From assembly GCF_006345805.1 (NCBI RefSeq), contig NC_043021.1, forward strand, positions 20,584,001 through 20,648,000: a stretch of DNA of 64,000 nucleotides, given 5' to 3'. The notes under the pieces were generated by a model. That model was not told where the DNA came from and did no database searches. It saw only the letters and a list, made by a program, of their open reading frames with translations. Both the position numbers and the translations under genes were made by a program. Positions 1 through 64,000 of the stretch are shown here, piece after piece (position 1 is the first letter of the stretch; the number at the start of each line of letters is the position of its first letter). Source of the DNA: Octopus sinensis (lineage: Eukaryota).

Positions 1-130
1 TGCTGGATGCTTTTAATCTAAGGCATTGTAAAACGGTGTTTGTATCACAGAGTCAGGGGTGATCTCAGTTATGTTGATAACATGATGGTCAAAGCATTAA
101 AATAATTCTGAAAAATTTGTTTGTCCGTCC

Positions 131-395
131 ATAGGCGCAGGAGTGGCTGTGTGGTAAGTAGCTTGTTTACCAACCACATGGTTCCGGGTTCAGTCCCACT
201 GCGTGGCACATTGAGTCAGTGTCAGATGCTGGTGTGTTTATGTCCCCGTCACTTAGCGGTTCGGCAAAAGAGACCAATAGAATAAGTACTGGGCTTACAA
301 AGAATAAGTCCAGGGGTCGAGTTGCTCGACTAAAGGCGGTGCTCCAGCATGGCCGCAGTCAAATGACTGAAACAAGTAAAAGAGAAAGAGAGAAG
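131..395 (+). mobile_element. tRNA-derived SINE, family A (octopus OR/CORE-type), internally deleted copy
   Basis: Head ATAGGCGCAGGAGTGGCTGTGTGGTAAG...GGGTTCAGTCCC (Pol III A/B-box-like) joined directly to the family 3' part ending GACTGAAACAAGTAAAAGAG. The same sequence recurs more than 15 times in the window. Confidence 0.85.
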
Positions 396-526
396 GTTTA
401 TAAGTAAGATCACTGAAAAGTGGTCAGTTTGTATCATAGAACTAAGAGCAGTTTCAAGCAGGTTGGTACCAAAAGGGCTAAGCTTGGTCTTTTTTTTTTT
501 CATGAAGTTAAATTTCATAAGGGATA

Positions 527-722
527 TTTTCTTTTACTTGTTTCAGTCATTTGACTGTGGCCATGCTGGAGCACCGCCTTTAGTCGAGCAAATTGACCCC
601 GTGACTTATTCTTTGTAAGCCCAATACTTATTCTATCGGTCTCTTTTTGCCGAACCGCTAAGTTACGGGGACATAAACACACCAGCATCGGTTCTCAAGC
701 AATGCTAGGGGGACAAACACAA

Positions 723-753
<31 letters not shown>

Positions 754-865
754 CATATATACAACAGGCTTCTTTCAGTTTCCGTCTACCAAATCCACTC
801 ACAAGGCATTGGTCGGCCCGGGGCTATAGCAGAAGACACTAGCCCAAGATGCCACGCAGTGGGAT
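527..865 (-). mobile_element. SINE family A, 5'-truncated
   Basis: Reverse complement of the family A body and tail, with an internal (CA)/(TA) microsatellite. Confidence 0.85.
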
Positions 866-1475
866 TAAGTAAATAATAAAACTATCTTTGAAAGGTTTGA
901 CAATGGCTATTACATAATCAGATACTACAAAAGTGGTTTCATCTCAACCAAAACTTTTTTAGACCAATTCTGTACAATTCTCCTCTTCAGAAAAAGTTAT
1001 TTTCCCATCTGCTACCTACAGCTACCAGCATTTCTCTGTTCTAGGTAATATGTCATGCACATATAATTCTTTGCATGTACAAGGTGGGGAGAATGGGGTA
1101 GGGATAGGGGGATAGTCAATTACATTGACCCTTCCCCATCAGTGCTAAACTGGAACTTATTTTATTGACCCCCACCACCACTGCCACCAAAGGTTGAAAG
1201 TCAAAGTCAACCTCAGTGGTATTTGATCTCAGGAATCTAAGACCAGAAGAAATGCCGTAAGCATTTCATCCAACATTCTGATGATTCTGCCAGCTTGCCG
1301 CTTTGCCATGCATGTGTAATACAATTATGAATGAATAATAGAATTAAAGACAAAAATTACTTAACATTGCTTTTGCATACATTTAACCTTCTTTTGCCCT
1401 TTTCAAATCTAGCCAGGCTCATGGGCCCGGTTTCCCGGTTTCTGTGGCATATGTGTTCCCCCCAGCCCAGCTGAC

Positions 1476-1835
1476 ACCTTGGGCAAATGTCTTCTACTAT
1501 AGCCTCGGGCCGACCAAAGCCTTGTGAGTGGATTTGGTAGATGGAAACCGAAAGACCTGTCATATATATGTATATACATACATACATACGTACGTATGTA
1601 TGTATGTATATGTATATAGATATATATATATGTATATGTATGTGTGTGTGTGTGTATGTTTGTATGTCTGTGCTTGTCCCCCCAACATTGCTTGAGAACC
1701 AATGTCGGTATGTTTACGTCCCCGTAACTTAGCTGTTCGGCAAAAGAGACCGATAGAATAAGTACTAGGCTTCCAAAGAATAAGTCCTGGGGGGGTCGAT
1801 TTGCTCGACTAAAGGCAGTAAAAAAGTAAAAGAGT
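1476..1835 (+). mobile_element. SINE family A, 5'-truncated
   Basis: ACCTTGGGCAA...GTGGATTTGGTAGA core, then microsatellite, then family tail. Confidence 0.8.
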
Positions 1836-1982
1836 ATTATTTAATTTGCATTTGGCCAGAGATGCAGAGACGAGAGTTGGAATTCTTGTTTTGGATTTAT
1901 ATTCTTTAAATCATTATAGTGATTTTTAGTTTCAATGAAAAGCAAGAAGCCAAGAAAAACAGTCCTTTATTTTTACCATAAA

Positions 1983-2380
1983 CTAGCAGTATCGCCCGGC
2001 GTTGCTCGGGTTTGTAAGGGAAATAACTAGATAAGCATTTTTAGAGAGTTATAGACAAAAAATAGTAAAAAAATGCATTAAAAATGGGAAAAAAATTATG
2101 GTAAATTTTTTTTTAAATCGTTGACTCATCGTAGACATTTTTAGAGAGTTACTTTCCTTATATAATAGCGAAAAAATGCATTAAAATGGAAAAAAATTCT
2201 GGTAAATTTTTTTTTAAATCGTAGACTCATCGTAGACGCGCGGTAATACCCAGAAGGGCTCGATATGAATCACGACTATAAGATACCCGCTTTTGGTTAA
2301 ACTGCACCGCAAAATGTGGGAGTAGTTAGGAATCTAAATCGTAGGAGACAGACACACAACCTTACTTTTATATATAAAGA
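1983..2380 (-). mobile_element. Non-autonomous Helitron
   Basis: On the minus strand it starts TC(TTTATATATAAAAG) after an A and ends CTAG before a T. Subterminal GC hairpin CCCGAGCAACGCCGGG, no TSD, and an internal ~100-nt tandem duplication (about 2036-2135 and 2136-2236). Confidence 0.8.
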
Positions 2381-2544
2381 TATATCAGCCACTCTAATCC
2401 AACAAAATTATAAGGCTTCCACATAATGACAGTACAATTTTTCGAGTGGCAATATTACACATGTGGAGAATATGCTATTTTATTCTAGTTCTTAAGAAGG
2501 CATTAAAATAATTATTAATTATCATTACTCTCTTTTTTTTTCTT

Positions 2545-2943
2545 TCTCTTTTTTACTTGTTCCAGTCATTTGACTGCGGCCATGCTGGAGCACCACCTTT
2601 AATCGAGCAACTCGACCCCGGGACTTATTCTTTTGTAAGCCCAGTACTTATTCTATCAGTCTCTTTTGCCGAACCGCTAAGTAACGGGGACATAAACACA
2701 CCAGCATCAGTTGTCAAGCAATGCTAGGGGGACAAACACAGACCCACAAACACACACACGCATACATATATATACATATATACGATGGGCTTCTTTCAGT
2801 TTCCATCTACCAAATCCACTCACAAGGCTTTGGTCCGCCCGGGGCTATAGCAGAAGACACTTGCCCAAGGTGCCACGCAGTGGGACTGAACCCAGAACCA
2901 TGTGGCTGGTAAACAAGCTACTTACCACACAGCCACTCCTGCG
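2545..2943 (-). mobile_element. SINE family A, full length
   Basis: Complete reverse-complement copy from tail to tRNA-like head. Confidence 0.85.
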
Positions 2944-3337
2944 AATTTATTTTAGTAATGTTTTGAATGGTAATCATTAGATCCTACTTAAGAGTGCCAT
3001 GGTACTGCAGCACAGACCCTGAGAAAGCTTTTCATATGGAGGTACAGGCATAGCTGGGTAGTATGAAGTTTGCTTTCCAACCACATGATTCTGGGTTCAG
3101 TCCTACTATGTGGCTCATTGGGCAACTGTCTTCTGGGCTAACCAATGCCTTTTGAATGGATTTGCTACCTGGAAACTGAGAGAAGCCTGTTGAAGCTTGC
3201 TTCTTAACCACATGATTCCAGTTTCAGTCCGACTGTGTGGAACCTTGGGTAGGTGTCTTCTACTATAGCCTCAGGCCGATCGAAGACTTTTGAGTTGATT
3301 TGATAGACAGAAACTGAAAGAAGCCTGACGTGTATAC

Positions 3338-3383
<46 letters not shown>

Positions 3384-3773
3384 GCGTGTGTACCGTTGGC
3401 GATTTTTTTCCCTCTGTCTTCCCTTCTCTGGATCTTTCCTTCTCCTATGTTTCCAACGAAGAGCTCCGCTCGAAACGTTAAACCCTCCTTCTTTCCTGAG
3501 CGTCCAATAATACTATATTTGTTCCACGTCCTTGCATTGTGTTTTTTTGTGCTTTCTTGTTTGGATTCACCAGCACCGGTTGTCAAGCGATGATGGGGTG
3601 GGAGTGGGGGTACACACACACACACCCACACAAGACGGACTTTCAATTTCCGCCTACCAAATCCACACATGATGCTTTGGTTGGCCCGAGGCTATGGTAG
3701 GTGCAGCCTCCAAGCTTCCCAGACCCAAGTCGAACAGTCCAACCCATGCCAGCATGGACAACGGACGTTAAAC

Positions 3774-3806
<33 letters not shown>

Positions 3807-4746
3807 ATATATATATATATGTATATTCTTGTAATTGTCATTTTAGTAAATAAATAAATAATATAATGTCTAAACGTTGATGAACCACCTATTGATCCCC
3901 TCCATTTTCTTATTGCTCTAAGGATTCAGATAGAATCAGGTATATGAAAAGATATGCACCAGGTAGGGTTGGATAAACCTGTGGTTCCGGCCTATGGTTG
4001 GTAAGTATCAAATAGGACATTCCGGTTGTGTACTCGGAGAAAACCAGCCCTGTGAGTATTTAGCGCCTAGGGACTGGTCCAAAACATTCTCCCATTTCAT
4101 AGTTGGCCTCAACAGACTTCAGCCACGTCCCTGCTGTATTCTTGGGATATCCTTTTGTTTGTAAAATTACGTTCCATTTGATGATTACGGTCCTTTGTCA
4201 TGGAGCAATATTCTCATATTTGTATTAAATGGATGTATAAGAAATGTCTGCAATGACAATTATCCATTGTCTGTTGTTATTCATTTGATACATGTCTGTG
4301 TGTCTTTGTGTCTGCGCTTGTCCCTCTTCACTACTCGACAATTGGTGTTGGTGTATTTACATCCCTGTAATGTAGCATTTCAGCAAAAGAGATCGATAAA
4401 ACAAGTACCAGGCTGAAAACATAGGCACTAGGGTTGATCTGTTTGACAAAGCCCTCAAAGATGGGGTCCCAGCCTGACTGCAATCCGTTGACTGATACAA
4501 GTAAAAGATAGAAGATATACAGGCAGAAGTGTGCCTTCCACAACTTTGCTTGTTTCATCAATTCGTTGCTGTAGGAACAGGCATAGCTGTAGTAAGAAAC
4601 TTGCTTCCCAACCACATGGCTCTGGGTTCAGTCCCGCTGCGTGGGACCTTGAGTAGGTGTCTTCTACTAAAGCCTCAGGCCGACCAAAGTCTTATGTGTG
4701 GATTTGATTGACAGAATCTTAAAGAAGCCTATTGTATATATGTGTG

Positions 4747-4782
<36 letters not shown>

Positions 4783-4824
4783 CCAAACATATAAAGAATG
4801 GCCATAATAAGACATCCGACTCAC

Positions 4825-4866
4825 TAGAAAGAGCAGTTAAACTCCAAACCACTAATAGTTGTAATT
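4825..4866 (-). other. Candidate 42-nt exon of an unidentified minus-strand transcript
   Basis: Minus-strand acceptor TTTTTATTTCTCTTTCCATTTCAG and donor GTGAGT flank 42 nt that are open in two frames (LQLLVVWSLTALS or ITTISGLEFNCSF). No downstream exon could be identified. Confidence 0.3.
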
Positions 4867-4974
4867 CTGAAATGGAAAGAGAAATAAAAACGTTTACCCT
4901 CTCCTTTCTGGACTATACATAGTTTCGGCAATCTTATGTAAATAAATTAAATATATATATATATAAAGGTTAGT

Positions 4975-6280
4975 AGAGTTAGTAGCCTTTCCTACGACAG
5001 AAAGCAATGATATTCCCCTATAGTTACCATAATCATTCCTGTTGCCCTTTCCTTTTCCCATTACTGTATCACTCCAGTCCTCAGGTACAGATTCACTGGC
5101 CCTTATCCTGCCAAACAAGGAGTGAAGTTGCTACAGAAGTTTCTCACCACCATGTTGTAACAACTCTGCATGTATGCCATCCATGATCGGAGACTTCCCA
5201 TTATTCATCCTTGAGACAGCCACCGCAACTTCTTCCAACTTTGGTGGTTCTGCAAGAGCCGCCTTCACAGGTAATCCAGGGATGAGATTGAAAACATCCT
5301 CACTAACTACACACTGCTGACTCAAATGTTCATCAAAGTGTTCTTGCCACCATCACAGACTTCCTTGTGAATCACGAAGAAGTTCTTTACCATCCCTGCT
5401 TCAAAGTGGTGTCACCAGAGAAGAAGTCGGTCCATAAACTTCTCACAAGAGACCATACAACAGCTTTGTGTTAATGGAATCTGACACCGCCTGTATCTCA
5501 TCATCCTTCTTACTCCACCTCACACGTGATTTCACATCCTTGAGTTCCCTATGCAACACTTCTCTCTCCTGTGGCTTTGCTGACAAATAAATCATCTATA
5601 TGGTCATCATTTTCTTTGAACCAGTCTTGATGCTTTCTTTGTATCAATTCCAGAACCTTTTTGCCTATATCATAAACTGACATTTTTAAGAGTCGGCCAA
5701 TCCTGTATCCACAACATTCATTTCCTCTATTACACCTAAGACAATCAACATTCAATCTTTTAGGCAGGGTAATACCTGCAGCCCGGATTTTACGTTTTGT
5801 GATTAATTTTACTTTTGTGCGTACTAGGCGGTGGCCAGTCCAACACTCAGCCCCATGAAGAACACGAACACACTGTACATCTGGTCTGTCATGCACCCTA
5901 ACAAGAATGTAATCTAGAATATGCCATTCTTTAGATGCAGGGTGCATCCATGTAGTCTTAAACTTATTCTTTTGTTGAAACATGGTATTGGTCACACACA
6001 GACTCAGCTCCTCGCACGTCTGCTGCAGAAGCATGCCATTACTATTACACTTTCCCACCCCATGCTTTCCAATTACAGTCCATGTGTTAAAATCACTCCC
6101 CACACTAGCATTAAAGTCACCCAGTACGATGACTATGTCTGCCCGAGGGATATTTCTTATAACACCCTTCAAAGCATGGTAGAAAGAAATTTTTTTCGTC
6201 AGTAGAGCACATAGTTGGAGCATACACACTCACCAAGGCCACATAATTTCCTTTAATCAAAGGAATTCTCATGGACATAA
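4975..6280 (-). mobile_element. RTE-clade LINE fragment (APE endonuclease to start of RT), decayed
   Basis: Frameshifted ORFs contain YAPT, VLGDFNA, TWMHP..WH.LDY (APE), then GKSP.MDGI.AE, P.DW.D and NYRGISLLSVVGK (RT N-terminus). Confidence 0.9.
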
Positions 6281-6679
6281 GACGCACACACAAACACATA
6301 CACTGTAATAAAATGCTGAAAATACGTCAAAGAAAATAATTCACACAAAAAAATGTCACAAGGAAAGCGGACAAAAAGGCCAGAGGAAAACTTCGAAAAA
6401 GTTCAGATTGTGGGAGTATGTCTGTGTGTACATGTGTGTGTGCATGTATGTGTGTGCTTCTTTATTTCTTTACTCCATTTCAGAGATGGAATAAAACGCT
6501 ATTTTTTTCTCGTCACATGAGCATTACCACGATATAAATTGTATTGTCACTTTGTTAGCTTTTAATGAAGCGACTTCTAATATAATTTGTCGAATTTCTC
6601 TGTTATCACGTGGCTTTCGTTTTATTACATAGTTTTTTTTTTAATGAATGCTGTATGAGATGGTGGTAGAGGAAGAAGA

Positions 6680-6850
6680 AATAAGCGGCGGCGGCGGCGG
6701 CGGAGGCAGTGGGGTTTCTGTGATGGAGAAAGTTTGGCTGTTAGAATTTTCGCTTTCTTTCTCTACCACGTCATTCACAGCTGAAACATTCTTGAACACG
6801 TGGCCACGACCACGTTGTCGAAACAAAATTCCGGTAACTTCCGGTTGCCT
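6680..6850. promoter_or_regulatory. CpG-rich promoter-like patch, probably driving a minus-strand transcript
   Basis: CCACGTCA (UPRE TGACGTGG on minus) at 6766-6773, clustered CACG boxes at 6797-6816, two ETS-like TTCCGG at 6829-6844, and a (GGC)n run at about 6686-6703 typical of 5'UTRs. Confidence 0.45.
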
Positions 6851-7983
6851 CAATATTTCTTTTCTTTTTTTGTATAGTTTTATTTCATTTTAGTTTAATT
6901 TTTTTCTTCTTACTCTGTCTTGAGCACTGATTTCGTCAGACAAGAACTAAATAACTTCTTACTAAAAATAGACATATTCCTCGCTACACCGATTCCTGTT
7001 GTTTTTTTTCCTTCTCTCACCCACGAAATTACCACATTGGTTTTAAGGCTCATAATGGCTATTTATTAAACTTGGTGATTTGTTTTAATGCATCGCCTGT
7101 TTGGACACAACCTTGGTTACTGCTTCTTTAGGCAATGGCTGCTTAAACTTGTCGAAAATAGATATCACTTTCCTTTCTCGTCTCGCATTCTCGTGAATAT
7201 GATAACCATTTCGTAACTGGTTCAGATAAGACGGTCTCGGCATGGTTACTCGATGTGTTAAAAATAACAGCAAAATCACACTCTACTGCTTTTTATAAAG
7301 GGAAGGGTACATTGCATAATGGTACGTAATAAAAAAGAAAGAAGAAAAAAGATGGGTTAATCTCTACTGGAATCAGGACCTCTGGGAGAAATATCGGTTT
7401 CAAATTTTGGCACAAGCCTAGCAACTTCGAGTGGGGGCGAGGGGTTAAGTCGATTACATTGATCCCAATGCTCAACTGGTACTTATTTTATTTTCTGCTC
7501 AAAGAGTGGTAAAGTTAATCTCGGCGGAATTTGAACACAGAACGTAAAGATGAACGAAATGGCGCTGAACACTTTGCCTGGCGTGTGAACGATTCTGCCA
7601 GCTCGCCGCCTTATCCCCTAGAGAAATATTACGAGACGTAACAAGGCTGCCTTCGGGCCCTTTACCCCTTCTCAGAATTCGAAGCAGTCGTAAGCCCCGT
7701 TAAAATTAAGGAAATTAAACCCAATACCATCTTATTCTTTGAATTTAGTGTTGGTGGAATATACACTTGGATATACTCTTTCGACTGAGCACACTGGGCA
7801 GATGCTCGGGGACCTCACGGATATAAGGGACCATTTCTCATCTATGTATGTTGTGACTTTCTGTTAGTGGCTGTTGGCCCCACATGCTGTGACATCTCCC
7901 GCGGCAACCTGGTGTGTTCAGCTACCGGTGTAAGCTCTGCTGCTCGTCAATCCGAGAAGAGCAATCTGTCAAAGTATTGCTCT

Positions 7984-8033
<50 letters not shown>

Positions 8034-9403
8034 GACAGGTTTATTGTGAAGCCTGTGACAGTGGAGACTTCTGGCGTACTCGGCTCCCGGACCATTTCAC
8101 CGCCATCGAGGTGGAGATGGCTATTCGCAAGTGAGATTCCCGTGAATAAGAGTGGCCGTTCCAGTGCATATCCCTCGCTATCCTGGGATGGTCTAAATTG
8201 CAGGAAATCTAGAGAACGCAAGAATCTCTGATTGGTTTGTTGTCTGTTTAGTGAGTTCTCTGAGAAACAGGCTAAACATACTGTTATTATTAAAAAAGAA
8301 AAAAGCTTGCTGCTGCTGCTTATTTACAATGAAAGTGTCACGAGTAGTTATAATTAGACTTGGTGGCAATTTAAATATGTAGCGGGAGAAATTGATTAGC
8401 AAACAATAATATGAAATGTCGGAGTCAACAGTTGTAACGATAAAAATTTGTTGTTATAATTGCATGCTGTAGGATGTGAAAGATGAACAATGCATGAAGA
8501 TTTAAGAATGTATTTATTTACCGTTACGTTGAAAAATACCACACCTCGACGGGCAGGTTATAGCATCCGAGAGCATGCGAAAGAAAGATGTGGTAGAATT
8601 TTCCCTTTTTTGCATAGTTTGGCGTACACAAATTGTTAGTAGTAATCCACAGATAGCGATAGATGATGATGTAAGAGAACAGTCTTAGAGCTAGAGAGAA
8701 TTGTTGGGTGTTGTTGTCTCACAGTTGCTGACAATAAACTTCATTTCTCCCTCTGACCAAGGTTCTAACTGGTCAGACAGACTTCATTCTCATTGAGTCG
8801 TCACCATGTGAGTGGACTTGTTGAGTCGTCACCGACTGATTTTTGCTTGGGGTGTTCTTGCTTTTATAACTATCCAGAAGGATAGATATATCATTGAGAA
8901 CAATAGATTTAGCTTTTGGTGAAGTAGAAGAGGTTAGAAAGGGTCAAGTGGTGAAGACATTATTTCAGCCTAGCTAAAGGCATCTGGAAAATGTAAAACT
9001 GCTGTCAGAGAAAAACTATTGTTCCACCGTGGGAAAAGTTCTGTTGCAGTGTTAATTTAAATTTGGCTATGGTGGATCGAATCCACTTCATGCAGTCAAG
9101 ATTCACTACAGGATTGTTGAACGAACCACCCATGTTTCCAAGGGTGAATTATCCAAACCTCTAAGAATTCCTTTCAACACACAGCTATGATGCTCCCCCA
9201 CTACTTCTACTCATGATCAGAGATGCATATATCGTCAGCCACTGCGGGACATGGTCAACTGGTTAAGGTCAAACAACTGACAAGCAAATCTGTGGTATTG
9301 AGCAGAATATTTGCTGTGGCCAATCTTTTATACCAAGACAAAACAATGTACATGATTACACTTCCAATCAGTTAAGATCAGAAGTACTGCATCTATTATT
9401 ATT

Positions 9404-9620
9404 AGGCTGTGAGCTGGCAGAATCGTTAGTACGCCGGGCAAAATGCTTAGTGGCATTTCGTCCGTCCTTATGTTCTGAGTTCAAATTCCGCCGAAGTCGA
9501 CTTTGCCTTTCATCCTTTCGGGGTCGATGAAATAAGTACCAGTTACGCACTAGGGTCGATGTAATCGACTAGTCCCTTTCCCCAAATTTCAGGCCTTGTG
9601 CCTACAGTAGAAAGGATTAT
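9404..9620 (+). mobile_element. SINE family B (tRNA head plus Nin/Deu-like central domain)
   Basis: GAGCTGGCAGAATCGTTAG...GAGTTCAAATTCC...GACTTTGCCTTTCATCCTTTCGGGGTCGAT. Other copies near 1085-1305, 7385-7612, 14220-14392, 16802-17031, 22398-22612, 24030-24730, 39350-39770, 47107-47337, 52660-53310 and 57805-58020. Confidence 0.8.
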
Positions 9621-9651
9621 TATTATTGTTGTTATTATTATTATTATTATT

Positions 9652-9690
<39 letters not shown>

Positions 9691-10526
9691 AAGAGAGAGA
9701 GCGCAGTGGGTGGGGTGAAGAGAGAGAGAAACTGCCTCTACGACTGAATCGGAAGGCAAAGTTGACCTTGGCGGGATTTGAACCCAGAGTACAGACGACC
9801 GGAATGTCGCACTAACGTATAAATAGAATAAGCACACTTTTACTATTTATTTATGTTGACTCGTAGATTCTTTGTTTTTCCATTAATTTCCGTTTAAAGC
9901 GGAAACAAAATTAGTCGCTGAGTTCAGTTTTTATCGTCTTCCTCCGTCTTCTCTGAATATTAGGCGGCGATTTGCAAACAATATTCTCTTTATTTAGACC
10001 ACCAAAGGATGTCTTATGAATTAGGATTTCATGAGTACAAACCGAACAATTACTGGAAAGATCTGGAAATAAAACTATCGTGATGGTAGTGGCGGTGATA
10101 GCGGTGGTGCTAGATGGAGTGGTGGCTTTAAATGAAGGTTGTGGTGGTGGTGGTGGCTGTGAGAGTTGAGTGTGATAACAGTGACGGAAGGGTACAGTCG
10201 TTGTGATGGTGGTGGTGGTGGACTCTATGATGCGGGTAGCTGATGTGGTGATGAATGTGAGTGGTGGTTTTAATGAAGATGGCAGAAGGTGACGTGGATA
10301 ATTGTGATGGTGGTTGTTAGAACGCGTTGGTTGGTGTATCGCAAGCTGCATAGTTAAAGCGTGTATGAATGTGTGTGTGTGTGTGTGTGTGTGTGAGCAG
10401 TTAAATGTCGTATCACAGGATAAATGTGACGGAGAACGAACGATTATAGTTTATTTGTTACAGGTTTTAATGCGGTTCTTTTCTGTTCTTCGGTTGCCAA
10501 TTTTCAATCTCTTCAATTCCTGCTCG

Positions 10527-11292
10527 GGATCTTTACCTTTTGACCTACAGATTTAAAAAATAATTTTTTGTAACTAAACACTTTCAAACTTCGGACATTG
10601 GTAGAATGTGTCATATGAAACATCTTTTACTCTTAGCATTTTTGAGAAAAAAACCTATATTTACGAAGATATTTCACGTTAAAGTAGTCCTATTTCGGTA
10701 ATTTCAACCAATCAATGACGTGTATTCAGATGAATAAAATTACTGCCATTGTTTGTGAACAACAACTTCCGGCGGGGTATTTTTCATTTGTCACTGTTAT
10801 TTATGACAACTCTAACCCTAAAACTTTAACCCTAACCCTAAAACCTTAACCTAACCCTGAAACCCTAACCCTAAGACCTTAACCATAACACCCTAACCCT
10901 AAAACCCAAACCCTAAAATCCTAACCCTAAAACCTTAACCCTAACCCTGAAACCCTAACCCTAAGACCTTAACCATAACACCCTAACCCTAAAACCCAAA
11001 CCCTAAAACCCTAACCCTAAAACCTTAAAGCTAAAACCAGTACAAACGCACGAACGATGTCATAAATAACAGTGACAAATGAAAACTACGCCGCCGATAA
11101 TTGTTGTTGACAAACTGATTGATTGAAATTACCGAAATACGAGAATTTTAAGGTGAAATATCTTCGTAAATATAAGTTTTTTCTCAAAAATGCTAAGAGT
11201 AAAACATGTTTTATATGACACATTCTACCAGTGTCCGTAGTTTGAAAGTGCTTAGTTACAAAAAATAATTTTTTAAATCTGTAGGTCAAAAG
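10527..11292. mobile_element. Foldback/MITE element with long inverted arms around a telomere-like core
   Basis: The left arm (10527-10808, begins GGATCTTT) is the reverse complement of the right arm (11058-11292), apart from an indel. Confidence 0.8.
10811..11036 (+). repeat. Degenerate (CCCTAA)n telomere-like array with a 90-nt higher-order repeat
   Basis: CCCTAA, CCCTAAAA and CCTTAA units. The block starting at 10851 recurs at 10941. Confidence 0.9.
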
Positions 11293-11929
11293 TTCGAATT
11301 GATTTCATATTCGGTGTAATGATATGGTTTTATATGCTAATCTCTGCTTTGAAATTCATTTTCACAATAAATCGGTAAATAAATGCTTAATCTGTAGAAG
11401 CGGTTGTGGCTGTAGAGAAATGTGCACAAGCGACGTATCACTGTCTTAATTCATGAAGAGCCCTGCCTAAATAATGATATGTTTTCTCTTCTTCCCAGCA
11501 AAGAAATATTTAAACAGGCTTGTTAATCCGCCTCATGGTCCCAGAGAACAAAATGGAAGGGGCGTTGTCCCGGAGCATGGCGTAGTAGATGCGCAGGAAC
11601 AGCCACTCTGACTCACGGAATTGACACTTACGGATAGCTATCTCCGCCCCGATAGCGGTGAGCAGAGGTGTACTCCGTGGCCAAAGCCGCTATAATCTCG
11701 TAAAACGTCACCAAATTATACTAGATGCTTTAAACCAGCGGTCCCCAAAACTTTTTTGCACCACGGACCAGTTTCATGCAAGACAATTTCCCCCGCAAAC
11801 TAGGGACTCGTGAGCATAACGAAACACAATAATGTGCATAATATAAGAATTGATTATTACATTAAGGGTGCTGAAAAGTTCCTGGCTTAGGGTAAAAGAA
11901 AATACACACGGGAGGATCAGTTAATTATT

Positions 11930-12246
11930 TTCTCTTGGCTTTATAGAGAAAATTCTATAGTTTGTAAGATATTTGTTTTTTTCTCTTCAATTTCTGCAAT
12001 TTCAACCAATCAATTACGTCTATTGGGGTAAAAAAAACATTCTGTGCCGTATGAATATGTCCCTCGTTTAAGAAACAGATTGGTTTATTCACATTTGTGA
12101 AGAAAAAAAGATACCCTTCCCCCACCCCTACCCTAACCCTAAAACAGATTGAAATGCAATAGATCGATACTAGGGTCATAATTATGGGTGACAATTTCAT
12201 ATGACACCGCTAGAAAAAAAACTGCCGTTCAAACCGAAAAGATCCC
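11930..12246 (-). mobile_element. Partial GGATC-ended foldback element
   Basis: Reverse complement of about 15101-15400. Ends CCGTTCAAACCGAAAAGATCC and contains CCCTAACCCTAA. Confidence 0.75.
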
Positions 12247-12341
12247 GATTTAGTCTTCGTTATACTTATATAAACAGTTTGTTTTTCCTTACACGGGAAA
12301 TTAATTAATCATCAGCTCTAGGAGCCCACTAATCTCTATAA

Positions 12342-12542
12342 CAGTGCTTTTCAAACTTTTTACTGGAGCGGAACCCCAAGGAAACATTCCACTGGCTCGA
12401 GGAACCCCTGTGCAATAATTTAATAGTTTTATGCACACATATCTGCACAGGAGAATTAAAAATTACTGCTGAGTTTAGCAGTTTTGTAACTTCTTGCGGA
12501 ACCCCTGGACTGTACTGGCGGAACCCTGGTTGAAAACCACTG
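12342..12542. mobile_element. hAT-type MITE
   Basis: Termini CAGTGCTTTTCAA...TTGAAAACCACTG with a perfect 8-bp TSD CTCTATAA (12334-12341 and 12543-12550). Confidence 0.9.
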
Positions 12543-14860
12543 CTCTATAAGAACGACAGTCCTCTACTGCTCTAGGTCTTTGGCACACGCCACTCGTCTC
12601 TGACAACGATATATCTAACACCGGCCAGTCTCCGCTTTCTTCTACACCAGACACCCGCCTACATCGTTGCTGTATGAACACTACCCTTGCCCTGTGAGAA
12701 AAGTTATGTTATACTGTACAACGGACAAAATGAAAAACTTTATAATGAGATAGATTCGTGGGACAGAGCGATAAAAGTGAATATAACAGAAGTTAGGGGA
12801 TTGCCCGAGTACATTCATTGTGCGGTGGCAGACTCAGAGTATCTTTCGAGAGTAAAGGATTATGAGGAGGACTTTGAGTGGTGGGTCAAGAAAATAAACA
12901 CCAGCTCAATACCAGAACGGGTAAGCTATTTTGAACTTTTACAGAAATTTAACTTAGACATTCTTCGGAAAGATGAAAGTTAGCTGTTGCAAATAGTGTT
13001 TTAAACTGTTACAAGTAGTGTTTTAAAAATAAGTATTAACAGGTTCATCGAAGTCGTGCGGAGGTGGAGCCGAACGGCTTCATTTCATTTATCATTTTAT
13101 CTTAATTCATCCTTTCCATCCGTGTTTTGTTTCTGTCCCCACCATGTGATGTCCCCTCTGTGTTAGGCCTTGTGTGGCTAATAAAGAAAGAGAATTCCTT
13201 AACTTCCTCGCTTCGCTCCCAAGCGACCCCCGGCATGCTGTTTTGCTCTATCGCGGTTTACGCTGGCCTTTCTCACACAAGAACATTCTTCTTCCATGGA
13301 CGCTGGCAGAATTGACCAAACTCAATGTCGTTATCTTCATGCCACCTAGAAACACTTCTATCAAGTTTTGTTTTCCATTTTCAAAGTACAACTGATGTCT
13401 TCACGCATTCATTCATTTACTGTTAACACATTAGAAACATCTCTATAAAACACTACACATCTCTCAAGAACACAACTTACCGCTTTAGAGGAAATCTTAA
13501 GCAAGACATGAAAACTCTATGTAACCCTCTGCTGTTTGTCCATCTGTCTTTGTATACCAATTACTATTGAACCAACATACAAACACAGTATCAACAAACC
13601 GCTACCGCCGACGTCGTCACTTCCACCAGACTGTGAACACTCCATTGGGCTATAAGCTACACATTAGCTACGAAGTGTAGTGAACTCACCATACTAATGA
13701 CCCTTAGACTGGTGATGAAATCACTAAAAAGGTATACTGAGAGTAAACAGCAGTGGTAAGAACTGAGCAAGAGAAAATCCCAAGCCTGGACAAAAGTAGA
13801 AATACAGTATTTAATAAATGTAATGATTAAAGTTTATACACATTACTGTGTTTTGTCTAGCGCGTGATGCCCCGATCTGCGGGAAAATGTCTTGAAACCG
13901 GACCATGGTGCAAAAGAAAAAGAATCTGAGATCGCTGTTCTACTTTATTCAATCTGAACACTGAGATATGCCCAACGCTAAACGATATTTGTGTACACTG
14001 GACGACACTGTACCTATACTTTTCAATGGCGCACCCTCAAATTAAAAAAAATACTGTTTACAAAAATCTTACTGCAATACAAATTAGTGCCCACCTAGAA
14101 TATTCTGCAGCTCCCACCCCCACCTCAGACACCAAAGTCTGGCGACAGGCCTGTTCTGAGCTCTTCACAGAAATAGAAAACATGTCGGATGTGTTTGTGT
14201 CAATAGGAAGCATGTATATTTATTTCTTTATTGCCCACAGGGGGTTAAACACAGAGAGGACAGGCAAAGGGATTAAGTCGATTATATCGACCCCAGTGAT
14301 TTACTGGTACTTATTTAATCGACCCCGAAAGGATGAAAGGCAAAGTCGACCTCGGCGGAATTTGAACTCAGAACATAACGGCAGACGAAATAGGAAGCAT
14401 GTATATTATTGACCTTACGCAAACGATGCTACCTTCATGAACATTCAACAGAGATAAAGAGAGCTTTGTAGCTACAGTCAAAGGAAATGATTGCAAAGAG
14501 AACACTCTATGATGGTCAACGAGAAACGACAATCACCAAAAAATAAAAACTACAAATGTATAGCAGTGATTCGAAACCGAATAGATACGCTGTCAGATCT
14601 CATAACTGAACCACAAAAGGTTCACGTGATCGGTTTAAACAACCAATCAGCATCACAGCAAGACAATTCAGGCAGACGGCTCAGACAGATGACCAGGAAA
14701 CTTCATTGCCACCAATAGAGCGCAATTGATTTCAGATATGATGGGCAAACCGTACGTTCCCGTACCAATAGCTTACTGTAAGTCTCAGAGCATTATCTCT
14801 CTTCCAGTTTGTAATTATTTCTATCCTTAACTGCAAATGGTTACAATTAATTCAACTAGC

Positions 14861-15481
14861 GGATCTTTTCGGTTTGAACGGCAGTTTTTAACATAATTTC
14901 TAGGTAACTAAAAAATTTTAAACTTCGTGTACTGGTAGAATGTGTTTATAAAACATCTTTTTCTCTTGGCTTTATTGAAAAAAATTCTATAGTTTGTAAG
15001 ATATTTGTTGTTTTTTTCTTCAGTTTCTGCAATTTCAACCAATCAGTGACGTCTATTGAGTTAAAAAGCATTCTGTGCCGTATGAATATGTCCCTAGTTT
15101 GGATCTTTTCGGTTTGAACGGCAGTTTTTTCTAGCGGTGTCATATGAAATTGTCACCCATAATTATGACCCTAGTATCGATCTATTGCATTTCAATCTGT
15201 TTTAGGGTTAGGGGTGGGAGAAAGGGTATCTTTTTTTCTTCACAAATGTAAATAAACCCAATTTGTTTCTTAAACGAGGGACATATTCATACGGCACAGA
15301 ATATTTTTTACCTCAGTAGACGTAATTGATTGGTTGAAATTGAAGAAAAAAATAACAAATATCTTACAAACTATAGAATTTTCTCAATAAAGCCAAGAGA
15401 AAACTACTAGTATACGAAGTTTAAAATTTTATAGTTACCTAGAAATTATGTTAAAAACTGCCGTTCAAACCGAAAAGATCC
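14861..15481. mobile_element. GGATC-ended foldback element, complete termini
   Basis: Long TIR GGATCTTTTCGGTTTGAACGGCAGTTTTTAACATAATTTCTAGG matched by its reverse complement at the right end. A second internal terminus lies at 15101, and TTAGGGTTAGGG at about 15202. Confidence 0.85.
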
Positions 15482-15757
15482 GAATGTCGTAGAAAAGAAG
15501 AATCGTAAGACTGATTCTTCAAGTCGAGCCAACCGGCAGGAGACCTAAGGTGGATGAAGAACGGGGTGGTTGGATAATATCCATAGTCTCAGTTGGTCAA
15601 GCTTGGGAATCCAACCGGAAAGTCTAATGATGGTTGCTTCTGATAGGACCCTATGGAGGAGGTGCCTGAGGATTCTACTCTCAAGAATATCCCACGAATA
15701 GTGGACGGATTGATGGATTACTAATGTTTTAGCGGTAAGTGTAAAGAAAATTTTTGA

Positions 15758-16010
15758 GGCATAGGAGTGGCTGTGTGGTAAGTAGTTTGCCTACGAACCA
15801 CATGGTTCCAGGTTCAGTCCCACTGCGTGGCACCTTGAGCAAGTGTCTTCTGCTATAGCCTCGGGCCGACCAAAGCCTTGTGAGTGGATTTGGTAGACGG
15901 AAACTGAAAGAACCCCGTCATATATATGTATATGTGTGTGTGTGTCTGCGTTTGTCCCCCCAACATCGCTTGACAACCGATTCTGGTGTGTTTACGTCCC
16001 CGTAACTTTG
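15758..16010 (+). mobile_element. SINE family A, 3'-truncated against a LINE fragment
   Basis: Family A head and core. Confidence 0.8.
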
Positions 16011-16500
16011 CTGATCTTGCTGCCAAGGTAGACAAACTCACTAACATCCTCCACAGGTGCCCCCTCGATTGTGATTGGCTCTTCCTGCTTGTTGTTGATA
16101 CGCAGCACTTTTGTCTTTTCCCGGCTGATCCTCAAGCCCATTCGCCGTTAAGTTTCTGTCAGGTGTTCTACCTTGTCTTGCAGGCGATGTGACAGCCGCG
16201 CGAGACCATCTGCGTAGTCCAAGTCCTCTAGCTTGTTCATCAGTGTCCAATGAATACCTTTCCCAGCACGACGAGGAACAGGAGCGGTGACAACAAACAG
16301 CCCTGTCTGACTCCCGTGCTGACTCTGAATTCCTCCGACAATCTCCCAGCATGGATGACCTGGCAAAAAAAAACTCCTCGTAGAGAAATCGGATAATGCC
16401 CACGATCTTCTCTGGCACACCATAGTGTCGTAAAATGTCCCAGATTGTCTACCTGTCCACGCTGTCAAATGCTTTTTCAAAGTCGACAAAGCACACATAG
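16010..16500 (-). mobile_element. LINE reverse transcriptase fragment (RTE-like)
   Basis: Across frames: YVCFVDFEKAFDSV-like, G.PEKIV.IIR, GVRQGC.LSP-like and LEDLDYADG motifs. Confidence 0.8.
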
Positions 16501-17509
16501 AGTATTTAGTTGAGTTTCCCCAATTTCATATCATCTGCCATTTTCCCCTGACCCTCTTTCAGTTTGACAAGATGTTTTAAATTTTTCTGACGTCTAAGAA
16601 TGAATATCGATGTGTATAAGTCTTTCCCCAAATATAGTCCAGAATTGAAGAGGCAGGTTTATCTTATCTTACTCATTTTGCTCCAGCTAAATTTTTCTTT
16701 TATATGCTCAAGGAGAACGGTTGTAATTTCCTGAAATGTTCTAAATATATTATAGTGTTTTTAATGCATTTAGCGAAGGTCATTTGCTCAGCTGATATAT
16801 ATTTCTTTACTACCCACAAGGGGCTAAACACAGAGGGGACAAACAAGGACCGACAAACGGATTAAGTCGATTACATTGATCCCAGTGCGTAACTGGTACT
16901 TAATTTATCGACCCCGAAAGGATGAAAGGCAAAGTCGACCTCGGCGGAATTTGAACCCAGAACGTAACGGCAGACGAAATACGGCTACGCATTTCGCCTG
17001 GCGTGCTAACGTTTCTGCCAGCTCGCCGCCTCATATATAGCTGATATAGTTTTTGTAAGGTTGTGACCATTTGTAAAAAATATTTTTCTCTCAAAGTCCA
17101 AAAATTCAGTAAAAACTCCTTATCGTGGACCCCCCACCGTCTCCATTTTTCAGAAGGTTATGAGGAGAGACAAAGTCAATAGCGGGGGGTGAGGTTACAC
17201 TTTTGCATTAATTCTTTCGAAGAATTTGACTTCAATTGAATATATTTTACATAAAAGCTAGCATTCAAAGAGAGAAGGAAAATAAAAACTATTTGAATTA
17301 AAATTTTTTATCGCTCTGCCGTCAGCAAAGCGGCAGGCACTAAATAGAACTAATAGCAAATTAATGTAAATATATACACAATACGACCACGAACACACAT
17401 CTATCTGAACACACAAACTTCGTTGTCTCAATTGCTCATTTAAGTTCCACCGATGTCTCTGACTTGCTTTGTACAAATATGTCTGTCTCTTCGCCTGTCT
17501 GTCTGTTGG

Positions 17510-18135
17510 TTGGTGTGTATGTATGTATGATTGAGTATATATGTGTATGTATGTTTGTATGTATGTATGCGTGTATACGTATGTATGTATGTGTTTGTCT
17601 ATATATGCGTGTGAATGTATCTGCCTGCGTGTATATGTGTGTGTGTATGTATAATGAGTATAGTGTGCGTGTATGTATGTTTAATGAGTATATGTGTGTA
17701 TGTATGTATGTATGTATGTTTAATGAGTATATGTGTATTTATATATGCATGTATGTATGTACAATAAGTAGATGTGTCTGCCTGTATGTATGTGTTTGTT
17801 TGTATGTCTATGTATGTATGTATGTATGTAGGTGTGTATGTATGTGTGTGTGTGTACGTATGCATACATGTAGGTGTGTGTATGAATGAATGTATGTATG
17901 TATGTATGTATGTATGTATGTGTTTGTCTATATGTATGTGTCTGCCTGTGTGTATATGTGTGTATGTGTCTATATATGTATGTGTAGCGTAGTCGTCACT
18001 ACATATGTTTAATGAGTATAGTGTGTGTATGTATGTATGTATAATGAGTATATGTGTGTGTATGTATGGATGTATCTATGTATATACAATAAGTAGATAT
18101 GTCTGTCTATGTATGTACGTACGTACGCATGTATT
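17510..18135. repeat. Compound (TATG)/(TG) microsatellite
   Basis: Low-complexity GT-rich tandem sequence. Similar tracts at 21615-21782, 32300-32510, 32700-32980, 60320-60562 and 63420-64000. Confidence 0.95.
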
Positions 18136-18829
18136 TAATCTTATACTGTCCTCCATTCGCCAACGAAGCCATAAAATAAATTGCTTTAATTAACCAAATA
18201 TAATTGGGGGGAGTCGGTTTAACACGTCGACGCGTCGGATCAGTGATATTGTTTCAATTCCCCCGAGAGAGACTGAATGCTAATCATCCGCCCCAGTTTA
18301 ATTTCTAGATTACGAATATTTAACGTTTTATGAACGCTACAAACAAGTTCGCGAAAGAAAGCTAAACAAGGAGAAAACAAAAAAAAAAAAGAAGAAAAAC
18401 AAACACTTGCTGAGGCAAAGAATTTTGCTGTAGAAGCATCCACGTCACAGAAAGTGACGTCTTCTTCCTTGATATCCTCGCCCTATTTCCAACATGTACA
18501 AGGTATGTATGCGTCTAAAGACGGGCGTAACTCCGGCGGATGTAAAGTGGTTTAATAATGGTATGCTGTCGTCTAGAGGCGCATCCCAACAGCATAGCAT
18601 TGGGAATACCCATGTTTTTCCACGTTCACAAGCATTTTAAGATCTCTTTATCAATCAAGATCTGGTCTTTTCTTTTACATACTTCCATCTGTAATAACTA
18701 TAGAAGTGTGCTCCTTACCATAGACTTTTTTCGTCTGAACTTTCTTCGGGGGTGGGGATGGATAATTCTGAATGAATTTTTCTACAACTACCCTTCGGCT
18801 GGTGTAGCTTACAATTATACAGGAATTTG

Positions 18830-19249
18830 GGATCTTTTCCTTTTGAATGGCACTTTTCAACACAATTTCTAGTTAACTAAACACTTTTAAACTTCGTATA
18901 CTGGTAGAATGTGTCAAAATAAAACATTTTTTTTCTTTTGGCTTTCTTGAGAAAATTGTAATTTGTAAGTTTAACGTAGTTTAATTTTTCGAATTTTAAC
19001 CAATCAATCGCCTCTATTGAGCTAAAATCACTTGCTGCGTCTTGACAACCGGTGTGTTTACGTCCCCGTAACTTAGCGGTTCAGCAAAAGAGACTGATAG
19101 AATAAGTACTCGGCTTACAAAGAATAAGTTCTGGGGTTGATTTCTTCGGCTAAAGGTGGTGCTCCAGCATGGCCACAGTCAAATGGCTGAAATAAGTAAA
19201 AGAGTAAACTTTGAATTTTCGAAAATTGGCAGCCAGATTGAAAAGATCC
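18830..19249. mobile_element. Divergent GGATC-ended element interrupted by a SINE 3' part
   Basis: Starts GGATCTTTTCCTTTTGAATGGCAC with homology to the 14861 arm and ends AAAAGATCC. A family A tail is inserted at about 19041-19207. Confidence 0.65.
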
Positions 19250-19519
19250 TCACAATTTTCCAAAAGCTGCATTTGTGTTTCCCATACATGAGAACACTCC
19301 AGTATCAATGCCAGCATTTGAGGATTGCGTAGCTCAACTTACATTGTACATACTCTGCATGGGTATCCTCGATCCAGTTGGCGCAGTACTTCTGTTTTTA
19401 CAGTGTTGATAGCGAGGTCAAAGTTGTTGCACACTTTTAAGATTTGAACAACACATATGCATCTATAAATTTATTTTGTATAATTAAATCGAAATTGAAC
19501 CTGGCACGTAACAAGTGCT

Positions 19520-19812
19520 ATCCGAATCGTGGCCGATGCCAGCACCGCCTTGACTGGCTTCCATGCCGGTGGCATGTAAAAAGCACCAATCCGATCGTGG
19601 CCGTTACCAGCCTTGCCTGGCACCTGTGCAGGTGGCACGTAGAAAGCACCCACTACACTCACGGAGTGGTTGGTGTTAGGAAGGGCATCCAGCTGTAGAA
19701 ACACTGCCAGATCAGACTGGAGCCTGGTGCAGCCTTCTGGCTTCCCAGATCGCCGGTTGAACCGTCCAACCCGTGCCAGCATGGAGAACAGACGTTAAAC
19801 GATGATGATGAA
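19520..19812 (+). mobile_element. SINE/LINE-tail family C ending in (GAT)n
   Basis: GGAGTGGTTGGTGTTAGGAAGGGCATCCAGCTGTAGAAAC...GACGTTAAACGATGATGATG. Other copies near 21152-21470(-), 24255-24505(-), 37830-38180, 38520-38712, 47400-47520, 48577-48890(-) and 56950-57147. Confidence 0.8.
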
Positions 19813-22800
19813 TTATATTTGTGATGTTGTTTTTTTTGTGCATGTGTGGAAAACAAAAACTTTTATAATCCTTTCCACTCTAAGCACAAATGCCTGAGAT
19901 ATTTTTTTTGGTTGTGTGTGCGTGTGTATGTGATATCGGCACCAGTACTCGCCACCAGTATGATCCTTCTCCTTCTTTCTTCTTCTTCTAGCATTCACCC
20001 GGGGTGGGTTGAGCTGGCTTCATTCATCCTCAATGCTGCATCTCTCACAAACACTGACCAGGCCTGGCGATTTGAGGCTAACGACTGCATGATCTCCAAC
20101 CACTCCTTATTCCATTCCAGCGGCGAACGCCGTAGATATGGGGGCCTAGGTTGGGTTCCAGATCAGCCTTGACTGTCATCAGCCAAGTTTTTCGTTGTCC
20201 ACCACATCGCTTTCGCCAACCCTGAAGGGGAGCTGGGGAAATTGCTTCGTAGATGAAATCTCCTTCAACTATTCCTCTTCTTCTTCTCCGCCTCCTTCTC
20301 CTCGGCATCGCCATTATCGTCGTCTTCCTCGTCGATGTCATTGTTGTCATCATCATCATTGTCGTCATCATTATTATTACCCTCATCCTCATTTAAATTG
20401 TTGACTATTTCCTTCAATTGTGGCGGAAAGTGTAACGGAGCAAAAACAAAATTAAATGTTCATAATGCTCCAACCTTGAATTTATTTTTAATACAAATTC
20501 ACCATTAAAAATTGTGAAGTTTCTCTCTCTCTCTGTGTCCCCCTCCCCTCCTCTCATGTATATCTAATTCTAATTCAGTTTCCATGCTTGGTTTCATTTG
20601 TCCTTGTTGAGAGATAGATTGGTATGTATGCATGTATGTACGTGTCATTATTCAGTTTATTTCAAGATTTCTTGCCAATAAAGAGCCGGTTTCTAACTGA
20701 GATCCAAGGCTCCGTCATTGGAATTTCAACATGAACAATGGGGTAGTTTTGTATGTATGTATGTACTAGCTGTTGGACCTGGCATTGCGGTTCGGCAAAA
20801 GAGACCGATAGAATATGTACTAGGCTTCCAAAAAACAAGTCCTGGGGTCGATTTGCTCGACTAAAGGCAGTGCTCCAGCATGGCCGCAGTCAAATGACTG
20901 AAACGAGTAAAAGAGTATATTTTTACTTTTCCACTTAGAGATTGTATTTGTAATATGTATGTTAACCGGTTGTTTTCTGTTTCAGAAAATCCTAGCTTTT
21001 CCAGATTACCAATTAGACATTTATTAACAAAAAATGAATTGCACCAGTTGTTATTGGTCTAAATGTGAATTTATCTATGAAGCATGGAAGCTGAAGGCTT
21101 CAAAGCAATTATCCGTAGTTATCCTCTTTCGGCACCTTTTGGTTATCTCAACATCATCATCATCGTTAAACGTCCGCTTTCCATGCTAGCATGGGTTGGA
21201 CGGTTTGACTAGGGTCTGGGAAGCCAGGAGGCTGCACCAGGCCCAGTCTGATCTGGCAGTGTTTCTACAGCTGGATGTCCTTCCTGATGCCAACCACTCT
21301 ATGAGTGTAGTGGGTGCTTTTTACGTGCCACCAGCACAGGTGCCAGGTGAGGCTGGCAACGGCCATGATTGGTTGGTGCTTTTTACATGCCACCGGCACG
21401 GAGGCCAGGCGAGGCAGGCAACGGCCATGTTCGGATGGTTCTTTTACGTGCCACCGGCACTGGTATCACAACTACTATTTCCATTGATTTTTGACTGATT
21501 TCGATTATCCCATTAAAAAACTGCCATTAAATAATTGGATTATCTCCCCACTAAAAAAGCGAGTTAATGTGGCAACAAGAGATTGGATTAAAAGAATTAG
21601 ATCCTTTTGATTCAATACACATACATATACATATATACACATATACATATATACACATATACACATATACATACACACACATATATATACATACACACAT
21701 ATATATATATATATATACACATATATACACACATATATATATACACATATATATATACACACATATATATACACACATATATAATCCATACAGTTATCCG
21801 AAGGGTTTCTAAACGGTTATAATTTCAGTAGAGTGATCCCCATTCCTCATACTTTGAGCTTGTTAAAGAAGGTATGTGTCACTGTAAAGCTACTGCAAAA
21901 TTCAAATTTAGGCTCATTGGAGATTTGAAAAGGAAGATTTCGAATTACCTGATTATTTGAATGCATAATTGATCAGGAAACGTAAAATTGAATGTATGCA
22001 CATGTACACACAGTATATCATCATCATCATCATCAGTTTATGTCTGTTTTTTCATGCTTGCATGTGTCAAGCACATTGACTCGCCACATATTGCAGTAGT
22101 TTGTAATCTTTCAACACTTCCTTTGTCTTCAGCCATAGGCTTTTCCTATTTGAATTGTTTGGCACTATACACACGCACACACATTTATACAAACATACAA
22201 GGCAGAACGAGCGTGATTGGTCCAGTGATAAGGGTGTTACAACCACGATCACGAAATTGTGGGTTCAATACTCGGCTCGGGGAATGCGTTGTTTTCTTGA
22301 ATAAAACATTTCATTTCACTTTGTTTCTGTGGTTACTTCGACACCTGACGTGCGACACACCGCGCACCTGTTCAGGCAATATCGATTTGATGGAAGGCAG
22401 TGAGCTGGCAGAAACGTTAGCACGCCGGGCGAAATGCATAGCTGTATTTCGTCTGCCGTTAGGTTCTGAGTTCAAATTTTGCCGAGGTCGACTTTGCCTT
22501 TCATCCTTTCGGGGTCGATAAATTAAGTACCAGTTAAGTTGACTTAATCCGTTTGTCTGTCCTTGTTTGTCCCCTCTGTATTTAGCCCCTTGTGGGTAGT
22601 GAAGAAATAGGTAGTGTTTCTTTTTGACTCCGCACACGTTGTGTTTAAAAACCTGTTTATATTCTTGAATGTGACAAAGTGTAGAATTAGATTATTATCC
22701 TGCTTCCAGCTATAGTGTTGCTGCCAGAATTTGAAAAATATTTACAGAATATTAAAACAAAGGCTAAAAATGTTCTGAAGCAGCACCCCCACTAATTTTA

Positions 22801-23129
22801 TCTATGAGCCACCACTGCTGGGAAGTTATATTATCTTAAGTGTTAAAGACAACGTCTGTCGGCCATGCTCGTGCTTAAATTTAAAATTAATAAAATCTTG
22901 CACAGCAATTTAAAATCAAGAAATTTGAAGTCAATGACAACTGACCTCAATGAGGTGCAAGTAATGCCGGTGAGAGTATTTGGCTTTTCCAACGCCTTAG
23001 CAATGCCATTGCCCATGATAATGCAGTGAGCGTGGTAGCTTGCTTCAGTAGGTTCCATTGATCCTTGTGGTGTGCGACCAATTGAATCACTTGGTGTTTT
23101 TTTTCTTTTCTTACCCACCCCCTTTTTAT

Positions 23130-23462
23130 TTTACTCTTTACTCTTTTACTTGTTTCAGTCATTTGACTGCGGCCATGCTGGAGCACCGCCTTTAGTCGAG
23201 CAAATCTACCCCGGGACTTATTCTTTGTAAGCCCAGTACTTATTCTATCGGTCTCTTTTGCCGAACCGCTAAGTGACGGGGACGTAAACACACCAGCATC
23301 GGTTGTCAAGCAATGCTAGAAGGACAAACACACACACATACACATATATACATATATACGACGGGCTTCTTTCAGTTTCCGTCTACCAAATCCACTCACA
23401 AGGCATTGGTCGGCCCGGGGCTATAGCAGAAGACACTTGCCCAAGATGCCACGCAGTGGGAC
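23130..23462 (-). mobile_element. SINE family A, 5'-truncated
   Basis: Reverse complement of the family A body and tail. Confidence 0.85.
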
Positions 23463-23956
23463 TTATTTATTTTTCTTCTTTGTCATTCTTTTGTAAAATA
23501 AATTCCTGTCCATATTTCGATTGAAAATAAAAGAATCATAATTGATAAAAAAAATTAAAGAAGACAATTTTCACAACCACAAAATAAATAGATAACTGCT
23601 TGCACAACAGAGCTAAGTTTTTAACCTACAAAGCAAAGCTGTTCAGAGAGCAAGTTCTCCTGCTTTGCAACGTCATGAGAGTAATTTCAGAATTTTCTTT
23701 TTCCTAGAGTAAAAGATGTCTAAACAGAACCCACGAGTCTCTCACTGCCACCTGTTGGACAGGCATTGACTCTATTGATTCACCTGTTCTTTGCACATTT
23801 TGCTTTTCATGCTGTGGGGTGGGGACGAAAGCCATTATCTTTAAGAAGCACACTCGGTCGGGTTGCTAGTTCAGACACCGACAACCTGACCTTGCAACAG
23901 GTTGTACTGGGTAAGGTGTTACCAGTAGCACTAACAATGGCCTGAACACGCACACA

Positions 23957-23998
<42 letters not shown>

Positions 23999-24975
23999 AT
24001 ACTATGATATATTTATACATAATATCAATCTCAAATTTTGGTTCAAGGCTAACAAGTTTGTGGGAGGGAGTATGTCGATTATATCGACTCAAATGTTTAA
24101 CTGGTACTTATTTTGTCGACCCTGAAAGGATGAAAGGCAAAGTTGACCTCAGCGGGATTTGAACTGATGACGTGAAGATGGATGAAATACCCATTTCTTC
24201 ACTACCCACATGGGGCTAAACACAGAGGAGACGAACAAGGACAGACAAATGGATTCATCATCATCATCAGCATCATCGTTTAACGTTCACTTTTCATGCT
24301 AGCATGGGTTGGACGGTTCAACTGGGGTCTGGGAAGCCAGTAGGCTGCACCAGGCCAGTCAGATCTGGCAGTGTTTCTACAGCTTGATGCCCTTCCTAAC
24401 GCCAACCACTCCGTGAGTGTAGTGGGTGCTTTTTATGTGCCACCGACACAGGTGCCAGACGAGGCTGGCGAACGGCCACGCTCGGATGGTGTTTTTTTGT
24501 GCCACCGAATTGTCGATTATATCGACCCCAGTGTGTAACTGGTACTTATTGTGCCACCGAATTAAGTCGATTATATCGACCCCCCCCCCCAGTGTGTAAC
24601 TGTTTAATCGATCCCGAAAGGATGAAAAGCAAAGTCAACCTCGGTGGAATTTGAACTCAGAATGTAGCGGCAGACGAAATACGGTGAAGCATTTCGCCCG
24701 GCATGCTAGCGACTCTGCCAGTTCTACATCTTAATACTCACACACACACACACACACACCTCAAATCACATCCCATGTAATTTAGTGGAAATTTGTAACA
24801 CGAGGTTCCTTTGTTGGCTTGTAGTCAAGAACATGTTCTCTGATGGTATTCGAACCTCATATTTATTGCATTGCAGCTGACTATGTTAACAATTAAAACA
24901 CAAAACCCTTGCCTTCTTGTCATTGATACTGAGCTGCCACACATTCTCCTCCCCCAATTATTTATTCTTTTATTT

Positions 24976-25389
24976 CTTTTACTCTTTTACTTGTTTCAGT
25001 CATTTGACTGCGGCCATACTGGAGCACCACCTTTAGTCGAGCAAATCGACCCTGGGACCTATTCTTTTTAAGCCCAGTACTTATTCTATCGGTCTATTTT
25101 GCTGAACCGCTAAGTGACGGGGACGTAAACACACCAGCATCGGTTGTCAAGCAATGCTAGGGGGACAAACACACACACATAAACACACACATGCATATAT
25201 ATATATATATACATACATATATACGACAGGCTTCTTTCAGTTTCCGTCTACCAAATCCACTCACAAAGCTTTGGTCATCCCGAGGCTATAGTAGAAGACA
25301 CTTGCCCAAGATGCCACGCAGTAGGACTGAACCCAGAACCATGTGGTTGGTAAACAAGTTACTTACCACACAGCCACTCCTGCGCCTAT
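24976..25389 (-). mobile_element. SINE family A, full length, flanked by a ~95-nt direct repeat
   Basis: Complete copy. Flanks 24881-24975 and 25386-25480 are identical. Confidence 0.9.
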
Positions 25390-25581
25390 GTTAACAATTA
25401 AAACACAAAACCCTTGCCTTCTTGTCATTGATACTGAGCTGCCACACATTCTCCTCCCCCAATTATTTATTCTTTTATTTTCCTGACTGTTACACCTGTT
25501 TCAAATATTTAATTATGTCATTTGCTGTGAACACTGATGAATGAAACAATACGCTAGATTTCGTGGGTTTTTTTCCCCAGT

Positions 25582-25986
25582 CAGGAGTGGCTGCGTGGTA
25601 AGTAGCTTGCTTACCAACCACATGGTTCCGGGTTCAGTCCCACTGCGTGGCATCTTGGGCAAGTGTCTTCTGCTATAGCCCCGGGCCGACCAATGCCTTG
25701 TGAGTGGATTTGGTAGACAGAAACTGTAAGAAGCCTGTCGTATATATGTATATATATATGCGTGTGTGTGTTTGTGTATATGTTTGTGTGTCTGTGTTTG
25801 TCCCCCTAGCATTGCTTCACAACCGATGCTGTTGTGTTTATGTCCCCGTCACTTAGCGGTTCGGCAAAAGGGTCCGATAGAATAAGTACTGGGCTTACAA
25901 AGAATAAGTCCCGGGGTTGATTTGCTCGACTAAAGGCGGTGCTCCAGCATGGCCGCAGTCAAATGACTGAAACGAGTAAAAGAGAG
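25582..25986 (+). mobile_element. SINE family A, near full length
   Basis: Head to tail, inverted relative to the 24976-25389 copy. Confidence 0.9.
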
Positions 25987-27534
25987 TCATTTAAGTACTG
26001 TATATTTCAGTCTTGTTAACTGGTATTGCTAGCTGTTGCTTGCAAACCTTTGCACTATCCAGCATAATCCAACCGTTGCTTCCACACAAATCGTTGTCAC
26101 TTGAGCTGGCAGAAATGTTAGCTCGCCGGGCGAAATGCTTAGCGGTATTTCATCTGCTGTTACGTTCTGAGTTCAAATTGCACCGAGGTCGACTTTGCCT
26201 TTCATCCTTTCAAGGTCGATAAATTATGTACCAGTTACGCACTGGGGTCGATGTAATCGACTTAATCCCTTTGTCCTTGTTTGTCCTCTCTGTGTTCAGC
26301 CCCTTGTGGGCAATAAAGAAATAAGTATTTCGTCTGCCGCTACTTTCTGAGTTCAAATTGCGCCAAGGTCGACTTAGCCTTTCATCCTGTCAGGGTCAAT
26401 AAATTAAGTACCAGTTACGCACTGGGGTCGTTGCAATAGACTTAATCCCTTTGTCTGTCCTTGTTTGTCCCCTCTATGTTTAGCACCTTGTGGGTAATAA
26501 AGAAATAACAAATCTTTGCCACTCATCCTCCTACTTCATACCTATCTCCTAACAGTGATTCCTACAAATCCCTACACCCAACCCCCACCCATCTATTTCC
26601 CTTGCATTCGTCTACCAACTCTGCATGCTATTTTGTCTTCCACTCTCTCACTTCCAACTTATCTTCATTCCCTATAAGACGTTCACTTCCATAATTGACG
26701 ATACGATCAATGGCGTTGAGTGGGTGTGTGTGAAGTTTGCAGACCACAAAGAGCAGTGACCTTACATATGTGCATTTGCTGTGGTCGAAAATACATTACA
26801 TTTACAAAAGGGGTGACTAATTTGGCATGGCCAAGGGTGGCCAAAAGTCATGCTACATTACTGCACGTGATGTTCTGCTATTGCCACAAAAGACAGATCA
26901 GGTCTCAGGATTCTGTTCACCACTTCTACTGGCATCATTTGCTCCGTTTCCCCATTCATTACTATCTTCCAGCTTCTGGAGTACTTGATTATTCTTCTAA
27001 GTATAGGCTGAGAGAAGAGCTCTACAGCAAAATATGCTACAGCGAGCCTCTTCACTTCTTGTAGAACTGGCACACCTCACTTTTGTTAATCCCTCATCTC
27101 TTAAAATACACCGGAAATTGTAGCACATCCAGTGTGGAACCAATTACAGACCAAAGAGATCTTGCTAATATTAAACTTAGATCGGTTCATGAGAAGTTCT
27201 TCTGATCCATATCTGATCATTCCACAAGATGAACTTCTGCAGATGATTTTTATCCATCAATAGTTTAGGCGTCTGATGAAATAGTAGGTAATTTCTGATT
27301 GCATAATACATCAATTATGAATATATTACCATGCTGCTGAAACATATGTTACATGTATTGAACTGTTATTGTTCATTTATTTTCTTTTATAATATTTCTT
27401 TACCATATGACATGTGTAACAAATGTTACTATTGAGATTAAAGTTGCAGAATACCTAATGTCATTAAATATTTGTGATTACGTTATCTAATCTTATAATT
27501 GGAAGATAAGATGGGGATATTAATTTATTAGTTT

Positions 27535-30500
27535 CCCTACAATGTTCACGGCTTCATTGGTGGCTAATGAGCCCTGCTCTTGTCAAGCATACACGACTGC
27601 AAACATTGCAAACCAAGCTTTCCCCATTCACTATACAAGCCGTGTGCTTTCGCACAGCTCGCTTAAGTTCTTCATGCTGGATACATGCTCTCCCAAATGT
27701 GTCGATCCCCTCCTTAACTTGCTTCCTCCATCTGTGGTGATGACAGGCATTGTTCTCCTAGTCAGTGTCCTGCATATCACAGTCCTTAAATCGCAGCCTT
27801 GGTTTCTGCCGGAGTCTCCTTCCATTCACGAGTTCTACATAGAGAATCTGCTTAGGAATCCTGTTATCCTTCATTCTAATAAGGTGTCCAGTTCAACGTA
27901 ACTGGTGCTTGTGCACCATTGCCTCAATACTCAAGATATCAGCTGTCCTCAGGACCTGGGTGTCTGGAATTTTTGAGGTCCAGCCAACATTGAGAATGTG
28001 TCTGAGACATCTCTGATGAAAGCGTTCAAGGGCCCTTACCTGATGTTTGTACAGTGTCCATGTCTCACATGAGTAGAGGAGCGATGTCAGTACATACGCA
28101 CGGTACACAGCAACTTCTGTTCGCCTTGCGATGCCATGTTGGGACCAGACACGAGACTGAAGAGACCGGAAGGAATTAGTTGCTCTCTGCAACCTGAAAG
28201 ATATTTTCTCATCCAGGGAGCAAGAACGGCTGAGTGTGCTGCCCAGGTAGACAAACTTGTCTACTACCTTCAGAATTGTTCCTTTAACCAGGATAGCTGG
28301 TTCCATATATGGATTTCCTGATGCAGGCTGGAACATTACAACAGTCTTGTCCAGGCTAATGCCGAATCCAAATGCCTTGCAAGAAGCAGAAATGTAATCC
28401 ATGAGTATTTGCATGTCATCCACTGTATGAGTGACTAAGTCACAGTCATCTGCATAAAGGAGGTCACGAATAATAGACTGGGAAACCTTTGAATTGGCGA
28501 AGATTAAAGAGGCGGACAGAAGATCAGTATCTGACATATATTCCCAGAGAGCTAACCTTAGCAAAAGCATGAGTAGAAGCAGCAGCAAAGCACAAAGAAA
28601 AGAGTGTTGAGGCAAGGATGTTACCCTGCTTGACACCATTCTCTACAGGAATGGGTCCCGCCATGGCACCACCAACATTGACCCAAGCCTCCATCCCATC
28701 ATGAAATGATTTAATTATAGATACAAAGTGATCCAGACATCCAAGTGTGCCAAGTATTTTCCATAGAAAGGCCCTATTTACAGTATCAAAGGCCTTTGTT
28801 AAATCAATGAATACCTGGACAAGATCCATATTCTGCTCATAGCACTTCTGCATCTGTCTTGCTGTGAAAATCATATCCATTGTCCCTCTACCAGATCGGA
28901 AGCCACATTGAGATTCAGATAGGACATCATTTACGAGACACCCATTCAGACGGGTAAGAAGAATATTTGCCAGAACCTTGCCAGCAGCTGATAGTAGAGC
29001 AATACCTCTGTAGTTACCACACATTGTTCTGGCTCCTTTTCCTTTATATAGAAGAAGAATAATTGCATCCTTCCAGTCCTTAGGGATTGCACCATCCCTC
29101 CAGACTGCTCTAATAAGTTCATGAAGGGACTGTGTGATGTAATTACCACCAAATTGCAAGACCTCAGCACAAATTCCATCCTTTCCAGGTGCCCTACCAA
29201 GATTCAATTTACTTATTGATGTCATTACTTCATCTATTGAGGGCGAGGAGTCTAAGGAGCCAATGATAGGTCTTTGTTGCATAGTATCAATTACTCTCAT
29301 CCACAACTGACTCATGGTTTAGGAGTTCAGAGAAGTGTTCGATCCAGCGACCTGTGATTTCTGTTGATTTAGTAAACAGAGTGGAAGACTCCTTGGAAAG
29401 CGAAGGAGCTGATATGGAGCTCTTAGGTCCATAAGCTCGCTTCATAAGATGGTAAAGCTTCTTGCTGTCATTTGCATCAGCAGCAGCCTGAACATCACGA
29501 GCAAGATCCTCCCACCAAGTGTTCTGCATCCTCCTGAGAGATCGCTGCAGTAGTGATATTACACTGTTATAGTGGGCAAGTGCTAGACTTCGCTGCACAG
29601 TAGACAGTTCTCTGTGTAGCAACACACTGTGCAGTCTCTGTGTCTGGCAGTAACATACCCCAGTGTTTCGGCTGCACATTGAACAACCTGGTCTCGAAAA
29701 TCTTCCCATGCTGCAGCAGTTTCAATGCTGGACAAGCGAGTCTGAAGCTCTTTCCTAAACACAACATATACCTTGTGGACATTTAGACGGCGAGGAATGC
29801 TGACTGGTCCACTTCTCTCTTTTGCCCTAATCACCATTCGGAACTTTGCTCGCACCAGACTGTGATCTGTCCAGCATTCTGATCCATGCAAGGACTTGAC
29901 ATTACAAATGTCACGCTTGCAGATGATGACATAATCCAGCAAGTGCCAAACTTTGGACCTTGGATGCATCCATGTTGTTGTGTGATCACCTTTGTGCACA
30001 AAATGAGCGCTTGCAATGTAAAGTTCATGTTCTTCGCAAAGCTCCAGTAGCATGAGACCATTGCTATTCATTTTCCCTACTCCAAAATGTCCTAGAGAGT
30101 TCCATGTATGCCAGTCTGTTCCAACCCTGGCATTAAAATCCCCCAGTAGAATGACTTTATCAGAATTGGGGATTTTTCTAAGTATGGCTCTCAGCTGGGT
30201 ATAAAAGATTGTTTTATCTTCATCACAGCTAGTCAAAGTAGGTGCATAGGCACTTATTAGAGTAGCAAACTGCTTACCTTTCAAGTGCAACCGTAGCGTC
30301 ATTATACATTCATTTATAGGAACAGGGAGCTCTTCCAACTTCTTAAGGATATCAGATCGGACTGCAAAACCAACACCAGCCTCTCTGTGCTCCTCCTCCT
30401 GCCTTCCTTTCCAAAAAAAGGTGTATCCACCTCCTACTTCCTCAAGCTGACCATCACCTTCTATACGAGTCTCTGAGAGTGCAGCTATATCAATTTTATA

Positions 30501-30900
30501 ATGGTTCAGCTCACGAGCAACAAGTGCAGTGCGTCTTTCAGGCCTGCAATCACTCTTGTTGTCTAACAGTGCGCACATTCCAACATGAAATGTTTAAGTT
30601 CCGTCCAGATTTTATACATAAAAGACTCTTTGTTTTTCGAGCGCAGGGTGGACATTCGTCAGTCGCGCTAAACTGACCAGATATGGAAAGACAGGCAATT
30701 TTTGGTTCACCTTTTCTAGAACCTCCCCGGTCTCCGTGATCTCTAGCACAAACCAAAGATCCCCAAAATGTCCAATGCCATTCCTTGCATATCTGGTTTT
30801 GTATCAGAGTGACCTTCTCCTAGAGACATGCTTTAACAAACACTGAGGGGTGCCTCACTGCCAGTGGTCTTTCGGCATGCCGGACACCATCCCGGAATTT
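27535..30900 (-). mobile_element. Near full-length RTE-clade LINE (APE-RT-C2H2), frameshifted
   Basis: WNVRT, ERRTALVAREL..YKIDIAALSETR, YAPT, LGDFNARVG and WMHPRSK (APE). NYRGIALLS, ESQCGFRSGRGT.DMIF, FIDLTKAFDTV, GVKQG, LLYADD, F.YLGS, LLYSCETW and FHQRCLR (RT). Terminal CNVCSRVC...GLISH zinc finger. Confidence 0.95.
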
Positions 30901-31659
30901 CTGCGTACCCGTGCTAACATTTATTGGATGGCCGTTGACTCTCAAGAGGTCCTCTGCCCTTTGACGGGTTTTATTTTCATCCTGCAGGGTGTCCAATAAA
31001 CACCCTCCTCACCAAGCAAGCTTGGTGGGGTTGCCGGTTTAGTCGCCGACGACCCGACCATGCAACAGGTTGTACTGGGTTACATGTTACCAGTAGCACC
31101 CGAAAGTGACCTGACATACACACACACACATACATACATACATACGCACACACACACACACACACATACAGTTCTTTAATAAGAATAGTATTGACAATTA
31201 CTTCGAAATTTCAGCTTACTAAGCCATCCCCGTATAGCCCAATGCCGGTTGAGTAGGTGGAACTTCGAAGTCACTGTCAGTACTATTTTTGTTAAAGAAT
31301 AATAGATTTGTGCTCTACAAAAATTAAGTAATCTTTCGGTGTAATGTAATTGTTTTTATTATAACTTAGCATAAAAAACAAACCCTAATGTGTGTGTATA
31401 TACACACACACACATACTCGTTCACTTGACCGGCGGAAATCTTTTCAAAGTTGAAAAAACTTATTAATTACTCATCACCGGGTATGTGGCACCGGCTTGT
31501 TGATTTCATCATTCGCATCTTGTAAATTTCTACAAAATCAAAAAATAAAATTCTTTTAATTCATATCAGAGAGTTCTATTCCTTTCAATTCTCTTTCCAT
31601 TCCCACCCACTTCCTTGAAAAAACAGCCAGAAACTTTACTGTGTCTGCAACTTGCCCGG

Positions 31660-31865
31660 TTCAAATTTCATACGCGTAATTCTTGCGGACGACTACCGGC
31701 AGCCACGTTGACAAAATTCCCATTGGTCCTTTCTGGTCACGTGCTGGCGAACGGTGCGTTTCGATTGGTGCGTTTCTCTCCGTTCACAATATCAAGAGCC
31801 GAAGCCATTGAGAAAGGCCGAACGTTTCCTTTATAAGTGGGTGAGTATAAAAGCAACGTGGCATT
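31660..31865 (+). promoter_or_regulatory. Probable promoter of the calumenin-like gene
   Basis: Repeat-free CpG-rich patch with GCCACGT at 31702 (+) and about 31857-31863 (-), inverted CCAAT boxes (ATTGG at about 31723 and 31766), and CACGTG at 31738. Followed by consensus donors GTGAGT at 31841 and 32045. Confidence 0.55.
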
Positions 31866-32044
31866 CTTGTCCCGATTGCTTCACTGTTTAATTGTTTATT
31901 TTATTTCTCTCCCCTTCTCTCTATCCGAGAAGTGCCGAGTGTCGTTTTCGCTTTAAATCGCTTGACATTTGCAAAAAAAAAAATTGGACCAAAACATTTT
32001 GCTTCCATTCGCTTCCAAAAGGATCTGTGATTATTCGTGAAACA
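31790..32044 (+). other. Candidate non-coding 5'UTR exon(s) of the calumenin-like gene
   Basis: Two GTGAGT donors (31841 and 32045). The first coding exon at 40499 begins with a splice acceptor, so an upstream exon is required. Start position is approximate. Confidence 0.45.
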
Positions 32045-32705
32045 GTGAGTACGCCTATAAAGTTATATACACAGACACATACATACATGCATATATTACA
32101 TTTATATACCTATTTCTTTACTCTCACACACCGATGCATCTTTGTCCGTCAGTTTGTGTGCGGAACCCTCAGAGATAGCTCAAGTGCTAATCCTTATATC
32201 GGTGCCGGAGTCGATGAAGATCCGCTCCTCCAAGAACCAATTGCCAAAATCTTCCCTCAAACCATATACACTGCTTCAAAGAGAGGACATATACGATAAT
32301 GCATACATATATATATAATGCATATATATATATATATATATATACGATAATACATATATATATATATATATATAATATATATATATATATGTGTATGTAT
32401 GTGTGTGTGTGTGTGTGTATGTGTGTGTGTGTGTGTATATGTGTGTGTATGTGTATATATGTATATGTATGTATATATATATATGTATATATACGTATAT
32501 ATGTATTTTTTTTAAAGTAGAGGAAATAGCTAAGGTTCTTTGGCTGCTATTTCTAAACTTCGGTATGTGGTAAAGCAAATCTTTGCTGAACTCTCTTATA
32601 AAGTATTTAGTTTACCGTGAAATGGTCCTTTTTTCATGCAGAATTCTACTTGGTGAAATTATTGATTACTTGTTAACTAATGATTTTTACCCTTTGTTAT
32701 TATTG

Positions 32706-32742
<37 letters not shown>

Positions 32743-32880
32743 ATATATATAATATATATATATATATATCACCCTGACCGACCAATCCATCAGATGTTGC
32801 TACACATCGCTGATCACAATGCGCTTCGCATTGTTTTAGCCTTCGAATGACGCCACCCCGCTGGTTAAGCGAGCAGGCCA

Positions 32881-32928
<48 letters not shown>

Positions 32929-35900
32929 ATATATATAATATACATATAACATATATATAATATATATATGTATGTATATGAAAAAAATAGTCATGAAAGG
33001 CAAGATGATCGCAACTATGTCTTGCTCGATGACGGCTTAACTGTGCCTAAACAATTACTCCCCCAAGAATTTCTTTTTTCGGAACATTGGATCTCGAACC
33101 ACATCACATAAAGCTATGTATATAAATAGTTGAATTGAAAATCACTTTTAGATAGAAAAAAAAATCGAAGGCTGCTGTTTTGCCAATATATATATATATA
33201 TCCAATATATATATATATATAATTTTCGTAGAGTGGGTGTAGAATATAATTTGAATATTTATTCATCATTTATATACATTAGAGTGTATAAACTAAAGAA
33301 AAATATAAATAAATACCTGAGGAGTTTATTTCTTAAGCTAATGACTTATTTTGTCCTTACTCGGTGTTTTTCAAAATTAACCTGCATCCAACCATTCTAT
33401 TAATATATTTCTTACATTTTGCTTTGAAAACTTTTTGTGTGTGTGTGTGTGTGTTACCTTTTCTAAGCTTCGTTTTCTGTTTAACCTACCATTTGGCATT
33501 CAGAAAAGTTTTTAGATAAATTTGGCAATCCGCTCTTAGTCGCACCTTCATCGTTTCGCTGATGCTTGTCTTGAAGAGTCTGATGCAAGAAGGAGTTTCA
33601 TCAATATCATCTTAACTCTCTCATCTCTAAAAATCTGAAACTTTTCTTATTCTCCTTTTAAAAATTCCATAATATTCCATTGTAAAACTATTGTTCATTT
33701 TCCATCCATTTTCTATTATATTCTAATAATATAAGAATTTTTAATACTTTTTAGCTGATGAATAAACTTTGTAAAATATTTTGGCGAAATAGCCGCTATT
33801 CTTACTATATTAAAAAACTTTTTCTTTGTACACTTTTTGGTCTTACAAAATTCTCTCTCTCTTTCTCTCTGCGCTCTTGAACTATATTTAGTGTAGTTTG
33901 AGCGAAAGTATCCATTTTCTTGAAAATTTTGCGGACATTCCAGAGGTGGAGGCGCACTTGTGTTAATTAGGCCTCTTTTTCAAAGATGTACCAACCATGA
34001 CCCCCCCCTGTCTTTTGGGAGAGGTGGGAGGTTGGGTCCTGCCCACCCAGGACTACATCCCCTAATATGTCTTTTCTAAAATGCTAGGTGTATGATGTGA
34101 GAGATTTGGCTGTCATTTCTAGTAAGTCGAGCCATTAGATGTAAGTATATCTTAAAAAGAAGAAGAAAAAATCTTACTAATTTGTTAACTCTGATTTCTT
34201 CAGACTTGTGAAATATATTCAAAAAGCAGAATCTAGAGATAGTGGAAAATTATAGTCTTCTTTGGTGATATTTCTGTATGGCAGCTTATCCCGAAAAATT
34301 GCTTACTGACATTTGAAATCTCAATATCAATTATTGTCTGTTATAAACATACACACATGGTGTTAGACGAATGTGTTGCTATAATCATAACATGCTTTGC
34401 TTAATCCACTCTGGCTCGTCTTCAGATCGAATCAAGGATAGAACTGCTATGTCGGCTTTCTGCTTACTAGAAATAGCAATTATATCTCCCTCAAGTCGCA
34501 TCCTGTCGACTTCACGAAATATATTGAGAATACTCTTTATTGTATGAATAGTCGGTCATTATCTATGATATCCAAATGCGTTCTCAGTAAAGTATAATTT
34601 GATATGACAGTCTATATTTATTTAGTGATGTTTATAGACTCAAAGAAAAAAAAAAGCGATGCGGTGTAACAGTGAAGAATCGACAAATAGAATCCCTGAT
34701 GTACAAAAGATAGGATGATCACGGTTGTGACATCTTTGATCCTTGGATCGCTCGATAGTGGTTGAGCTGAGGATAACAACCCTTCTGAAGTTGGCGCCCG
34801 ATTTGAGAAGCAATATCCGTAGAAGTGGAGTCGCTGCCCTAACTGGGGCCTAGTTGAAGAAAGAGTAGCAAAAATCTCTTTGCATTTACGTGGCACTGTC
34901 TAAAAAGGGAGGGGCGGGAATGGTAGATTGGATAATGGAGTTCTAGATATATTTATAAAAATACGGAATGGTTTGATCGAGGAAACTCGAGTTGATCACT
35001 CGATCTGCTGCCACCAAATCTTTAAAAAGGAATTACATTTTGGATAATGTAGTTCTAGATAAAGCACTTTAATAAATATATCTGGGCGGTGGCCATGGGC
35101 TGGAACGAGATAAAATTATTAAGAACTAAATAAAAATATTTTGAGATTTTTTAAAAATAAGCTATCTCGTTATACTTGAATTGATAGAACTCTAACGGTC
35201 TTCATTTATTTACAAGATAAACGTGTTTTTTTTTATGTTGTTAGAATCTAATTTTTGCTGTTCATTTAAATTTTAATACCAATTCCTAAATAAGTTATTA
35301 GCAACAGTAACACTAATAACTAATTAGTTAGAACGCAAATGTTTTCTGCAAATTCAATTTCTTATTTCTTTTTGAGATGTGTTTTTATACCTTTACGTAA
35401 ATTGAATTCCTATCTTTTTATCACGATTGTCATTTAAACCTGCTTTTCATTCTCCGTTTCTGGCCTATCAATTTTTCATTTTACACTTTCATACAAACAT
35501 GCTGCCGTCTGAAATGTCATCTATATATGTATAAAGTACCAATCTAAATGTAAAATTCATCGAGACACTACTTCGTTATCTCCACAGAATTTTGACAATT
35601 TTTTCGCACGTTGCTTCCATAGAATTTTGACGTTACTTGTTTCTGCACGATTGAAAGGGTGAAAGCGCCAAGACAGACTGCATTTAGACCAATGCACACA
35701 CCCATTGCGGATGGGTTTGGCTGGAGCATTTTTTTTTACCATAGGCCTGCCCAATCTTGGCTGACCTGGGGTTAAAACAAACATCGACATTGAGTGAACC
35801 TAGTAGCTGTCAGAATTGAAGCCAATTACGTGAAGGAAAAAATATTTTTTTGCTTCAATTATGCAATTAACTAAGAGAAATATTAATGATTAATTTTTTT

Positions 35901-37147
35901 CTGTACCGTTTCTTCTTAATGGCTCTCTAAGAGAATCTTTCAACCACTTTGACGTCATACTCAGAGCCAGCCGCACGAAGACCAGAAGTGTACTTGTGTG
36001 TGTGTGTGTGTGTATCATCTGTCAACATTTCTTCGTGTTGAATTCTAAACTCGTGGGAATTGGGTCAAAGCTTGGTGACTGTATTCTTTGACAACTGTGT
36101 TTCGTCTAGATCATCATTTCTTCTTTTTCGAACTATGCTCCATCTCTAACTTAGCTGCTGATAGCAGAGGAGCCCTCTAAACCAGACACGGGCAACTTTT
36201 CGCTTTCTCTCTCTCTCTCTTTTTTTTTCCTTCGAGAAGCGGGCTGCATTGATCATCATCAGTCGGGGTCACCTTATTAAAAAAAGAATTTTGAGTAATT
36301 TTTCGTTAGACGAGCCATTCGGAAAGTCCCGTGGGTCGAAGGTTATCCATGGCTGCTCTTAGCAATCTTGCTTCACCTACTAGAAACAGCAGCTATATAT
36401 CTTTCAAATTTTATCCATCTTGAAACCCCCCCCCCAAAAAAAACACATTAGATAATGTTATCGTTGGTATACAAAAAAAAAAAAGAAAAGAAAAAGCTGA
36501 CCAATGGCTAAGCAATAATATTGTGCAACTTTGTGAAACCTTAAAGTAAAAAGAATAAGAATTGGTAAGGTTTCAAAATTAGCTGAAGCTGCTTTATATA
36601 TAACCATTTTCTCACACCGTCTCCGATGAAAGGATATATAAAATATCTTGGAAACAGCTCTAAGACCTTCTATTTATAAATGTTCTGAAATCTCTCACAG
36701 CCTTGAATTTTTATCTCATTCTGTTATTTTTTTATATATATACACATGTTGATATATGACCTACATTGGACTCCTCATTCGCATAATCACCAAACCTGGA
36801 ACTTAATTATGTCTGTCTATAGCACTTACTCAGCATTACCTGACACCTTTGGGTCTTATTGACACCATTACCTCTCATAACTATATATATATATATATAT
36901 CACCTTGACCAACCAGTCCATCGGGCATCCATGTGACACCGCTGGTCACAGCACACTGTCCACTCCTCTCTGGATTGCGCCTTTCTCATCCACGTGATCC
37001 CAATCGTCCTCCTGAAATCGTAACTCCACCGTTGGAGGCCTTCCGAGTGGTCGTTTCCGCTCGCGCGGGTACCACTCGACAACTGCGCGTGTCCACCGAT
37101 TTTCGGTGAGCCGGGTGATGTGTCCAGCCCATCACGCAGCCAGTTTA

Positions 37148-37200
<53 letters not shown>

Positions 37201-39510
37201 TAATCATTGTTTGTCTTTTTCATGTTGGCATGGGTTGGACGGTTTGACATGGAGTTGGCCAGCCTGGGAGCTGGGCATGGTTTCTACAGCAGGATGCTCT
37301 TCCTAACGCCAGCACACTTTACAAAGTGTGCTGGTTGCTTTTTACATGCCACTGGCATGACTACGTTTACGCACCACCAGCATGGATGCATTTATGCAAC
37401 ACTGGCATAGGTGCATTTTATGTGACACCAGCACTCGCAAAGGACAAGCCTGCATGTATGGAAGATAGTGATTTTACTTGGTTTGACATGTTTTTTCAAG
37501 AACAGCAAATTGTCACAACTCCCGACTCCTTGTCATTTCCTCAGAAAGGCCCAGTGCAGTAGAGAGGACCTGTGGAAGAGGTAGACCCAGAGAAACCTAG
37601 GATGAGGTAGTGAAGCACGATCTTTGAACATTGGGTCTCATGGAGGTGATGACAAGTGACCAAGACCTTCAGAGTTATGCTATCCTTGAGAAGACCCGGC
37701 AAGCCAAGTGAGACTGTAACAATGGCCTGTGCCAGTACAGCATAACCAGCCCAGTTAAGAGTACCCCTTCAATCATTGAGCAATAAACTGCGCTTGCGAA
37801 GACCTGTTGAGTCAAGTGAAGTCATTGTCATGATCGATGACAGTATCGCCTGATTGGCATCCATACCAGTGGCACATAAAAAGCATCATTCAAGCGTGGT
37901 CATTGCCAATGCCACCTGACTGGCTCCCCTGCTGGTGTCATGTAAAAAGCACCATTACAGCATGGTCAATGCCAGTACTGTCTGACTGGCCCTCATGCTG
38001 GTGGCATATAAAAAGCACCCACTACACTCTTGGAGTGGTTGGTGTTAGGAAGGGCATCCAGTTTTAAAAACTTTGCCAGATCAGATTTGAGTCTGGCGCA
38101 GCCTTCTGGCTTGCCATCCCTTAGTCAAACTATCCAACCCATGCCAGCATGGAAAGTGGATGGCAAATGATGATGATGATTATATATATATATATATATA
38201 TATTAATTGCTGGTGGGGACATTGTATTTCACTATGCATCTGTAATATACTACCAAGTATGTTTTTATTATTATGGCTGGCTTCCAATCTGGGCTGCAGC
38301 TACAAAGTTCATCCACCACACTTCTTGGTCCATCATCACTGCCTCAAGGTCCTGGATGCATTCATTCCAGGTCAGTGTCTACAACCAAGTTATCAATGTG
38401 TGACAATGTTTTCCTCTGCTTACATCATCATGAAGTGGGTTCCACCACACACACACACACACACACGCACGCGCGCGGAATATACTGTGTTTGAGAAGGA
38501 AGATCCATCAAGCTGAGTGAAATCGTAGCCATGGCAGATACTGGTGCCACACAATTGGCACGTAAAAGCACACATTACACTCTCGGAGTGGTTGGCATTA
38601 GGAAGGACATCCAGCTGTAGAAACCATGCCAAATCAGACTGGAGTCTGGTGCAGCCCTGGTCAAACTGTCAAACCCATGCCAGCAAGGACAACGGATGTT
38701 GAATGATGATGATATATACATGTACATACATACCTATATAAGTGTGTGTGAAGGTGCACAGATGTTGCATTTATGATCACAAAACCATGAATTTCAATTC
38801 CTAGACTAATGATGCATGCTATCTATTACAAGACAAGTGAACATGAGAAGTTCCCGTGAATGGTGATAGTAGTGGAAATTTCTTGTTGGGTGAGGATTTG
38901 ATCATCATATATATCATAGACTCACCCTTATGAGCATTCGGCAAGAAACTGCTGAACAACTACACAGATGATTTGTTTATAGTGATCAAATGTTTGTGTC
39001 CACATAAGCTCACTCGCTCCGTCAAATTGACATTACCTGTACAAATGAACTGAGTGCCACAACTCAGATGACGGAATGATCACCAAGCAATGTAAAATGA
39101 TGTGCTTTGCTCAAGAACACAACGCCATGCCTGGTCTGGGAGTCAAACCCCTGCTCTCACAATCATGAATGCAACACCCTAACCACTAAGCCATTAAGGA
39201 CTGGAACTTTCAATTTCCTGTAAGTCAGACCACCTCATGGTCCCAGCAGACAAAATGGAAAAGGTGTTGCCCCAGAGGATGGTGTGGGAGATGCACTGGA
39301 CTAACCACTCTGGCTTCCAGGGTTTGTACTTGTGGACATCTCCACCCCAAGATCAGTGGGTAATTGGTACTTATTTCATCAACCCCGAAAGGATGAAAGG
39401 CAAAGTTGACCTCAGTGGATTTTTGAACTCAGAATGTAAGGATGGATGGAATGCTGTGAAGCAGTTTGCCCAGCATTCTAACTATTCTGCCAGCTCACTG
39501 CCTTAATAAC

Positions 39511-39545
<35 letters not shown>

Positions 39546-40024
39546 TAATAATAATCCTTTCTACTATAGGCACAAGGCCTGAAAGTTGGGGGAGAAGGAT
39601 AGTCAATTACATCGACCCCAGTGTTTCACTGGTACTTAATTTACGGACCCTGAAAGGATGAAAGGCAAAGTCAACCTCAGCAGAATTTGAACTCAGAACG
39701 TAGCGATAGACAAAATACTACTAAGCATTCCGCCCAGCATGCTAACAATTCTGCCAGCTTGCCACCTTATAATAATAATTATAAAACAGGTATCGAGCAA
39801 GACATTTTTGAAAGAGGGAAAAATTGTTCATTTTGACACTGGTTCTATTTTGTTGTAGTGTCATAGGCTTAAACCCATGAAAATCTGAAAGGGTACAGTT
39901 ATTTATATGAATAACAATACTGATTGGTAACTGTGGAAAGACAAAAGGGACAGTCAGCCTCTGCTTAATTCCAACTTAATAATCCTAAAATCATGTATTT
40001 TCTAATTAAAAAAAAAAAAAAAAA

Positions 40025-40450
40025 TAGTAATGAAATTATTGTATACAGTGCTCAGGTGCACTACAACTTGTCAGAAAGTGCGTATAGAGTATATGCAGTA
40101 ATGTACAAATGTCTGGAAAGTGAACAGTGTATGAGTCAGATACATGCCTGCGTGTGTATGGAGGGGAGAAAATCAGGTGTAATGTTGGCAAATCTCAGGA
40201 AGCATGGAAGTTTTGAAGGATGCAGTGCTCCGACAACTAACAACTGATGCCGGCAGTTTGTTCCATGCTTCAGCAACTCTCAGCGTGAAAAAAATGTTTC
40301 CTAAAGTTATGGGAGCTGTGCTGTTTTCTGACTTTGTAAATATGTCCACGGGTGTCAGACGGGTGGAGTTCGAAAAGGTGCTTAGAGTTATTGTTTGTAA
40401 GATGGTTGATAATCTTATGGGTGTCTGCCAAGTCAGCTGCCAGACGTTGG
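40025..40450 (-). mobile_element. CR1-clade LINE 3' end
   Basis: Minus-strand translation DTRGHIYKVRKQH...RKHFFTLRVAEAWNKLPASVV, matching the CR1 ORF2 C-terminal motif, followed by a 3'UTR. Confidence 0.8.
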
Positions 40451-40519
40451 AGTGTTCACATATCTGATATGTTCTTTTTGTCTTTTCTCTATTTTCAGAT
40501 GTTGTCTAGTCAGGAAATA

Positions 40520-40612
40520 ATGAAGTACTATTCATTTTTTTTGACAATTTTTCTCTTTGCTACTACATTATGTTCCACTATTCCTAAACCAAAAGACAGA
40601 TCCATTGACAAG
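40520..40612 (+). CDS. CALU: Calumenin-like CREC protein, coding exon 1 (signal peptide)
   Basis: Acceptor TTTTCAG at 40498. Encodes MKYYSFFLTIFLFATTLCSTIPKPKDRSIDK, donor GTAAGT, phase 0. An in-frame upstream ATG at 40499 would add MLSSQEI. Confidence 0.85.
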
Positions 40613-40646
40613 GTAAGTGGTTTTTGTTATAAAAAAAGTTTTATCG

Positions 40647-41022
40647 GCACAGGCGTGGCTGTGTGGTAAGAGGTTTGTTTCCCAACCATATGGTTCTGGG
40701 TTCAGTCCCACTACAAAGAATCTTGGGCAAGTGTCTTCTACTATAGCCTTGGGCTGAACAAAGTCTTGTGAGTGGATTTGGTAGACAGAAACTGAAAGAA
40801 GCCCCTTGTGTGTGTATATGTTTGTGTCTGCTTTTACCCTCAAAATAGCTTGACAACTGATGTGTTTACCTCCCCGTAACTTAGGAGTTTGGCAAAAGAG
40901 ACCAATAGTGTAAAGTACTGGGCTTAAAGAATAAGTCCTGGGGTTGATTGCTTCGACTAAAAAACCCTTTAAAGCCATGCTCCAGCATGGCCACAGTCAA
41001 ATGACTGAAGCAAATAAAAGAA
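40647..41022 (+). mobile_element. SINE family A (intronic)
   Basis: Head to tail, 35 nt after the exon donor. Confidence 0.85.
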
Positions 41023-42107
41023 TAACTCTTTAGCATTCAGATTATTTTGTCAAACACATTCCTTATTTTTCCAGATTGGTTTGCATTAATCCTGCATTAT
41101 TTCATAGCTTTGAGATTTCAATGATGTTGTTGTATATCATTATGATGACATTGCATGGTAAGTGTGAGAGGCCGAATCTGGTCAGTTTGAACATAAAACA
41201 TAGAATATTTGGGTCGGATGGGGCCAGTTTAAAAGCCAAAGGGTCGATTCTTTTTGTAGCTTTGTTAGGCGACATTAACGACTTTATGGCAACTTTCAGA
41301 TTGGTTGGGAATAAGGAAGGTGTTAGGGACCTGATCTGATGTATTGCAACAGCGTAGACTTGGCTAAAGACCCCCAACAACCAGATGGTCAGTCAAATTG
41401 GATGTGGCTGTGTGCTTAGAAGTTTGCTTTCCAACCACATGGTTCCAGGTTCAATCCTACATTGTGGTATCTCAGGCAAGTGTCTTGGACCAACCAAAAC
41501 CTTGCAAGTAAATTTGGTTGGCCAAATCTGAAAGAAGCCTGTCGTGTGTGTGTGTCCTTTCCTGAACATCACATGGTAGTTCTAAATGAATGTTACCATA
41601 ATATATATTTCTTTACTACCCACATGGGGCTAAACACAGAGGGGATAAACAAGGACAGACAAAAAAAATGTTAGTCATCGTCCCTGGGTGGGTATGAAGC
41701 ACCAACCTTTTGGTTAACAGCTGAATGCGCTAACTGATTGTGCCATAGAGACCGACTGTTACCATAATATAAGTGGTGTCCTTCATTTCAAATCTTTTGT
41801 GCAAATATCTCTGGTCATGGGGAAATGTTACTCTACTTGGAAACAGGTAGGAGATCCAGCTGTAGAAAATCTGCTTCAACGAAAATTCCATCACACCCAT
41901 GATGGCATGGAAGAGAGGAAACTCTGATATCCGCTGTATCTTTTAAATTTTCTACTACTACACCATGTACACACATGCACACCTTTTAATTTGGATGTTA
42001 GCTTAGGTAGATGAGAATTGCAAGCCTAGATTTCACTTTTCTTAATATCACCTTATATAATTATAAAGCAGTTGGAATAAACTTTGCTGAGAGAGAAGCA
42101 GGTTTAA

Positions 42108-42580
42108 CCCTTTCAATACCAACCCGGCTGAAACTGCCTCTGGCTCTGAGGACAAATGTCTTGTTTTCATAAGTTTTGAATTAAAATCTTTCACCAAACC
42201 TTAGTCACAATTTATGCTCCTAAAACTAGCTTAATGATAACTAAGTTGTTTTACCAAATTCTTTGTTATATTTAAAATTAATTGAAAGAAACACAGAGCA
42301 TCTCAACAGAAATATGGTAACAAAAGGGTTAAAATATATAATAGAGAAACAATTCTTAACCCTTTCAATACCAACCCGGCTGAAACTGGCTCTGGCTCTG
42401 AGTACAAATGTCTTGTTTTCATAAGTTTTGAATTAAAATCTTCCACCAAACCTTAGTCACAATTTATGTTCCTAACATTAGGTGAATGATAGCTAAGTTA
42501 TTTTACAAAATTCTTTGTTATATTTAAAATTAATTGAAAGAAACAGAGAGCATCTCAAAATAAATACAGTAACGAAAGGG
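42108..42580. mobile_element. Two adjacent piggyBac-type MITEs (42108-42328 and 42360-42580)
   Basis: Each is 221 nt with CCCTTT...AAAGGG termini and TTAA on both sides. A second CCCTTT/TTAA family occurs near 41023-41243, 49021-49150, 55728-55949 and 60912-61118. Confidence 0.85.
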
Positions 42581-43889
42581 TTAAACTACTTTCTGCTAGG
42601 TTATGATTCCAAATAACTTAATCATTTGGCTACCATCATGGGCATCATTGATCACTAAATCTGATTTATTTTTAAATATACTTGTCTCTGGTAAAAGTAT
42701 GTGGCCTAGTGATTAAGGTGTAGCTCTTGAAATCGCAAGATCATGGTTTCAATTTCCAAACTGGCAGTACATTGTGTTTTTGAGCAAAGCATTTCATTTC
42801 ACATTGCTCCAGTCCACTTGGCTGTAAATGGGTTACCCTGCAACTGATTGTTATCCCATTCAGGGGTAACGTTGGTCTACCTGCCTAGCCATTGGGGTGG
42901 CATCATTCGAAGGCTCCGACAATGTGAAGAAGCGCATTGTAACCAGCAGTGTGTAACCACATCTCATAATCTGTTTGATATTTATCTATAAAGGTAAAAG
43001 GTAGTTAGCTTCTTGAGTCCTGCTGATTCATAAGGGCCAGTTTCCATGGCATATATAATCCCCACTTGGAGGGGCCACTGGTCCATTGTACGATTACTCA
43101 TTTTTGCCAGCTGAGTGGACTGGGGCAATGTAAAATGAAGTGTTTTGCTCAAGAACACAACACGTCTCCTGCTCCAGGAATCAAAGCCACAACATGAGTC
43201 CAACACCCTAACCACCAAGACACACGCCCCCGTGATATTTATCTATGACCTTGTACCAATGCTAGAAAGTTGTCAGAAATGGTTGAGCACTCGAGTTAGT
43301 GTTTTACAATAGCCATTGGTCAGTGTTGCTCCACTGGGCTTACAATTTGAAGATGTTGCAGGAATGACCATCCCATCTTGATTTCAAATCTAATGCACAG
43401 AAGACTATATTGTTCAATGCATTCTTCCTTTTTTAAAATAAGGTGAAAATTCTGGGTGATTTGATTACTATCTCTAAAGAGCTGAGTGATCATGTGAGGC
43501 TCCTGCCCCTATTGGCTTTTGATGTTGCTTATGTTATTGTTGATATTACTCAACAGAGCGTGACATCTTTATTGTCTGGTCTTCATTTTCTGACCAGACA
43601 TGTCCACCACTCTCTTTGAATTCCGCTAACAGCATTTCAACCACTAAACCCTTAAAAGAAAAACCTGTGTCGTACAATGGCATTTCTATTCCTCTACCAA
43701 TTTCAAGACCTTTTGTTTTGTCTGCTATTTCTAATATTACCGAGATGAGTAAGGTAGCAAGCTGGCAGAATTGTTAGCATGCCAAACAAAATGCTTAAGA
43801 GCAGTTCATCTGTTCAGTAGATATTTTATTTTGTTACTCAATGGCTTAATAGATATTTTCACCATTTTGAATATAGTTATTAGGTGGTA

Positions 43890-44390
43890 TAATGGAATTC
43901 CGCCAAGGTCGACTTTGCCTTTCATCCTTTCGAGGTTGATAAATTAAGTACCAGTTACGCACTGGGGTCGATGTAATCGACTTAATACCTATGTCTGTCC
44001 TTGTTTGTCCCCTTGTGGGTAGTAAAGAAATAGGTATTTCATCTGTCACTACGTTCTGAGTTCAAATTGCACTGAGGCTGACTTTGCCTTTCATCCTTTC
44101 GGGGTTGATTAAATAAGTACCAGTTATGCACTGGGGTCGATGCAATCGACTTAATACCTATGTCTGGTCCTTGTTTGTCCCCTTGTGGGTAGTAAAGAAA
44201 TAGGTATTTCATCTGTCACTACGTTCTGAGTTCAAATTGCACTGAGGCTGACTTTGCCTTTCATCCTTTCGGGGTCGATTAAATAAGTACCAGTTATGCA
44301 CTGGGGTCGATGCAGTCGACTTAATACCTATGTCTGTCCTTGTTTGTCCCCTCTATGTTTAGCCCCTTGTGGGTAGTAAAGAAAAAGGTA
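43890..44390 (+). repeat. Tandem multimer of the family B SINE body (~150-nt unit, about 3 copies)
   Basis: GACTTTGCCTTTCATCCTTTC...GTAAAGAAATAGGTA repeated head to tail. Similar dimers at 26100-26510 and 61480-61825. Confidence 0.85.
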
Positions 44391-44487
44391 TAATCTCTTC
44401 CTTATGGAAGGAAGTGTGATGTTGTGAGCACACAGTCTTTGGTTTCTGTCTTTAACATTTTTGCCTCTTCTATTTGTGTTTACACAG

Positions 44488-44618
44488 AAATTGAGTGATT
44501 TAGATCATGAGACCAATGGCATTCACAATCCCGATTACGACCATGAAGCAATCTTGGGAAAAGACGATGCCAAAGATTTTGACCAACTTTCACCAGAACA
44601 AAGCAAAGAGAAATTAGG
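44488..44618 (+). CDS. CALU: Calumenin-like, coding exon 2
   Basis: CAG/GTAAG boundaries. Encodes [43 protein letters not shown](G), the CREC YDHEA.LG...FDQL.PE.SKE.LG signature. Phase 0 to 2. Confidence 0.95.
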
Positions 44619-44721
44619 GTAAGCTGATATTTTCAATTTGTTCAACTTCGTTACTGTCTTTGATCGTCGACAAATGTGTTTTTTTTCTCTCTTGTGGTGA
44701 ATGCAACTCTTTGTCACTGTT

Positions 44722-44922
44722 GCCGCTGCCACCACCACCACCACCGCTAACATCATCATCACTACCACCACCACCATCATCACTGCCACCACCACCATCA
44801 TCACTGCCACCACCACCATCATCACTACCACCACCATCACTGCCGCCACCACCACCATCACTGCCGCCGCCACCACCATCACTGCCGCCACCACCACCAT
44901 CACCGTCACCACCACCATCATC
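44722..44922. repeat. (CCA/TCA/CTG)n trinucleotide-derived minisatellite in intron
   Basis: ~21-nt units CCACCACCACCATCATCACTG. Confidence 0.9.
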
Positions 44923-46041
44923 ACTCTTGGTTGTATGATACAAATTTTAAACTGATCTAAATGGATAACTTCCAACAAAATTCCATGTTGGTTTATGTTC
45001 CAAATAGCAGCTAAATAGTGATAAAGTTATTCCACTAAATTCTTCATTATTTTCAAAATTAATTGCAGAAATGTTAATGAAAGGGACAACGTCTATTTTT
45101 TTATTCTGGCATGGATTGGATGGATTGACAAGGTCTGGCAAATCCCAGAGCCGTGTCAAGTTCCAGTGTCGGTGTTGGTATGGTTTCGGTGGCTGGATGC
45201 CCCTTCTAACACCAACCAGTCAATTCAGTGTGTTCTGAGTGATTCTTTTTTTCATGCCACTGGCACTGGTGAGGTCACCAAGCACTTTCAAGATGAGAAA
45301 ATAGAAAACAGGAAAAGCTCCATGAACTAAGTTGAGGAAATATTTGAGAGAGAGGGCACAGTGGTTCTGTGCCAGGTTTTGAGAGGCTCAGGTATGATAG
45401 AGGGACAAGTGCAGGTGATTTGCTACAGAAGGGATACAGGCAGTGATGGATCAGTCCTGAGCATTGCAAGTTGTCTGTCCTCTCTTGGTTCTTTGTCATT
45501 TATTCTTTAAAACTCAGCACCTTGAGATCAGCCATCACCACTTCATCCCATGTGTTCCTGGGTCCCCCTCTTCCACAGGGTCCATTCACTTTACGTAAAT
45601 GACTAGCAGTTATTCATGCAACTGTCATCCATGCACATCACGTGACCAAACCAGTGTTGTCCTCTCTCTTGCACACTACATCCTGGTTCCTCTTACGTCC
45701 AGTCATTTTTCTCTCAATACATTAGCACTTTGTCACGCATGCACACACAGTGGTGCACACATGCAGCATATTGCTGTGTTCATCATCTGCTACTGATTCC
45801 CTGCTACTCCTGGCAGTTTTGCTCCACTCAGGCAACAACCCTCCAACCCATAGGTCTGTTTTGGGTTGTCATTGCTGGTGAGGTTTTTACAAAGTTGAAG
45901 TGCAAATCTTACCTTAACATCTTTTAATCAACTTTTATGACATGCTGAGGAAACATTAAGCCTATTCTTTGCCGTAGCAGTCCCCACACAGCACAGCAAA
46001 TTCATTGCATTTTTTTAATATTGTTCCTTTTGTTCATTTAG

Positions 46042-46238
46042 AAAAATTGTTGACAAAATGGATAAAGATCACGATGGTTATGTTACCGAAGAGGAACTGA
46101 AAAATTGGATTAAATACGTCCAGGATAAATACATCATCAATGATTCAAATGAACGCTGGAAAGATTATGAATTTCTGGACACTGATAAACTGGACTGGGA
46201 AACATTTAAAAAGAAAACCTATGGATTCACAGAAGAAG
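46042..46238 (+). CDS. CALU: Calumenin-like, coding exon 3 (EF1 and degenerate EF2)
   Basis: TAG/GT boundaries. Encodes KIVDKMDKDHDGYVTEEELKNWIKYVQ...LDWETFKKKTYGFTEE. Phase 2 to 1. Confidence 0.95.
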
Positions 46239-46897
46239 GTATTTACATTGCTCTGTCGTTTTAGTCTTCCACCATTCTACTAGTTTCAGTCTTTTACCTA
46301 TTACTTGGTTCCAGTCATTGGACTCTGCTCTGGCAGAGGTACTGATAATGTCTAGGGCAGTGGTTTTCAACCATTTTTTGTCTGTGGATCCTTGTGGATT
46401 TTTTACCAATGGTCCCCTTCTCATTTTACTTGGATGAACCCTCCCAGTCATTCAGGTTCTGGGTTCAGTCCCACTGCATGGCACCTCAGGCAACTGGTTT
46501 CTAAGCTTTGTGAATGGATTTGGTAGACAGAAACTGCAAGAAGCCCATTGTGTGTGTATGTGTATATATATATATATATATATATGTATATGTAAATACA
46601 CACACACATTTATGTGTGTCCGTGTGTCTGTTTGTCCCCCCCCTCCTCCCATCACTTGACAACTGATGTTGGTGTGTTTACTTCCTTGTAACTTAGTTCA
46701 GCAAAGGAGACTGATAAGTACCAGGCTTAGAAACAGTAAGTCTTGGGGTCAATTTGTTTGGCTAAAACCCTTCAAGGCAGTGCTCCAGCATGGCTGCAGT
46801 TAAGTGACTGAAACAAGAAGGAAAGGATAGGGAGCAAAAACATGGCTGTTTTTCCTTTTGTGTTCACCGGTTAATTAAGTCCTTTTTCTACATTCAG

Positions 46898-47064
46898 ATA
46901 TTAAACCAACCGATGAGAAAGCTGTCTACAAAGAAATGATCACTCGTGATAAGAGGCGGTGGGCCTACGCTGACTTGGATAAAGACAACCACTTAACTAA
47001 AACTGAATTCATGCATTTCCTCCATCCAGAAGAAGCTGACCACATGAGAGACATTGTTGTTTTG
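46898..47064 (+). CDS. CALU: Calumenin-like, coding exon 4 (EF3)
   Basis: CAG/GTAAGA boundaries. Encodes ...YKEMITRDKRRWAYADLDKDNHLTKTEFMHFLHPEEADHMRDIVVL. Phase 1 to 0. Confidence 0.95.
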
Positions 47065-49197
47065 GTAAGACACTTTGATAGTATGGCAAGTGTGGTTTAG
47101 GGTGTGTCGGCGAGCTGGCACAAACGTTAGCATGCTGGGTGAAATGCTTAGCGGTATTTCGTCTGCGTTACGTTGTGAGTTCAAAATCCGCCGAGGTCGA
47201 CTTTGCCTTTCATCCTTTCGGGGTCGATAAATTAAGCACCAGTTATGCACTGGGGTCGATGTAATCGACTTAATACCTATGTCTGTCCTTGTTTGTCCCC
47301 TCTGTGTTTAGCCCCTTGTGGGTAGTAAAGAAATAGGTTTAGGGTGTGTCTATCTGGGAGAGGTTGGTCACAAGAGAAATATTGTTTTAGTTATATGCCA
47401 GCTGTAGAAACTCTGCCAGATTCAGACTGGAGCCTGGTGCAGCCCCTGGCTTCCCAGACCCCGGTCGAACCGTCCAACCCATGCTTGCGCGGAAAACGGA
47501 CGTTAAACGATGATGATGATATAAATTCCACCATGGATCTATAGAGTATTGACTTCTCACTGGAAAACATACCTACACCAAGAGGTCTTTGTTTTTTGTG
47601 ATTTTGTAATTGGCTGATGATGTGCTGTGATCATTGGATTGTTGATAAGTCCTGAATGCCCATGGGATTTTGCACCTAGAAAGTTCCCCTCCAAGGCACA
47701 AATCTGGGCAACGGTGTTTGTGGAAGACCAGCGGTGGCCCATGCATACCAGCCTCCCCTCTCCATGCCACCAATGTTATTCAGGAGAAAGGCAAAGGCCA
47801 ATACAGCTGGCCGCCAGCTGAGTGAACTGGAGCAGCATGAAATAAAGTGACTTGCTCAAGAACACAACACACAACCCGGTCAAGGATTTGAACTCATAAC
47901 CTCATGACTGTGAGCCCGATGCTCTAACCACTGAGCAATGCACCTCCACTTTAATATACTTGGAAGTATATTATGGTTGCTAAAGGAAATATGGTGTTCC
48001 TACCAGCAATTAATATAATTATATATATATATATTGTGAAGGTACGTGGTTCAGTGGTTAGGGTGTTGCAGTCACAATCACAAGGTCATGGTTTCAATTC
48101 CCAGGTCAGTAGTGCATTGTGCTGCTTGAGCAAAACACTTCATTTTGCGTTGCTCCAGTCCCCTCAGCTGTAAATGGGTAACACTGCAATGAACTGACCT
48201 TCTGTTCAGGTGGAATGTTGGCCTTAACCAGCAGAGTATCTTCTGAAAACTACAACAATGCAAGGAAGTGCATTGTGACTAGCAGTGTATAACAACATCC
48301 AATTGCCTGGTTGATACAGTAATATATATATATATTGCTAACCGTCACCGAAAGGTTAGGATATCGTCTTTCTAACTATGTGGTTGCGAGTTCGATCCTG
48401 TTGTGCAACACCTTAGGTAAGTGTCTTCTGAGTTGATCAGTATCTTGTGACTGGAATTTGGTGATGGGAAATTGTTCTGAAGCCTGTTATATATTTGCTT
48501 GATTATGTTTGTGGTGTAGTTACCAGTGTATCTTATACTGTCAAATAGATTGCTTGTTTATTCACATTATTTGACTTCATCATCCTCGTTTAATGTCTGC
48601 TTCCCATGCTGGCATGGGTTGGACAGTTTGACTGAGGACTGGCGAACCAGATGGCTGTACCAGGCTCCAATCTTGATCTGGCAGAGTTTCCACAGCTGGA
48701 TGCCCTTCTTAATGCCAACCACTCCGAGAGTATAGTGGGTGCTTTTATGTGCCACCAGCACGAGGGCCAGTCAGGCGTTATTGGCAACGGCCACGCTCAA
48801 ATGGTGTTTTTTTACATGTCACCTGCACAGGAGCCAGTCCAGCAGCACTGGCAACGACCTCGCTCAAATGTTTTTTCACGTGCCAGTAAGGTGACGCTGA
48901 GCTTAATCATGCATTTTCATGTAGCTTCAAGTTTTCGATTCTGTGATTGTTAATTTTTAGAATGTCGTGATTTTTAAGATGACAAATGTGATAAGTTGGA
49001 CCTGGTCATGCATGGCTGGTTTAACCCTTTAGCATTTAGATTATTCTGTCAAATGTAATGCTTATTTGTGCACATTGTTTTGAATTAATCATGCATCATC
49101 TCATAGCTTCATGATCTCAGTGATACACGTGTTTTTAGAATGACATTGTAGGGAGATGTGATATGTTAGTATTTAATAATCTTTTACTAAATTCCAG

Positions 49198-49258
49198 GAA
49201 ACTCTCGAAGACATAGACAAAGATAAAGATGGAAAAGTCAGTCTTGAAGAATACATAA
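49198..49258 (+). CDS. CALU: Calumenin-like, coding exon 5 (EF4)
   Basis: CAG/GTAAGT boundaries. Encodes ETLEDIDKDKDGKVSLEEYI. Phase 0 to 1. Confidence 0.95.
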
Positions 49259-49353
49259 GTAAGTTTTTTATTATTGAATTATTATTGAATTTTAAAATGA
49301 TTAATATACATGGTTGGTCAAAAGTCACCCAACAGTAAATCAAAATTTCATAA

Positions 49354-49741
49354 ATAGGCGTAGGAGTGGCTGTGTGGTAAGTAGCTTGCTTACCAACCAC
49401 ATAGTTCTGGGTTCAGTCCCACTGCATGGCACCTTGGGCAAGTGTCTTCTACTATAGCCTCGGGCCGACCAATGCCTTGTGAGTGGATTTGATAGACGGA
49501 AACTGAAAGAAGCCCGTTGTATATATGTATGTGTTTGTGTGTCTGTGTTTGTCCTCCCATTCAACATCGCTTGACAACCGATGCTGGTGTGTTTACGTCC
49601 CCGTAACTTAGTGGTTCGGCAAAAGAGACCGATAGAATAAGTACTAGGCTTACAAAGAATAAGTCTTGGGATCGATTTGCTCGACTAAAGGCGGTGCTCC
49701 AGCATGGCCGCAGTCAAATGACTGAAACAAGTAAAAGAGTA
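49354..49741 (+). mobile_element. SINE family A, full length (intron 5)
   Basis: ATAGGCGTAGGAGTGG head to GTAAAAGAGT tail. Confidence 0.9.
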
Positions 49742-49749
49742 AATATTCA

Positions 49750-50654
49750 ACATTTAATGAAACTGTCACTGGCGGTAACTGTTTCGAAATGCTGAACGAA
49801 TATGTCTTTCCGCAGCTGTGTGACAGGCCAGAATTTAATACTTTGCTGTTTGTGCAAGGTGGTGTGCGTCCCCATTATGCCAAAAAGGTACCTGATCTGT
49901 TGGACACTTTGCCTGCAGGTTGGATTGGACATAGAGGGCCTATTGAACGGGATCCACATTCGTGTAACCTCACACCAATGGACTTTAGTATTTGGGGAAT
50001 GATGAAAGATCAAGTTTTTAATAGAAAACCAAGGACTCTAGCTGAGTTGCAAGTTGCCATAGCAACTGAATTTGAACTAATTGATGCAAAATAAGGTACT
50101 TTGTCATACTATACTCTTTACTCTTTTACTTGTTTCAGTCATTTGACTGCGGCCATGCTGGAGCACCGCCTTTAATCGAGCAACTCGACCCCGGGACTTA
50201 TTCTTTTGTAAGCCCAGTACTTATTCTATCGGTCTCTTTTGCCGAACCGCTAATTAACAGAGACAGCAATGCTAGGGGGTCAAACACACACACACGCATA
50301 TATACTACAGGCTTCTTTCAGTTTCCGTCTACCAAATCCACTCACAAGGCTTTGGTCGGCCTGAGGCTATAGTAGAAGACACTTGCCCAAGGTGCCACAC
50401 AGTGGGACCGAACCTGGAACCATGTGGTTGGTAAGCAAGCTACTTACCACATAGCCACTCTTGCGCCTATCTGTAATTCTGTTTTGACTCGAATGGAAAA
50501 ATGTGTCGCTCAAGAAGGACTTCAGTTTGAACAATTTTCATGATGTTTCATATTTAGACGCTTTTATTAAATTCATTCAGTTGTCAAACACAAATAAATC
50601 TAGGAATTAAATGGTTTTGATTTACTGTCCAGGTGACTTTTGGCCAACCCTATA
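49750..50654 (+). mobile_element. Tc1/mariner-superfamily transposon relic (3' half), split by a SINE
   Basis: FVQGGVRPH...WIGHRGP...SCNLTPMDFSIWG.MKDQVF..KPRTLAEL (degenerate QDGAPPH/SPDLTPLDF). Resumes after the SINE as CNSVLTRMEKCVAQEGLQFEQF*. Ends TTTTGGCCAACCCTA-TA. Confidence 0.85.
50115..50470 (-). mobile_element. SINE family A inserted into the Tc1/mariner relic
   Basis: Reverse-complement copy, inverted relative to 49354-49741. Confidence 0.9.
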
Positions 50655-52121
50655 TGTAAAGAAATCTTTTATTGTTGAATAAGCTTATTGTAAAGTTCTG
50701 TTGTAGCTGCTAACGGCCACTCAAGCCAATTCTGTACTCTTATCATTGTATTGAGTAATCTAATTTCTAATATCTGATCATAACTTTGGTCCACTCCTAC
50801 CACTGTAGAAAATAATATAGTTTCCAGGAATTATTTTGGTCTAAACTGCTGTAATTATATCTTTAATCCATGCTGTACTTCTTTGCTCGTGTATACAGCT
50901 GAGTAGCAGTGATAAAATTCGAGCCTACATGGCTTTGACACCTTTGTGACTTGAAAACAAAGATTTCATGAAGGTTGTAGTTTTGCCGAAACAACCTTGA
51001 GTGCTACCTTCCCAATTATTGACTCTTTGAGCATTGTGCTTTAGAGAAAGATGAATTATTGGTCAATAACCCAAGCTGTTTTTTTTTTTATAAATTGCTT
51101 GTACTTCTTAAAGACAACAGGTTATAGAAAACTGCATGAACTTTGCTGTTGCGTTAAGTCATGCATTTGCAAGGCCCAAGATGTTATGAAATTTAATATT
51201 GTAACAATTGTTAAAAAACAGGGAACAGTTTTTACATTCTGAGTTCAAATTCTGCCAAAGGCAACTTTGACTCTCATCCTTTTGAGGTCAATAAAATTAA
51301 CACCTGGGGGTCAATGTAATTTTACGAAATTGCTGGCCTTGTGCCAAAATTTGAAATCAATATTGTAACAATAGTTTCGCATTTATTGGAGCCTAAGATG
51401 TGAAATTTAATAGTGTGATGGTAGTTTTACGTCTGTGAGGACCCAAGATGTTATGAAATGTTAACAAAAAGACTCTTTCGTTTGTTTTCTTTTTAAACAA
51501 ATTATTCCTTCAGCTAATTCATTTGTTTTGTACATATTTTGAACAGTTTGAGACAAACAAATATTTAATGCTGTATTTACAACGTTCTGTATAGTTTATA
51601 AAATTCCACTTTGTCACTTGTGCATGCAATTCCAGTAGGTTTTCTAACTCACTAAACTTACCAATATTCCAACAGACAAAACTGAATATTCTGGAATTTG
51701 TTTTTCTTTTCGAAATGTCTTGCCAAGGTTTGGTCACGCTTAGCAAGTTAAGTGATAGTTACTACCATTTGTATTGAAGGCACATGGCCCAGTGGTTAGA
51801 TCAGTGGGATCGCAGGTTCGAATCTGAGACCAGGCGACGTGTGTGTTTATGAGCGAAACACCTAAGCTCCCCGTGGCTCCGGCAGAAGGTAATGGCGACG
51901 AACTTCCGCTGACTCTTTCGCCACAAGTCTCATTCTTTCCTCCTGCATCTTGCAGCTCACCTGTCATGCACCGGCGCCCTGTCCAGGTGGGGAACCTATA
52001 CGCCAAGGAAACTGGGGAACTGGCCCTTATGAGCCAGGCGTAGCTTGAGAAGGAACAAACAATATTTACAGGAATGTGAGAGCAAAATGTCAAATGTATT
52101 GCTGTGTTCAACAGCTAAACA

Positions 52122-52279
52122 CAGGCGCAGGAGTGGCTGCGTGGTAAGTAGCTTGCTAACCAACCACATGGTTCTGGGTTCAGTCCCACTGCATGGCACC
52201 TTGGGCAAGTGTCTTCTACTTTAGCCTCAGGTTGACCAATTGTGAGTGGATTTGGTAGACGGAAACTGAAAGAAGCCTG

Positions 52280-52318
<39 letters not shown>

Positions 52319-52519
52319 TGTGTGTCTGTGTTTGTTCCTCTAGCATTGCTTGACAACCGATGCTGGTGTGTTTACATCCCCGTCACTTAGCAGTTCGGCA
52401 AAAGAGACCGATAGAATAAGTACTGGGCTTACAAAGAATAAGTCCCAGGGTCGATTTGCTCGACTAAAGGCGGTGCTCCAGCATGGCCGCAGTCAAATGA
52501 CTGAAACAAGTAAAAGAGA
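52122..52519 (+). mobile_element. SINE family A, full length (intron 5)
   Basis: Head to tail with an internal (TA)n. Confidence 0.9.
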
Positions 52520-54336
52520 GTACTATGGTCAGCAGTAACTAAAGGCAATACTATGGTCAGTAGTAACTAAAGCATAGTGTTGCATTGAATAGTAAGAGCA
52601 CTCTGCAGTGTTGCTAACCATGTCTACAAATGGCATCATTAGAGAGAGAGAGAACGAGGCTACGTTAGCAAGCTGGCAGAATCGTTAGTGTGCCAAACAA
52701 AATACTTAGCGCCAGTCCTTCCAGCTTTGTTCTGAGTTCAAATCCTGCCGAGGTCAACTTTGCCTTTCATTCTTTCGGGGCTGATAAAATAAGTACTGTT
52801 TGAGCACCGGGGTCTCTGTAATTTATTAACCCCTCCCTCGAAAATTGCTGGCCCTGTGCCAGAATTAGAAAGAACTCTGGAGTGGGGCCTGGGCACTTAA
52901 CAGGCAGAATTGTTAGAACATCAGACAAAATACCTTGTGCTGTTTGTCTTGGTCCTTTACATTCTGAGGTTGATTTTTCCCTTCCATCTTTTTAGGGTTA
53001 ATGTAATACTATATTATATTATACTGACTGACCCCCTGTTCCCTTAAATTTGCTGGTGTTGTGCCTAAATTAGAAAAAATTATTACAGAGACACTAAGGC
53101 AGAAAGCTGGCAGAATCGTTAGCACATTGGGCAAAATGCTTAGTGGCATTTCATTGGTTTTTACGTTCTGAGTTCAAATTCTGTTGAGGTTGACTCTGGC
53201 TTTCATTCTTTTGGGGTTCGGTAAAATGAGTACCAGTTGAGTACTGAGGTCAATGTAGTTGATTTGACTCTTCTGCTGGTCTGGTGCCAAAATTTGAAGC
53301 CAATATTACACAGAGACCCTAAACTTATTGTTGGCAGTTGTTCCTCTTCATGATTGATGTTGGCTGTGATCTAAAATTATGACATGAAGTTCAGCCGACA
53401 GAAGCCTGTGAGAGAACCTTTTATGTGGCCTCTATGCCTGCTAGAAATAGCAGCTGAATGGCTAATGTGTACAGTTTCCTTCTTACCATGTTAATTAGTT
53501 AAGGCAGCTATGTTAGTGTCTTGCATATGCAAGTAGGTTTCTATCTAAAGAAGGTCAACCTTTATCTAACTGTTGCAGATCCTTACTGCAAGTTTGGACC
53601 CTGATTTTGAATGACCTTAAATGGATTGGCTAAATTGTTAAGTACGTCAGAAAAAGAAGCTTTGCAGTATTTGTTCCAGCTCTTTATATTCTGAGTTCAA
53701 ATCCTGTCTAAGTCAACTTTGCCTTTCATCCTTTCGGCTAAAATATATATAGCAGTCTGGAACTGGAGTCAAAGTTACTGGTTTTCTGCTTAAGTTAGAA
53801 ACAAAATATTTGGCACATAAGTTCAAATAATAGGAATGGTTTCATTGGTCTTTACTGAGTTGTTATGATTTTTTATTATTATTATTGTGTTATTACTTTG
53901 CTTGGGAGACTGGCAAGAGTTGGCATTTGGCCACATAAGATCTGCCTCAGTAAACTCTGTCTGACTCATACAAGTGTGGCAAAGTGGATGTTGAGACAGT
54001 GATGATGTGTTCTCGTCTACTTGATGTCTGTGACGTAATTTAACAACTAACACCTGACCCTTGTAGGCATTTGGATCAAGTCTCTTTCCTGAGGAGCACT
54101 TGGTATCTTGATGCAGCAATCTACAAATTGTGGGTTCTTCCTCTTGCTTTCAAAGGCTCCTTAAAAGTCCCTGCTGATTGAGGCCTCTCCTACTCTAACC
54201 TATGCCATATAAAAAGATAAATACATCACCTTCGTTTAATTATGTTCCTCCCTTCTACTAATGTAACAGTGACAAAGTTGTTTGGTGAAATTGTAATAAT
54301 TCTACTGTTAATTGGAATGTTAACTTACGTTCATAG

Positions 54337-54548
54337 CTGATATATACGGAAATGAAGATGAAGATGATGAGGATGAAGATGACCCAGATTGGGTCAACGA
54401 GGAAAAGGAGCAGTTCCACAATTTCCGTGATAAAAACAAAGACGGCTTCTTGGACAAAGCCGAGGTGACAGAATGGTTGATTCCCGAGGAGTTTAATCAC
54501 CTTGATACTGAAGTATCTCACCTTGTGAGGACGTCTGATGTGGATCAG
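54337..54548 (+). CDS. CALU: Calumenin-like, alternative coding exon 6a (acidic linker, EF5, start of EF6)
   Basis: TAG/GTGTGT boundaries, 212 nt, phase 1 to 0, no stops. Encodes (T)DIYGNEDEDDEDEDDPDWVNEEKEQFHNFRDKNKDGFLDKAEVTEWLIPEEFNHLDTEVSHLVRTSDVDQ. Missed by the ORF track. Confidence 0.85.
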
Positions 54549-55111
54549 GTGTGTAATAGAGCATTGCCGGTGCAATGCATGAGAAACTGCTCAACAAACT
54601 TATAGAATTTTAACACTTCGAGCCTATTTCATGTAGAAAGTAAAGCAGTGTAGCAGAAAGCTGATGACGGTTCATCTCTTGTGATTTCTTCCAGTTCCCC
54701 CAAAAAAGACAGATCTGGAATCAATCATTTCATACCTTTCCTCTTGTGGCACTTATCTACCAGACATTTTACTGCTGACTTTTTTTTGATAAAATAGACA
54801 GAACCTCAAGAATATAACACGTGGCCATTGAAAGGATTGTGCAAAGAGAACTAATTATTTTTTTATTTATGTCAACATTAGCTTCTCGTACAAGGTTGCT
54901 AAATTTACTATTGTCTTCTCAATCTATTTGTAAAATTAACTGAATTTTGTATAAAAATTTGAAAATTTTCTTCTCTGAAATATATATATATATTTATATA
55001 TACATTTCTTTTAAAAAAAATTGAAGTATTGTGTATTCAATGAGTTTGTTGAGCAGATATTTTGACTTGATTTTTTGACGTATGTTTTGATGACGGCTTT
55101 GCCATTTGTAG

Positions 55112-55314
55112 GTGACATGTGGCCCGGGGATAAGGAGGGAGAGCCAGAACCCGATTGGGTTAAAGGTGAGCGCGAGCAGTTCTCCAACTATAGAGACAAA
55201 AATGGTGATCATATGATGGACAAAGCGGAAGTGAGGGAATGGCTTCTTCCCTCTGATTACGATCATTCAATTGCCGAAGCAAGCCATTTAATTTATGAGT
55301 CAGATAAGAACAAG
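55112..55314 (+). CDS. CALU: Calumenin-like, alternative coding exon 6b (canonical-type EF5, start of EF6)
   Basis: TAG/GTTTGT boundaries, 203 nt, phase 1 to 0. Encodes (S)[67 protein letters not shown]. Confidence 0.92.
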
Positions 55315-57306
55315 GTTTGTAACAGTGAACACTACTGCTTGTCCTTGCCCTTGTTTTAAGGTTTTGTGGTTGCACTTAACTGAAAGCAGGCTGTTTATTG
55401 TTGTTTTAATGTGTTTTCTAATTCTGTTTTCTCTCTCTTCACTCTAACTCTGTAACAATCTTTCTCACTCTCCTCTCCGTCTTTGAGCCACTCTGCTATG
55501 TTATTTCATGGAATTCATAAAAATTAATCGCTCTCTATTCCCATAACAAAGGCAGCAAGCTGACAAAATATTTAGCATGTCAGGTAAAACACTTCAAGGC
55601 ATTTCTTGTGGCTCTGTGCTCTGAGTTCAAATGCTACCAAGGTCAACTTCACCTTTCATCTCGCAGGGGTCGGTAACCAGCCTTATGAATCCCGAGTTCA
55701 AAAACTAAAAAAAAAAAAAAAAATTTGGCCCTTTAGCATTCAGATTACTCTGTCAAATGTAATGCTTATTGATTCACATGGTTTTGAATTAAACATGTAA
55801 TATCTCATAGCTTTGAGATTTCAATGATGCAATTTGTTTATTTTAGAATGTAGGGCTGGTGTGAGAGATCAGATCTGTCCAGTTTGAACATAAAACCGGT
55901 TGAATATTTTTTTGGCCCGATATGGCTGGTTTAAATGCTGAAGAGTTAAACTGCTTTTGGCAGTATAAGGGCCAATAGTATTTAGGGGGGTTTTTTTCCT
56001 CTGTAAGAAAAATGAATTACCTTTGAAAAATCTCTAATATTTAAAACCTTTTTTTCATATTCTATTTCATGAAATTCCATTAACAGAAAAACTCCTTTAG
56101 ATTTATTTTCTTCTGATATTGTCTCTCCTTGCATTTTCTTTATGGTGTTGGTCTCCTTGGTGAGCTTTGTTTGTTACCCTATATATTGTGTGTGTGTGTG
56201 TGTGTGTATGATAATTGAGCACATGGCCTGATGGTTTAGGGTGTCACATTCATAACCACAAGGTTGTGGTTTCAATTCTTCAACTGGGTAATGTGTTGTG
56301 TTCTTGAGCAAAACAGTTAATTTCATGTTACTCTGCAATCACTTCAACATTTGATGTGTGGGAAACCACGGCCCCTGTACAGGTAATGTTCATTTGGAAA
56401 AAAAGGGAGTGAGGGTTAAAATTGCATATATTATGAAACTTCTCATGTTGAACTTGTGCATGCTAATGGATTATATATTTACTCCTCACTAGACACACAC
56501 ACATTGGCGTTTACTGATGTGACACCTGAATTTTTCTACACCAGAAGAATTTCAATCTTATTTAAGGCTACAATTCAAGAGGGTATTTAGCTTTAAGGAC
56601 TGGACTTGCTCCATCTTTCTACTCTTCTGGGACCTTAACTCTTTTGGTTCCAAACTGTCAAAGACTGCCCTTCATTTAATGTTACAGACTCTAGGTTTTA
56701 AAGGGATCTAAATTTCCTTTTAAATTTTATGTTATATTATGTTCCAAAGATAATTATTTTTAATATTATTTTAAAAATTGACAGACAAACTGTATATTAA
56801 CTGAAATATGATAAAAGGGTTGGGCCTCACTGGCTGAGGTGTTGGGGTTTGCTGTGCTTGAAAAGACACGTCAAACTAGATAGAATTATGATCATCCATA
56901 CATACAAGCATGCCCTTTGCAGATGCCATGTGAAATGCACTACATGTTGGTGCTGCGTAAACACACTTGTGCTGGTGGCAGGTAAAAAGCACCCAACACA
57001 TTCTGTGAATTGGTTAGCATTAGGAAGGACATCCAACTGCAGAAACCATGCCAAAACAGCTGGAGTCTGGACAGCTGCCCAACTCGTGTCAAACTCTCCA
57101 ACCCATGCCAGCATGGGAAATGGATATTAAATGATGATGATGATGATCTATATGGCTGTTCAGTTTCCAAAGTGTTAAACAGATCATGCCTCTTTTATTC
57201 AGGGGAGTAGAAACTTAAAGAAATTCATTGTTATGTAATGTATAGTTACCATTTTCAGCTCAGCTTGTCCAAAGATTAAATTTCTGTTTTTTCTTTCTCT
57301 TTACAG

Positions 57307-57411
57307 GACGGTAAATTATCCAAAAATGAGATCCTGGACAAATACGATCTCTTTGTTGGCAGCCAAGCTACGGATTTTGGTGAAGCTTTGAAGTCTCATG
57401 ATGAGTTTTAA
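57307..57411 (+). CDS. CALU: Calumenin-like, last coding exon (end of EF6, HDEF ER-retrieval signal)
   Basis: Acceptor TTACAG. Encodes [34 protein letters not shown]; HDEF is the calumenin C-terminus. The spliced protein is 318 aa with 6b or 321 aa with 6a, counted from ATG 40520. Confidence 0.95.
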
Positions 57412-58542
57412 GCAGAATCTCTCAATTAGAATCATGTGTGAGAAGAAAGAGGAGGAGGAGGAGAAGAGAAAAATCAAATCAAAAAAAGAGAGAACCTCTA
57501 AGTCATCAATATTTGTATTTTTTTTTTTTTTTGACTTTCCTCTCTGATAACATGAAGATGCTGACATATACTGGACTTAAGCTATGGTCACAAGACTTCT
57601 ATTGATGGCAATTGAATGGGTTTTTTTTGTTGTTTTTAAGGAACTGGTGCTGTACCTTATCTCATCTGGTTTTCACATTTACAATTGTAATTGCACATCA
57701 AATTATTATTACTGAGAACAACAGAGTTGGTAGAGTAGCAAATAATAATAATAATAATAATCATTAATAATTATTATTATTTTGAATATTGTATAGTGGT
57801 GTATTGGCAGAATCATTGGTATGTCAGACAGAATGCTTAGTGGTGTTTCTTCCGGTCTTAATGTCCCGAGTTCAAATTCCACCAAGGTTGACTTTGCCTT
57901 TCTTCCTTCTGGGGGTCGATAAAATTAAAATACCGGTCAAGCACTGAAGTTGATGTAATTGACGGCCCCTTTCCCCCAAAAAAATTTCAGGCCTTGTGCC
58001 TATTGTAGAAAACATTATTTTGAACATTGTGCCAATATTAGAATACATTATTATTATTATTTTAATTATATTGGTGTGAACGGCAGAATTGATTGAATGT
58101 AGAAAACAAAGTGCTTTGTGGCGTTCAGTTACGTTCCTTTACATTCTGAGTTCAAACTCAGCCGAGGTCAACTTTACTTCTCATCCTCAAGGTATTAACA
58201 AAATTAATACCAGCCTAGTAACTGGGGTCAATATAACCAACTGTTGTACTTGCCCCCTAAAATACATGGCTTTGTGTCTAAGTTACCAAGTTATTTCCTT
58301 CTGCCAACTCCTGTCCTACAGTATAAGTCTGTGATCATGTGAACTAGCTAAGCTCTGATCCTTAGGGTTTTTTTTTTTTACGTATTTCAATTTTCTTGCT
58401 TTTACTTTATGGAGTATCCATCAGTCATGCTTCATTGTAAATTAGCTGGGAAAACTGATAATTTTAGATTTAGTTTTGAAGCTATCTTGCATTTTTATTC
58501 TCTCAGCTTAATCTAGTTTATATATATATATATATATATTAA

Positions 58543-59293
58543 ATATATATAGGTGTGTGTGTATACAGGTGCAGACGGTATATGAGGACATATTTATGGT
58601 TTTAGAAAAAAAAAGCTTATATAATAACAGAAAAAACTGTATTTTTTTTTAAATAACATAAACAAAGCTAAATTATCAATTTAATAATTTCATTCAATAA
58701 ACCCACCATAAGCTTCAATAACTATCTCTACATGGGGTCGAAATTATTTACAAGCTTTGATTTACATGTCCTCAAATACCAACTGCACCCTATATATACA
58801 CACGTGTGTATATGTATGTATATGCATATATATGTGTATACATGTGTATATATATATATATACACACATGTGTATATGTACATATATGTGTATGCATGTA
58901 TATATATATATATATATTCAATATATATAGGTGTGTGTGTATACAGGTGCAGACGGTATATGAGGACATATTTATGGTTTTAGAAAAAAAAAGCTTATAT
59001 AATAACAGAAAAAACTGTATTTTTTTTTAAATAACATAAACAAAGCTAAATTATCAATTTAATAATTTCATTCAATAAACCCACCATAAGCTTCAATAAC
59101 TATCTCTACATGGGGTCGAAATTATTTACAAGCTTTGATTTACATGTCCTCAAATACCAACTGCACCCTATATATACACACGTGTGTATATGTATGTATA
59201 TGCATATATATGTGTATACATGTGTATATATATATACACACATGTGTATATGTACATATATGTGTATGCATGTATATATATATATATATATAT
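58543..59293 (+). repeat. 378-nt tandem duplication downstream of the stop codon
   Basis: Near-identical blocks start at about 58543 and 58921. Each contains AATAAA (58696 and 59074). Confidence 0.9.
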
Positions 59294-62200
59294 TGAATAT
59301 ATGTTTTTATTTTTGAGTTATTAGGTTATCTCCAAAATATTTTAATTTTTCCTATATATCTAGAAAAGAAACAAAGATTTATTTGTGGATAACCGGTTCT
59401 TTTATTATTACTTGCTATTTATTATTTCTATACTATATAGTATAAAAGCAAAAATTGGTAAAGGTTTTTAGACCTCAGATTGAAGTAGCTTTTGCTATAT
59501 ATATATTTTTTTTTTTATTTCCTTTTGTATTTTCATTTTTCCCATTTCTCAAATTCAAAAAAAAAAAAAAAATTTTTTTTTTTCCTTCTTTTAATCCTGT
59601 AGTATTTGCATGAACAAAAAAAAACAAAAAAGTATGTCAGACATTATTCTCCTATGCAGCCATTTATCATTTGTGTGTGTCTTGTGGACATATATATCTA
59701 TACTAGAAATATCTTTTGGCTCTACTTGAAAATCTGCAAGCTTCATGACTGATTCAGCGTTGAGGAAAAAAAAATTTAAGTATTACAAGGGTTTTGGGAG
59801 AGGGGGAAGAAATTTTTGTCAAAAAGCTTTTTTTTATGCATCCTTCGCTATCATCACCCACCACCACCACCACAAGCATTTAATGTTCTTAAATTGTGTG
59901 TTCTTGTTTCGTGCCAAGTCAGTGAGCCCAAGTTTGATCAAAGGCCTTGACCATTCAGTCTGTTTTTTTTTTTTTTTTTCTTGTCCCTCCCTTAGTTTAG
60001 GACTGCATTATTTGATACGTCCTCTATTTAAAAATGATAGGGTGGTGTGGATTTGGCTGCAGTTTCTTGCATGTCAAGCAAATTTACGTACTGATTCCAC
60101 TCATCTTCTTGTGTCAGTGTTTTGTGTTTCAACGGGTCCTAAAATCACAGCTGTTTTATCTGCCTCATCTCAACAGCTTAATTGAGGGCAGAATTGTTAA
60201 CGACGTCTAATTGTTAATTACTCGTCTTCTTTCTGTGTTTATTATTAACACTAATTACCCACCGACATTAACCATTCATCACACTACTTACCCTCCATTT
60301 TGACTTTTATTTTCTGTTTATATATATATGTATAATGTGTATATATATATGTGTATGTATATATGTATGTGTGCGTGTGTGTGTGCATGTATGTATATGC
60401 ATGCATGCATGTGTATGTATGTGTGTGTATGTACGTGTGTATGTGTGCGTCAGTGCGTGTGTATGCGTGCGTATGCATGCATGCATATGTATGTGTGTAT
60501 CTGTGTGTATGTATGTATATGTATATATACATGTATATATATTATATATATTATATATATATAAAAGTAATATTAGGCTTTTTCTTACATAACAAAAAAT
60601 AAAATCTTTAAAAATTTATTTAAAAAAAAAAGAATTTATTTTATTTTACAACTTTTTTTTTTTCAAAGTTACTTTCCTGTTTAAGGTTGAAAATAAAGTA
60701 GATTTTTTTAATTAAAAAAAAACAAAACAAATTTGTCATATATTGTAGTTTTTGTTATTTTTTCTTGTTTAACTCCAGACCAGACACAATTGAGTAAATC
60801 CAGAAGCAGGCTTTCGACCATGATCATCATCTCTCTTTATTTCAAGAATTGTGTGCACATGCACCTAGAAATAGCAGCTAAATTGCAAATGCTCAAAGCT
60901 TGCTATATTTTAGCCCTTTTGCATTCAGTTTACTCTATCAAATGTAATATTTATTTATTCACGTTATTTTGAATTAATCTTGCATTATTTTAGCATTGGT
61001 GTGATCATTTATTTTTAAAATGACATTGTAGGGTAGGTGTGAGAGGCTGGATCTGGCCAGTTTGAGGACAAAACAGAATATTCGGGCCTAACGTAACTGG
61101 TTTAAATGCAAAAGGGTTTTAAACAAAGTCGACATCCTGAATAATGTAAATCTTAGATAAATTGTCTGGGGAAACAAAACCGTGGGATGATCATGGTTGG
61201 AATGTCTTGATCAATCATTGGTGGGGCATGCATAGGGTTATGCTGAACTTTTATACCTTTTGTACACAATGTTTAATATACCAATAGAGAAAAGGAACAA
61301 TTTGAGAATTGAGTTATTAAAAAAAAAAAATCCTTTACATTACCTTCTGTGGACAATTTTATCCAGTTTTGACACTTTAGAGACACCAAATCAGTTCATG
61401 TTCATTTCATTTTATTCATAAGATCTGATGTCACTAAAGTGGAGATAGTTTATTTTCTTCGATTTAGTAGTATGTAGGTATGTTCTGAGTTCAAATTCCA
61501 CCGAGGTCGACTTTGCCTTTCATTCTTTCAGGGTCAATTAAATAAGTACCAGTTACGCACTGGTGTTAATATAATCGACTTATTCCCTTTGTCCTTGTTT
61601 GTCCCTTCTGTGTTTAGCCCCTTGTGGGTAGTAAAGAAATAGGTATTTCGTCTGGTGATACGTTCTGAGTTCAAATTCCGCCGAGGTCGACTTTGCCTTT
61701 CATCCTTTCAGGATCGATTAGATAAGTACCAGTTATGCACTGGTGTTAATATAATCGACTTATTCCCTTTGTCCTTGTTTGTCCCTTCTATGTTTAGCCC
61801 CTTGTGGGTAGTAAAGAAATAGGTATGTATGTAATTACAAACGTGTGTGTGTGTGTGTATATTTAGTATAGAACTGGTCAGTACTGAAAGCAATGCCATC
61901 TTAATTCCTTATGGAGAAATAAACTGGAGACAGACCTATGTGTGCATCATTATCATCATCATCATTGTTCGACCGTGGTCAAGACAATGGAATTTACCAT
62001 GCTACGCCAGACTTCACGGGCCATCATGGCATTATGGAGGTCCTGTTGTTGGATGCCTGGAGATTACATCAGGGTAGGAGAGTGTGCGCCCTCTGGTTTT
62101 GCGAGTAGATGGCTTCCAGAGGAGAAGAGTAGAAATTACCTCGTTTTCAGCGTTACAACAAATGTCCAGCAAACTGGACTCTCCTACCTATGTGTGCAGG

Positions 62201-62579
62201 TGTGTGTCTAAGAGTGTTAACTCTTTTATCTCTGGCGACAGAACTGAATGGTGTGAAATGGAATGTAAGTGAAGCTACAAACAGGCAAATGAAGCCCTCA
62301 CCAGAAAACTCATTATGCTAAAAATAGCAGCTAAAGGTCGGGTACACAGAATTATATTATTAAGATGACTTATGTGTTGCATACAATTTTTTACACTTTA
62401 AGTAAACGTTTTTAATAGAAAGGCAGAAGACACCAGAAGCAAAAATAAGGAATATTCACACAGTTAAATATATAAGTGTTCAGCATAATTTGTTACATAA
62501 TCTTTATAATTAATAAACATGATGCTGAATAGAATAATTCCCTGTTTGAACTTTTTTAATTATAAATATGTGTGTGTAA

Positions 62580-62960
62580 TGGGATGGAAGCACTCTGTCG
62601 GTTACGACGATGAAGGTTCCGGTTGATCCGAATCAACGGAACAGCCTTCTCGTGAAATTAAAGTGCAAGTGGCTGAGCATTCCACAGACACGTGCACCCT
62701 TAACGTAGTACTCAGGGATATTCAGCGTGACACAGAGAGTGACAAGGCCGGCCCCTTGAAATACAGGTACAACAGAAACAGGAAGTAAGAGTGAGAGAAA
62801 GTTGTGGTGAAAGAGTACAGCAGGGATCACCACCATCCCCTGTCGGAGCCTCGTGGAGCTTTTTTAGGTGTTTTCGCTCAATAAACACTCACAACGCCCG
62901 GTCTGGGAATCGAAACCGCGAGTCCGCTGCCCTAGCCACTGGGCCATTGCGCCTCCACGT
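62580..62960 (-). mobile_element. SINE family D (tRNA-derived head)
   Basis: Minus-strand head GGAGGCGCAATGGCCCAGTGGCTAG...TTCGATTCCCAGACC. Related + strand copy at about 51778-52060. Confidence 0.7.
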
Positions 62961-63421
62961 GTGTAATAGAAATCTATGGATGCACAAAACAGAAAATGAA
63001 ACAAGGACGACTTGTTCAGAAACACCCACGGGTGGGGAACAGCTTTCAAAAATAGCCCCCAATTGTTTTCCCCCCAACATACCTATGTCCACGGAATCTA
63101 CATAGTCCGAGGTATATTTGTAGAGAATTTCATAAAAAAATATCCATTTTCTTGAAGGTTAAGACGAATTGAAGTGGACTCCTGTGAATTTTCAGTAATT
63201 TTGGGAGGGAAAGTGTTTTAGGAAACACATTCCCTCCCAAAATTTTGTATATTCGGAATCTACATGATATAACACATATTTGTAGACAATTTTTTGGAAG
63301 TTACGGTCATCCGAAGTCGGGGGCACAGAAATCTGTAGTTATGCCAATTCAAAAACACGCCAACATTGGTTGTCAAGCGATGAGGGAGGAACAAGCACAG
63401 ACATTCAAACACACATGCACC

Positions 63422-63453
<32 letters not shown>

Positions 63454-64000
63454 TATATGTATATATGTATGTATATATATATGTGTATTTATATATATGT
63501 ATGTATGTGTATATGTATGTATGTGTATATATATATATATGTGTGTGTGTATATATATATATATGTATGTATGTGTATATATATATATATATGTATGTAT
63601 GTGTATATATATATATGTATGTATGTGTATATATATATATGTATGTATGTATATATATATATGTATGTATATGTATGTATATATATATGTATGTATATGT
63701 ATGTATATATATATGTATGTATATATATATGTGTATGTATATATATATGTATATATATGTGTATGTATATATATATATATATATGTATATATATGTGTAT
63801 GTATATATATATATATGTATGTATATATATATGTGTGTATGTAATATTATGTTGTGTATGTATATATATGTGTGTATGTATATAATGTGTATGTATATAT
63901 ATATAATATATATATATATATAATATATATATATATGTATATATGTATGTATGTGTAATGTATGTATGTGTATATATATATGTATGGTGTTATATATAGG

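What the first reader, a model, noticed from the sequence alone, without database searches (positions are those of the whole stretch)
54337..55314. Tandemly duplicated, mutually exclusive exons swap EF-hand 5/6 of a cephalopod calumenin
Seen: two intact paralogous exons, 6a (212 nt) and 6b (203 nt), each with AG/GT ends and phase 1 to 0. They align residue for residue (PDWV..E.EQF.N.RDKN.D...DKAEV.EWL.P....H...E.SHL...SD). Either alone gives a full protein ending HDEF. They are strongly diverged yet both stop-free and keep EF-hand residues, which argues for selection on both. Established: vertebrate CALU has mutually exclusive exons, but for the N-terminal EF-hand region. Inference: this C-terminal pair is an independently evolved switch, and I know of no description of it.
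Basis: partly seen in the sequence, partly recalled or inferred. Interest (0 to 1): 0.9.

Follow-up and report, generated by a model that had tools for sequence, protein, structure and literature searches.

The report
Ancient mollusc calumenin exon switch
An octopus gene for calumenin, a calcium-binding protein of the endoplasmic reticulum, has two tandem versions of one exon and makes an mRNA with each; the same pair occurs in snails, clams and a chiton, where one version always carries an extra acidic loop that likely changes how the protein handles calcium.

Summary
Exons 6a and 6b are intact paralogs, and each encodes EF-hand 5 plus the entry into EF-hand 6. Both are used. The 6b junctions appear in 4 of 4 runs laid. 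A processed retrocopy on another contig carries exact 5|6a|7 junctions. Public annotation already lists both isoforms in two octopus species.

The pair is not cephalopod-specific. Both forms occur in 15 other mollusc species (chiton, gastropods, bivalves) and in a gene model of the annelid Ridgeia; Owenia has an exon pair of uncertain orthology. Exon trees split 'a' from 'b' across classes, although AU tests do not reject a cephalopod-only origin.

The conserved difference is an acidic linker before EF5 in 'a' (9-19 D/E against 5-8). Joining both exons shifts the frame into a predicted NMD target. A candidate 17-bp intronic stem would bring the 6a donor close to the 6b branch point.

The event is separate from the vertebrate CALU EF1 pair. 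Eight literature searches found no description. The scan had not noted it on other DNA, only a similar EF5 pair in an arthropod paralog. Function is untested.

The parts
40499..40612 (+). coding exon 1 (ATG, hydrophobic N-terminal helix, likely signal peptide)
   Evidence: 38/38 match to P0008; donor
44488..44618 (+). coding exon 2
46042..46238 (+). coding exon 3 (EF1, degenerate EF2)
   Evidence: EF2 read by eye
46898..47064 (+). coding exon 4 (EF3)
49198..49258 (+). coding exon 5 (EF4), ends phase 1; common upstream exon
   Evidence: joint 49258>55112 in 4 of 4 runs; 5|6a junction in retrocopy
54337..54548 (+). exon 6a, acidic version: linker + EF5 + entry to EF6
54354..54383 (+). ten-residue D/E run in the EF4-EF5 linker of 6a, the conserved mark of the a-type exon
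   Evidence: coil with lower pLDDT in the model
54429..54464 (+). EF5 loop of 6a, canonical (D1, N3, D5, G6, E12)
54549..54554 (+). 6a donor GTGTGT; a second GT four bases downstream would join 6a to 6b in frame (397 aa) but matches the donor consensus at only 4 of 9
54587..54608 (+). 5' arm of candidate intronic stem, 38 nt after the 6a donor
55035..55056 (+). 3' arm of candidate intronic stem, ending 55 nt before the 6b acceptor, just upstream of branch-point-like TTGAC motifs
55112..55314 (+). exon 6b, ancestral-like version: short linker + EF5 + entry to EF6
55195..55230 (+). EF5 loop of 6b; His replaces the usual Gly at loop position 6
   Evidence: Gly in 24 of 26 b-type rows and 23 of 23 a-type rows
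57307..57411 (+). coding exon 7: rest of EF6, HDEF, stop; the 3' UTR runs at least to 58654

Best explanation
Exons 6a and 6b are a tandem exon duplication of octopus calumenin, each spliced into its own mRNA, likely inherited from the common ancestor of molluscs and possibly of molluscs and annelids, and 6a likely changes the protein's calcium handling through an added acidic loop. SHOWN: both mRNAs exist; either exon gives a full HDEF-ending protein; a-type exons across molluscs carry a longer, more acidic EF4-EF5 linker and keep a canonical EF5 loop; b resembles the single exon of arthropods and deuterostomes. INFERRED, origin (about 0.9 for pan-molluscan, 0.65 for shared with annelids): one duplication, with b keeping the old role and a diverging. 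INFERRED, exclusivity: the exons have phases 1 and 0, so joining both shifts the frame and puts a stop 98 nt before the last junction, a predicted NMD target (about 0.8 that this removes double inclusion). In octopus a 17-bp stem would also loop out 426 nt and leave about 50-60 unpaired nt between the 6a donor and the 6b branch point, too few for splicing between them (about 0.35). INFERRED, function (about 0.45): the a form adds about ten negative charges on a flexible loop beside the EF5/EF6 pair, which would add weak calcium sites and shift the calcium level at which calumenin folds and binds partners in the ER lumen.
For: Use of 6b: joints 49258>55112 and 55314>57307 (GT..AG) in 4 of 4 runs from 4 studies. 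Use of 6a: an intronless, 5'-truncated copy at G000:C7 aligns at 1499/1630 (92%) to exon 5+6a+7+3'UTR with both junctions exact. In run X13, contig 12 is 270 nt (30+212+28) and leaves the genome at both ends of 6a with 0 mismatches, the same geometry as the 261-nt 6b contig (inferred from lengths and offsets). Both isoforms are annotated in O. vulgaris and O. bimaculoides. Both forms were seen in 15 non-cephalopod mollusc species and in the Ridgeia model. Pairs differ only in exon 6 in Physella, Patella, Pecten, Saccostrea, Sinanodonta and Liolophura. The order is a then b in 7 of 7 both-exon models. Tree without the linker: 23 a rows plus one Owenia exon against 37 others, 91/81. Tree with part of the linker: 16 a against the rest, 99/99. 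Profiles trained without each class sort 41 of 42 mollusc exons; octopus 6a scores +17.1 bits and 6b -30.9. Linker D/E count is 9-19 in 23 a rows and 5-8 in 38 others; median net charge is -21 against -10. Stem: -29.1 kcal/mol, reached by 0 of 100 shuffles; pair probability is near 1; the Watson-Crick run is 14 against at most 11 in 22 same-gene segments. Human calumenin folds on binding calcium at 20-200 uM, and calsequestrin binds calcium on an acidic surface (PMC4798761, passages).
Against: AU tests do not reject a cephalopod-only clade (p 0.149; p 0.29). The alignments are only 53-67 columns, the 91/81 branch is unstarred with an unsettled bootstrap, and octopus 6a and Ridgeia are long branches. 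The Owenia alternative exon is not acidic and changes side between the two trees. No a-type exon was found for non-octopod cephalopods, nemerteans or Lingula among the proteins fetched. The 6a joints are not among the 15 of 1036 joint rows printed, and the runs are RNA only by the tool's guess. Two RefSeq models (Biomphalaria X3, C. angulata X3) include both exons in frame. By energy, 5 of 27 control segments of the gene match or beat the stem, 1 of 36 other window segments has a longer helix, and its conservation could not be tested. No calcium-binding or tissue data exist here.
Confidence: 0.7

Rival explanations
1. The octopus pair arose on its own in cephalopods. The acidic linker and a-type residues of other molluscs are convergent.
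For: AU tests do not reject one clade of cephalopod a and b exons (p 0.149; p 0.29). Octopus 6a is on a long branch. Low-complexity acidic runs can arise repeatedly. Calumenin-family exons have duplicated more than once.
Against: Octopus 6a scores as a-type on profiles built without cephalopods and without the linker (+17.1 bits; Argonauta +8.3), and 41 of 42 mollusc exons sort correctly. The order is the same as in 7 of 7 both-exon models. The best trees are 8.5 and 7.8 log units better with a and b apart.
Confidence: 0.07
2. The exons are not strictly exclusive. A shifted donor lets both be included in frame, giving a longer calumenin with an extra EF-hand as a real third product.
For: A GT four bases into the intron gives an open 397-aa protein ending HDEF. 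Seven public models hold both exons, two of them RefSeq isoforms. The Biomphalaria and Ridgeia models have the same Val-Cys joint that octopus would have.
Against: The shifted donor matches the consensus at 4 of 9, against 7 of 9 for the normal one. A GT at +5 is part of ordinary donors, so gene finders can use it to keep a frame. No 6a>6b joint is among the rows printed (15 of 1036, so a weak test).
Confidence: 0.1
3. Exclusivity rests only on splice-site competition plus frame shift and NMD; the intronic stem is a chance hairpin.
For: Double inclusion gives a stop 98 nt upstream of the last junction. NMD is a listed route to exclusivity (PMC6071210, passages). 5 of 27 control segments have duplexes as stable. 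Whole-region folding is unremarkable (z -1.32).
Against: The stem is the longest non-repetitive Watson-Crick helix among 23 segments of this gene. Its arms are not genome repeats (28 hits against 21 for the control pattern). It sits next to the two signals that must be kept apart.
Confidence: 0.45
4. The isoforms differ mainly in partner binding or trafficking (for example SERCA, ryanodine receptor or secreted cargo), set by surface residues of EF5/EF6 and the acidic loop, not in calcium capacity.
For: Conserved a/b differences also lie outside the linker, for example the aromatic-Glu pair before the EF6 loop in b, replaced by Arg-Ser-like residues in a, and Leu/Met in the EF5 loop. Human calumenin is described as a sensor that regulates SERCA2a and RyR rather than as a buffer (PMC4798761, passages).
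Against: The linker keeps its charge and not its sequence or length (13-28 residues), which suits ion binding better than a specific interface.
Confidence: 0.35

Closest known systems
Vertebrate CALU mutually exclusive homologous exons (PMC4494069, passages)
   Same: Same protein family; tandem homologous exons used one at a time; each swaps EF-hand sequence.
   Different: That pair encodes the first EF-hand, dates to jawed vertebrates and has equal lengths (195 nt). This pair encodes EF5 and the entry to EF6, has unequal lengths and adds an acidic linker. Vertebrate proteins fetched here have one b-like exon 6.
RefSeq/UniProt calumenin isoform sets of molluscs (for example O. vulgaris X1/X3, Magallana gigas X1/X2, Pecten X1/X2, Liolophura X1/X2)
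   Same: These are the same two products, already predicted by annotation pipelines.
   Different: They are unlabelled database entries. No paper found treats them as one conserved event or notes the acidic linker.
Tandem exon duplication-derived substitutions (PMC8373072, passages)
   Same: Old, conserved homologous exon swaps; several human events date to Bilateria.
   Different: That catalogue starts from human genes, so a lophotrochozoan-only event falls outside it. CALU does not occur in its main text; its supplements were not read.
Dscam exon 17 splicing by steric hindrance combined with RNA structure (title only, seen in the reference list of PMC6071210; the paper itself is not held)
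   Same: By its title, and as I recall it, an RNA structure works together with steric hindrance in a two-exon cluster, as proposed here for the stem.
   Different: Here the stem is a prediction in one genome, with no conservation or mutation data.
EF5 exon pair in an arthropod reticulocalbin-2-like gene (earlier scan note e1-7709335, unchecked)
   Same: CREC-family gene with duplicated EF-hand-5 exons, by that note.
   Different: A different paralog and phylum. The octopus paralog on C8 showed one EF5-EF6 stretch in the 9.9 kb examined.

Membership tests
CREC family, calumenin | multiple (six) EF-hands | tested here: met
   Pfam EF-hand families pass their cut-offs for both isoforms. Five canonical loops and a degenerate EF2, read by eye against the alignment.
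CREC family, calumenin | C-terminal HDEF retention signal | tested here: met
   both isoforms; feature as given in PMC4798761
CREC family, calumenin | N-terminal signal peptide | tested here: inconclusive
   hydrophobic helix at residues 4-25 in the model; no signal predictor was run
CREC family, calumenin | sequence kinship with named calumenins | tested here: met
   the named hits among the best 120 of 1167 are called calumenin or reticulocalbin-3, or are hypothetical; one-to-one orthology with CALU against RCN1/RCN3 was not tested
CREC family, calumenin | low-affinity calcium binding in the secretory pathway | not testable with these tools
   needs protein
Mutually exclusive homologous exons | adjacent homologous exons with the same phases at both ends | tested here: met
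Mutually exclusive homologous exons | each exon found alone between the same flanking exons in mRNA | tested here: met
   6b; 6a: retrocopy, X13 contig 12, annotated isoforms
Mutually exclusive homologous exons | both-included and both-skipped mRNAs rare or absent | tested here: inconclusive
   none among 15 of 1036 printed joints; both-exon models exist in six other species
Vertebrate CALU EF1 exon pair | duplicated exon encodes EF-hand 1 | tested here: not met
   this pair is EF5/EF6
Exclusivity by a too-short intervening intron | donor and branch point too close in the linear sequence | tested here: not met
   intron is 563 nt; nearest upstream AG is 57 nt before the 6b acceptor, so there is no sign of a distant branch point
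Exclusivity by U2/U12 incompatibility | one exon flanked by minor-spliceosome sites | tested here: not met
   all donors are ordinary GT types; the U12 consensus was recalled, not scored
Exclusivity by NMD | double inclusion gives a stop more than about 50 nt before the last junction | tested here: met
   98 nt in silico; the threshold is recalled and decay itself was not tested
Docker-selector competing RNA pairing | one element pairs with alternative partners flanking each exon | tested here: not met
   the best alternative partners of the two arms are -14.3 and -18.8 kcal/mol, against about -30 for the stem; other elements were not screened by conservation

The most novel reading that the evidence does not exclude
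A splice switch older than the split of molluscs and annelids toggles calumenin between the ancestral calcium sensor and a form with a calsequestrin-like acidic loop, tuning ER calcium stores by tissue or stage. In octopus an intronic stem enforces it by pulling the 6a donor against the 6b branch point. It would be one of up to four separate exon duplications in the CREC family (vertebrate EF1, hemichordate EF2 region, lophotrochozoan EF5/6, arthropod RCN2-like EF5).
Probability: 0.2. Interest if true: 0.68.

Novelty: new member of a known kind. Interest (0 to 1): 0.42.

Why it matters
Mutually exclusive homologous exons that last for hundreds of millions of years usually do something. This one gives a clean two-protein comparison for what the C-terminal EF-hand pair and an acidic loop do in calumenin; the PDB search found no close solved relative (best hit E 9.6e-9, a calmodulin-type fusion chain). 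It also matters for mollusc transcriptomics and proteomics, where 'calumenin X1/X2' hits are reported without noting that they may be two conserved forms (for example PMC7525975). It is not a new kind of system, and the products are already in databases.

Tried and rejected
6a as a dead exon: rejected by the retrocopy junctions, X13 contig 12 and conservation. 6a reads coming from the retrocopy: rejected for X13, whose contig has 0 mismatches over 54389-54545, where the retrocopy differs at 6 sites. A second calumenin gene or a 6b retrocopy: none among 28 candidates scored or 6 candidates; a more distant paralog lies on C8. Short-intron and U12 mechanisms: not met. Competing partners for the stem arms: none strong.

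Isoform ratio: contig depths are 16 (6a) and 33 (6b) in X13, but the tool states that contig depth cannot rank parts of a gene, so no ratio is claimed; tissues are not on record. No RNA holder was listed on record; that is no evidence either way. The metagenome scan returned 80 of 328 relatives, mostly spliced cDNA. By a motif scan one was a-type (L004), none had two copies and 13 had no motif hit, so it gave no introns of molluscs.

The search of cluster representatives gave single-exon reading frames without names. The oyster proteome paper names X1 and X2, but its supplements could not be read and its GI numbers could not be mapped to a or b, so it is only a lead. The AlphaFold model (mean pLDDT 75) only places the linker in a coil; the 6b form was not folded.

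Rows left out of the trees: the truncated C. angulata a exon, a gapped Armadillidium row and near-duplicate or unnamed rows; one search used 40 chosen rows.

Full report
Observation. 6a is 54337-54548 (212 nt) and 6b is 55112-55314 (203 nt). Both have AG/GT ends, phase 1 in and phase 0 out, and no stops. The other coding exons are 40499-40612, 44488-44618, 46042-46238, 46898-47064, 49198-49258 and 57307-57411. With 6a the product is 328 aa, identical to RefSeq XP_036369108.1, named calumenin of Octopus sinensis. With 6b it is 325 aa, two residues from O. vulgaris isoform X3. Both end HDEF. The cores share 28 of 53 residues and 90 of 159 bases. Each exon encodes the EF4-EF5 linker, EF5 and the entry to EF6.

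Both exons are used. Four coded runs from four studies (of 24 listed; RNA by the tool's guess) were laid on 49100-58400. The joints 49258>55112 and 55314>57307, both GT..AG, appear in 4 of 4. The 6a joints are not among the 15 of 1036 rows printed; the tool skipped a repeat inside 6a. However, contig 12 of X13 is 270 nt long and aligns to 54389-54545 at its positions 83-239 without a mismatch. That is the geometry of 30 nt of exon 5, all of 6a and 28 nt of exon 7, just as the 261-nt contigs fit 6b (inference from offsets). Independent evidence comes from the genome. A third hit on contig C7 is an intronless copy that starts inside exon 5, crosses the 5|6a and 6a|7 junctions exactly and runs through about 1.2 kb of 3' UTR at 92% identity. 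It has a frameshift and has lost the stop, and no poly(A) tail was seen. An inherited processed copy implies that the 6a mRNA was present in the germ line (established reasoning). Public annotation lists 6a in O. vulgaris, O. sinensis, O. bimaculoides and Argonauta, and 6b in O. vulgaris and O. bimaculoides. 6a is as conserved as the constitutive exons: 69/70 and 61/70.

It is not a cephalopod novelty. A full-length search gave 1167 relatives, of which the best 120 were listed, and cluster look-ups added isoforms. Both forms occur in 15 other mollusc species: the chiton Liolophura; the gastropods Physella, Patella vulgata, three Haliotis, Gigantopelta, Biomphalaria and Elysia marginata; and the bivalves Pecten, Saccostrea cucullata, Magallana gigas, C. 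angulata, Sinanodonta and Solemya. Where the pairs were aligned they differ only in exon 6. Seven models from six species, among them the annelid Ridgeia, contain both exons, always a before b. Owenia has two versions of the exon, neither with an acidic run. Lineus, Tubulanus, Lingula, arthropods and deuterostomes showed only a b-like exon among the proteins fetched, as did two unnamed proteins that group with octopus 6b; this is not a genome-level test of absence. A tree of the 53-column core without the linker puts 23 a rows and one Owenia exon against 37 others at 91/81, unstarred. With part of the linker, 16 a rows separate at 99/99 and the Owenia exon falls with the rest. Profiles trained without each mollusc class, on the core only, sort 41 of 42 mollusc exons; the miss is Solemya a at -1.5. 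Octopus 6a scores +17.1 bits, Ridgeia's first exon +31.3, Owenia's alternative +12.8, and all 11 outgroup rows score as b. Against this, AU tests do not reject a cephalopod-only clade (p 0.149 and 0.29), and the alignments are short with long branches. I put one pan-molluscan origin at about 0.9 and sharing with annelids at about 0.65.

What differs between the forms. The a linker has 9-19 acidic residues (median 15, n = 23) against 5-8 (median 6, n = 38), with no overlap; the a label was assigned partly on this feature, which is why the tree and profile tests leave it out. Median exon net charge is -21 against -10. The EF5 loop is canonical in 23 of 23 a rows; octopus 6b is one of 2 of 26 b rows lacking Gly6. 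Other steady differences are Leu against mostly Met in the EF5 loop, Glu against Pro after the conserved Trp-Ile-Ile-Pro, and loss in a of the aromatic-Glu pair before the EF6 loop. In the predicted structure the linker is a coil between helices 219-227 and 241-254 with pLDDT near 58-73. Human calumenin is a low-affinity sensor that folds on binding calcium and regulates SERCA2a and RyR, whereas calsequestrin binds many ions on an acidic surface (PMC4798761, passages and start of abstract). I infer that the acidic loop adds weak calcium sites and shifts the folding or partner-binding set point (about 0.45). A change of partners is the main rival. Neither is tested.

How exclusivity likely works. 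Joining both exons at the normal sites gives a stop 98 nt before the last junction. Skipping both truncates the protein at 225 aa without HDEF. So only single inclusion gives a retained protein, and NMD is a listed route to exclusivity (PMC6071210, passages). The 563-nt intron is too long for plain steric exclusion, and the sites are ordinary GT-AG. Inside it lies an inverted repeat, 54587-54608 with 55035-55056, predicted to pair with probability near 1 at -29.1 kcal/mol. 0 of 100 shuffles reach that energy, but 5 of 27 natural control segments of the gene do. Its 14-bp Watson-Crick run is longer than any in 22 same-gene segments and than 35 of 36 other window segments, and the arm is no repeat. 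It starts 38 nt after the 6a donor and ends 55 nt before the 6b acceptor, so it would leave roughly 50-60 unpaired nt to the branch-point-like motifs. This is a candidate only (about 0.35), as no other species' intron could be read. A weak GT four bases downstream would allow an in-frame 397-aa product, and two RefSeq models in other molluscs have both exons, so strict exclusivity is not shown.

Comparison with what is known. The vertebrate CALU pair encodes EF1 and arose in jawed vertebrates (PMC4494069, passages), so it is a separate event. Ancient tandem exon swaps are a known class (PMC8373072, passages; supplements not read). Eight full-text searches returned no paper that, from its listing or the passages read, describes this pair; a recent calumenin review has no occurrence of 'mollusc' (PMC12516920, passages). 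The library lacks most subscription journals. An oyster proteome study reports calumenin-like X1 and X2 changing at metamorphosis (PMC7525975, passages and section 8); its unread supplements may bear on whether these are the a and b forms. PMC9803972, PMC11802352 and PMC7016017 (passages) added nothing specific. The scan's earlier notes hold no look-alike of this sequence, but one unchecked note describes an EF5 pair in an arthropod reticulocalbin-2-like gene.

Verdict. The exon pair is real and both exons are expressed. It is old, already in databases and apparently undescribed: a new member of a known kind. Its interest lies in its depth across Mollusca and in the conserved acidic loop, not in cephalopod novelty. 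Interest 0.42.

Noticed in passing
L003:1429-3013 (G000:C7, about 97050198-97051782): 5'-truncated processed pseudogene of the 6a mRNA, starting in a (TA)n tract, with a frameshift in exon 7 and no visible poly(A) tail; 7 changes in 6a (4 silent, 3 not).
   Followed up: yes
P0081 / P0159 (Saccoglossus X2 / X1): The two isoforms differ only at alignment columns 109-144, the EF2 region: apparently another, separate alternative exon pair in a hemichordate calumenin.
   Followed up: no
window 55094-55111: The intron just before 6b reads Ala-Leu-Pro-Phe-Val-Gly in frame both here and in an unnamed single-exon reading frame P0004 whose exon is only 81% identical, which hints at a conserved acceptor element.
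   Followed up: partly
window 54549-54554: The 6a donor lacks the usual A at +4. Read-through begins Val-Cys or Val-Gly in 17 of 23 a-like frames against 30 of 98 b-like ones; the rows are not independent and some a-like calls are weak.
   Followed up: partly
window 55210-55212: Octopus 6b has His at EF5 loop position 6 where 24 of 26 b-type rows have Gly, which may weaken that site.
   Followed up: no
L085:4841-5134 (G000:C8, minus strand): A second CREC-like gene, 45% identical over EF5-EF6, without the intron at the exon 6/7 boundary; one copy in the 9.9 kb read.
   Followed up: partly
window 58519-59302: A 378-bp tandem duplication (97% match) in or just after the 3' UTR; the retrocopy ends within its first unit.
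   Followed up: no
window 27896-30593 and 5552-6229, minus strand: Broken open frames that look like LINE endonuclease and reverse-transcriptase pieces upstream of the first coding exon (family not checked).
   Followed up: no
window 11286-11387, 18509-18589, 31197-31843: Stretches matching N-terminal extensions of longer octopus calumenin models, likely 5' UTR or alternative first exons; some have stops here.
   Followed up: no
P0074/P0141 versus P0143 (Owenia): Owenia models show two exon-6 versions and also two different N-termini.
   Followed up: partly

Follow-up and report, generated by a model that had tools for sequence, protein, structure and literature searches.

The calumenin gene of Octopus sinensis carries two homologous exons, 6a and 6b, that are used in a mutually exclusive manner, and the intron between them can form a long-range RNA stem that we consider probably functional, whichever role is ascribed to it. 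By analogy with characterized systems, we tentatively view this stem as an RNA bridge of the FGFR2 IAS2-ISAR or SCN9A type, which would set the choice between 6a and 6b. The sequence analyzed, hereafter called the window, is a 64-kb stretch corresponding to positions 20,584,001 to 20,648,000 of the forward strand of NC_043021.1 (assembly GCF_006345805.1).

Two mutually exclusive exons in octopus calumenin

The region of interest in the window covers the 3′ portion of a calumenin gene (CREC family, EF-hand), located on the plus strand. The relevant exons are as follows, with the EF-hands numbered according to our own count of the loops.

49198 to 49258, plus strand: exon 5, constitutive, coding for EF-hand 4 and ending in phase 1; defined by its borders, its last 30 nucleotides (nt) make up the loose end that precedes 55112 in runs X3, X10, and X20 of RNA
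54337 to 54548, plus strand: alternative exon 6a, 212 nt, the acidic variant, coding for the linker, EF-hand 5, and the start of EF-hand 6; joined to exon 7 in X3 and X10
55112 to 55314, plus strand: alternative exon 6b, 203 nt, the canonical calumenin-type variant; 5-6b and 6b-7 ends in X3, X10, and X20
57307 to 57411, plus strand: exon 7, the last coding exon, terminating in HDEF-stop; its first 26 to 27 nt form the loose ends behind 6a and 6b

Exons 6a and 6b are 53% identical over 62 amino acids and share their phases, both being entered in phase 1 and left in phase 0. The reading frame to HDEF is intact for 5+6a+7 and for 5+6b+7. Double inclusion (5+6a+6b+7) shifts the frame and brings a premature stop 98 nt before the last junction, and double skipping (5+7) leads to a stop just inside the last exon. 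In the segment encoded by 6a, the acidic linker is longer and the EF loop canonical, and that encoded by 6b has a His in place of the loop Gly; in a Pfam EF-hand search, 6a matched below the cut-off and 6b gave no EF-hand match at an E value of 0.05. Both isoforms are already present in public gene annotations. Part of an Octopus vulgaris calumenin isoform is 100% identical to exon 6a, and the protein cluster of that isoform also includes O. sinensis, O. bimaculoides, and Argonauta, while exon 6b matches a second O. bimaculoides isoform (P0008). A segment of a second CREC-family gene (G000:C7:97050270-97050449, locus L026) is 53% identical to exon 6b.

RNA evidence for the use of the two exons came from contigs of 4 of the 24 listed runs (X3, X6, X10, and X20). 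The X3 and X10 contigs break off at three splice sites, the donor of 6a and both the acceptor and the donor of 6b, and their loose ends match the beginning of exon 7 and the final part of exon 5. X20 represents a relative approximately 92 to 95% identical in the exons, in which 5-6b and 6b-7 are visible, and X6 shows a 6a-7-like end. No 6a-6b joint was listed in any of the four runs; since contigs drop rare forms, double inclusion might still occur rarely. The 5-6a junction sits at a skipped repeat, and annotated proteins alone document it. X20 leaves the middle intron uncovered; X6 and X10 show the same gap with 0.75 to 0.79 of the words present, which makes it a filter effect and uninformative. 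The initial annotation had proposed that 6a and 6b are alternative exons. Their separate splicing (6a-7, 5-6b, and 6b-7) and the lack of a joint between them in these runs bear this out, and 6a/6b is a real mutually exclusive pair of homologous exons.

Two further observations were made in these runs. In X6, which is a very large run, an 82-nt contig covering 54520 to 54549 runs from the last bases of 6a into a start that resembles exon 7, with a few differences, and may stem from RNA or from a processed copy. In X20, the intron stretches 54256 to 54336, which runs from a TACTAAT motif to 6a, and 55370 to 55400, after 6b, are approximately 92 to 97% kept, a level comparable to that of the exons, making them candidate conserved regulatory elements.

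Age of the exon pair

The exon pair is not confined to octopuses and is also seen in gastropods, bivalves, and one annelid. Among the 61 homologues listed, separate isoforms with 6a-type and 6b-type segments occur in Physella, Sinanodonta, Pecten, and Saccostrea; in Patella and Mytilus, the two types are split between congeners; and Solemya, Elysia marginata, Crassostrea angulata, and the annelid Ridgeia have the a-then-b tandem inside single predicted proteins. All 18 6a-type exons fall on one side of a branch in an exon tree (53 rows, 71 columns, bootstrap not settled), with a support of 63/66 only. Sequence comparison allows a single old duplication to lie behind 6a and 6b across molluscs. 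Within the set of public proteins P0001 to P0126, the predictions P0011, P0012, P0013, and P0024 fuse both exons, wrongly or doubtfully.

In the same gene family, vertebrate CALU also has a pair of homologous, mutually exclusive exons coding for an EF-hand. As described in PMC4494069, that pair, which originated in jawed vertebrates, codes for the first EF-hand, and its two exons lie 72 nt apart; by this description, the octopus pair, which codes for the fifth EF-hand region, represents a separate duplication.

A long-range stem between exons 6a and 6b

The elements of the intron that separates 6a from 6b are listed in 5′-to-3′ order.

54561 to 54578, plus strand: predicted local hairpin of 7 bp with a 4-nt loop (−9.7 kcal/mol), downstream of the 6a donor and upstream of the left arm
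54576 to 54581, plus strand: UGCAUG, an Rbfox-family motif and candidate site, 5 nt upstream of the left arm; it shares bases with the 3′ side of the hairpin
54587 to 54621, plus strand: left arm of the duplex, from RNAduplex and partition-function folds
54622 to 55020, plus strand: looped-out segment of 399 nt, with an (AT)n tract and no Rfam family
55021 to 55056, plus strand: right arm of the duplex, whose terminal CAG is the last AG before the 6b acceptor
55057 to 55111, plus strand: 6b branch and acceptor region, with candidate branch adenosines at 55065, 55078, 55090, and 55093 by consensus match only

RNAduplex joins the two AU-rich arms (23 G+C of 71 nt) by 31 pairs with an energy of −34.4 kcal/mol, arranged as 17 contiguous pairs that include one G-U, followed by helices of 4, 3, and 7 pairs. 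This confirms the arms that had been claimed, with their 17 contiguous pairs, single G-U, and extent of about 35 nt. The claimed geometry also stands, with the left arm 38 nt from the 6a donor, a loop of about 400 nt, the right arm 55 nt from the 6b acceptor, and branch candidates at 55065, 55078, and 55093, to which we add 55090. The 17 core pairs had a probability of 0.93 to 1.0 in all five partition-function runs, which covered three regions and temperatures of 20 and 37°C. The hairpin had a probability of 0.99 to 1.0 with the flanking exons folded in and 0.01 in the intron-only fold, in which its bases instead pair weakly with 55081 to 55109, over the 6b branch and pyrimidine region.

Is the stem an ordinary feature of this genome? 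The comparison with shuffled controls suggested in the initial annotation gave a divided answer. The best long-range 40-by-40-nt duplex reaches −32.7 kcal/mol, versus −21.9 ± 2.3 for the shuffles, none of 96 being as good; but the fold energy of the whole intron is only modestly below that of shuffles (z of −1.73; 5/100). Seventeen contiguous pairs including G-U were reached by 2 of 300 shuffles, 13 Watson-Crick pairs by none of 300, and 14 Watson-Crick pairs between the intron halves by 2 of 1,000. In the window itself, the same end-to-end duplex energy is found in 42 of 900 intron-sized tiles and in 12 of the 473 repeat-poor ones, 2 of which are the stem itself. Of the 1,262 helices of at least 14 bp, 21 lie outside the repeat mask. 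Six other uninterrupted, non-repeat helices spanning 100 to 600 nt, which belong to four distinct elements, are as strong or stronger in the 64 kb, and a fifth non-repeat element is only 0.1 kcal weaker than the stem. Stems of this strength occur about once per 13 to 16 kb of non-repeat sequence here. The genomic background is thus richer in stems than the shuffles; roughly, a given 563-nt intron has a 2 to 4% chance of holding such a stem, before the closeness of the arms to splice signals is counted.

The arms do not look like the ends of a MITE or transposon. They lie outside the local repeat families, as had been claimed (repeat mask of 0.0). Matches with at most two mismatches elsewhere in 2.7 Gb number at least three for the left arm, for which 2.2 to 2.5 are expected, and at least two for the right arm, and the left-arm matches do not extend beyond the arm. 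A DNA search with the whole intron gave 11 other matches centered on the (AT)n tract, one of which (L008) reaches the right arm at 77% identity. Inspection of the arm flanks by eye revealed no TA, 3-, 4-, 8-, or 9-nt repeat that would represent a target-site duplication. A MITE or other element with terminal inverted repeats was thus ruled out, the ends being neither multi-copy nor flanked by a target-site duplication. An intronic snoRNA or other Rfam RNA was likewise rejected, with nothing at the gathering score and two chance-level matches (E values of 1.9 and 4.7), neither of them in the middle intron.

Elements resembling mobile DNA were found elsewhere in the window. At 49301 to 50660, imperfect terminal inverted repeats, starting 42 nt downstream of the donor of exon 5, enclose a transposase-like frame (49735 to 50094) with no Pfam match, which we take to resemble Tc1/mariner. 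At 10625 to 11204 lies a 580-nt MITE-like element, single copy in the window, with long, near-perfect inverted ends and three nested helices of 22 to 28 bp.

These background figures bear on a first alternative, that the stem is a neutral inverted repeat, arisen by chance or from a decayed mobile-element end, and that exclusivity comes from nonsense-mediated decay (NMD) and protein regulators. The 4 to 5 other non-repeat elements of equal strength in 64 kb, the 10 other repeat-poor tiles of 473 that reach the duplex energy, and the whole-intron z of only −1.73 are what this alternative would predict, and the premature stop that double inclusion would bring agrees with its second part. On the other hand, only about 2 to 4% of stretches hold such a stem, both arms here abut the inner splice signals, the stem is single copy, and its flanks are devoid of target-site duplication. 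Human frameshifting clusters, with joining reads in only 83 of 377 as given in PMC5740500, fit efficient decay or active prevention alike. On balance, we regard a neutral origin as somewhat unlikely.

No competing partner for either arm

The initial annotation had likened the stem to the intronic pairings of Dscam, 14-3-3, and Mhc. What the stem has in common with Dscam1 (exons 4, 6, and 9), 14-3-3zeta, Mhc, and serpent is that distant intronic sites pair next to exons that are duplicated and mutually exclusive. However, docking site/selector systems are described as needing competing selectors and looped-out exons (PMC6071210, PMC4691838), features that those four genes have and the octopus stem lacks. 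Between 49259 and 57306, the best partner of each arm is the other arm (−35.8 kcal/mol for the left arm and −35.7 for the right), and the next-best partners (−20.1 and −21.9 kcal/mol) are scattered and 14 to 16 kcal/mol weaker. The right arm pairs at −14.3 kcal/mol with the 100 nt after 6b and at −13.5 kcal/mol with those after exon 5. No 11-nt match connects the middle intron with the downstream one, and the loop is purely intronic, with no exon looped out. We therefore rejected docking site/selector competition, given that there is neither a competing partner nor an exon in the loop, and abandoned the analogy.

A second known arrangement is that of ATE1, in which R1, a paralogous element upstream of exon 7a, is described as competing for pairing with R3, and R4 as spanning the acceptor region (PMC7797038). 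The octopus stem differs from the R1R3/R3R4 switch in that the 100 nt before 6a reach only −10.0 kcal/mol with the left arm, versus −35.8 for the stem, and in that the right arm stops 55 nt short of the acceptor; the acceptor tract is covered only by a weaker outer extension in some folds. An acceptor-masking switch of this type was rejected on both counts. The 6b acceptor (55100 to 55111) has a perfect 12-nt complement at 52624 to 52635, 1.7 kb upstream of 6a (15 to 16 bp with G-U, about −19 kcal/mol), which is at approximately chance level overall.

A possible RNA bridge with an Rbfox-type site

The stem is accompanied by the hexamer UGCAUG, the Rbfox-family motif (PMC2777236, PMC12772994). 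This is the sole copy between 54200 and 55450, with 35 copies in the 64-kb window. At this density of 0.55 per kb, a given 40-nt stretch would contain one by chance in about 2% of cases; as a single hexamer noticed post hoc, it is weak evidence. The earlier idea, in which the stem delivers regulators located close to the 6a donor to the branch site of 6b, gains a candidate regulator.

Fox proteins are described as promoting an exon from its downstream intron and repressing it from its upstream intron (PMC2777236). With the stem shut, the UGCAUG, located 28 to 33 nt downstream of the 6a donor, would come to within approximately 15 to 45 nt of the 6b branch adenosines, versus about 500 nt in the linear intron. 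One bound Rbfox-type protein would then be downstream of 6a, in an activating position, and upstream of 6b, in a repressing position, and its binding would favor the acidic 6a isoform in cells expressing such a protein. Without an Rbfox-type protein, the motif would fold into the local hairpin and 6b would be used. Exclusivity would be backed by NMD of the double-inclusion mRNA, and crowding of the 6a donor and the 6b branch site might contribute to it. In this scheme, we infer four elements, namely, stem formation in vivo, Rbfox binding, the direction of its effect, and decay of double-inclusion mRNA.

In FGFR2, the intron that separates exon IIIb from exon IIIc contains both arms of the stem. 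The IAS2-ISAR stem is reported to activate IIIb and repress IIIc, with GCAUG and Fox-2 involved (PMC2471395, PMC2777236), and simultaneous inclusion or exclusion of IIIb and IIIc is described in a preprint as invoking NMD (PMC12772994). The octopus and FGFR2 systems share a non-competing intronic stem at a two-exon pair, a Fox motif nearby, and a frameshift upon double inclusion. They differ in the position of the motif, which in the descriptions of FGFR2 is downstream of ISAR and in exon IIIc and in octopus is upstream of the 5′ arm. The FGFR2 stem is also described as shared by species from sea urchin to human and as having been probed by mutation, whereas the octopus stem is a prediction; a relationship between the two at the sequence level is not expected. 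The same preprint describes in SCN9A a stem of −17 to −23.6 kcal/mol (ISRE1-ISRE2, in SCN-alpha genes) with an adjacent Rbfox2 site, which sets the 5a/5b ratio (PMC12772994). Likenesses to the octopus case are a stem of similar strength, an Rbfox motif beside one arm, and an effect on the ratio of duplicated exons; as a difference, both SCN9A arms are described downstream of the second exon, and the octopus arms lie between the two exons (PMC12772994).

The bridge reading draws support from the fact that the arms are single copy, have no competitor, and lie 38 and 55 nt from the inner splice sites. It is weakened because comparable stems occur in 2 to 4% of stretches and because, as detailed below, the changes seen in X3 are uninformative and a distant tandem-exon locus has no stem in the corresponding intron and carries its UGCAUG after the second exon.

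Steric exclusion and other roles of the stem

The initial annotation had also suggested that the stem prevents joining of 6a to 6b. In its steric form, this alternative states that the stem and the hairpin at 54561 to 54578 shorten the distance between donor and branch point below the minimum tolerated by the spliceosome. The candidate branch adenosines at 55065, 55078, 55090, and 55093 precede the 6b acceptor by 47, 34, 22, and 19 nt, and a more distant branch point is unlikely because of the AGs at 55025 to 55055. Their linear distances to the 6a donor, 516 to 544 nt, are above the steric limits in use, 50 nt (PMC5740500) or 60 nt (PMC13762713). They decrease to 47, 60, 72, and 75 nt with the stem shut, and to 29, 42, 54, and 57 nt with both stem and hairpin. 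As modeled, the stem alone would block splicing only if 55065, the most distant candidate, served as branch point, and stem plus hairpin could block it.

This drop in distance (to 47 to 75 nt, or to 29 to 57 nt with the hairpin), the hairpin probability of 0.99 to 1.0 with the flanking exons, and the absence of a 6a-6b joint in the contigs of the four runs argue for steric exclusion, as does the human CALU exon pair, said in PMC4494069 to be merely 72 nt apart. Against it, the stem alone leaves a 93-nt intron, which is spliceable, three of the four branch candidates lie no closer than 60 nt, and stems that bridge splice sites are mostly described as promoting splicing (PMC11802352, PMC7404189). 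The hairpin is also replaced by another pairing in the intron-only fold. We consider a steric block unlikely.

To our knowledge, the published cases of steric exclusion, OGDH among them, rest on linear distance. The study of Dscam exon 17 reportedly deals with a two-exon cluster in which steric limit and structure are considered together, and its steric block is said to result from the linear closeness of the branch point or from a short intron. The linear distance in octopus exceeds 500 nt, and closeness would need folding. A broader proposal, which we see as distinctly unlikely, is that folding alone creates the steric block, with fewer than 50 single-stranded nt left between donor and branch point, that Rbfox on the hairpin toggles it, a single RNA element thereby providing exclusivity as well as tissue choice, and that the exon pair has been kept since the mollusc ancestor while other lineages use a different pairing geometry.

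The stem might instead serve splicing fidelity by hiding cryptic acceptors, pairing the CAG at 55054 to 55056 and looping out an ACTAAT, U-tract, and AG at 54850 to 54881. It is true that the final bases of the right arm coincide with the last AG preceding the 6b acceptor, and that the loop contains this good branch-plus-AG combination; but cryptic sites of this kind are common and no use of a cryptic acceptor was seen in the four runs, which makes such a role improbable.

Coleoids are known for heavy A-to-I editing. An imperfect, AU-rich duplex of 31 bp is a plausible ADAR substrate, and editing or ADAR binding might modulate use of the 6b acceptor. We hold this to be very improbable: the arms are intronic, so that no codon would be recoded, and X3, the one contig that spans them, has no A-to-G change in the arms, although contigs drop rare variants. 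The sole A-to-G change, at position 54674, belongs to the loop and may reflect an allelic difference. The exon-intron pairing of 54471 to 54484 with 54717 to 54730 (14 bp, −16.8) was rejected as an editing-complementary sequence, with a probability of 0.0 in three of three folds.

Conservation of the stem and a distant tandem-exon locus

The contig from X3, which carries another species label, spans the intron with three substitutions and two indels, all in the loop. None of the 71 arm bases is changed, an outcome expected about half the time by chance.

A scan of metagenomes yielded at least eight calumenin loci, of which one has tandem exons (L016), four are genomic with a single exon 6 detected, and three are intronless; no loci were obtained from a scan of prokaryote genomes for orthologous introns. 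L016, a distant animal locus, has tandem calumenin exons at 1271 to 1479 and 1861 to 2057. Its 381-nt middle intron has no stem, the longest Watson-Crick match between the halves being 7 nt, and this absence adds to the case for a neutral origin of the octopus stem. L016 does have a perfect 16-bp pairing between 1540 to 1555, 59 nt after the donor of the first exon, and 2632 to 2647, 204 nt before the last exon, which loops out the second exon; none of 1,000 shuffles reached 16. This pairing shares its geometry with docking site/selector systems, only one selector having been found. A UGCAUG lies 8 nt after the donor of the second exon. The intron before the last exon also contains, at 2177 to 2396, a 220-nt near-perfect MITE-like fold-back (−113 kcal/mol), which indicates that inverted repeats are common there too.

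The first exon of L016 falls outside the 6a group in the tree, so that its tandem may be an independent duplication. L016 counts against deep conservation of the octopus stem, and it mildly supports RNA pairing as a recurring mode of control at calumenin exon 6.

Significance

Structure-guided mutually exclusive splicing has been documented in arthropods and vertebrates, and the class of mechanism is already known. The calumenin stem would most likely represent a further case of it, with the RNA bridge as the best-fitting known mechanism. In the titles and abstract starts of the papers listed by our searches, no mollusc calumenin case, exon pair, or stem is described; supplements or databases of predicted exons could hold the pair. 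Calumenin acquired an EF-hand exon pair twice independently, for the first hand in vertebrates and for the fifth in molluscs. If functional, the octopus stem would control the choice of fifth EF-hand and the acidity of the linker in a calcium-binding protein of the endoplasmic reticulum. It would also provide a compact (approximately 1 kb) two-exon test case in cephalopods, in which one could ask whether a stem imposes steric exclusion or only biases the choice between two exons.

Follow-up and report, generated by a model that had tools for sequence, protein, structure and literature searches.

Judged by its sequence, the gene at this locus is octopus calumenin, a member of the CREC family, which lies within a 64-kb window (the whole stretch of 64,000 nucleotides of Octopus sinensis DNA that was analysed). 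EF-hands were found in its product by Pfam matches, the C-terminal HDEF expected of a CREC protein is encoded in exon 7, and the signal peptide was called by eye only. Two exons, 6a and 6b, lie in tandem between exon 5 and exon 7 (Table 1), and the splice forms 5-6a-7 and 5-6b-7 yield the ends of the proteins P0004 and P0127. Their lengths of 212 and 203 nt are both 2 modulo 3, a global alignment finds 126 identical nucleotides between them, and each gives a full protein. The peptide encoded by 6a is 100% identical to that in Octopus vulgaris calumenin-B-like X1. The reading of 6a and 6b as homologous exons used alternatively, from which an earlier note on this DNA had set out, is borne out, since both are spliced to exon 7, can be aligned with each other and keep their frames intact. 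Calcium binding may differ between the two forms, because 6a has an acidic linker and retains Gly, rather than the His of 6b, at loop position 6. Elsewhere in the window, an exact 300-nt direct repeat with a spacing of 378 nt lies downstream of the gene (58521-59198), as a recent duplication or an assembly artefact, and a 336-aa open frame on the minus strand (29583-30593) resembles, by eye, the endonuclease end of a LINE retrotransposon.

Table 1. Features of the calumenin exon 6 region, with positions counted from the first nucleotide of the window
Feature	Position	Strand	Remarks
Exon 5 of calumenin	49198..49258	+	EF-hand loop DKDKDGKVSLEE; ends in phase 1; spliced forms match proteins P0004 and P0127
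Exon 6a, 212 nt	54337..54548	+	acidic linker (11 D/E of 15 residues), EF-hand DKNKDGFLDKAE, start of last EF loop
6a donor GTGTGT (CAG/GTGTGT)	54549..54554	+	from the sequence; intron begins at 54549; second GT at +5
Perfect 7-bp hairpin, 4-nt loop	54561..54578	+	pairing probability at least 0.95 in 4/5 folding contexts
TGCATG, RBFOX consensus, candidate	54576..54581	+	UGC paired in hairpin, AUG outside; intron +28
Stem A, 5' arm, 17 bp, one G-U	54587..54603	+	intron +39 to +55; from folding and shuffles
Stem A, 3' arm	55040..55056	+	ends 55 nt ahead of 6b acceptor; intron -72 to -56
Branch-point-like yTnAy sites of 6b, candidate	55063..55091	+	A at 55065, 55070, 55078, 55090; pattern scan
Stem B, possible alternative partner of 54561-54581	55081..55102	+	over 6b branch and pyrimidine region; folding of intron alone
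Exon 6b, 203 nt	55112..55314	+	DMWP-type, form common to other animals; joint 6b-7 in X3, X12
Exon 7	57307..57411	+	end of coding region, HDEF

Inclusion of both exons shifts the frame and places a stop codon 98 nt ahead of the last exon junction, and skipping of both leads to a stop 8 nt into exon 7. The second GT at +5 of the 6a donor is, by a frame test, a candidate source of an in-frame 6a+6b form, which would evade nonsense-mediated decay. Gene models of Ridgeia, Solemya and Elysia have both exons joined with two extra residues, like the form that the +5 GT would give.

Both isoforms exist. Contigs from four of the 24 listed sequencing runs (X3, X12, X6 and X20) were compared, over a stretch that begins beyond exon 5; the runs bear no tissue labels, and X3 and X12 were guessed to be RNA. 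The joint 6a-7 is present in contigs of X3, X12 and X6 at depths of 144, 127 and 7.4, respectively, and the joint 6b-7 in X3 and X12 at depths of 502 and 166. A contig of exon 6a was found in all three of the RNA-type runs compared, and the 6a/6b contig depths by run are 224/650, 156/166 and 89/52, a measure that cannot rank the parts of a gene. No 6a-6b joint is among the joints listed (15 of 144), contigs being apt to drop rare forms. High word shares had raised the suspicion that the 6a-6b intron is specifically retained; this is not supported, as X3 has a depth of about 18-27 in all three introns. In the run X20, which is RNA from an octopod that its exon differences mark as more distant, both exons are present as contigs with 10-11 letter differences per exon contig, and the intron is uncovered. 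Of the 82 nt in one X20 contig (54260-54341), 77 are the 3' end of intron 5 and just 6 differ, which may reflect conservation of the region round the 6a acceptor or its partial retention. The run X6, with its flat, genome-like cover, holds the spliced 6a-7 joint (54548-57307, depth 7.4), as carry-over of RNA or a processed copy.

The pair of exons appears from protein comparison to be mollusc-wide and old. Among the 126 proteins compared (the best 120 of 1017 matches plus cluster members), many of the molluscs are represented by two forms, identical but for the exon 6 segment, which is of either the acidic a type or the DMWP b type. Both forms occur within one species in Physella, Pecten, Saccostrea and Sinanodonta, as well as in the chiton Liolophura, and four gene models, including that of the annelid Ridgeia, carry both exons in the order a, b; the X1 and X2 forms of Lineus and Saccoglossus show no difference in this segment. 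A first tree of 54 hand-picked segments separated a from b with support of 81/76 and a long-branch warning. In a core-only tree of 54 columns, from which the acidic lead was left out, all 13 named mollusc a exons fell on one branch (96/91, rough bootstraps), and the first exons of the loci L004, L007 and L027 described below were placed outside it, so that their orthology is unsure. Vertebrate proteins group with the b type in the trees. Vertebrate CALU likewise has tandem homologous, mutually exclusive EF-hand exons, which date from the jawed vertebrates (PMC4494069); they encode the first EF-hand, whereas the octopus pair encodes the fifth and part of the sixth, and the octopus pair is therefore an independent duplication.

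The 563-nt intron between 6a and 6b is predicted to be folded by a long-range helix, stem A. In the ungapped-helix test it reaches -24.3 kcal/mol (0/60 shuffles as good), and in the ends-only duplex test its computed z is -6.1 (0/200 shuffles). Its pairing probability is 1.0 at 15, 25 and 37 C in all three of the folding contexts that hold both arms. No partner in the flanking introns and exons comes close to competing for its arms (-25 kcal/mol against -16.4 or weaker), and a docking-selector system of the kind in Dscam exon 6 or ATE1 is not supported, since the arms have no second partner of similar strength there. A search of Rfam over 54200-55500 was empty at E values up to 1. X3 lists no A-to-I marks in the stem and X12 reaches the 5' arm only; as contigs drop rare variants, this counts as no evidence. 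Stem A is predicted to loop out about 436 of the 563 intron nucleotides and to leave a path of 47-72 nt outside the stem between the 6a donor and the putative branch points of 6b (-47 to -22). The small hairpin beside the donor removes about 16 nt more, which brings the path to 31-56 nt, depending on the candidate branch point taken; the branch points are guesses and all of the structure is computed.

Intron pairing was compared in other animals through a metagenome scan, in which 80 of 88 loci were kept and six were found to hold both exons (L004, L007, L015, L019, L027 and L028). L027 and L028 were taken as alleles, giving five species, and L028 was omitted from the best-30-nt window test; protein likeness points to bivalves for L019 and L027. 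In this test octopus, L019 and L027 each had 0/40 shuffles as good, L004, L007 and L015 were not significant, and none of 12 control introns passed (best 6/40). It was the third test tried and the only one that L019 passed (8/60 in the ungapped-helix test, 63/200 in the ends-only duplex test); in the ends-only test two of 21 control introns, both of octopus, reached 1/100 and 4/100. The 5' arm starts at +39 in octopus, +36 in L019 and +32 in L027, and the 3' arm ends at -56 in octopus and -57 in L027. The L027 helix pairs about +32 to +86 with -107 to -57 (z -4.5) and leaves a donor-branch path of 36-66 nt. L019 needs two stems in series, one between +36 to +51 and the mid-intron and another, of 12 bp, closing at -80, and is left with a longer path. 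L027 and L028 are identical over the first 93 intron nucleotides and differ mostly in the loop; no compensatory changes were found between them, and the arms of different species cannot be aligned. Taken as computed structures, these stems suggest that a long-range helix recurs at a like place, with differing letters, in octopus and two bivalve-like species. Among the loci scanned, the b exon of L015 (2966-3165) has two in-frame stops and its a exon is open, through decay of the exon or assembly errors, and several loci in L041-L069 have a single b-type exon after exon 5, the a exon being missing or undetected.

The small hairpin, which the earlier note had described as GCATTGC-CGGT-GCAATGC at 54561-54578, after 12 intron nucleotides past the 6a donor, is confirmed in both letters and coordinates, and so are the overlap of its 3' arm with TGCATG and the 5 nt (54582-54586) between this hexamer and the long stem. 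A contig of X3 that runs from 54520 to 55141 carries 3 substitutions and 2 indels, all of them outside the hairpin, the hexamer and the stem arms, and a contig of X12 spans 54520-54895 with no difference in the hairpin and hexamer region. An assembly error at this site is excluded, as both contigs cross it without a listed difference there. Judged after the fact, the hairpin exceeds chance: dinucleotide shuffling of the first 38 intron nucleotides yields a perfect hairpin of at least 7 bp in 7 of 5000 trials, 9 of 440 windows of this length across the gene span contain one, and 12 such hairpins with at least 4 GC pairs and non-simple arms occur in the 64-kb window. If exon sequence is included in the folding, both stem A and the hairpin form at a probability of about 1.0. 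The a-b introns of L019 and L027 lack the hairpin. At L007 a perfect 7-bp hairpin without TGCATG lies about 18 nt past the first-exon donor, within the first 45 intron nucleotides (1497-1516), and octopus exon 6a itself holds a second one, TGACCCA-GAT-TGGGTCA (54380-54396).

The suggestion that melting of the hairpin could be temperature-sensitive did not hold up. Its predicted stability is -13.1 kcal/mol at 10 C and -9.4 kcal/mol at 30 C and falls to zero only at 80-85 C, far above sea temperatures; with no melting predicted in the physiological range, an RNA thermometer is ruled out. The cost of opening the hexamer drops by only about 0.75-1.3 kcal/mol between 15 and 25 C, as for any helix, and by these calculations only a graded change in access would remain.

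The hexamer itself is a common word, as the same note had cautioned: the 64-kb window has 65 matches on both strands, against 49.2 +/- 7.3 in shuffled sequence, and 35 of the copies are on the plus strand. It occurs in 1.5, 2.4, 5.1 and 13.4% of gene windows of 33, 50, 100 and 250 nt, respectively, and is regenerated by 1061 of 5000 shuffles of the 38 nt that hold it; three other copies (46475, 49009 and 49423) lie at most 250 nt from constitutive splice sites. The copy at 54576-54581 is the only one of the 35 that overlaps a perfect hairpin. Its computed opening cost is 6-8 kcal/mol with exon context (7.9 at 25 C) and 4.8-9.1 kcal/mol over contexts and temperatures, and ranks 29th of 35, which places it among the least accessible hexamers in the window rather than among the single-stranded. 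TGCATG was found in none of the a-b introns of the six other two-exon loci (five species, all very distant); GCATG is present in those of L004 (+100), L007 (+248) and L027/L028 (within the 3' stem arm). Over these loci the hexamer is not a shared feature, but the animals are too distant for its absence to rule out that RBFOX acts on the octopus exon. L019 has four TGCATG past its b exon (1267-1470), of which three fall in a 37-nt tandem repeat.

The best explanation of these features, in our judgement, is that the folded intron and the hairpin bar the joining of 6a to 6b sterically. Stem A would loop out most of the intron between two old, tandem-duplicated, exclusive exons, and together with the hairpin would draw the 6a donor to within 31-56 nt of the likely 6b branch points. 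Such a path would be at or below the 50-60 nt required for U1 and U2 to sit on one intron, so that 6a could not be joined to 6b, and nonsense-mediated decay would remove any frameshifted double-inclusion RNA that leaked through. The hairpin would then be an accessory that shortens the spacer, and UGCAUG an incidental element or a minor tuner. Steric exclusion is favoured because the predicted path is near the published thresholds, given as about 50 nt (PMC7969005) and 60 nt (PMC13762713). Against it, three of the six two-exon species (L004, L007 and L015) have no significant stem, and frameshift with decay alone could explain exclusivity; for the model in full, including the clearing of leaks by decay and the incidental or minor hexamer, we see the arguments as evenly balanced. 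The narrower statement, that folding of the intron rather than RBFOX keeps 6a and 6b from joint use, is probably correct.

The absence of a significant stem in those three species, and the stop 98 nt ahead of the last junction on double inclusion, are also what one would expect if the hairpin and hexamer were neutral, decay and unidentified proteins gave exclusivity, and stem A at most sped up or biased splicing; it is likewise unremarkable (about 27%) that the five changes in the X3 intron spare the elements. We consider this distinctly unlikely, in view of the stems at a like position in three species against 0/12 controls, the rarity of the hairpin in shuffles, and the in-frame 6a+6b form through the +5 GT, which would evade decay. 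The proposal with which the earlier note began, that in neurons or muscle RBFOX opens the hairpin at the UGCAUG at +28 and thereby switches on the 6a donor, with the hairpin as a threshold, is in our opinion unlikely too, although it has real points in its favour. RBFOX usually activates from sites downstream of an exon (PMC11874969), and the position of the octopus hexamer matches this; RBFOX-like transcripts are described in O. vulgaris (PMC5736919); and RBFOX is reported to open stems around GCAUG, with reduced affinity (PMC4872098). Furthermore, a hexamer would fall by chance within 33 nt in about 1.5% of cases, only one hexamer in 35 overlaps a perfect hairpin, and the 6a/6b contig depths vary among runs, though such depth cannot rank the parts of a gene. 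These points are set against a single, buried copy of a word that a fifth or so of local shuffles regenerate, that is missing from the same intron of the other loci (of very distant animals) and that stands near constitutive splice sites three times in this gene region, and against the geometry of the worm systems (PMC3585155). The two readings are not fully exclusive, as RBFOX could tune the 6a/6b ratio on top of steric exclusion.

A structural switch was also considered, in which 54561-54581 would form either the local hairpin, leaving 6b open, or stem B, which would extend stem A and hide 6b so that 6a is used, in the manner of ATE1. Stem B has a probability of 0.99 when the intron is folded alone, with a duplex energy of -18.7 kcal/mol (21/1000 shuffles as good), and the long helix of L027 also reaches branch-like sites, at -52 and -48. 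When exon sequence is added, however, stem B vanishes (0.0, against 1.0 for the hairpin); its helix is interrupted by several loops, the same 21 nt have a partner at least as good in one stretch of intron 5 (-22.7) and an equal one in intron 6b (-18.2), and the local hairpin would presumably form first in transcription. Such a switch seems to us quite improbable. Still harder to credit is a combination of these ideas, by which RBFOX would open the hairpin and the freed 54561-54575 would pair with 55087-55102, held near by stem A, turning 6a on and hiding 6b in neurons or muscle; an EF-hand exon with an acidic, calcium-buffering linker would thereby be swapped in, the pair being mollusc-wide and the long stem re-formed from new letters at one and the same site in the cephalopods and the bivalves.

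Steric exclusion combined with RNA secondary structure is reportedly the mechanism described by Yue et al. in 2013 for exons 17.1 and 17.2 of insect Dscam1, a cluster of two exons whose intronic pairing reportedly draws the donor of the first close to the branch point of the second, as proposed here. Calumenin differs from it in being another gene, in another phylum, with a predicted stem and an additional local hairpin that carries the RBFOX word. In exons 4a and 4b of OGDH, which also encodes a calcium-related protein, and in other pairs with distant branch points, a donor-branch distance below about 50 nt excludes joint use; the OGDH branch point is close in linear sequence, whereas the calumenin intron of 563 nt would be shortened by folding (PMC7969005). 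In human ATE1, intronic pairings round the tandem exons 7a and 7b are described as blocking double inclusion and hiding a 3' splice site (PMC7797038); stem A lacks a strong competing partner, and only the weak stem B resembles that system. The parallel with C. elegans drawn in the earlier note stands in part. As here, a UGCAUG lies beside the exclusive pairs egl-15 5A/5B and unc-32 7a/7b, which are under ASD-1/FOX-1, but the geometry is another one: the egl-15 word is upstream and repressing, and that of unc-32 comes after the second exon and is conserved among Caenorhabditis, both having been tested (PMC3585155), whereas the octopus word is a putative site after the first exon and is half paired.

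No paper on paired calumenin exons in molluscs, or on the structure of the intron between them, came up in the literature search, supplements and most subscription journals lying outside its reach, and CALU is absent from the main text of PMC9741552. Both forms are already present in database gene models, and the isoform annotation of PMC9699675 may well contain them. The RBFOX reading is unproven and less well supported than that of an old mollusc exon pair with a recurring looping stem, and the RBFOX word alone is of little weight unless conservation or tissue data back it. If the favoured reading holds, calumenin acquired mutually exclusive EF-hand exons on two occasions, in vertebrates for the first hand and in molluscs for the fifth. 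The latter pair would have persisted from the split of chitons and octopuses onward, with a looping stem that keeps its place while its letters turn over, and the 563-nt octopus intron would offer a compact lophotrochozoan test case for exclusivity enforced by RNA structure.
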